NCBI GenBank assembly: GCA_026415035.1 | Contig: JAOAHX010000022.1 | Location: forward strand, 23,026-55,025 | From: Thermodesulfobacteriota bacterium | GTDB lineage: Bacteria; Desulfobacterota; BSN033; UBA1163 | Length of the DNA stretch: 32,000 nucleotides | Reading direction: 5' to 3' | Notes under the pieces: generated by a model | Told to the model about the DNA's origin: nothing | Databases searched by the model: none | Seen by the model: only the letters and a program-made list of their open reading frames with translations | Translations under genes and position numbers: made by a program | Shown: positions 1-32,000 of the stretch, piece after piece | Layout: every line of letters begins with the position of its first letter | Numbering within the stretch: the stretch's first letter is position 1

Positions 1-134
1 CGAGGAAGGGTATCTGGTGATCGGAAAGGAGGAATCCCTGCCCCTTACCTTTCCTACCCTCTTTGTTCCGGTTCTACCGGATAGAGGCATCTATCAGAAG
101 TTTCTTCCACACCCGTAGGCCAGTGCCTCACCTC

Positions 135-575
135 TCAATAGTGGCGCCAATGCCCTTCGACCCAGACCCTTCTCTCCACATAATAGCCAGGGGTCTCTCG
201 GTATTCATAATGGCCCGGTACCCAGTTTCCACACCGATCGTAGTGGCCCGGGACCCAAACCCTTTCACAGGTACCAGGGACCCATTCCCGAACCACTTCC
301 CAGCGGCCTGGGACATATTCGGTCCGAGGGGGGCAATAGGAGGGCTCTCGAGGGGGAACCAGGACCACCGGAGCAGGAGGAGGTGGCACATGGGCGTGAA
401 TCTGGTGGGCAATCAAGCCTCCTAAGGCCACAGCTCCAAGGGCCATGGCTGCCCCTTGCCAGCGATATCTTGCCTTTGAGCCCGCCTCGGCAGATGGGAT
501 GGTAAGTAGGGTGATAAAGAAGAGGATCAGGACCGATCTCAGAAATTTCTTTCCCATAAACCTCCCTCCTTTCAA
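135..575 (-). CDS. Secreted/exported hypothetical protein with repeated PGxW/PGHY motifs (YXWGXW-like)
   Basis: 146-aa ORF with N-terminal signal sequence (KKFLRSVLILFFITLLTIPSAEA), Pro-rich linker and repeats VPGRWE, VPGTCERVWVPGHYD, NWVPGHYEY, TPGYYVERRVWVEGHW. Start may be the internal Met (MGKKFLRS). Confidence 0.6.
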   Translation of the reverse strand: MKGGRFMGKKFLRSVLILFFITLLTIPSAEAGSKARYRWQGAAMALGAVALGGLIAHQIHAHVPPPPAPVVLVPPREPSYCPPRTEYVPGRWEVVREWVPGTCERVWVPGHYDRCGNWVPGHYEYRETPGYYVERRVWVEGHWRHY

Positions 576-686
576 ACCCTCTGTCTTCGTTTTTGACTCT
601 TTAGACGGCCGAGGAATGGGGTTTATTCAATGGGGCCTAAGGGAATTGGCGGGGATGGGAGGGAGGGGCGTTTCATAGGTCCCTCA

Positions 687-1163
687 TTAAAAATTGGCCG
701 AGAGGGCCAAGATGGCCACGCCTTGGCCCAGCGTCGGACCTCCGATGAGAACCGTCCTGTTCGGGGAGAGCCTTACTTGGGTATTGAGGAGGTCGGTCCC
801 GTCCTTCTTGATCCTCACCCGTAATTCGGCTATGTGGGGTTGAGATCCCAATTGGGTCAATTCGATGGTTCGGCCCTCTTGCATCGGAATGGACGTGGGC
901 TGGTTCGGTACGAGGTTCAACCGCTCATCCCTTAGGAGCCGATAGGAGGTATAGCGAAAGAGGGAGCCCAATTGACCATGGAGGTCCTTCAAAGCGGGAT
1001 CGATGGTGCTTCCCACGTTGGAGGCTTCGATCACCCTCAATCGGGTTTGGACCTGAGCCCCGACGGGGTTGGGAAGGGAACCGAAAAGAATCCCCATCCC
1101 CAGGAGGGAGAGGATAGGGATCACGATAACGGAAATCCATTGGCGTTGCCCTCGAATAGCCAT
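687..1163 (-). CDS. Secreted hypothetical protein downstream of ECF sigma/anti-sigma genes
   Basis: 158-aa ORF with N-terminal hydrophobic segment (WISVIVIPILSLLGMGILFGSL), collinear with the sigma/anti-sigma genes and overlapping the 3' end of the anti-sigma ORF. Confidence 0.6.
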   Translation of the reverse strand: MAIRGQRQWISVIVIPILSLLGMGILFGSLPNPVGAQVQTRLRVIEASNVGSTIDPALKDLHGQLGSLFRYTSYRLLRDERLNLVPNQPTSIPMQEGRTIELTQLGSQPHIAELRVRIKKDGTDLLNTQVRLSPNRTVLIGGPTLGQGVAILALSANF

Positions 1164-1633
1164 ATGACGGTCACCTTCTCCTTTTCGGATTCGTAGACCA
1201 TGACATTATAAACCCCGCTTTCGATAAATTCTACAACAGGTCGATCCAAATCGGAAGGGGTCTTCTTAAAGAGGAGAGGAAGGACAAACAGGAGGAGGGT
1301 TGCCGCCGTGACCACCGCAGGAACCCAGATCTTCTTTCTCATCAGGTGCGCCAGATCGAGAGAGGAGCGGAACCCTTCCCACCAAGAGGGCTCCTTTTGT
1401 TCTCGGAGGCCCCTTTCGATTTTCTCCCATATCCAAGGGAAGGTTTCGTCCTTCAAGGCCTCTTCGACAGGGGCTTTCAGGGCTGCCCTCAATCGTTCGA
1501 GACCTTGAAGGGTTTCGGTGCAGGGTTTGCAGGTGCGGAGGTGATGTTCGACGAGGGCCTTCTCCTCCTCCGTGGCCTGATGGTCGAAATATCTCTCGAG
1601 GAGTCTCGTGATGGATTGGCAAGGACCTTTCAT
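1121..1633 (-). CDS. Anti-sigma factor with zinc-binding (ZAS-like) domain and one TM helix
   Basis: HHLRTCKPC (Hx3Cx2C) motif, predicted TM segment VPAVVTAATLLLFVLPLLF, start overlaps stop of the sigma factor gene (ATGA at 1630-1633). Confidence 0.85.
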   Translation of the reverse strand: MKGPCQSITRLLERYFDHQATEEEKALVEHHLRTCKPCTETLQGLERLRAALKAPVEEALKDETFPWIWEKIERGLREQKEPSWWEGFRSSLDLAHLMRKKIWVPAVVTAATLLLFVLPLLFKKTPSDLDRPVVEFIESGVYNVMVYESEKEKVTVIWLFEGNANGFPLS

Positions 1634-2199
1634 CGGTTTCCTTCCCCTTTAAGGTGGTCTTTCAAAAGTTCCAGAAGTCTCTTCCTCCCATAATGGAGAC
1701 GGGACATCACGGTGCCGATGGAACAGCCCATCGTCTCGGCAATCTCGGCATAGGAGAGTTCCTCGATCTCCCGGAGCAGGAGGGCCGATCGCTGCTCACG
1801 GGGGAGTTGATCGATCGCCCATTTCATGATGGCTTCGAGTTCCTTTCGAGCCGCCAGCTGGTCCGGCCGTCCCTCCTCCGCCTCGACGGCCCGGATGTCT
1901 CCCGTTGCTTCGAGGCTGACCCCCGGAGTCTTCTTCGACCGCCGACAATGATCGATCGCCGCATTCAGGGTCAGACGATAGAGGTAGGTCGAGAGGGTCG
2001 ATTTCCCTTTGAAACCTTTTAAGGAACGGAAAAGCTTGATAAAAACTTCCTGCACCACATCGAGGGCGTCCTCCCTCCTTCGAACCACGCCGTAAGCGAT
2101 CCGGTAGACCCTCCGATGGTGCTGCTCAAAGATTTCCCTCATCGCGGTCTGATCGCCTTGTTGGCAGCGCTTAATCAGCTCGGCTTCTTTCTCATCCAA
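1630..2199 (-). CDS. RNA polymerase sigma factor, ECF (sigma-70 family)
   Basis: Region 2 (YRIAYGVVRRREDALDVVQEVFIKLFRSLKGFKGKSTLSTYLYRLTLNAAID) and region 4 (LPREQRSALLLREIEELSYAEIAETMGCSIGTVMSRLHYGRKRL). Confidence 0.95.
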   Translation of the reverse strand: MDEKEAELIKRCQQGDQTAMREIFEQHHRRVYRIAYGVVRRREDALDVVQEVFIKLFRSLKGFKGKSTLSTYLYRLTLNAAIDHCRRSKKTPGVSLEATGDIRAVEAEEGRPDQLAARKELEAIMKWAIDQLPREQRSALLLREIEELSYAEIAETMGCSIGTVMSRLHYGRKRLLELLKDHLKGEGNR

Positions 2200-2295
2200 T
2201 CGACCTTACCTCTTTAGACGAAAGGGGATGGGAATTATTCATCTGCCTTGATTTTGGGACCCCATTAGTGTAAAACTTCCCAACAGGCTGGGCAA

Positions 2296-2589
2296 ATGGA
2301 AGGCCTCAAGCGCATCCTCTTCCTCCTCATCGGGTGGTTCTTCATCGGGTTGGGTCTCCTGGGTCTCTTTCTCCCCTTCCTTCAAGGGATTCTCTTCCTC
2401 ATGATCGGCCTTCTCATTCTTTCCACCCATAGCACCAGGGTCAAGGGGTGGGTGAGACGTTTTGAAGAACGTCATCCTCATTATCATGAGCATATGGAGA
2501 AGTGGAGGGGAAAATTGAGAAAGTGGTTTAAGAGGGGCGAAAAGGCGGAGGAGCCCTCCCGGGGGGAAGAAAAGAAGCCTCTGGGCTGA
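2296..2589 (+). CDS. Small membrane protein (DUF454/PGPGW-like)
   Basis: 97-aa ORF with a hydrophobic N-terminal half and charged C-terminus, same strand and just upstream of the HD-GYP gene. Confidence 0.6.
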   Translation: MEGLKRILFLLIGWFFIGLGLLGLFLPFLQGILFLMIGLLILSTHSTRVKGWVRRFEERHPHYHEHMEKWRGKLRKWFKRGEKAEEPSRGEEKKPLG

Positions 2590-2599
2590 GGAGATTTCA

Positions 2600-3721
2600 A
2601 TGCCTGAGGGGGATGTGAAAGGGTTGGAGACGCTCGAACGGATCGAAGAGAGGGCCGAGAGGCTTCGTCTGCTGTCTCATCTGGGACAGATTCTGAATTC
2701 CACCCTCGATCCCAGGGAGGTCAGGAAGAGGGCGATGGAGGCGGCCACCCAGCTCATGAAGGCCGAAGTGGGCTCACTCCTCCTCATCGACGAGGCGAAG
2801 CATCGGCTTTATTTTGAAGTCGCCTTGGGCGAGAAAGGGGAGGCGGTGAAGGAGATCGCCCTTAACCTCGGCGAGGGGATAGCGGGATGGGTGGCAGAGC
2901 AGGGGGAGCCATTGATCGTCAACACCCCCGGACAGGACCTGCGCTTTTATAAAGGGGTGGATGAGCGGACCGATTTTGAGACGAGGAATCTCATCTGCGT
3001 TCCCGTCAAGATCAAAGGAAGGACGATCGGTGTGTTGGAGGCGATCAACAAGAGGGATGGAGGGGCCTTCGACGAGGAGGACCTCCTTCTTCTCCAATCC
3101 CTCTCCGACCAGGTGGCCATCGCCCTGGACAACGCCCGACTCTACCAGGAATTGGAGGAGATGTTTTTTGAGACGGCCGAATCTCTTGCCGATGCGATCG
3201 AGAAGCGGGACCCCTATACCGGCGGGCATACGAAGAGGGTGACCCAATACAGCCTGGCCATTGCGAGGCAGCTTCGATGGAAACCCGAGGAGATGAAGTG
3301 GCTGAAGATCTCGGCGGCACTCCACGATATCGGCAAGATCGGGATCGACGATCAGATTCTACGGAAGCCGGACCGACTGGCCCCGGAAGAATACCAAGCG
3401 ATTAAGCGCCATGCCGCGTTAGGGGCGGAGATCATCGACCACATCAAGCAGCTCAAGCGGATCGTCCCGGGGATCCGACATCATCATGAGCAGCTGGATG
3501 GCAAGGGGTATCCAGAGGGTTTAAGGGGAGCGGAGATCCCGGAGGTGGCCAAGATCATCGCCGTGGCCGATACCTATGATGCCATGACCACGGATCGGCC
3601 CTATCGGAAAGGAATGAGCAAAGAGGTGGCCTTCAGAGAATTGAAGAGGTGTTCGGGAACCCAGTTCGACGAGGCCGTGGTTCAGGCCTTTATCAAAGCC
3701 TATGAGGCGGGAGAGGTGTGA
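2600..3721 (+). CDS. GAF domain plus HD-GYP domain phosphohydrolase (probable c-di-GMP phosphodiesterase)
   Basis: GAF-like N-terminus (VGSLLLIDEAKHRLYFEVALGEKGEAVKE) and HD-GYP signature (ALHDIGKIGIDDQIL, HHEQLDGKGYPEGL, DTYDAMTTDRPYRK). Confidence 0.92.
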   Translation: MPEGDVKGLETLERIEERAERLRLLSHLGQILNSTLDPREVRKRAMEAATQLMKAEVGSLLLIDEAKHRLYFEVALGEKGEAVKEIALNLGEGIAGWVAEQGEPLIVNTPGQDLRFYKGVDERTDFETRNLICVPVKIKGRTIGVLEAINKRDGGAFDEEDLLLLQSLSDQVAIALDNARLYQELEEMFFETAESLADAIEKRDPYTGGHTKRVTQYSLAIARQLRWKPEEMKWLKISAALHDIGKIGIDDQILRKPDRLAPEEYQAIKRHAALGAEIIDHIKQLKRIVPGIRHHHEQLDGKGYPEGLRGAEIPEVAKIIAVADTYDAMTTDRPYRKGMSKEVAFRELKRCSGTQFDEAVVQAFIKAYEAGEV

Positions 3722-6155
3722 AGACCCTGAGTTGACCGCAGGGGGTTCGGAAGGGGCAAGGAGGTCCCTCGGCAGGGAGACCTCTGGCCTGTCCATCGAA
3801 GAGGTCCTTCAGACGTGGAAGCGGACGAAAGGGATCTCCTCCTGTATCACGGCCCTGCGGGTGTTTGAGAAGAGGGAGGGAGAATACCGGCCCGTTCCGG
3901 ACTTCCTCCACCCCCTCTTGAGAGAGGCCCTGAAGTCGAAAGGGATTGCCACGCTCTACTCCCACCAGGCCGAAGCCCTGCGGTCCATTCAGGAAGGCCG
4001 CGATGTGGTCATCGTGACCCCCACCGCGTCAGGGAAGACCCTCTGTTACAACCTTCCGGTCTTGAATCAGAAGCTTTCCGACCCCTCCACCAAAGCCTTC
4101 TATCTCTTTCCTACGAAGGCCCTGTCTCAGGATCAGAGGGTTGAGCTTCAGGATCTGATCGAGAGGGTGGGGAGACCCATCCGGGCGTTCACCTATGATG
4201 GGGACACCCCGGCCGAGGCCCGGCAGGCGATCCGAAGCCAGGGCGATGTCGTCATCACCAATCCGGATATGCTCCATACGGGCATCCTTCCCCACCATAC
4301 CAAGTGGGCGTCCTTCTTCCAGGGACTGAGGTTCGTGGTGATCGATGAACTCCACACCTACCGAGGCGTCTTCGGCTCCCATATGACCAATGTCTTGAGA
4401 CGGTTGAAGCGGATCTGCGAATTTTACGGGGCCTCGCCCCAGTTCATCTGTTGCTCCGCCACGATCGCCAATCCGAAAGATTTGGCAGAGAGGCTTCTGG
4501 AACGGCCCACCGTTTTGATTGACCGAAACGGCGCTCCCTCCTCCGAGAAGATCTTTCTCTTCTACAACCCCCCTCTCGTCAACAAGGAGCTCGGGATCCG
4601 GGGGAACCCTCTCCATGCGGCGAGGCGACTGGCCACCCCTTTCCTCCAGAAGGGCATCCAGACCATCCTTTTTGCCACGAGCCGGCTACAGGTCGAGGTG
4701 CTGACCAAATATCTCAAGGACCGATTTGAGAAGGAGATCGGAGACAGGGGGAAGGTGAGGGGCTATCGGGGCGGTTATCTCCCGGAGGTTCGGCGGGAGA
4801 TCGAAAGGGGGTTGCGAGAAGGAGCGGTGAAGGCGGTCGTCTCCACCAATGCCCTCGAACTCGGGATCGACATCGGCGACCTCGACGTCTGCCTCATCGT
4901 GGGCTACCCCGGGACCATCGCCAGCACCTACCAACAGGCCGGCAGGGTGGGGAGGCGGGGGGAGAGATCGCTGGTGGTGCTCATCGCGAGAAGCCTGCCC
5001 CTGGACCAGTTCATCGTGGAAAATCCGGACTACTTCTTCGGAAGGTCGCCGGAATATGGATTGATCAATCCCGACAACCTCCTCATCTTGCTCAGCCACC
5101 TTCAGTGCGCGGCCTTCGAGCTCCCCTTTCGGGAAGGGGAACGTTTCGGAAAAGAGGACCTGAAGGAGATGCTCCAATTTCTTGAAGAGAAGGGGATCCT
5201 CCATCAGGCGAACCGACACTGGTACTGGGCCCGGGAGGCCTATCCCGCGGAGAAGGTGAGCCTTCGGTCCTCCTCCGAGGAGAACTTCGTCGTCGTCGAT
5301 ACGACGAAGAAGAAGGAGGAGGTCATCGCCGAGGTCGACTTCGTCGCCGCCCATACCACCCTCTATGAGGGCGCGGTCTACCTCTGTGAATCCGAGATCT
5401 ATTCGGTGGAGAGGCTGGATTACCCCAACCGGAGGGCCTATGTCAAAAAGGCCGAAGGGGATTATTACACCGAGGCCATCGACTATACCGATGTCGCCAT
5501 CCTGGAAGGATTTGCGGCGAGACAGGGGGAGGGGATCGTCTATGAGCATGGCGAGGTGAGGGTCCTGACGCGCCTGGTGGGCTACAAAAAGATCAAATTC
5601 TATACCCTCGAGAACTTGGGGTACGGGAAGATCGAACTGCCGGACCTCCAATTTCACACCGCCGCTTACTGGATGACCTTTCGTAAGGAATGGCTGGATC
5701 GGTTGCCCTATTCCAGACTGGAGTTGATCGAAGGGGTGTTGGGCCTGAGTTATGCCCTCCATTCCGTCGCTTCCCTCCATCTCATGTGCGATCCCCATGA
5801 CCTCAACCGCTGTGTGGGAGACCGGGGAGCCCGATGGTTCCTGCGGCTCTCGAGAGATGCCCAAGGGTGGTATTCCTTCTGCGAACCAGAGGAGGTCTCG
5901 AAGGAGACCCTCGGCCCCTTCGAGCCCACCCTCTTCCTCTACGAGAACTATCCCGGAGGGATTGGGTTCAGTCCACAGCTCTTCGACGACACACCGGTGC
6001 TTCTCGAGAAAGCGGAGAGGCTGATTTCCAAATGCGATTGCGCCCACGGATGCCCCTCCTGTGTGGGACCGGTGAAAGAGGTGGGAGAGAAGTCGAAAAG
6101 GGTGGCCCAGGCCTTGTTGAAAGAAATTTTGAGGCTCGGAGTCCAGAGGGGGTAG
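3702..6155 (+). CDS. DEAD/DEAH-box helicase with C-terminal Cys cluster (YprA/MrfA-like, DUF1998)
   Basis: TPTASGKTLCYNLP (Walker A), VIDELHTY (DEVH-like), SATIANP, TNALELGIDIGDLD, QQAGRVGRRG, and C-terminal CDCAHGCPSCVG. True start may be downstream of 3702 because the first ~30 aa look non-native. Confidence 0.93.
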   Translation: MRRERCEDPELTAGGSEGARRSLGRETSGLSIEEVLQTWKRTKGISSCITALRVFEKREGEYRPVPDFLHPLLREALKSKGIATLYSHQAEALRSIQEGRDVVIVTPTASGKTLCYNLPVLNQKLSDPSTKAFYLFPTKALSQDQRVELQDLIERVGRPIRAFTYDGDTPAEARQAIRSQGDVVITNPDMLHTGILPHHTKWASFFQGLRFVVIDELHTYRGVFGSHMTNVLRRLKRICEFYGASPQFICCSATIANPKDLAERLLERPTVLIDRNGAPSSEKIFLFYNPPLVNKELGIRGNPLHAARRLATPFLQKGIQTILFATSRLQVEVLTKYLKDRFEKEIGDRGKVRGYRGGYLPEVRREIERGLREGAVKAVVSTNALELGIDIGDLDVCLIVGYPGTIASTYQQAGRVGRRGERSLVVLIARSLPLDQFIVENPDYFFGRSPEYGLINPDNLLILLSHLQCAAFELPFREGERFGKEDLKEMLQFLEEKGILHQANRHWYWAREAYPAEKVSLRSSSEENFVVVDTTKKKEEVIAEVDFVAAHTTLYEGAVYLCESEIYSVERLDYPNRRAYVKKAEGDYYTEAIDYTDVAILEGFAARQGEGIVYEHGEVRVLTRLVGYKKIKFYTLENLGYGKIELPDLQFHTAAYWMTFRKEWLDRLPYSRLELIEGVLGLSYALHSVASLHLMCDPHDLNRCVGDRGARWFLRLSRDAQGWYSFCEPEEVSKETLGPFEPTLFLYENYPGGIGFSPQLFDDTPVLLEKAERLISKCDCAHGCPSCVGPVKEVGEKSKRVAQALLKEILRLGVQRG

Positions 6156-6209
6156 GGAAGATCGAGAAAAGGTCCAGTCCCCTTCCAAGGGCTTGGAAGT
6201 TTTCAATCG

Positions 6210-7493
6210 ATGGAATTGAAAGAGCGACTTCGTCAGCTGACCTCGTTATGGAAGGCCCCCGGTCTCCCTCCCGAGGGCGGGCGGGAAGGAGACCTGAGGC
6301 GCCCTTTTGAAGAAGGATTGCCGGAAGGACGCCCCCCTTGGCATCGAGAGCCCATCCCCATCGAGAGGCTGATCGAAGGAGAGGTCGTCAACACCCCCGA
6401 GGGCACTACCTTTCGGACCGAGACATATTACCCTCCCCAATTTCGATATGGGGCGATGACCCTGGCCGAGATCCATACCATTCCCACCTATCCGGCCCAC
6501 CTCCTGGTCAGGGATGATCGCCTCAAATCGCTCGACCTTCAAAAGACCCTCTTCCTCGATACCGAGACCACGGGCCTTTCAGGCGGGACAGGGACCCTGG
6601 CCTTTCTGATCGGCTTGGGATTCTTTCGCGGGGAGGGTTTTATCATCCGACAGCTCTTCGTGAGAGATTTCTCTGAAGAGAGGGCCGCCCTCTCCCTTCT
6701 CGAAGAGACGCTCACCTCCTTCGGGTTTCTCGTCACCTTCAACGGCCGCCATTATGACGTCCCCCTTCTTGAGACCCGGATGATCCTATCGAGGATACGC
6801 ACCCGGATCCGGGAGATTCCCAACTTCGACCTCCTCTATCCATCGCGGAAGATCTGGCGAGGGGCCTATGAGAACTGCAGGCTGGTGACGCTCGAGGCCA
6901 GGCTCCTGGGAATGGAGCGAGAGGAGGATGTGCCCTCGGAATGGATTCCTTCCCTCTATTTCGAGTACCTTCAGACCCGGGATGCGAGAAAGATCCACCG
7001 GGTCTTCTACCACAACCGGATGGACATCCTGGCGATGGTGGCGCTCACGGCGAGGATCCATCTCATCTATCACGATCCTCAGGCCGCCCGTCCGAAGAAA
7101 GGGATCGAGCACTTCTCGCTGGGTCGGCTCTTCTGGGATCATGGGGAACGGGAGAAGGCCATCCCCTGCTTCGAGGCCGCCCTGAAACGGTGTGACGATG
7201 AACTGGCCTGGGAGGTGATGAAATGGCTTTCCATGGCATTGAAGCGGACGGGGAGGATCGAACAGGCGAGGTCGGTCTGGGAGGAGATGTTGAGCTTCCC
7301 CCACCCCAAGGATGCCCATCCCTACCTCGAGCTGGCCAAATTTCATGAGCATCGGCTGAAGGACTTTAAAAAGGCCATGGACTATGTGGACCGGGCCTTG
7401 GCCCTGACCCCTTCCCACCAAGGGAGGGAGATCGAAAGCCTCCTCCTGAGGAAGGGCCGATTGGCGAAGAAGTCCCGCAATGCGACTCCCTGA
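6210..7493 (+). CDS. YprB-like ribonuclease H-like (DEDD-type) exonuclease with C-terminal TPR-like region (MrfB-like)
   Basis: LFLDTETTGLSGGTG, VTFNGRHYDVPLLETR and VFYHNRMDILAM motifs; TPR-like repeats at the C-terminus; directly downstream of the YprA-like helicase. Confidence 0.85.
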   Translation: MELKERLRQLTSLWKAPGLPPEGGREGDLRRPFEEGLPEGRPPWHREPIPIERLIEGEVVNTPEGTTFRTETYYPPQFRYGAMTLAEIHTIPTYPAHLLVRDDRLKSLDLQKTLFLDTETTGLSGGTGTLAFLIGLGFFRGEGFIIRQLFVRDFSEERAALSLLEETLTSFGFLVTFNGRHYDVPLLETRMILSRIRTRIREIPNFDLLYPSRKIWRGAYENCRLVTLEARLLGMEREEDVPSEWIPSLYFEYLQTRDARKIHRVFYHNRMDILAMVALTARIHLIYHDPQAARPKKGIEHFSLGRLFWDHGEREKAIPCFEAALKRCDDELAWEVMKWLSMALKRTGRIEQARSVWEEMLSFPHPKDAHPYLELAKFHEHRLKDFKKAMDYVDRALALTPSHQGREIESLLLRKGRLAKKSRNATP

Positions 7494-8715
7494 GCGGTAT
7501 CGGTGGTTGCTCTGGCTCTCCCTTGCCGAGATCGGCACGATGCTCGTCTTCAACAATTACGCCGCCCTCCTCCCCATCCTTCAGAAAGAGTGGTCCTTGA
7601 CCAACAGCCAGGCGGGGTGGATCTACTCCTCCTATCAGATCGGTTACCTCCTCGCCGTCGTCCTCCTGACCTCGCTCACCGATTACGTCCCGACCCCATA
7701 TATCTATATCCTCTCCTCCTTCTGGGCGGGGGGGGCCGGGATGCTCTTTGCGTTCTGGGCAGAGGGGTTTAACTCCGCCCTCATCCTGAGGACGCTCATG
7801 GGCATCGGGTTTGCCGGGACCTATATGCCCGGATTGCGGATGGTCTCCGAGCGATTCGGGCCGTTCGAGAGAGGCCGGGCCGTCGGGATCTATGTGGGGA
7901 CGTTCACCCTGGGAGCGGCCATCTCCCTCTTCGTCACCGGCACGCTCTATTCCCTTTACTCCTGGAGATGGGCCTTCTTCCTGACCTCCCTTGGGCCGAT
8001 GCTGGGAGGGTTTCTTGCCCTCTTCACCTTCGGCAAGGGGGCTGCAGCAAAGGGAGAGGAGGGAAGGAGGATGCCCCTTCGAGAGATTTTGAACCACCGG
8101 CCGGCCTTGCGCATGATCGGGGGATATGCGGCCCATATGTGGGAGATGTTTGGGATGAGAGGGTGGATCGTCGCCTTTCTGACCGCCTGCCTCCTCACCG
8201 ACCAGGGGGGCATCGAGAAGGCCACGAGCCTCAGCGCGGTGATCGCCTCCTTCGTGACGCTGGCAGGAGCCCTCTCCAATGCCATAGGCGGAGCCCTCTC
8301 CGATCGCTTTGGAAGGGTCCCCACGATCATCGTCGTGATGGTGGGGAGCAGCCTCCTCTCCCTGTCGATCGGATGGATGAGAGGCGCCCCTTTGCCCTGG
8401 ATCGTGGGCCTCTCGATCCTGTATGGATTCCTGGTGACGGGAGAATCTTCGGTGCTCTCCACCGGAATCACGGAACTGGCCCCCCGGGGAGGGTTGGGAA
8501 GAACCCTGGCCCTACAATCCTTCCTCGGATGGACAGCGGCCTCCCTGTCTCCGATTGCCTTTGGGTTCGTGCTGGATCTGACCAACCCCGCGGAAGCGGC
8601 GGTTCGAACGGGATATGTCGCCAACTGGGGGTGGGCCTTCATGGTCCTGGGATTGGGAGCGATGATCGGCCCTTTCCTTCTCTGGCCTTTGAAGCAAAAA
8701 CCCCTTGACAGGTAG
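7480..8715 (+). CDS. MFS transporter
   Basis: 411 aa, multiple TM segments, MFS-type motif GGALSDRFGRVPTIIV; overlaps upstream gene by 14 nt. Confidence 0.85.
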   Translation: MRLPERYRWLLWLSLAEIGTMLVFNNYAALLPILQKEWSLTNSQAGWIYSSYQIGYLLAVVLLTSLTDYVPTPYIYILSSFWAGGAGMLFAFWAEGFNSALILRTLMGIGFAGTYMPGLRMVSERFGPFERGRAVGIYVGTFTLGAAISLFVTGTLYSLYSWRWAFFLTSLGPMLGGFLALFTFGKGAAAKGEEGRRMPLREILNHRPALRMIGGYAAHMWEMFGMRGWIVAFLTACLLTDQGGIEKATSLSAVIASFVTLAGALSNAIGGALSDRFGRVPTIIVVMVGSSLLSLSIGWMRGAPLPWIVGLSILYGFLVTGESSVLSTGITELAPRGGLGRTLALQSFLGWTAASLSPIAFGFVLDLTNPAEAAVRTGYVANWGWAFMVLGLGAMIGPFLLWPLKQKPLDR

Positions 8716-8792
8716 GGATCGAATTTTTATATTATCGGGGCAAAGGGAAATGGTAGAGGTCCACGACCTCGAGAAGGAGGGAGGAAGAGCGG

Positions 8793-8957
8793 ATGCCCAC
8801 CTACGACTATCATTGCCCGAAATGCAAGAAGAAATTCTCTCTCGTGATGAGCATCAAGGATCACGATGAGGGGAAAGCCAAATGCCCCAAATGTGGCAAT
8901 AAAAAGGTTGAACAGCAAATCAGTCTCTTCCAGGCCAAGACCTCGAGGAAGAGTTAA
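8793..8957 (+). CDS. FmdB-family zinc ribbon protein (54 aa), not in the supplied ORF track
   Basis: Translated by hand: MPTYDYHCPKCKKKFSLVMSIKDHDEGKAKCPKCGNKKVEQQISLFQAKTSRKS*, with two CPxC knuckles; GGAGG upstream. Confidence 0.85.
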   Translation: MPTYDYHCPKCKKKFSLVMSIKDHDEGKAKCPKCGNKKVEQQISLFQAKTSRKS

Positions 8958-9005
8958 CCCCTGCCATCACCCGATCCGAATCCCCCGACTCCCCCAGTCG
9001 AATCT

Positions 9006-9048
9006 TTCCGAGACCGAGAGGTGAGCCGTCTCGGAAGGGATATCCCTT
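9006..9048. terminator. Inverted repeat between convergent genes, candidate bidirectional terminator
   Basis: TTCCGAGAC (9006-9014) ... GTCTCGGAA (9028-9036), perfect 9-bp arms, followed by 14-bp palindrome AAGGGATATCCCTT (9035-9048). Convergent genes end at 8957 (+) and 9073 (-). Confidence 0.45.
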
Positions 9049-9072
9049 TGCACCGAAGGGGCCTCTTTTTCC

Positions 9073-9963
9073 TCAGATCAACGTCCCTTCCGTCCAACCT
9101 AATTTGACGATGTCGATGCGGCCAAGATCGCTGACGCCGAGGCGATACTTCTCGTCGGCGGCGAAGATATGGGTGGGCGGTGTTTCGAGGGGTTTATCCT
9201 CTTTGAAGTAGGCGATCCGCTGGAGCTGGAGCAATCGCGCCCCCACGGCGTCGAGGGCCACCGGGTCCTTTCCGAGGAGAAGGCCCTTGTAGTCGGAGAC
9301 GAATCTCGGGTCAAAGTGGTGGGGGCCACGATTATAGAACTGGGTTCGGAGGAGGCTGAGGATGTTGAGCCTCGTTTTTCCCCTGACGATCGGTTTGTTC
9401 CAAATCGAGGCCAGTGGGGAACAGGCCTCTCCATGGTAGAGCCATGGCGTCGGGACGAACATCACGTAATTCTTGATACAGCCCCCGATGCCTGACCAAT
9501 GGTGGGTCCTCAAGGGGCGGACATTGATCAAGGCGGTGGAGGATTTGAAAATGGGATTGTTCAAAACCCCCCGGTCGTCGATCGCGATATTTTTCCGCGA
9601 AACGCCCGCATCCATCACCCTCCTGACGATGGCCTCTTCGAGCTCCGGAGGGGTGGGAAGATAAGGCCAGACATTGCTCTTGACGCCCACGATGTCATGG
9701 GGTTTGATCAGCCTCTTCCAGGCCTGAACGGGATCGGTCTCCTCTAAAAGGGCACAGACGCCTTCATCCAGCATCCTCTGCACGACCTTTGCGTTGAGGT
9801 GGCCCTGAGGGTCGATGGCGTTCTCGTCACGGACGAGAACCACTTTGACCCTGTCCCCTCCCTCCGATCCTCCCGTGAGCGAGGAACCTATGGCCGCACC
9901 CAACGTGGCATAGGCCGTGCTTCGGAGGAAATCCCTCCGGGTGATGATCTTGCGGAATGTCAT
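9073..9963 (-). CDS. DUF362 domain-containing protein with twin-arginine-like signal
   Basis: ITRRDFLRSTAYATLGAAIG Tat-like leader; conserved DUF362-like text (VGVKSNVWPYLPTPPELEEAIVRRVMDAGV, KDPVALDAVGARLL). Start set to internal Met at 9963, overlapping the upstream stop. Confidence 0.75.
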   Translation of the reverse strand: MTFRKIITRRDFLRSTAYATLGAAIGSSLTGGSEGGDRVKVVLVRDENAIDPQGHLNAKVVQRMLDEGVCALLEETDPVQAWKRLIKPHDIVGVKSNVWPYLPTPPELEEAIVRRVMDAGVSRKNIAIDDRGVLNNPIFKSSTALINVRPLRTHHWSGIGGCIKNYVMFVPTPWLYHGEACSPLASIWNKPIVRGKTRLNILSLLRTQFYNRGPHHFDPRFVSDYKGLLLGKDPVALDAVGARLLQLQRIAYFKEDKPLETPPTHIFAADEKYRLGVSDLGRIDIVKLGWTEGTLI

Positions 9964-10907
9964 GGGCGACCTCGTTTCAAGCGGTTCTGAGCCGATTCGA
10001 TCAGGGTTTCGGCCTTTTCTTGCGAAGGTGCGTCGAAGACGATAAGGAGATACCTCTCCGTTAATGTGGCGGAGGTCCATTTTCCATTTTCCGTTTTTAC
10101 GGTTTGGGTGGGCGGGGCCTCAGGCATATAGGCCTTCATAAACCTCTTCAGAGCGTTTTCCGCCTGCCTCCGTCCGGGATACTGGATCAGGAGAAGGAAG
10201 GCCCTGTCTTTCTCGCCCCCCAGGAGATAGGGGGCCAGGACCGCAGGGGTTTTCTCTCCTAAACCCAAAAGGTTTTCGTGAGCGAGGAAGTAGTGATGGT
10301 TGAGAATCTGGGGATGGCGAAAGTAACGGATGGCATTTTTCGTCAGCCCTCCTTCGGGGAGGTATTGGATCAATGTCGGAAGCGTCCCCTCCTCCTTGAT
10401 CTTTTTTGCGATGGCCCTGCCGATCTTCAGGAGTTCGACCTTGGTGGTGGCGGTCTCCTTCTCAGCAAAGAGGGAGACGAAATACCTTCCTTTCCAGAAC
10501 CTGAGAAGGCCGCCTCCGTAATCTGACCCCTGACCAATTCCCACCTCTTCTTCCGGCGTCTGGTAGGAAAAGATCCCGAAGGCATCTTCGGAGGCGCCCA
10601 TATCGTAGAGCTCCACCACGATGGCGGGGTGGCCCTCTTTGACATATTTTCGGACCATCAGGAGGCTAAAGGCGTAGGCACGGTAAAGCTCGGCTGCACC
10701 GTCCATATATTTGAAGGCGGTCTGGCGGTCGTAAAACTCCTCCTTTCCCTCCGCCTTATAGTCCTCCAGCTGGGAGGGGAGCAATCTCCTCATCTCCCCC
10801 CTCCTCCCCTCTTTCTCGGCTGAAAAGGCGAAAGGTTGGGCGGTCATGAAGGTCCCCCAAATCAGAAGGAAAGAGGCCAGGGGAAGGATCCGGTCAGGTT
10901 TCACCAT
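9960..10907 (-). CDS. Exported hypothetical protein (DUF6599-like)
   Basis: 315-aa ORF with signal peptide (ILPLASFLLIWGTFMTAQPFAFSA); ATGA overlap with the downstream DUF362 gene. Confidence 0.7.
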   Translation of the reverse strand: MVKPDRILPLASFLLIWGTFMTAQPFAFSAEKEGRRGEMRRLLPSQLEDYKAEGKEEFYDRQTAFKYMDGAAELYRAYAFSLLMVRKYVKEGHPAIVVELYDMGASEDAFGIFSYQTPEEEVGIGQGSDYGGGLLRFWKGRYFVSLFAEKETATTKVELLKIGRAIAKKIKEEGTLPTLIQYLPEGGLTKNAIRYFRHPQILNHHYFLAHENLLGLGEKTPAVLAPYLLGGEKDRAFLLLIQYPGRRQAENALKRFMKAYMPEAPPTQTVKTENGKWTSATLTERYLLIVFDAPSQEKAETLIESAQNRLKRGRP

Positions 10908-11667
10908 TTTGCCCCACAGGACACGATTTAAAGCAGTTGAAACAGAAGTATTGAAAGCCGATGAAGCCGGCCTGATAGAGACGCCAGAAGTGGACGTCCT
11001 TGATCATCCTCTTCTGGTCTTCGATCGGGCTTTCGGCGAATTTCGTCCAGAAGCGGATGGCGCTGCCGATGCCATAGGGCTGACTGTTTTTAAGGCACTT
11101 CATGTCGTCGGTTTTACCCTCTTCGTCGAGGGCTCCGACGGGACAACTCGTGACGCAGAGGTGGCAGCCCGTGCAGAGCGTTTCCGTGACCGGAGGATCC
11201 GAGGGCAGATCGAGGTTGGTGAGAACGGCGGTGAAAAGGACCCGGGATCCGAGCCTGGGATGGATGACGAGGTTATGCCTGCCGAGATGGCCCAATCCGG
11301 CTGCAATCGCGGCATGGCGCAGGGAGACATCGCCGATGGTTCCCTTGGTTTCGTCACTCATGTAGAGGGGGTAAGAAGGGGGAACGGTCATGGCCTTGGC
11401 CTTCAGCTCTTTTTCTAAGAAGCGGGCCAGACGATAATTGGTGGATCGGGCAAACTCGATCTCGTCGAGCCGACCGCCCATGGCGATCTGCATATTGCCG
11501 CTCTCACAATTGGAGAGGGCCTTGTGGGCGAGGACCACGATCGATCGGACCCCTGGAAAGATCGATTGAATGTCGGGAGACCTGGGGCTCCTATAGTCCC
11601 TGACGGATGCGATGCCGACATCGTCCACCCCCAGCCCCAAGAGGAAGGCTTTGATCTTCTCTTTCAT
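10894..11667 (-). CDS. 4Fe-4S ferredoxin-type protein, epoxyqueuosine reductase (QueG)-like
   Basis: CTGCHLCVTSCPVGAL and CFNCFKSCPVG clusters, GLGHLGRHNLVIHPRLGSRV segment. Start taken at MKEKIKAFLLGLGVDDVG. Confidence 0.75.
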   Translation of the reverse strand: MKEKIKAFLLGLGVDDVGIASVRDYRSPRSPDIQSIFPGVRSIVVLAHKALSNCESGNMQIAMGGRLDEIEFARSTNYRLARFLEKELKAKAMTVPPSYPLYMSDETKGTIGDVSLRHAAIAAGLGHLGRHNLVIHPRLGSRVLFTAVLTNLDLPSDPPVTETLCTGCHLCVTSCPVGALDEEGKTDDMKCLKNSQPYGIGSAIRFWTKFAESPIEDQKRMIKDVHFWRLYQAGFIGFQYFCFNCFKSCPVGQNGET

Positions 11668-11746
11668 GGAGAGCCTCCTGATTTCAGCCTGCCCTTCTCT
11701 TCCATTATAGGGGAAAACCCCCATGGAAAGCAAAAGGCCCCTCGCA

Positions 11747-13030
11747 CTAATGGAGACCAAAGAGGTCAGGAAGCCAGAGGGAGAGGCCGGGGAGGTAGGT
11801 GATGATTAAAAGGGCAACGATCAGGGCAGCCACAAAGGGAAGGGCGGCCCGGGAGATGCGCTCCATCGAGATCTCGGCCAGATTGGCGGCCACATAGAGA
11901 TTTAAGGCCACCGGCGGTGTCACGGTGCCGATGGAGAGGTTGACGGCCATCATCACGCCAAACCACATCGGGTCCCACCCGAAATGCCTGATCACCGGCA
12001 GGAGAATGGGGAGGAAGACATAGAAGATGGAGATGGCATCCATGATCATCCCCGCGATCAGGAGCAGGAGGTTTAAGAGCAAGAGGAGGGCGATGGGATT
12101 CTGCGAGAAGGAGAGCAGGGCCTTGGCGGCTCGATCCATGACGCCGAGGGTGGAGCCCGTCCAGGCGAAGAGCCCGGCGAAGGCGACCACGATCATGACC
12201 ACGGAGGTGGCCACCGCAGCATCCCTCAGCACCTCGTAAAGGATCTTCATCTTCAGATTTCGATAAATGAAGATCCCGACCACGAGGCCATAAAAGACGG
12301 CGACGACGGCCGCCTCCGTCGGCGTGAAGATGCCCCCGTAAATCCCCCCCAGGATGATCACGGGAGCGAGCAGACCGAAGATCGCCTCCTTGAAGGCCTT
12401 CCTTATTTCGGATTTGGTTCCCCATCGCTCTCCGCCCCATCCCTTTCTTTTCGAGATGAGGTAGACCGGGATGACCAGGGCCAGCCCCATGATGAGCCCA
12501 GGGACGACCCCTGCGGCGAAGAGGCCGCTTATGGACGTTTCCGTGATCACCCCATAGACCACGAAGGCGACACTGGGCGGGATGAGGACGTCGGTCGTGG
12601 CCGCGGAGGCGACGAGGGCCGATGCAAACCCCTTGTCGTAACCCCGTTTCACCATGGCCGGGATCATGACCGCGCCGATGGCCGCCGTATCCGCAGGGCC
12701 GGTCCCAGAGATGGCTCCGAAGAAGACGCAGCCCGCCACCGCCACCAACCCCAGGCCTCCCGGAATCGGGCCGATGAGAAGGTTCAGAAGGTTGACCAAC
12801 CGCCTCGAGAGCCCAACCCGGTCCATGAGGAATCCGGCAAGGATGAAGAAGGGGATGGCCAGGAGCGGAAATTTGGCGATGTTGGCGAAGAAGTTCGTCG
12901 AGATGACCATGATGCCCAGATGGTACTGATAGAGGAAGACGATCGCCGTGATCCCGACGCTGATGGCAATCGGAACCCCGAGGAAAAGGAGGAGGAAGAA
13001 GAGCCCGAAGAAGAGGATTCCCGGTTCCAT
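11747..13030 (-). CDS. dctM: TRAP transporter large permease subunit (DctM-like)
   Basis: MEPGILFFGLFFLLLFLGVPIAISVG start, AISGTGPADTAAIGAVMIPAM, GIFTPTEAAVVAVFYGL; starts in an overlap with the DctQ gene stop. The longer 582-aa ORF start is not credible. Confidence 0.93.
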   Translation of the reverse strand: MEPGILFFGLFFLLLFLGVPIAISVGITAIVFLYQYHLGIMVISTNFFANIAKFPLLAIPFFILAGFLMDRVGLSRRLVNLLNLLIGPIPGGLGLVAVAGCVFFGAISGTGPADTAAIGAVMIPAMVKRGYDKGFASALVASAATTDVLIPPSVAFVVYGVITETSISGLFAAGVVPGLIMGLALVIPVYLISKRKGWGGERWGTKSEIRKAFKEAIFGLLAPVIILGGIYGGIFTPTEAAVVAVFYGLVVGIFIYRNLKMKILYEVLRDAAVATSVVMIVVAFAGLFAWTGSTLGVMDRAAKALLSFSQNPIALLLLLNLLLLIAGMIMDAISIFYVFLPILLPVIRHFGWDPMWFGVMMAVNLSIGTVTPPVALNLYVAANLAEISMERISRAALPFVAALIVALLIITYLPGLSLWLPDLFGLH

Positions 13031-13572
13031 CAGGTTTTTCCAGCTCTTTGACAGGCCAGGTAGGCGCCTTGAAAGATTCGAAAGATAACCAGGAGGCTCC
13101 AGATCGGCATCCCGATGGTGTACCACCATTGGGGGACCCCGATGCCGCTCGAGGTAATTTTCAAGGCCACCTCTTCTTTGATCTGGAGGATCGAGAAGTA
13201 AATCAGAAGGGCGAAGAGGATCGCTCCTAAAAGGGCACTGATCCAGAGAAGGAGTTTCCGGGCCTTGAGGGGAAGCCGGTCCGTGAGAAAGGTGAAACTG
13301 AGATGGGTCCCCTGACGGAAGGCGATGGCTGACCCCAGGAGCGTGACCCAGACGAAGAGGCTGACGACCAGCTCCTCGGTGAAGGCGAGGGAAAATTTTA
13401 GCAGGTAGCGAGAGACGATGTTGACGAACAGGATGAGGCCCATGAGGCCAAAGAGGAAGACACAGAGGACTTCTTCCAGATGGGAGGCCAGCCACTTCCC
13501 TCTTTTGAGCATCATGATTCGACCCCGACTTGCCCCCTCTCGACCCGAGATCGGAACGAAATCCTTTCCCAA
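13030..13572 (-). CDS. dctQ: TRAP transporter small permease subunit (DctQ-like)
   Basis: FTEELVVSLFVWVTLLGSAIAFRQGTHLSFTFL; four TM-like segments; between DctM and DctP. Confidence 0.88.
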   Translation of the reverse strand: MGKDFVPISGREGASRGRIMMLKRGKWLASHLEEVLCVFLFGLMGLILFVNIVSRYLLKFSLAFTEELVVSLFVWVTLLGSAIAFRQGTHLSFTFLTDRLPLKARKLLLWISALLGAILFALLIYFSILQIKEEVALKITSSGIGVPQWWYTIGMPIWSLLVIFRIFQGAYLACQRAGKT

Positions 13573-13599
13573 GGCCAGAGGGGGCCGGAAGGGATTGGA

Positions 13600-14640
13600 T
13601 TATTTGACGCCTTTGATCACCTTATCCGCCGCACTGACCAAATCGGCCCCGATCTCCGGTACCCACTTATCATAGACCGATTTGGTCTTGGCCTTGAAGA
13701 CTTCCATGTCCTTTGCCGTGAAGACGACGACCTCCATGCCTTTCCCTTTCAGAAGGTCAATGGCCTCCGTGCTGCCCTCCAGGCCTTTTCTCGCCTCCTT
13801 GAGATTCCAGGCGGCGGCCTCCTGGGCGGCTTTGGCGATCATCTCCCGATCCTTCGGGTCGAAGCCCTCCCAGGTGGCTTTGCTCACCCCGAAGATCAGG
13901 GGGTCGATCGTGTAGTGCCAGATGGTGATATGTTTGTTCATCTCCCACAATTTGTACGGGATGATGATGGAGACGACGGGGTTCTCTTGGCCATCGACCG
14001 TCCCCTGCTGGAGCGCGGTCAGGGCCTCGGACCAGTTGATCGAGACGGGATTTCCTCCCATGGCCCTGAAGGTGTCGACGAAGATCGGGGAACCCACCAC
14101 GCGGATTTTCAGCCCTTCCAGGTCTTCCGGTTTACGAACGGGCCGTTTGGAGTTGGTCAACTCCCTGTACCCATTTTCTCCCCAGGCGAGGCCGACCACC
14201 CCCCGTTCCTCGATGATCTTGAAGAGTTTCTTGCCGGGTTCCCCTGCCTTGACCGCATCGAGATGTTTGTAGTCGGGGAAGAAGAAGGGAAGGGAGAAGA
14301 GGTTGAGCTCTTTGACGGCTGGCGACCAGTTGATGGTGGAGCCGACGGCAAAATCGGCCACTCCCTGCCGGAGGATGAGGAATTCGTTGGTCTGCATCCC
14401 CGCAAAGAGCTGCCCGGCGAAGTAGCATTTGATATTGATTTTCCCTCCGGAACGCTCCTTGACCAAATCGGCGAATTTCTGTGCCGCCTGGCCCCAAGGC
14501 GTTTGGGGTCCGATGACGAGGCTCAACTTGTATTCCGGTTTGTACATGGTGGCCCCGGTTTCGCCGATCCCGAACAGGACAAGACCAAAGACGACGGTAG
14601 CGAAAAGCATCTTTCTAAACATCTTTGACCTCCTCTTCAA
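13600..14640 (-). CDS. dctP: TRAP transporter substrate-binding protein (DctP-like)
   Basis: Signal peptide, TPWGQAAQKFADLVKERSGGKINIK, RPVRKPEDLEGLKIRVVGSPIFVDTFRAMGGNPVSINWSEALTALQQGTVDGQENPV. Confidence 0.95.
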   Translation of the reverse strand: MKRRSKMFRKMLFATVVFGLVLFGIGETGATMYKPEYKLSLVIGPQTPWGQAAQKFADLVKERSGGKINIKCYFAGQLFAGMQTNEFLILRQGVADFAVGSTINWSPAVKELNLFSLPFFFPDYKHLDAVKAGEPGKKLFKIIEERGVVGLAWGENGYRELTNSKRPVRKPEDLEGLKIRVVGSPIFVDTFRAMGGNPVSINWSEALTALQQGTVDGQENPVVSIIIPYKLWEMNKHITIWHYTIDPLIFGVSKATWEGFDPKDREMIAKAAQEAAAWNLKEARKGLEGSTEAIDLLKGKGMEVVVFTAKDMEVFKAKTKSVYDKWVPEIGADLVSAADKVIKGVK

Positions 14641-14713
14641 AGTTTCCCTTTCCCTAAGGGTGAAAATTTTTTAACAAATCCTTTCCGTTTTGACAAGGAA
14701 GGGTTGGACGCTC

Positions 14714-15133
14714 TTAGAACTCCTCGAAAAATGGGTGTACGAAGTCGAAGAAGGTCTGTCCGAAGGGCTTGCCTTGGAAGCCATCTACCGCAAGGGAGAG
14801 GAGAAACCCGAGGGCCACCAGGGTCAAAAAGGCGAAGAGGAGGAGGTCGTGATAGTGGTAGAAACGGCCGATCCTCTGGGCTGCCTGATGGAAGGGGGTC
14901 TTTTCGGGCTCCGAATCCCTTCCTGGCTTGGAGTAGTAGGGCGTGTCCACCCCGGAAAAGAGGAGGAGCAGCCTCGAGCCGACATAAAAGGCAAACGTCA
15001 GGAATCCGACGGAAAGGGCCGCCCCGGAGGGGGCCCCGAGGAGCCGGACGAGCCCATAGGCCAGCAGGCCATAGAGCCCCCCTCCGATGATCCCCAACGA
15101 TATCCTGACCGTCAACGCATTGAAGAAGCCCAT
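14714..15133 (-). CDS. Hypothetical membrane protein
   Basis: 139 aa with about four hydrophobic segments, in the gap between the CoA-synthetase-like gene and the TRAP genes. Confidence 0.6.
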   Translation of the reverse strand: MGFFNALTVRISLGIIGGGLYGLLAYGLVRLLGAPSGAALSVGFLTFAFYVGSRLLLLFSGVDTPYYSKPGRDSEPEKTPFHQAAQRIGRFYHYHDLLLFAFLTLVALGFLLSLAVDGFQGKPFGQTFFDFVHPFFEEF

Positions 15134-15137
15134 GAGG

Positions 15138-16526
15138 TCAACGATTCAATCTTCGGTATCTCACAAGGTTCGAAAGGGCCTTGGCCGCCCGCTCCGGTGT
15201 GGGATAGTTGGGCATCCCCGCTGCCTCAAGGCGTCCGATCTCTTCGTCCCAGATCCCCTCCGGGGCCGACATACAGCAGAGGATCGGTTTGTCGATCTCC
15301 ATCCGGACCAGGGCGTCGGCCAGGGTCCCTACGGCCGAGCGGTTGGCCGAAGCGAACATGATGCAGAAGAGGAGGGCGTCGATTCGCTCGTCCTTTAAGA
15401 CGGCCTCCACCGTTCCGCGAATGGCCTCGGAATCGTACCAGGCGGGTCCCATGTCTACGGGGTTGGTGCGTATGGCCAGAGGGGGCAGAAGGCGGTTGAT
15501 CTTCTCCTGGGTGGTGGGGGAGAAGGGGGGGACAAGCAGTCCCTCCCGCTCACACACGTCGCAAGCGGCCATTCCAGGCCCGGCCTGTCCCGAAAGGACC
15601 GCCACCCGGTTTCCTTTTGGGAGATGAGCGAGGGCCAGGGCCTTCGCCGCATCGAGAAGTTCCTCCGAGCTGTTGACGGTGAGGATACCGGATTGCTTGA
15701 AGGCCGCCTCGTAGATTTCATGCCTGCCGGCGAGGGACCCTGTATGGAACTGGGAGGCCTTGTCTCCGGTCGAGGAACGGCCTGTTTTGTAGGCGACGAT
15801 CGGTTTTCCGGCTGCTCCTGCCTTGGCCGCCTCGAGCAATCGTCTCGGCTGGTCCAGTCCTTCGAGATAAAGGGCCATCACTCCGGTATGGGGGTCCCGA
15901 TCGAGATAGTCCACCATGTCCCAGAAATCGACATTACAACGGTTCCCAAGCCCCACGATCTTGCTCAATCCAACGGAGTGGCGCATCGTTAAGAAACCGA
16001 AGAGGTGGGACATCCCGCCGCTCTGGCTCACAAAGGCGATGTTTCCTCTTCTGACCCTCGAGAATTCGGGGGTGAAGGTGGCGTTCAGGGGGAGGTGGAG
16101 ATTGACGATGCCGAAGGTATTGGGGCCAATGATCTTTATTCCAGACCGGTTGGCCAGTTCGGTGATCTCCCGTTGCAACAGTTCGCCCCTTCGGTCCTCG
16201 ATCTCCTTGAACCCCGCCGTGATGAGGACGACGCCCCTCACCCCCTTTTCGCGGCAGACCTGAAGGGTCTTGGGCACCTGTTCGGCCGGAAGAACGATGA
16301 TGGCGAGTTCCACCCTGTCAGGAATCTCGAGAAGGGAAGGGGAGGTCCGAATCCCGAAGATCTCGGCCTTTCCCGGGTTGACCGGATAGATCCGGCCGGG
16401 ATAATTCCCCTCGGTCAAGCTCCTCATCACATGGGATCCGAGCTTGTTTGGGTTATCCGAGGCGCCGATAACCGCCACCGCCTCGGGTTCGAAGATGGCG
16501 TGAAGTGCCTCTCGGTCTTGGCTCAT
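15138..16526 (-). CDS. ADP-forming acyl-CoA synthetase alpha-subunit-like protein (CoA-binding / succinyl-CoA ligase-like)
   Basis: 462 aa from MSQDREALHAIFEPEAVAVIGASDNPNKLG; NIAFVSQSGGM; FHTGSLAG. Start chosen inside the 660-aa ORF because the upstream extension is non-native. Confidence 0.85.
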   Translation of the reverse strand: MSQDREALHAIFEPEAVAVIGASDNPNKLGSHVMRSLTEGNYPGRIYPVNPGKAEIFGIRTSPSLLEIPDRVELAIIVLPAEQVPKTLQVCREKGVRGVVLITAGFKEIEDRRGELLQREITELANRSGIKIIGPNTFGIVNLHLPLNATFTPEFSRVRRGNIAFVSQSGGMSHLFGFLTMRHSVGLSKIVGLGNRCNVDFWDMVDYLDRDPHTGVMALYLEGLDQPRRLLEAAKAGAAGKPIVAYKTGRSSTGDKASQFHTGSLAGRHEIYEAAFKQSGILTVNSSEELLDAAKALALAHLPKGNRVAVLSGQAGPGMAACDVCEREGLLVPPFSPTTQEKINRLLPPLAIRTNPVDMGPAWYDSEAIRGTVEAVLKDERIDALLFCIMFASANRSAVGTLADALVRMEIDKPILCCMSAPEGIWDEEIGRLEAAGMPNYPTPERAAKALSNLVRYRRLNR

Positions 16527-16733
16527 GGCTCTTCCTTTCCGGTTCCCTCGGGTCTTTCGCTCCTTTGAATCCCCTTTCGAGGAAGGCCCTCCGAGGTCCT
16601 CTCCGTCCGACCCTGGAGGGTAAGGGGTTCTGGGTAAACTTGAATATACACTGTTTTTGAAATGGAGGGAAGCCCCTCCTTTGTTGTAGAATGTAGGCAG
16701 GAAGCGTATTCGGATCCCTATCGAAGGTGAAGG

Positions 16734-18098
16734 ATGGATCGGCCTGCCTTCCTTGCGTTGCTCCTTCTGCTCATCCTCTCCTCGATCCACGGGACGACCG
16801 AGGCCCTGGGCGGAGGCCATCCCTGTTGTCCTGAAGATCGGGAGCTTTCTTATCTCCTCCATCCCAAACCCACCCAGAGCTATTCCTACCTGGTCCGGTA
16901 CGAAACCTTTTTCTCCACGGTGTTGGGGAAGGAGAAGGGGTTTTTCGTCATCCTTCCCATCGATTTTTACCAAAATCCCAAAATGCGGTATCCCCACCTT
17001 TATCTTCTTCACGGGTACAATTTCCATCGGAGGGGATGGCGTTGGAAAGCCAAATCTCCCGAAGAGGTGCGGAAGCATCTCTGCGAAGCCAAGGAGGAGG
17101 AATACCATTGGCTTCTCCATGAAGACATCGCGGTGATTGCCTATGCGATGATGGATTCAAAAAATCGGACCTATCGGGAGTTGCAACGTTCCCTGGAGGA
17201 TCGGTTTTATGAGCTTTCAATCCACGGGGGTCTCCTGAAGGAGGACTACCATCCGAGGGAGATTGCCCAATCCCTTGTCCTCCATAATCTCCACCCAGGG
17301 GGAAATTTGGATGACCCCTTCCAGCCTATCCTTAAGATGGTCCTCGTTCTGCCGGACGGAGACAACGGATTCTATACCGATGAAAACGAAGGAAGGAGGC
17401 TCTTTCCCGAAACAGAAAATCGAGGGCCCTGCGATGGGTTCCACCCGAGGGAGTCTTGGAACTATTCGCTCTTCCCTTTCCTTTGGATGCAACCGGGCGC
17501 CTTAGGGCAATACGAGACCTATTTCCTCGAACTGGTCAGACATTTGGAGACCCGATCCCCTTACAGAGAGAGGCTTCTGCCCGTCAGAGGGATCGGAGGG
17601 ATGTCGATGGGCGGGTTCGGGGCCATGAAATTGGGGCTGAAGTATCCCGACCTCTTCCATTCCATCAGCAGTCAGAGCGGGCTGCTGGACCTCGAGCTCC
17701 TCAGGAATCGATGGACCCTGAAGATGGTCCTCCCGGAATTTTTGGAGGTCTTCGGACGCCTCGACCCGAAGAGCCTCCCTCCGGGTTCTCGTCTCGACCT
17801 TTTTTACATCGCTTCCAACAATCCCCTCCGCCTGCTGGCAAAAAGGGGGATCAAGCGATTGCCCCCCTGGATCTATTTCGACTATGGAGAACAAGAGGGA
17901 TATCCTTGGATCGTCGAAGGGAACCGGAATTTCGAGAAGGCCTTGGCCGCGGCGAGCCGCCGGATCTCGGCCCAGGCTTTCAACGGAACTTCCCAGCATA
18001 ATTACCAGTTCTGGCGAAGCCGGGCAGGAAATATGCTGCGGCACCACTCGGAGGTTTTCCGGGGGCTCCTTTTAGGTCATTCCGTGTCTTCGCCCTGA
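16734..18098 (+). CDS. Exported alpha/beta-hydrolase (esterase D / S-formylglutathione hydrolase-like)
   Basis: N-terminal signal (FLALLLLLILSSIHG), YPHLYLLHGYN, GGMSMGGFGAMKLGLKYPDLFHSISSQSG nucleophile elbow. Confidence 0.8.
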   Translation: MDRPAFLALLLLLILSSIHGTTEALGGGHPCCPEDRELSYLLHPKPTQSYSYLVRYETFFSTVLGKEKGFFVILPIDFYQNPKMRYPHLYLLHGYNFHRRGWRWKAKSPEEVRKHLCEAKEEEYHWLLHEDIAVIAYAMMDSKNRTYRELQRSLEDRFYELSIHGGLLKEDYHPREIAQSLVLHNLHPGGNLDDPFQPILKMVLVLPDGDNGFYTDENEGRRLFPETENRGPCDGFHPRESWNYSLFPFLWMQPGALGQYETYFLELVRHLETRSPYRERLLPVRGIGGMSMGGFGAMKLGLKYPDLFHSISSQSGLLDLELLRNRWTLKMVLPEFLEVFGRLDPKSLPPGSRLDLFYIASNNPLRLLAKRGIKRLPPWIYFDYGEQEGYPWIVEGNRNFEKALAAASRRISAQAFNGTSQHNYQFWRSRAGNMLRHHSEVFRGLLLGHSVSSP

Positions 18099-18101
18099 GG
18101 A

Positions 18102-19910
18102 CTACTGCTCGAGGAGCAGGCGACCGAGCCTCTCCCGCTCGATCCCCATCCATTCCCACGCCTCGACGTATACCGCTTTCCCTTTCTCGTCGTAAGGGTC
18201 GACAAGGATCTTCCTCAGAAAGAAAGGAGAATTCCTGACATGACATTCTTTGCAGCCTTTGGCCCCGAGAGCGAGGGACCCGGGCCGGACGTTGTGGTTG
18301 AGGGAGAGGTCCGTCGGTCGGGCCCTATCGTGGGGAATCTTCTCCACCGCCCCTTTTTTATCCAATCGATAGAGAAATCCTCCCTTGAGGAGGACGGGCA
18401 GCTCGGCGATGGGATTTCCGAAGCGGTCTCTTCCTTTGAGGGCGAGGAGGAAGGATCGAATCTCCTCGAGGCTGTTCACCTCTGGAACGCCGTCCCCGTT
18501 GTCATCTCGGAGGGGCGGTTTCTTCATCTCCCGGATCTTCCAGAGCGGGATGGGTCTGACGACATTCCTCTTTTCGTCCAGATCTCCCCAGTAGATCGGA
18601 AGGGCGGGCTTCACCGGTACGATCTTTCCCTTGAAATTCCTGAGACCAGGGTACCAGAGAGGGGACCTCGCTCCGGCGGAGGGGATGAAGTCCGAGGTCT
18701 CATAGATCCGTGTCTCTCCGGTGGTGTGATCATAGACGAGCTCCGCGGAAAGGGACCGGTAAGGAAGGTGGCAGGTCTGGCAGGCGATCCTCCGCAGGTG
18801 GCGGGGCGAGAAGGGGTGGCGGGGGCGGGGCGCTTTGCGATCCCTTCTTTTGTAGTGGCAGTCCTCGCAGGAAGGCATCGTCTGGTCCAGGTCGTCTCGG
18901 ACCGTCAACGAGAGGGAATCTCCCTTGGCGATCTGGTGTTCCTTGTTCCCCGGATGGCAGGAGACGCACTCCATCCCTCTGGCCCGGTGGACATCCGTCT
19001 CGGGGCTCCACTCGTATCCCCTCTTCTTTTCTCCATAGGGGGCATGGCAGGACCAGCAATTCTCGGAAGGAGGCCTTCGGACGATCTGAACATGGAGGTT
19101 TTCGAAATCGGCCACCTCCTTGTTGGTGTAATCGATCCGCGGGGAGCCGGTCTGGGCCTCAGGGGTTTGTGGAGAAGGAGGTTTGAAGGTGGCCCAGCCC
19201 GCTCCTGCCGCAGGTCCGTAGCGAAACAGCCCCGCCCTCAGAAAGGCCGCGCGTTCTTTCCATCGATATCCCGGGAGGTGGCAGATGAGACAGTCCGCTT
19301 CGTTCACCCCGCTTCGGTCCCAAGGGGCGCCGTAATTCTCATGGCCTCCGCTGAAAGGGGTATAATCCCCGTCGAGGTGAGGAGGCTCGCCAAAAAATTC
19401 ATAGCCAAACTTCCGTTTCGAGGGATCGTAGTAAGGGTTTCCCCTTCGATCGAACTCGGCCCATCCTCCTCCTGGATGGCAGGGGCCGCAATTCCGGACG
19501 TAGAAGAAGGTGGATCGATCCATTTCGGAAAAGGTCCGATTCGTTTTTCGGGAGAGGAGGCTCGCATCGGGTGAGAGGGGAGAGTATTTTCCATAGAGCC
19601 CGGAGGAGAGACTCCCGGGCGTTTGGGGATCGAAGGTGTCGCTCACCGCGATCTTCCCCGACCCATCCAGGCGGCCCTGTTGGAAGTGGTACCCCTTTGT
19701 GATCTGGTCGTAGTCGTGGCAGGCACCGCAGGTCTTTTTGGGGCTGTAGGGAGACTGGCTCCCCATCGTGAGGGGAGTTCCCTCGTGGTCCCTCAATACG
19801 ATCTTCGGATGAGGGGAAGTCCCGGAGGAGATCGAAGAAGGAGTCGGGGAGAAGAGACCAAGGCCGGCCAGCGCGATCAAAAAGAACGACCCAAAGAGGA
19901 ATCGTTTCAG
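18102..19910 (-). CDS. Multiheme cytochrome c (8 CXXCH motifs), secreted
   Basis: CXXCH: CGACH, CGPCH, CLICH, CWSCH, CVSCH, CEDCH, CQTCH, CKECH. The track starts it at TTG 19880; reading frame-continuous upstream to CTG at 19910 restores a signal peptide (LKRFLFGSFFLIALAGLGLFS). Confidence 0.85.
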   Translation of the reverse strand: MKRFLFGSFFLIALAGLGLFSPTPSSISSGTSPHPKIVLRDHEGTPLTMGSQSPYSPKKTCGACHDYDQITKGYHFQQGRLDGSGKIAVSDTFDPQTPGSLSSGLYGKYSPLSPDASLLSRKTNRTFSEMDRSTFFYVRNCGPCHPGGGWAEFDRRGNPYYDPSKRKFGYEFFGEPPHLDGDYTPFSGGHENYGAPWDRSGVNEADCLICHLPGYRWKERAAFLRAGLFRYGPAAGAGWATFKPPSPQTPEAQTGSPRIDYTNKEVADFENLHVQIVRRPPSENCWSCHAPYGEKKRGYEWSPETDVHRARGMECVSCHPGNKEHQIAKGDSLSLTVRDDLDQTMPSCEDCHYKRRDRKAPRPRHPFSPRHLRRIACQTCHLPYRSLSAELVYDHTTGETRIYETSDFIPSAGARSPLWYPGLRNFKGKIVPVKPALPIYWGDLDEKRNVVRPIPLWKIREMKKPPLRDDNGDGVPEVNSLEEIRSFLLALKGRDRFGNPIAELPVLLKGGFLYRLDKKGAVEKIPHDRARPTDLSLNHNVRPGSLALGAKGCKECHVRNSPFFLRKILVDPYDEKGKAVYVEAWEWMGIERERLGRLLLEQ

Positions 19911-20542
19911 CGAGGGTCACCTCCCTTCAAACAGGGTCGGTCCAAGGCCCTGGGACGGGCCCCCGAGAGCCCCTTTTTCCGACGGGCGATCTCCCGTCTG
20001 GCCATCTCCTTTGCCGAATCGGTCAAGAACCATCGGCCGATGGCCTGTTCGAGGTAGGCGAGCCAAGCGGGCTGGGAGAGGTTAAACCGGTTGGCATCGA
20101 TCGCCACCCCCCTGGCCGAGTAACGCCAGAGTTTGTCCGCATCTTTCACGATCCGATCGTTGAGGGAGAGGGGCCTCTTTCTCGAATCGTGGCCACGGAT
20201 GATCCGACAGATCTCCTCCGTTTTCTCTTTCGGATAACCCATCGTCTCGAGTATCGCCTTGGCGATCTTCGCCCCTTCCCGTTCATGGATCTTCATCAAT
20301 TTAGGGTTGGTGGCCTTGGGTCCAAAGGCCTGGAGGTGGAGGGATGCCGGAATGGCCATCCACCCGACATCGTGAAGCAGGATCGCTGGGATGATGACCT
20401 CTTCGTCGCCCCCTTCCCTCTCGATGAGTTTCAAGGCGTAGCGGCGGGCGATCCGGGTGTGGACCAGATTACACCGGATCTGAAGAAAGGGCCTGGCCAG
20501 CTCAAAGATCTTCTGATAGGTGCTGCCCCTGCGGCTTTTCAC
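19907..20542 (-). CDS. HD-domain phosphohydrolase family protein
   Basis: LLHDVGWMAI and IRGHDSRKRPLSLNDRIVKDADKLWRYS; proposed GTG start at 20542 (VKSRRGSTYQKIFELA), upstream part of the ORF looks non-coding. Confidence 0.75.
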   Translation of the reverse strand: MKSRRGSTYQKIFELARPFLQIRCNLVHTRIARRYALKLIEREGGDEEVIIPAILLHDVGWMAIPASLHLQAFGPKATNPKLMKIHEREGAKIAKAILETMGYPKEKTEEICRIIRGHDSRKRPLSLNDRIVKDADKLWRYSARGVAIDANRFNLSQPAWLAYLEQAIGRWFLTDSAKEMARREIARRKKGLSGARPRALDRPCLKGGDPR

Positions 20543-20608
20543 CTCAGCCCCTTCCTTCGTTGGGTTCGAATGGAAATTATGGTATGATAATTTGATCAGG
20601 GGATCAAG

Positions 20609-21178
20609 ATGAAGCGGATCTATCTGGACCGGAGGGTCTGGCAGGAGTCGAAAGAGAGCTGGGTGAGCTTCGAGAGCGATCCGAACCTTCGAATGACGAA
20701 GTGGAGTATTTATGGGCGCTGTGTCCCCTGCATCACCCATCTCTACGAGCAGTTACAGGCCGGCCGGGACGAAATCGAGTTGAAGGAGGCCTTCCACTGC
20801 TGGAAGGTGGTGGCGGTTCTGAACGATCAAGAGGAGTGCCTGGAGGTCCTCAAGGAGTACGAGGAACGGTTCCTCGGGGATCGCCCGGTCCGAGGGAAGT
20901 TCGGCTCGAGCCAACCGGAAAAGCCCACCAAGGTCTTGATGTTCCATACCGAGGACGAGGGGGAGAAAGACCGGCTTCTGAAGGAGCTGAAGGAGTGCGT
21001 GAAGAGGGTGAATCCGGAGGGAAAGGTCTTCTGTCAGAAGGCCTGTGCCAACCTCTACTATGAACTCCTGGGGGATTGGAGAGAGTGGAAAGAGGTGACC
21101 CGTATCAGGAATGCGGCGGTCCGTTCCGCATTGATCGAGCGGATCAAGAAATTGCTTTACTGGGAGAAAGACGGGTAG
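20609..21178 (+). CDS. Hypothetical protein (189 aa)
   Basis: Well-formed ORF with Cys-containing motifs (YGRCVPCITHLYEQL, GKVFCQKACANLYYELL); convergent overlap of 22 nt with the DUF120 gene. Confidence 0.65.
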   Translation: MKRIYLDRRVWQESKESWVSFESDPNLRMTKWSIYGRCVPCITHLYEQLQAGRDEIELKEAFHCWKVVAVLNDQEECLEVLKEYEERFLGDRPVRGKFGSSQPEKPTKVLMFHTEDEGEKDRLLKELKECVKRVNPEGKVFCQKACANLYYELLGDWREWKEVTRIRNAAVRSALIERIKKLLYWEKDG

Positions 21179-21561
21179 AGGAGGACCTCGATCTCGATCT
21201 CATCGCCTTCTTTTAAAGAGAGGGAGGTCTGGATCTTTTGGGAGGCGATGAGCTCCACCTTGTTTTCGGGATAATGTTCCACGAGGGGAAGAACGATGGC
21301 CCCCCTCAGGCGCTGATGGATGAGGACCGGGTAACAACGAGCCCTGCAGAAGGAGGGGTCTTCCGGGACGATTTCGATCCCCTCCCTCTTTTTGAGATCT
21401 TGGTAGGCCCGAAGCGAATCGAGGTCGTGGATCTGGAGGTTGAGGGTGCCGGGATAGGGATCGATGGAAAGTTTCTCGATGAACTGTCTTCGCACCCAGG
21501 GGATCTGGGTAAATTGATTCGCCTCTTTCAACCCCCCCACAATTTTTCCTCGAATCTTAAT
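21157..21561 (-). CDS. DUF120 domain protein, CTP-dependent riboflavin kinase-like (archaeal RibK type)
   Basis: IRGKIVGGLKEANQF, DPYPGTLNLQIHDLDSL, FCRARCYPVLI, AIVLPLVEHYPENKVELIAS, LSLKEGDEIEIEV. Track starts at GTG 21540; the family N-terminus (KIRGKIVGG) continues upstream to an ATT at 21561. Confidence 0.75.
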   Translation of the reverse strand: MKIRGKIVGGLKEANQFTQIPWVRRQFIEKLSIDPYPGTLNLQIHDLDSLRAYQDLKKREGIEIVPEDPSFCRARCYPVLIHQRLRGAIVLPLVEHYPENKVELIASQKIQTSLSLKEGDEIEIEVLLYPSFSQ

Positions 21562-22156
21562 GGTTCAACCCTCTCTTTTTCAGATGATTTTTGACCGTTT
21601 GGCTCCCCCAGCGGGCGAAGAGGTTGTGTTCGATATGGAAGAGGTCGAGGACCTTTCCGACGGTGTGGTTGATGAGGTCATCCATCGTCTTGGGGTGGAA
21701 ATAGAAGGCCGGGGCAGGCGGAAGGATGATCACCCCGAGGTCGGCCAGGTTCATCATCAGGTTGAGATGGCCTTTGTGGAGCGGGGTTTCCCGGACGACG
21801 AGGACCAGCTTTCGTCGTTCCTTGATCGTGACATCGGCGGCCCGGATCAGGAGGTTGAGGTTGAAAGAGTTGGCGATGGCCGAAAGGCTCTTAATCGAAC
21901 AGGGCATGACGACCATCCCGTCGGTCTGGAAGGAACCGCTGGCGATATCGGCCCCCACATCCTTGATGTCGTAGACCACCTTGGCCAGGGCCCGGACCTC
22001 CTCGACCCTCCAATCGGTCTCCATCCGGATGGTCTTCTCGCCCGCCTCCGTGATCACCAGGTGCGTCTCCACCTTGGATCTCGAGAGGACCTCGAGCAAT
22101 CGGATTCCGTAGATGGCCCCGGTGGCTCCCGAGATTCCCACGATCAACCGTTTCAT
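21557..22156 (-). CDS. ubiX: Flavin prenyltransferase UbiX
   Basis: MKRLIVGISGATGAIYGIRLLEVLS, FQTDGMVVMPCSIKSLSAIANSFNLNLLIRAADVTIKERRKLVLVVRETPLHKGHLNLMMNLADLGVIILPPAPAFYFHPKTMDDLI. Confidence 0.97.
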   Translation of the reverse strand: MKRLIVGISGATGAIYGIRLLEVLSRSKVETHLVITEAGEKTIRMETDWRVEEVRALAKVVYDIKDVGADIASGSFQTDGMVVMPCSIKSLSAIANSFNLNLLIRAADVTIKERRKLVLVVRETPLHKGHLNLMMNLADLGVIILPPAPAFYFHPKTMDDLINHTVGKVLDLFHIEHNLFARWGSQTVKNHLKKRGLNH

Positions 22157-23541
22157 CTCATTCCTTTCGCCTTGAGGTCGTGGAGAAGAGGGGAGAGCCT
22201 TCGTTTTACCTCCTCCGGGACATCGACCTTTTTGAACCCCTCGGGCCTCGGCCGCGTGGCATCCAACCCCATCTTGGCGGTGAAGAACCCCTCTCCCGCT
22301 GAAGGATCGATAGGTTGTCCCCTCATCTCGGTCAATACCATGAGGTCTCGGTCGGCCTGGAAACGGGTGGCCAGGGCCCATTCGATCTCCTGATTGCTGT
22401 GAAGGTCGATGTCCGGATTGACCGCCACTGCCTTTTTGATATGGGGAAAGGAGAGGGCCAAGGCCAGGGCCCTTCGGACCTCCGCCCGGCTATCGGTCTC
22501 TATGCTTATGACCGCATGGGAGCCGAAGGTTCCGGGGACGAAGCGTATCTCCCGGATGGCGGGGACCTCCCTTTTCATCTTTGGCACAAAGTCGAGGCCA
22601 TGGACGAGGTAGAGGAGGTTGTCCACCTCGAGGCTCCAGGGCACGATGGCGTGATAGAAGGCCCCCTTTTTCAGGGTAAGGGCCGTCACCTCGATGGAGG
22701 GGCTCCTGGAGAAGCCCATGTAATAGCCGCTCGATTCTCCGAGGACCCCGTCCTCTTCCTTACCCATGGGATCGATCACGCCTTCGATCACGATCTCGGC
22801 GCGGGCGGGGATTTCGAGATCGACGGTCTCCGCCTTGACCGTCTCGATCGCCCTTCCGATGAGACCTCCCACCAGGGCGAGCTTGTCCATTCCCGGAGGG
22901 GCTTTGAGTATGGGCGCGATGAAGATCAGGGGATCCAGGCCGATGGCCGTGGCGATCTCCATCTTTCTCCGTCTCTTTTTGTACTTCTCGTAGATTTCCG
23001 AAAGGGGAGGGTTGAGCAGGGAGATCCCGAGGCGGTCTTTGCCTCTGAGTTCCATTCGGTGAAGCCCCCGTCCCATCGCGCCGGTTTCGGGATCCCGGGC
23101 GGAAGAGACCCCCGAGGTGATGTAAGGACCGGAGTCGTCCTCATAGTGGGTGAGGATGGGCAACAGCCTCCTCAGGTCGAGGCCCTTTCCCCTTTTGATG
23201 ACCTCCTTGGGGGTCTCCTCGCGGACGAGGACAGGTGGGATTTCTTGTCCGAGGCGCTTAAGAAATTCCTCAAAGAGCGTTTCGGGCTCCGCCCGGAGGG
23301 CCAGGGCCAGGCGTCTTTTCGTTCCGAGAAGGTTACCGACCACGGGCACCCGATGGCCTTTGACCCGCTCAAAAAGGATCGCTGGTGAGTCCCGCTTCCC
23401 CAGCTCCGACAGGACCGCCGAGATTTCATATCGAGGGTCCAGCGGAAGCTTGATGGAAAGGAGGTCGCCTTGGGATCTCAAGGCGTCCAGAAAGTCACCC
23501 AGCCCTGAGATTGGCCTCAAGGAGGCTCCGGAAGAGATCAT
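22153..23541 (-). CDS. UbiD-family decarboxylase (copy A)
   Basis: GLHRMELRGKDRLGI, IPARAEIVIEGVIDP, GESSGYYMGFS, WSLEVDNLLYLVHG. Start set to MISSGASLRPISG, ATGA overlap with the upstream small ORF. Confidence 0.9.
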   Translation of the reverse strand: MISSGASLRPISGLGDFLDALRSQGDLLSIKLPLDPRYEISAVLSELGKRDSPAILFERVKGHRVPVVGNLLGTKRRLALALRAEPETLFEEFLKRLGQEIPPVLVREETPKEVIKRGKGLDLRRLLPILTHYEDDSGPYITSGVSSARDPETGAMGRGLHRMELRGKDRLGISLLNPPLSEIYEKYKKRRRKMEIATAIGLDPLIFIAPILKAPPGMDKLALVGGLIGRAIETVKAETVDLEIPARAEIVIEGVIDPMGKEEDGVLGESSGYYMGFSRSPSIEVTALTLKKGAFYHAIVPWSLEVDNLLYLVHGLDFVPKMKREVPAIREIRFVPGTFGSHAVISIETDSRAEVRRALALALSFPHIKKAVAVNPDIDLHSNQEIEWALATRFQADRDLMVLTEMRGQPIDPSAGEGFFTAKMGLDATRPRPEGFKKVDVPEEVKRRLSPLLHDLKAKGMR

Positions 23542-23795
23542 TGAAATTTGTTGACCTCTTTGAGGATCTTGATCGACCAGGGCCTCTCCTGGAGTTGACC
23601 CCTTCCCAGGCGGACCCACAGAAGGTCTGGGTATTTGGTCTCCGATTTGGAGACCATGGCAATGGCGTAGGTACTTCTGTATTTATAGCGGCGATCCTCA
23701 GGGGTGAGGTCTCGGACGATCATCTCCATCTCCTGGTCTTCTGGGAAGGTGTCGGGGTCTGTCAGAATGAAGGTGTCGTACTCTTTTCTGGCCAT
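23538..23795 (-). CDS. Small conserved-looking protein (85 aa) between two UbiD genes; candidate small subunit
   Basis: MARKEYDTFILTDPDTFPEDQEMEMIVRDLTPEDRRYKYRSTYAIAMVSKSETKYPDLLWVRLGRGQLQERPWSIKILKEVNKFQ; 11-nt gap from UbiD copy B, ATGA overlap with UbiD copy A. Confidence 0.75.
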   Translation of the reverse strand: MARKEYDTFILTDPDTFPEDQEMEMIVRDLTPEDRRYKYRSTYAIAMVSKSETKYPDLLWVRLGRGQLQERPWSIKILKEVNKFQ

Positions 23796-23806
23796 GCTCT
23801 CCCTCC

Positions 23807-25258
23807 TCAATCCTTGAATCCATAGGCTTTCCAGTTGGTCAAAACCTTTTCCTGAATCGCCTTGGGGTAGATATCGGGGTTGCTGAAATTGACCTTGATC
23901 GGAACCATCCCCTTCGGCCAATCGAGGGGGAAGGTGCAGTCGAAGAGGACCTGAGCGCCCCGGCTCCACTTTCGATCGGCGGGGTCGGCGAAGGGATAGA
24001 GCGGCGTTCCGGGGGCCTGTTCATATTTTCGAATGCCCCGGATGGGATGGCATTTGGTGCAGAGATCGTGAATCACCTCGTCCTTGTTGTAGATATCGGT
24101 TTTATCATCGACCACGACGACCATGTGGAACCAAGGGCTCAATTTCGATCCGAAGACGAGATTGGCAATCTGGGTGGCGATCCCGCTGTAGGCGACCTTG
24201 GTTCCGACGACGACAAGATGGTGGGTCGATTCGGGCCACATGAAGACCCCGGTGATGGGAATGCCCTGGCTTTCGAGGAGCTTTCTCATTTCAAGGCCTA
24301 ATGAAAAAGATCGCAGCAATTGCCCCTCGTCGGTGGGGACGCCCATATTGGAGACCGTCAAGATGGGGTTGTTGCGGAAGGTGATGGCCTTGATCCGGTA
24401 AACGGTCCTCGGTTCTCTCGGGGAGGTCCGATAGCCCGTATACTCTCCGAAGGGCGCCTCCTCGATCAAGACGTTGGGAATGACGTCTCCCTCGATGATG
24501 ATCTCGGCATGGGCCGGGACGAGGAGGTCGTTCGTTTCGCACGGGACCAGCTCCACGGGAGCGCCCATCAACATGCCCGTGAACTCGTCTTCGGGGATGG
24601 GGGAAGGGGCGCAGGCGGCCACCCCAGCCAGGGGATCGCAGCCGATGACCGTAGCAAAGGGCATGGGTTTGTTTTTGGGGACGTATTTTCCATAAAACAT
24701 CTTTCCCATGTCGGAAAAGGGAAGGACCGGGCCGACCATGGTCTTTTCGTCGAAGACCGACTGTCGGTACATCCCCCAGTTGACGAATCCGTTGTCAGGA
24801 TCTTTGGAGACGACGAAATGCCATGTGGCCAGATACCTCCCTCCATCTCCTCCGTGAACCATCGGGGCCGGCAACTTGAAGAGGTCAGCATCCTTGTCCA
24901 GCCAGATGTTCTCTTTACAGGGAGCCTTTTTCTTGTCGACGACGACCGGTTTGATCGGCTCTCCGGTCGTTCGCTTCACATACTCATCGGAGATTTCAGG
25001 CACGGAGGCATCTGGTTGCATGCCCATGGCGATGGCGAGCCGTTTGTAGGTGGCCAAAGGGGCCCCGAAGGCTTCGAATCCCGGATAGTCCCGAATCTTT
25101 TTAAAGTAGGGGGCAGGTGATTTCCGTTCGCAGACCCTGCGGACGATCGCGCCCATCTCAAGGTCCCAGTCCACCTCCTGGTGGATGGTGACGAGGTCGT
25201 CATGGGTCTCCAGGGCCTTGATGAATTCCCGATTATCTTTGTAAAACGTATAAGCCAT
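23807..25258 (-). CDS. UbiD-family decarboxylase (copy B)
   Basis: MAYTFYKDNREFIKALETHDDLVTIHQEVDWDLEMGAI, NWGMYRQSVFDEKTMG, VPAHAEIIIEGDVIPNVLIEEAPFGEYTGYRTSP. Confidence 0.93.
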   Translation of the reverse strand: MAYTFYKDNREFIKALETHDDLVTIHQEVDWDLEMGAIVRRVCERKSPAPYFKKIRDYPGFEAFGAPLATYKRLAIAMGMQPDASVPEISDEYVKRTTGEPIKPVVVDKKKAPCKENIWLDKDADLFKLPAPMVHGGDGGRYLATWHFVVSKDPDNGFVNWGMYRQSVFDEKTMVGPVLPFSDMGKMFYGKYVPKNKPMPFATVIGCDPLAGVAACAPSPIPEDEFTGMLMGAPVELVPCETNDLLVPAHAEIIIEGDVIPNVLIEEAPFGEYTGYRTSPREPRTVYRIKAITFRNNPILTVSNMGVPTDEGQLLRSFSLGLEMRKLLESQGIPITGVFMWPESTHHLVVVGTKVAYSGIATQIANLVFGSKLSPWFHMVVVVDDKTDIYNKDEVIHDLCTKCHPIRGIRKYEQAPGTPLYPFADPADRKWSRGAQVLFDCTFPLDWPKGMVPIKVNFSNPDIYPKAIQEKVLTNWKAYGFKD

Positions 25259-25281
25259 CACATCCTCCTTTCGGAATGGTT

Positions 25282-25824
25282 TTAATCCCCTTTCGAGAGT
25301 TTTTCGATCACGTCGGTCCACTTCCCCTGGGCCCTGAGGATGAATTCGGCCACCTCCCTGACCACCCCCCTTCCACCCCCTGCCAGGGTCACATAATCCG
25401 CCACCTCTTTGGCCTCGACCGAGCCGTCTGAGGGGGCGACCGAAAAACCGACCCGCTTCATGACGCCCAGGTCGATCATCTCGTCCCCGACGTAGCAGAT
25501 CTCCTCGTCCTTGAGGCCAGAGTCTTTTTCAAATTCATCGAGCTTTCCGATCTTGGCCGAGGTCCCCCATAATTTCTCCAGCGGGACCCCGTAGATCTTC
25601 CCCACCTGTTCATCCGTCCTCGTGATTTTACTGGTCAGGAAGGCCACGCCGATCCCCCCTTCCTGGAGGGCCAGGCATCCCAGACGGTCGCGAAGGGAGA
25701 AGCATTCCGACTTCTTCCCATCATCCGTATAATATAGGGTGTTATCCGTCAGGATCCCGTGAATGTCGAGGATCACAAACTTTACCTTTTTGGCTTTCTC
25801 AACGGCCTGCTCCCTGTCTTTCAT
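25282..25824 (-). CDS. KdsC-like HAD hydrolase (phenylphosphate carboxylase delta-subunit-like), copy 1
   Basis: VILDIHGILTDNTLYYTDDG, FLTSK, SAKIGKLDEF, CYVGDEMIDLGVMKRVGFSVAPSD, ADYVTLAGGGRGVVREVAEFIL. Confidence 0.88.
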   Translation of the reverse strand: MKDREQAVEKAKKVKFVILDIHGILTDNTLYYTDDGKKSECFSLRDRLGCLALQEGGIGVAFLTSKITRTDEQVGKIYGVPLEKLWGTSAKIGKLDEFEKDSGLKDEEICYVGDEMIDLGVMKRVGFSVAPSDGSVEAKEVADYVTLAGGGRGVVREVAEFILRAQGKWTDVIEKLSKGD

Positions 25825-27494
25825 CGGAAACCTCCCCTTTCGAAATCTCCTTTCAGTTTTCTCTCGATATCCTCTTTGAGGGCCTTCTTGTCGATCTTTT
25901 CCGCTTTGGTCAAGGGCATCCGATCGACGAACTCGATCCTCTCCGGAAGCTGGAGGACCGAGGCCTTCTTCTCTTTGAGGTGGGCGATGATCTTTTCAAA
26001 GCTTAAATCCGCCCCCGGCCTGGGTTGAATGTATGCGCAGACCCGTTCTCCGAGGTCCGGGTCGGGCATGGGCACGACCGCAACCAGGGCGACATCGGGA
26101 TGGGTGCTGATCAGGGATTCGATCTCCGTGGCGCTGATGCTTTCGCCTCCTCGATTGATCATCTCTTTGACCCGGCCGGTGAGCCTGACCACGCCCCTTT
26201 CATCGATGATGGCCAGATCCCCGGTCCGGAAAAACCCATCTTCGGTGAAAACCTTCGCATTCTCCTCGGGCGCTTTGTAGTAACCGGTGAAGACTCCCGG
26301 CCCTTTGATGACCAATTCTCCCGGCGTGTTGGGAGGGAGCTCTCTGCCGTCCGGGCCCACCACCTTGTAAAGGTCGTAAGGACAGGTGGGTTTCCCCACG
26401 GTATGGAGGATCGTCTCGAGAGGATCCCCGGTTCGGGTCAGGGTGGTCTGGCCCTCTGTGCCTCCATACCCATTGTAGAAGTGACAGCGGAGATCTTCCC
26501 TCACCCCCTTCACCAGCTCAGGAAGGCTCAGGCTCCCGCCACAATGCATTGCCCTCAGGGAACGGAGATCATAGTTTTTCCGGCCTTCGTAGTCGAGTAG
26601 CCTTTTTGCAAGCGTCGGCGTCCAGACGATCGTGGTCACCCTCTCTCTCTGGATCGTCTCGCAGACCTCCTTCATCTCCGTCGTATCGAGAAAGACGTTC
26701 TTGCCAAAGGCAAAAAGGGTGCTTCCGAGCCCTTTGGTGAAGGTGAGGTCATGGCCGATCGGTCCGGCGAGGAGGCAGGTGTCTCTGTGACTCACTTCCC
26801 AGGCATAGGCGGCAAATTCCATGGTGCAAATGAGGCTGTTGTGGGTTCGGGGGACCAGTTTGGGAAGACCCGTCGTCCCACCCGTGGGACCCATGTGGGC
26901 GACCTCCATGGGATCCGGTCTTCTCAAGGCAAGCCGGGTGAGGTTGGCTTCGTTGAGCTCCACCCCTGCCATCAATTTCTCCATGCTTTTATAGAGTCCC
27001 AGACCCTCGCTCCGGACAAGGATGACGTTTCTCAAAAAAGGGGTCTCCTTGACCACATCCTCGACGATGGGAAGGTAATCGGTCTTCTTATATTTTTCCG
27101 GCACGATCCACAAGGTGGCCTCCGAGAGTTTGGCCAGGTACTGGATCTCGTGCTGTCGATAGCGGTCGATGAGCAACACCGGGATGGCACCGACCTTTTG
27201 GGTTGCAAAGTAGGCGAAGACGAACTCCACCCAGTTTGGGAGTTGAATCAGGACGCGGTCTCTCGGGGCGACCCCAAGGTCCAAAAGGCTCACCGCGAGG
27301 CGGTCGGTTTTCTCCCTCGCCTCTTTGAAGGTGAGCCGGTGCTGTCCGTCCACAAAGGCCTCTTTGTCCGGAAAGACATCCGCCGCCTTGTCCAGGAGAT
27401 CCCCCAAGGTCATACCGGACCACCAGCGAAGGCGAATATATTTCTCAGCATCTTCTTGGGGATAAGGGGTGAAGCCTTCGAGATAGCCTGTCAT
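25821..27494 (-). CDS. AMP-dependent aryl-acid ligase (2,3-dihydroxybenzoate-AMP ligase / aryl-CoA ligase-like)
   Basis: MGPTGGTTGLPKLVPRTHNS (A3), FYNGYGGTEG, YYKAPEENAKVFTEDGFFRTGDLAIIDERGVVRLTGRVKEMINRGGESISATEIE, VLQLPERIEFVDRMPLTKAEKIDKKAL. Confidence 0.92.
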   Translation of the reverse strand: MTGYLEGFTPYPQEDAEKYIRLRWWSGMTLGDLLDKAADVFPDKEAFVDGQHRLTFKEAREKTDRLAVSLLDLGVAPRDRVLIQLPNWVEFVFAYFATQKVGAIPVLLIDRYRQHEIQYLAKLSEATLWIVPEKYKKTDYLPIVEDVVKETPFLRNVILVRSEGLGLYKSMEKLMAGVELNEANLTRLALRRPDPMEVAHMGPTGGTTGLPKLVPRTHNSLICTMEFAAYAWEVSHRDTCLLAGPIGHDLTFTKGLGSTLFAFGKNVFLDTTEMKEVCETIQRERVTTIVWTPTLAKRLLDYEGRKNYDLRSLRAMHCGGSLSLPELVKGVREDLRCHFYNGYGGTEGQTTLTRTGDPLETILHTVGKPTCPYDLYKVVGPDGRELPPNTPGELVIKGPGVFTGYYKAPEENAKVFTEDGFFRTGDLAIIDERGVVRLTGRVKEMINRGGESISATEIESLISTHPDVALVAVVPMPDPDLGERVCAYIQPRPGADLSFEKIIAHLKEKKASVLQLPERIEFVDRMPLTKAEKIDKKALKEDIERKLKGDFERGGFR

Positions 27495-27524
27495 CTCATC
27501 CTCCTCTCCAAGGCTTGGGGAAGG

Positions 27525-28082
27525 TCATTTGTATCCCATGCGGGTCACCTTTTCGACCCACTCTTCCCATTTTCCCATCGAACGGAGGATGAATTCACAG
27601 GTCTCCCGGATTGGCCCTCGACCTCCGGGTGCGGTGGTGATGTAGTCGGCGACCTCCTTCACTTCATCGATGGCATCGGCTGTGGCCACAGCGAATCCGA
27701 CCCTTTTCAGGAGGGGGAGGTCCGTGATTTCGCAACCGATGTAACCCACCTCTTGGTCGCTGAGGTTCAGCTCACGTTTTAACTCCTCCAGTTTTGCCAC
27801 TTTATCTTTCACCCGGAAGTAGAATTTATCGAGTTTTAATTCCCTGGCGCGGAAGAGCCCCTCCTCATCGATGGAGGTCGTATCCAAAAACGCGATCTGG
27901 ATTCCATTGGCCGTCAGGGAGAGATCGCCAAACCCGTCCATGTGCCAGAAGGCATACTTCCGTCGGCCTTCGATATCGCAGAAGAAGGTGTTCGGGGTGA
28001 GGACGCCGTGGACATCGTGGGCGAACAATTTGATCCTCTTGGCCTTCTCTCTCGCCTTTGCGAGGTCTTTTTCGAATCCCAT
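27525..28082 (-). CDS. KdsC-like HAD protein, copy 2 (degenerate motif IV)
   Basis: LFAHDVHGVLTPNTFFCDIEG, FLDTTS, RVKDKVAKLEEL, GYIGCEITDLPLLKRVGFAVATAD, ADYITTAPGGRGPIRETCEFIL. Confidence 0.85.
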   Translation of the reverse strand: MGFEKDLAKAREKAKRIKLFAHDVHGVLTPNTFFCDIEGRRKYAFWHMDGFGDLSLTANGIQIAFLDTTSIDEEGLFRARELKLDKFYFRVKDKVAKLEELKRELNLSDQEVGYIGCEITDLPLLKRVGFAVATADAIDEVKEVADYITTAPGGRGPIRETCEFILRSMGKWEEWVEKVTRMGYK

Positions 28083-28119
28083 GCCTTTCTCCTTTCCCTC
28101 AAGCCTTTCGGGGACCGGC

Positions 28120-28611
28120 TCAGCCCAGCTTTTTCCCCAGTTGGTAGTAGCGATTTTCGAACCAGATCAAGGGTTTCAACTTGGGTCGGATCTTGTGGGC
28201 GACGACCTTCCCGACGTAGAGGATATAGTCGCCCTCCTTCACCGAATTCACCAGTTTACATTCGAGATTGGCGAAACAATCGGTGATCATGCTTCCTTTG
28301 ATCGTAGAGGCAGGCTCGGTGTTGATCTTAAATGTCTTCAATTTGTCGATGGATTCTCCGTGGATCGCCCCTAACTTCTCGGCCAGGTCGACCTGATGGG
28401 TGGAGGCGAGGTTCACGACGAATTCCTTGGCCTTGGGGATGAGGCGATGGGTGGTGCTCTCCTTGGAGATGCTGATGGCGATCAGGGGAGGGGAATCCGA
28501 GACAAACATCCCCGAAGCCGTCATGAGATTATGTTTCCCCCCTGCTTCGACGCTCACAAAGGTGACGATGCAGGGAAGTTCTCCAAAAATTACATCTCTA
28601 TAATGCCACAT
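28120..28611 (-). CDS. Flavin reductase-like / FMN-binding split-barrel protein
   Basis: HNLMTASGMFVSDSPPLIAISISKESTTHRLIPKAKEFVVNLAS; ECKLVNSVKEGDYILYVGKVVA. Confidence 0.88.
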   Translation of the reverse strand: MWHYRDVIFGELPCIVTFVSVEAGGKHNLMTASGMFVSDSPPLIAISISKESTTHRLIPKAKEFVVNLASTHQVDLAEKLGAIHGESIDKLKTFKINTEPASTIKGSMITDCFANLECKLVNSVKEGDYILYVGKVVAHKIRPKLKPLIWFENRYYQLGKKLG

Positions 28612-28647
28612 CTTGCCCTTCCTCCTTTCTCTGCGTTCAGAACCGAT

Positions 28648-30072
28648 TCAATCCTCAAACCCGTACTCCTTCCATCGGGACTTCACCTTGGCCAGCATCG
28701 CTTCCGAAAGCTTGATTTCCGTCGGCTTGACCGTCCACTCAAAGGGGATGGTGGCGTCGAGGATGATCCGGGAGGTGATAAATTTATTGTCCTCCGGCCC
28801 GAGGGAAGGATCGAGGGGGGTCGATCGTCCGCGGTGGATGATCTGGGTGCCCCGCTGAGGGTTATAACGCGTCCCGAGGGCCCACCATACCCGGGGGAGG
28901 TCGTCGGCCTCGATGTCGTGATCGACGATGATCACCATTTTCACCCCGTACATTCCTGTGTTGCTCGCGATCACCGCAGCTGCCACCTGATCGGCATGAC
29001 CTGGATACATCTGCTCCACGGAGACGACCACGATAAATCGGCCGGAGGCCTCGGGCAGGGTGTAGACCGATTTGATTCCAGGGATCTCCATCTTGGCCAG
29101 TTCGGTCCAGAGGCTGGCGTTCCTCGTGAAGGCATAGAGGATATGCTGGTCTCCGACGGGCCTGCCCACGCTCGTTTCCCAGAGGATGGGGTTGTTTCGA
29201 TGATAGATCCGTTTTACGTCGAGAGCGGGCTTCGGGATGGGTTTGATCAATTCCTCCGTGTAATAACCGGTATATTCTCCGAAGGGGCCTTCGTTTCGGA
29301 GGTTTTTCGGATCGATCTCCCCTTCGAGAACGATCTCCGCGGCCGCAGGGATGGGGAGCCCCGTCAGGGGGGCCTTGACGATCTCGACGGGTTCCCCTCG
29401 TAAAGAGCTCACCACGTCGTAACCACTCTTCGCCTTCACCGTGGTGGCCGCACCGGCCAGGACGTGGAGGGGGTCTCCCCCGATGATGGCACAAGCGGGC
29501 ATCTTTTTGCCCGCCTTGGCATACTTTTTCAAGATGCGGTCCCCTTTTTTCCCCTTCAGGATCTGGACGCCCACCGTCTTATCATCGAGGATCCCCATCC
29601 GGTAGGTTCCGAGATTGATATCGCCGGACTCGGGGTCCTGCAACACCATGAAGACCGCGGTCCCGAAATACCGACCCCCATCGAGCTCATAGAATCTGGG
29701 GGAGGGGAAAGCAAAGGTATCCACCTTGTCTCCCTCGAGGACGTTTTCGAAGATGGGCCCATCTTTCTGCTCCTTGGCCTTAATCACTTCCTTGACGGCC
29801 ACATTGACCCATTCCTTGGTGAGCTGGACCATGGAAAGGGAGGGGTCCTTTCCCAGGATGATGGCGAGCCTTTTGGTCGTTCCGAAAGCGCCGGTCAGAA
29901 CGGGGCTGGTATATCCCTTGACGTTTTCAAAAAGCAGGGCCGGTCCGCTTTTCTCTTCCACGAGCTTGGCGATATGGGAGATCTCGAGGTCCCAATCCAC
30001 CTCGGCCTTGATCCGTTTTAATTCCCCGACCGCTTCACATTTAGCGATAAATTCCCTGAGGTCCATCTTCAC
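28648..30072 (-). CDS. UbiD-family decarboxylase (copy C)
   Basis: INLGTYRMGILDDKTVGVQI, IPAAAEIVLEGEIDPKNLRNEGPFGEYTGYYTE, NNPILWETSVGRPVGDQHILY. Confidence 0.95.
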   Translation of the reverse strand: MKMDLREFIAKCEAVGELKRIKAEVDWDLEISHIAKLVEEKSGPALLFENVKGYTSPVLTGAFGTTKRLAIILGKDPSLSMVQLTKEWVNVAVKEVIKAKEQKDGPIFENVLEGDKVDTFAFPSPRFYELDGGRYFGTAVFMVLQDPESGDINLGTYRMGILDDKTVGVQILKGKKGDRILKKYAKAGKKMPACAIIGGDPLHVLAGAATTVKAKSGYDVVSSLRGEPVEIVKAPLTGLPIPAAAEIVLEGEIDPKNLRNEGPFGEYTGYYTEELIKPIPKPALDVKRIYHRNNPILWETSVGRPVGDQHILYAFTRNASLWTELAKMEIPGIKSVYTLPEASGRFIVVVSVEQMYPGHADQVAAAVIASNTGMYGVKMVIIVDHDIEADDLPRVWWALGTRYNPQRGTQIIHRGRSTPLDPSLGPEDNKFITSRIILDATIPFEWTVKPTEIKLSEAMLAKVKSRWKEYGFED

Positions 30073-30164
30073 CCTCCTTCCCCAATCGTGGGTTAAAAGT
30101 CGATTTGGCCTTCATTATCTTTTGAACAGGAGGGGCTTGTCAATTCATTTATTTTTATGTTTTA

Positions 30165-30179
30165 ATAACTTCTGGTTAT
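30165..30179. promoter_or_regulatory. Inverted repeat ATAAC-N5-GTTAT overlapping the LysR start codon, candidate operator
   Basis: Perfect 5-bp arms read directly: ATAACTTCTGGTTAT; LysR ATG begins at 30178. Confidence 0.3.
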
Positions 30180-31119
30180 GGGCAAGCAGATCCCCCTTTA
30201 TGATTCGATCCAATCCCTTTTCGTTTTCCACGAGGTGGCGAAGCAGAAGAGTTTTTCGAAGGCCGCCGAGGAACTCTACGTCACCCAGCCCGCGGTGACC
30301 AAACACATCAAAGGGCTCGAGCAGAAGATCGGGATGCGCTTGATCGAAAGGGGAAAGGCCGGTTTCGGCCTGACGGAAGCGGGAAAGATCCTTTTCAAAT
30401 CGACCCAGAGGATCGCAGGACACCTTCAGGAGGTCGAGCATCTTCTTGGAAAACTCCGGAAGGAGCACCATGGTTTTCTGAGAATTGGAACGACGGAATC
30501 CTATTCCCGATGCCTGATGCCCGAACTTCTCTCGGAATTTCAGACGCGCTTTCCTTCGATCAAGATCGCCCTCGATGTCGGGAGCTCGGAGGAGATAGAG
30601 AAGAGCCTGCTGGCCTACCAGAACGATGTGGCCTTGATCGCCGTGACCAAAATTTCCCCCAAGTTCGAATGCGTTCCGTTTCTTAAGGAAGAACTCGTCC
30701 TGATCGTCTCCCCCCAGCATCCCCTGGCCAGCCACCGGAGCGTCTCCCTCAGGGCCGTGGAGGGATACCCTTTTATCATCCGGGCCAGAGGATCGACGAC
30801 GAGAAAAATCGTGACGGAGGCCTTCAAAGAGCTGGGAGTTCACCCCTCCCTTTTCATCGAAGCCGGCAGCTCAGAATTCATCAAACAGTGGGTCTCCGAA
30901 GGAAGAGGGATTTCGGTCATCGTCGATCGGATCGCTGAGGAGGAGGCGAAAAGGGGACAGGTGGTCCGGATCCCCCTGGAAGAAAGATTCCAGTTACAGG
31001 TCTCTTTGCTCTATCTGAAGGCGGAGAGAGGCAACCCGGCCATCCAACATTTCAGCCGCTTCATCGAGGAGAAGAGGGAGGGGGGAGGCAAGGTACGGAA
31101 TTTACAAATTAAAACTTGA
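30178..31119 (+). CDS. LysR-family transcriptional regulator, divergent from the ubiD operon
   Basis: FHEVAKQKSFSKAAEELYVTQPAVTKHIKGLEQKIGMRLIERG N-terminal HTH, LTEAGKILF, effector domain FLRIGTTESYSRCLMPELLSEFQTRFPSIKIAL. Confidence 0.95.
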   Translation: MGKQIPLYDSIQSLFVFHEVAKQKSFSKAAEELYVTQPAVTKHIKGLEQKIGMRLIERGKAGFGLTEAGKILFKSTQRIAGHLQEVEHLLGKLRKEHHGFLRIGTTESYSRCLMPELLSEFQTRFPSIKIALDVGSSEEIEKSLLAYQNDVALIAVTKISPKFECVPFLKEELVLIVSPQHPLASHRSVSLRAVEGYPFIIRARGSTTRKIVTEAFKELGVHPSLFIEAGSSEFIKQWVSEGRGISVIVDRIAEEEAKRGQVVRIPLEERFQLQVSLLYLKAERGNPAIQHFSRFIEEKREGGGKVRNLQIKT

Positions 31120-31144
31120 CAAAAAAATAATACTTGGTTAAAAA
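31116..31144 (+). promoter_or_regulatory. Candidate sigma-70 promoter for the downstream tRNA genes
   Basis: TTGACA at 31116-31121, 17-nt spacer, AT-rich weak -10 (TAAAAA) at 31139-31144; overlaps the lysR stop codon. Confidence 0.35.
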
Positions 31145-31253
31145 TAATAAGTTAAAAATCTTTTTGCTCTGGGATCTTCTAATATAACTCATTGATTTTC
31201 CAATCTTTTTGTTTGCACGGAGGATTTTGCTCAAAAGCAATTCAAAAGATCTT

Positions 31254-31338
31254 GGAGAGGTTCCCGAGCGGCCAAAGGGGACAGACTGTAAATCTGTTGG
31301 CAATGCCTTCGGAGGTTCGAATCCTCCCCTCTCCACCA
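31254..31338 (+). tRNA. tRNA-Tyr (GTA)
   Basis: Acceptor GGAGAGG/CCTCTCC, anticodon loop CTGTAAA, long variable arm, GGTTCGAATCC T-arm, encoded CCA. Confidence 0.95.
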
Positions 31339-31484
31339 GTTCGATATTAATTCGATATTAAAAGGTCTGAAGCTGGGCGGAAAAGGTTTTTGAGCGGTTT
31401 GCCCGCTGAAGTGTGGTTTCGTCGATATCCGTGGATCCGAGAAGTGACCGTTGTCCAACAAAACGACCCCGATTGAGAGGAAAA

Positions 31485-31560
31485 GCGGGAGTAGCTCAGT
31501 TGGTAGAGCATCAGCCTTCCAAGCTGAGGGTCGCGGGTTCGATCCCCGTTTCCCGCTCCA
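31485..31560 (+). tRNA. tRNA-Gly (TCC)
   Basis: Acceptor GCGGGAG/TTCCCGC region, anticodon loop CTTCCAA, GGGTTCGATCCC T-arm, encoded CCA. Confidence 0.95.
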
Positions 31561-31603
31561 AAGAATACAACCTTACTTGGTGATAGAGGTTCCATTCAAG
31601 AGG

Positions 31604-31634
31604 AAGCCTGTCTCGATTCGCTGACAGGTTTTTT
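31604..31634 (+). terminator. Rho-independent-like terminator between tRNA-Gly and tRNA-Thr
   Basis: AAGCCTGTC (31604-31612) / GACAGGTTT (31623-31631), 9-bp stem with one G-U, 10-nt loop, followed by a T-run (TTTTTTATTTATTTTT). Confidence 0.6.
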
Positions 31635-31656
31635 ATTTATTTTTCTCATCACCCAT

Positions 31657-31732
<76 letters not shown>

Positions 31733-31787
31733 ACGAGGCGAGGCCTTTCGATCATCTTCTTTGGAGGAACTCAAGGAGGGAGGAGCC

Positions 31788-32000
31788 ATGTCGAAGCCGA
31801 AGTTTGAGAGGACGAAGCCGCATGTGAATGTGGGGACGATTGGGCATGTGGATCATGGGAAGACGACGTTGACGTCGGCGATTACGAAGGTGTTGTCGGC
31901 TCGGGGGTTGGCGCAGTATATGGCGTTTGATCAGATTGACAAGGCGCCGGAGGAGAAGGAGCGGGGTTTGACGATTGCGATTGCGCATGTGGAGTATGAG
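31788..32000 (+). CDS. tuf: Elongation factor Tu (5' part, truncated by window end)
   Basis: [71 protein letters not shown]; downstream of tRNA-Thr as in the common bacterial arrangement. Confidence 0.98.

Follow-up and report, generated by a model that had tools for sequence, protein, structure and literature searches.

A probable phenylphosphate carboxylase operon with two lineage-specific insertions in an uncultured Syntrophorhabdus-like anaerobe

The minus strand of the window, that is, of the whole 32-kb stretch of DNA analysed here, carries ten co-directional genes extending from 30066 (or 30072) to 21157. All ten reading frames, their order and coordinates, and the three ATGA overlaps reported in the first-pass annotation were recovered. 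In the minus-strand reading, the overlaps lie at 25821-25824, 23538-23541 and 22153-22156; the other gaps are 36, 37, 30, 23, 11 and 16 nt, hence the spacing never exceeds 37 nt, and GGAGG-type ribosome-binding sites precede most of the starts. In the first gene, AAGGAGG is situated 6 nt before ATG 30066 and the alignment with the TIGR02724 model starts at residue 3; this ATG is the most likely start, GTG 30072 being a less likely alternative.

A sigma-70-like promoter, TTGACA-18-GATAAT (30114..30143, minus strand), is predicted in the 105-bp region between the first gene and a divergent gene for a LysR-type regulator (30178..31119, plus strand; Pfam HTH_1 and LysR_substrate). With 11 of 12 matches, it is the best such site in the interval 20400-31300, where terminator-like sites (13, vs a shuffled mean of 14.2) show no excess over expectation. 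The operon structure, as predicted from the sequence, is thus that of a single promoter, short gaps and ATGA overlaps. Of 54 complete related loci, 37 have a divergent LysR homologue no more than 6 kb from the PpcA gene, and in most loci it is located directly upstream of ppcB; hence, it is the probable controller of the operon. Further upstream, beyond the LysR gene, are tRNA-Tyr, tRNA-Gly, tRNA-Thr and tuf. At the other end the operon is closed by a convergent gene (20609..21178, plus strand) for a 189-aa protein that matches no Pfam or NCBIfam family, and whose AlphaFold model (pLDDT 83) has no significant fold match in the PDB. Its homologues occur in 25 of the 54 complete loci, some adjoining ppsB or directly following ubiX; the gene accompanies pps/ppc clusters repeatedly, while its membership of the system is uncertain.

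The Pfam domains UbiD_N, UbiD and UbiD_C were found on three frames (28648-30072, 23807-25321 and 22153-23619). The first protein (28648..30066, alternatively from GTG 30072) scored 690.2 bits against TIGR02724 phenyl_P_beta (cut-off 468.95), and the second (23807..25258, starting at ATG 25258) scored 709.5 bits against TIGR02723 phenyl_P_alpha (cut-off 564.6). Their assignment as PpcB-like beta and PpcA-like alpha subunits rests on these curated NCBIfam equivalog cut-offs, both of which are passed. The equivalents of E. coli UbiD residues N175, R180, E241, E285 and D290 are present in PpcA in 79 of 79 homologues, and this alpha subunit is likely the catalytic one, dependent on prenylated FMN (prFMN). 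PpcB retains N175, R180, E285 and D290 (the latter as Glu), and its E241 equivalent is Gly, both in the window and in 41 of 68 homologues. The 85-aa protein (23538..23795), whose gene is found in all 54 complete loci, matches PF09662 Phenyl_P_gamma with 47.7 bits (cut-off 25) and TIGR02725 with 51 bits, under the cut-off of 135.55.

The joint presence of UbiD proteins, UbiX and a small subunit, along with partial scores for the VdcC and VdcB models, could also be expected of a VdcBCD/ShdBCD/EcdBCD-type enzyme for hydroxyarylic acids that works reversibly but chiefly decarboxylates. We consider this very improbable, as the scores are below the thresholds for VdcC (295, 234 and 221 bits vs 650) and VdcB (245 vs 290), the small subunit belongs to the Ppc gamma family and not to VdcD, and neither the two conserved phosphatase-type subunits nor the linkage of the orthologues to pps fits a plain decarboxylase.

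These two phosphatase-type subunits, HAD1 (25282..25824) and HAD2 (27525..28082), both from the Pfam family Hydrolase_3, are 42% identical to each other. Both score best as phenyl_P_delta (TIGR02726; HAD1, 132.8 bits, its best-scoring family; HAD2, 124 bits), though under the equivalog cut-off of 282; HAD2 scores 106 bits against KdsC. In both proteins DxH replaces the DxD motif (motif I being DIHG in HAD1 and DVHG in HAD2). HAD1 has an intact motif IV, GDEMID, and retains a clearly conserved nucleophile Asp and Mg-binding motif, and hence is likely the catalytic member of the pair. HAD2 appears to be a Ppc-delta-like paralogue of KdsC origin whose motifs have degenerated: its motif IV reads GCExxD and the first, Mg-binding Asp is gone. 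As KdsC enzymes are tetramers, HAD2 probably would be a structural partner of HAD1.

Three more minus-strand genes lie at the downstream end. The third UbiD (22153..23541) matches the generic model TIGR00148 (288 bits, cut-off 245), with HmfF (6h6x, 268 bits) as the closest solved relative. The positions of N175, E241 and E285 are occupied by Gly, Lys (in 69 of 69 homologues) and Asp, respectively, thus the protein is predicted to have no canonical metal site. Neither this loss of metal ligands with Lys at E241, nor DxH in the HADs, nor the loss of the Mg-binding Asp in HAD2 could be traced in the literature searched. The next gene (21557..22156; Pfam Flavoprotein/UbiX) encodes a UbiX-type flavin prenyltransferase (NF004685, 261.5 bits, cut-off 188; TIGR00421, 247 bits, cut-off 108.9), and the last one (21157..21540) a DUF120 homologue of the archaeal-type CTP-dependent riboflavin kinase. 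The latter aligns with model positions 3-121 of 121 in PF01982 (CTP-dep_RFKase; 105.7 bits) and with MJ0056 residues 13-129, retaining the PYxGTLN motif.

The gene order in Thauera is ppcBCAD, unlike that in the window, B-(flavin protein)-HAD2-(ligase)-HAD1-A-gamma. The likeness to PpcABCD of Thauera aromatica K172 and Aromatoleum aromaticum, the Thauera sequences being compared solely via HMMs built from them, consists in two UbiD subunits passing the models derived from that enzyme, a gamma subunit of about 10 kDa and a KdsC/HAD-type delta; as a difference, the gamma and delta of the window remain under the equivalog cut-offs. In these organisms further UbiD-like and UbiX-like genes, ORF7/8 or PpcX/PpcY, also lie downstream of ppc (PMC5946492). 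Hence, the third UbiD and UbiX of the window, initially regarded as an extension of the theme, are the known PpcX/PpcY pair. The Thauera four-subunit enzyme differs in having a single delta instead of two tandem HAD paralogues. PMC6114531 summarises published work in which alpha, beta and gamma catalyse CO2 exchange, delta, a phosphatase-family protein, is needed for phenylphosphate carboxylation, and K+ together with Mg2+ or Mn2+ must be present. The window also differs in the absence of adjacent pps, in the LysR type of the regulator, and in the additional DUF120, flavin-reductase-like and DhbE-like ligase genes.

A widespread Desulfobacterota operon is of the same type as that in the window. 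The eight-gene core ppcB-HAD2-HAD1-ppcA-gamma-ppcX-ubiX-DUF120 recurs in approximately 50 genomes, among them Syntrophorhabdus aromaticivorans UI (L049), Desulfosarcina variabilis and D. cetonica. The second HAD and DUF120, both initially listed as extensions, are thus common (42 of the 54 complete loci, including UI, and 43 of 54, respectively). In UI the orthologous core has an identical order, with identities of 80% for PpcB, 72% for HAD2, 71% for HAD1, 70% for PpcA, 57% for gamma and 61% for UbiX, but only 38% for PpcX and 32% for DUF120; the two operons also share the divergent LysR gene, the DxH motif of HAD1 and HAD2, and the Lys that replaces E241 in PpcX. In UI, but not in the window, ppsB is situated some 6 kb upstream and three UPF0261 genes surround the cluster; the ligase and flavin-reductase-like insertions are missing from UI.

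As the first-pass annotation had observed, no phenylphosphate-synthase-like gene is present; tblastn detected none in the whole 32-kb window, and there is no pps near the closest relatives (L004, L007-L017, L043). In contrast, ppcB is directly preceded by ppsA (PEP-utilizers) and ppsB (PPDK_N) in L023-25, L027 and L083, and these genes are found within 10 kb in approximately 38 of the 79 loci considered for pps linkage. Since PpcA is 80-81% identical to its orthologues in such fused operons, the lack of a synthase gene here is no argument against phenol; the earlier suggestion of a non-phenol substrate is weakened, although it may hold for this sublineage.

We conclude that the operon is a member of the known phenylphosphate carboxylase system, as the multi-subunit part of the first-pass annotation had proposed, and is unusual in two inserted genes and some subunit details. 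The source is an uncultured Syntrophorhabdus-like anaerobe. Our preferred reading, with a probability of about 0.7, is a LysR-controlled, Syntrophorhabdus/Desulfobacterota-type operon for a phenylphosphate (aryl-phosphate) carboxylase with a supply line for prFMN. The absence of pps from the window and the sub-cut-off scores of gamma and both HADs were counted against it.

Only two genes, for a ligase and a flavin-reductase-like protein, are lineage-specific insertions, and the ligase, listed as built-in in the first-pass annotation, is confined to four loci. Located between the HAD genes (25821..27494; AMP-binding and AMP-binding_C) in the window, L004, L007 and L010 only, it belongs to the DhbE/EntE clade of adenylate-forming enzymes, with full-length matches to DhbE (1md9, 351.6 bits, the closest solved relative) and salicylate-AMP ligase (5wm2, 336.9 bits) and a retained catalytic Lys region. 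Unlike in DhbE/EntE, the residues binding dihydroxybenzoate or salicylate are changed (N235D, Y236L, V329G, V337T), one residue is deleted at S240, the neighbourhood contains no gene for an aryl carrier protein or NRPS, and the equivalog scores are far below the cut-offs (379 vs 723.55 and 328 vs 783). The ligase is also outside the known 4-hydroxybenzoate and benzoate CoA-ligase families. In L025 and L027, homologues with 65% identity follow shortly after the ppc operon, and in L001 the gene of a homologue with 67% identity and a CO_deh_flav_C (HcrB-like) gene overlap. In most genomes the family is not linked to ppc (L001, L002, L005, L006, L086, L087).

The ligase bears on the choice of substrate. 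If the same enzyme type acted on an aryl phosphate from catechol, hydroquinone, cresol, aniline or a similar phenolic or anilinic compound, the ligase would activate the matching substituted benzoate. Thauera enzymes reportedly accept catechol, the sublineage has lost the ppsAB linkage and gained a ligase, and the ligase pocket is unlike that of DhbE, with Asp at position 235, which we take to be the residue binding the amino group in amino-acid-activating adenylation domains. Moreover, in Desulfatiglans anilini a PpcB-like protein has been redeployed for aniline (PMC7500099). Still, PpcA and PpcB share 80-97% identity with their counterparts in ligase-free operons and 80-81% with those in ppsAB-fused ones, and the pocket is the same across the ligase family in any genomic context, and therefore is no marker of a substrate switch in this operon. 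Thus, a different substrate is possible but rather unlikely.

More doubtful is a synthase-independent carboxylase acting, in this sublineage, on free phenol or another phenolic. Here the co-translated ligase, which consumes ATP, would draw an unfavourable carboxylation forward by capturing its product as a CoA thioester, and the role of the HAD pair would be purely structural. This would agree with the position of the ligase gene, which splits the HAD pair and has a 4-nt overlap, with the degenerate HAD2, and with the lack of pps within 21 kb downstream and the housekeeping tRNA and tuf genes upstream. On the other hand, HAD1 is conserved with its nucleophile Asp and Mg-binding motif, pps may simply be situated elsewhere in the genome, and the ligase-free relatives (L008, L009, L011-L017) also have no linked pps, hence ligase gain and pps unlinking are uncoupled. 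Least probable of all is an enzyme that carboxylates non-phenolic aromatics, comparable to benzene AbcAD or to the naphthalene/phenanthrene type, and that has an aryl-acid CoA ligase of its own: benzene-carboxylase clusters, according to PMC5852087, also join a PpcA-like UbiD, a ligase and UbiX, but here alpha and beta exceed phenylphosphate-specific cut-offs, the operon has gamma and delta-like subunits, orthologues follow ppsAB and are also present in S. aromaticivorans UI, a phenol degrader, and most members of the family have no ligase.

A comparable ligase position is seen in the D. anilini phe cluster (H567DRAFT_02049-02059), where the phenol-induced 02058, annotated as 2,3-dihydroxybenzoate-AMP ligase, adjoins ppcB (02059) (PMC6114531), the likeness being one of annotation and position. 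This cluster also has a ubiX-like gene, but its UbiDs are only PpcB-like, with no gamma and no clustered delta; D. anilini also has ppsAB, as well as a separate 4-hydroxybenzoate ligase resembling phenylacetate-CoA ligase (PMC6114531; PMC7500099).

The second insertion (28120..28611, minus strand) encodes an HpaC-like protein of the flavin-reductase family (PF01613 Flavin_Reduct, 109.5 bits; PheA2, 53 bits, is the closest solved relative), with only 12 close homologues in 5.8 billion proteins. It occupies the same position, with 78-90% identity, in L004, L007, L009 and L043; the L017 homologue is only 35% identical and lies downstream of the operon on the opposite strand. PhdC of the phenazine-1-carboxylate decarboxylase PhdABC, likewise a small HpaC-like (PF01613) protein within a UbiD/UbiX operon, demonstrates that such proteins can act as prFMN maturases (PMC13040415), but PhdC-like sequences are reported from Actinomycetota only, and the solved PhdC chain did not match our protein at E <= 0.01. 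This lack of a match, as well as the atypical, mostly ppc-unlinked ligase family, was also counted against the preferred reading.

In the phenylphosphate carboxylase reading, family knowledge suggests the following route, the residue changes and retained motifs being observed. An aryl phosphate, most likely phenylphosphate, would come from a phenylphosphate synthase with genes elsewhere in the genome and would be dephosphorylated by HAD1; given the replacement of the motif I general-acid Asp by His in both HADs, the leaving group would exit as phenolate, not phenol. The UbiD core of alpha, beta and gamma would then convert phenolate and CO2 to hydroxybenzoate, with prFMN likely bound by alpha, which has the full UbiD catalytic and metal-binding signature. 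The DhbE-clade ligase most likely would turn this product into its CoA thioester, thereby pulling the carboxylation forward. PpcX, devoid of the metal ligands, would be an accessory protein, possibly for cofactor handling, UbiX would form prFMNH2, and the DUF120 kinase homologue would provide FMN. The HpaC-like protein may provide FMNH2 to UbiX or participate in the redox maturation of prFMN, a maturase role and that of a plain NAD(P)H:FMN reductase being equally possible.

All ten co-directional ORFs that the first-pass annotation had placed on the minus strand at 21157-30072 were recovered, in exactly the order described (a UbiD, a flavin-reductase-like protein, HAD2, a ligase, HAD1, a second UbiD, an 85-aa protein, a third UbiD, UbiX and a DUF120 protein), and the three ATGA overlaps were confirmed. 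The other intergenic gaps are 11-37 nt, and most of the starts carry GGAGG-type ribosome-binding sites upstream. The sole strong promoter-like site within 20400-31300 (TTGACA-18-GATAAT, 30143-30114, minus strand) falls in the 105-bp spacer between the first operon gene and a divergent LysR gene (30178-31119), and terminator-like hairpins are not more frequent than in shuffled sequence. Together, the overlaps, the short gaps, the single promoter-like site and the hairpin counts fit one operon. Its first gene probably starts at ATG 30066 rather than at GTG 30072, and the 3' end of its last gene is overlapped by a convergent gene for a 189-aa protein. An Rfam scan, which returned three tRNAs only, found no riboswitch in the operon leader.

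Pfam assigns to the operon three full-length UbiDs, a Flavin_Reduct protein, two Hydrolase_3 HADs, an AMP-binding ligase, a UbiX-type flavoprotein and a DUF120/CTP-dependent riboflavin kinase domain. The kinship with the phenylphosphate carboxylase (Ppc) families, to which the first-pass annotation had pointed, was borne out by HMM comparison, as two of the UbiDs score above the NCBIfam equivalog cut-offs: the one at 23807-25258 is the alpha subunit, PpcA (TIGR02723, 709.5 bits vs 564.6), and the one at 28648-30066 is the beta subunit, PpcB (TIGR02724, 690.2 bits vs 468.95). The 85-aa protein (gamma, 23538-23795) matches Pfam PF09662, Phenyl_P_gamma, with 47.7 bits (gathering score 25), and stays below the cut-off of the equivalog TIGR02725 (51 bits vs 135.55). 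For both HAD1 (25282-25824) and HAD2 (27525-28082) the top family is TIGR02726 (phenyl_P_delta), at 132.8 and 124 bits, respectively, below the cut-off of 282; the relatives with a single HAD likewise reach only 162-164 bits. The third UbiD (PpcX, 22153-23541) passes the cut-off of the generic UbiD model only, and its best solved relative is HmfF; no solved phenylphosphate carboxylase structure was found in the PDB search. UbiX (PpcY-like, 21557-22156) passes both NF004685 (261.5 bits vs 188) and TIGR00421 (247 bits vs 108.9). The DUF120 protein (21157-21540) matches PF01982 across the full model (105.7 bits) and keeps the PYxGTLN motif as PYPGTLN, and it is below the NCBIfam equivalog cut-offs (ribK_Meth, 50 bits vs 168; NF010762, 79 bits vs 279).

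A decarboxylase of the VdcBCD/ShdBCD type is unlikely: the VdcC model gave 295, 234 and 221 bits (cut-off 650) and the VdcB model 245 bits (cut-off 290), and no VdcD-type small subunit is present. The operon is a genuine, well-conserved phenylphosphate-carboxylase-type one of the Syntrophorhabdus/Desulfobacterota kind, that is, a known system and not a new one.

Scanning the alpha protein against one genome per species yielded 79 loci (62-97% identity). The window proteins were placed on them by tblastn, and the counts were taken over the 54 loci spanning ppcB to ubiX. Gamma directly follows ppcA in all 54 complete loci, and the third UbiD is present in 53 of them; two tandem HADs were observed in 42 loci and one HAD in the remaining 12. 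The DUF120 gene occurs in 43/54 loci, and a LysR homologue lies at most 6 kb from ppcA in 37/54. Thus, the conserved core is ppcB-HAD2-HAD1-ppcA-gamma-ppcX-ubiX-DUF120, usually preceded by a divergent LysR gene. It was found in Syntrophorhabdus aromaticivorans UI (L049), a phenol degrader available in culture, as well as in Desulfosarcina variabilis, D. cetonica and many MAGs from subsurface and anoxic water. The extra UbiD and the second HAD, regarded in the first-pass annotation as extensions of the carboxylase theme, are hence standard in this operon family; an additional UbiD-like PpcX and a UbiX-like PpcY downstream of ppc have been described in nitrate reducers and syntrophs (PMC5946492). 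The full ten-gene set was observed in at least two independent sources, namely L007, the closest relative (alpha 97% identity), labelled uncultured Syntrophorhabdus sp., and L004, a contig from a JGI metagenome for which six other similar places were found.

The conservation of individual residues differs between the three UbiDs. The numbering was checked on an alignment with E. coli UbiD, where N175, R180, E241, E285 and D290 are taken by us to represent the Mn2+/K+ site of prFMN and the E-R-E/D network. In alpha, the equivalents of all five are kept in 79/79 homologues. Beta keeps N175, R180, E285 and D290, and has Gly at E241 in the window lineage (41/68 homologues). PpcX carries Gly at N175 (52/69), an invariant Lys at E241 (69/69) and Asp at E285 (62/69). 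With its full residue set, alpha is the strongest candidate for prFMN-dependent catalysis, and from its substitutions PpcX is predicted to be unable to bind the cofactor phosphate via the usual Mn2+/K+ site. In the HADs, which are 42% identical to each other, motif I is D-x-H-G, as it is in the single HADs of other lineages, vs D-x-D-G in KdsC. The nucleophile Asp and an intact motif IV (GDExxD) are present in HAD1; in HAD2 motif IV reads GCExxD. Loss of the general-acid Asp could let the leaving group go as phenolate, which is the form required for attack on CO2, and HAD2 might be a structural partner within a KdsC-like oligomer. Formation of 4-hydroxybenzoate dependent on phenylphosphate and CO2 is known for Thauera only, with K+ and Mn2+ or Mg2+ needed and the activity being oxygen-sensitive (PMC6114531).

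Two genes of the operon are outside the conserved core. Insertion of the ligase gene (25821-27494) between the two HAD genes is confined to the window, L004, L007 and L010. The flavin-reductase-like gene (28120-28611) is situated between ppcB and HAD2, with close homologues at 78-90% identity, only in the window, L004, L007, L009 and L043; in L017, a homologue of 35% identity is encoded beyond the downstream end of the operon, on the other strand. As L009 contains the flavin-reductase-like gene without the ligase and L010 the reverse, these were independent insertions into spacers of a pre-existing operon.

The ligase aligns with DhbE over its full length (351.6 bits). If it were a ligase for 2,3-dihydroxybenzoate (DHB), the pocket of DhbE/EntE should be retained, whereas in the window protein it is altered (N235D, Y236L, V329G, V337T, S240 deleted), and the replacements are conserved across the whole ligase family. 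The protein is also far below the equivalog cut-offs for ligases of the DhbE/EntE kind (379 bits vs 723.55 and 328 bits vs 783), and no aryl carrier-protein gene was found in the window. With such a pocket and without a carrier protein encoded nearby, this is not a DHB ligase; from its context, it may be a hydroxybenzoate:CoA ligase.

The ligase family is large and tightly conserved in Desulfobacterota, with more than 120 clusters at 66-88% identity; the window ligase is itself on record from a Desulfobacterota MAG. It is mostly unlinked to ppc, being accompanied by URO-D-like and TRAP transporter, methylmalonyl-CoA or Amidohydro_2 genes, and in one MAG a ppsAB-ppc operon (L030) and a ligase homologue (L086) are on separate contigs. 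The ligase was rejected as a marker of the system, as its 67-77% homologues occupy unrelated neighbourhoods. Its linkage to ppc recurs in three separate forms: inside the operon, as in the window; as a homologue (65% identity) immediately behind the operon, in L025 and L027; and in the phe cluster of Desulfatiglans anilini, where a phenol-induced "2,3-dihydroxybenzoate-AMP ligase" is encoded beside ppcB (PMC6114531). In L005 (8537-15082) and L006 (10001-15953), ligase homologues of 72-77% identity adjoin a URO-D-family gene and a TRAP transporter, and others are near Amidohydro_2 and isochorismatase-family genes (L001, L005, L087). These neighbourhoods hint that the family serves hydroxy- or methoxy-benzoate catabolism generally.

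The flavin-reductase-like protein belongs to the HpaC-like family (PF01613), and a word-indexed search found twelve close homologues and one at 33% identity only. Two functions are plausible, reduction of FMN for UbiX or action on the redox state of prFMN. The latter is the activity of PhdC, an HpaC-like prFMN maturase with the conserved residues Glu47 and Glu136, whose authors state that the physiological oxidant in strict anaerobes, converting prFMNH2 to the active form, is unclear (PMC13040415). The window protein shares with PhdC the membership in the HpaC-like family, and nothing closer was found: no PhdC chain is among its 26 PDB matches at E <= 0.01, and its AlphaFold model (pLDDT 50, 13 sequences) is too poor for fold comparison. 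Hence, the maturase role is a lead only.

A tblastn search upheld the observation of the first-pass annotation that the window has no homologue of phenylphosphate synthase (pps); the suggestion drawn from it, that the substrate may not be phenol, is weakened by the related operons. In L023-25, L027 and L083, where alpha is 80-81% identical, ppsA (a 641-aa PEP-utilizers protein) and ppsB (a 358-aa PPDK_N protein) are directly upstream of ppcB in the same orientation. The pps pair is at most 10 kb away in approximately 38 of the 79 loci, and in strain UI the examined stretch begins with a ppsB-type gene, roughly 6 kb upstream from ppcB. No linked pps was observed in the nearest sublineage (alpha at least 85%: L004, L007-L017, L043), either with or without the ligase. 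Thus, the unlinking characterises the sublineage irrespective of the ligase and says little on the substrate. Upstream of the LysR gene, the window contains tRNA-Tyr (31254-31338), tRNA-Gly (31485-31560), tRNA-Thr (31657-31732) and then the start of the EF-Tu gene (tuf), which runs past the window end at 32000. The contigs L007-L009, L011-L014 and L016 begin approximately 0.3-1 kb upstream of the LysR gene, at or near this tRNA-tuf region; probably they end there because this housekeeping region is repeated, which suggests assembly breaks.

A more far-reaching interpretation is that the operon of the pps-unlinked sublineage is a self-contained, strictly anaerobic carboxylation module. In such a module, redox maturation of prFMN without oxygen, and its hand-over, would be performed or assisted by the HpaC-like protein, perhaps jointly with PpcX, which lacks the metal site; by trapping the product, the DhbE-clade ligase would couple ATP to carboxylation; and HAD1 and HAD2, with their DxH motif, would form a unit specialised in delivering phenolate rather than an ordinary phosphatase. 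For all these parts jointly, we consider this unlikely, with a probability of about one in eight.

Phenylphosphate carboxylase is the key CO2-fixing step in anaerobic phenol degradation, and the literature searched gives no catalytic role subunit by subunit. Nor does it describe the DxH-bearing delta paralogues in tandem, the PpcX without a metal site or the conserved DUF120 gene, or, for the small lineage that has them, the operon-internal HpaC-like and DhbE-like genes. The operon family, widespread in Desulfobacterota of the subsurface and anoxic water, offers testable features: one UbiD (alpha) with the full signature, two UbiD paralogues differing in the loss of metal ligands, and phosphatase subunits with His in place of the general-acid Asp. 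The ten-gene variant is rare, and it would be a compact construct for testing anaerobic prFMNH2 oxidation and the role of the phenol-induced D. anilini ligase. The value of the features not described before is mainly in providing handles on the supply and maturation of prFMN in strict anaerobes and on the roles of the enzyme subunits.

Several neighbouring genes also recur. The 189-aa protein convergent to the operon (20609-21178, plus strand) is found beside pps/ppc clusters in MAGs of Desulfobacterota, Deferrisomatales and Firmicutes (family members at L049:20118-20705, L054:1470, L040:1049, L060:7468 and L045:13848), in some loci adjoining ppsB or coming directly after ubiX. The family has several invariant cysteines (C38, C41, C64, C77, C146). 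The protein has no Pfam or NCBIfam match, and its AlphaFold model (pLDDT 83) gave no meaningful PDB fold match (TM at most 0.36, generic alpha/beta sandwiches). UPF0261 genes (PF06792/PF23189) recur around the ppc clusters of relatives (L013, L017, L018, L021, L022, L032, L065), often adjoining the 189-aa gene and a second LysR gene. Strain UI has three copies (L049:1242-2480, 4316-5581 and 18725-19981), and there are none in the window.

Just past the operon, a 592-aa multihaem cytochrome c and a 277-aa HD-domain protein are encoded at 18102-20740 on the minus strand. The cytochrome is syntenic in L004, L007, L009, L010 and L014; the HD-domain gene, of which L048 has a 35% homologue, was observed in no close relatives but L007 and L009. 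Further on, the minus-strand stretch 9073-17120 is a possible uptake/activation cluster. It comprises genes for a DUF362 protein (9073-10080), a DUF6599 protein (9960-10907), a 4Fe-4S protein (10894-11760), a fused TRAP DctQM (11747-13495), DctP (13600-14640) and an NDP-forming acyl-CoA synthetase-like protein (15138-17120), the latter two being syntenic in L007. On the plus strand, the gene for a DEAD-box helicase whose C-terminus is a MrfA Zn-binding domain (3702-6155) precedes one for an RNase_H_2 + TPR protein (6210-7493); the two resemble the MrfA/MrfB DNA-repair pair. The genes at 687-3721 are unrelated to the operon and include those for a zf-HC2 anti-sigma protein (1121-1633), an ECF sigma factor (1630-2199) and a GAF + HD_5 (HD-GYP-like) protein (2600-3721).
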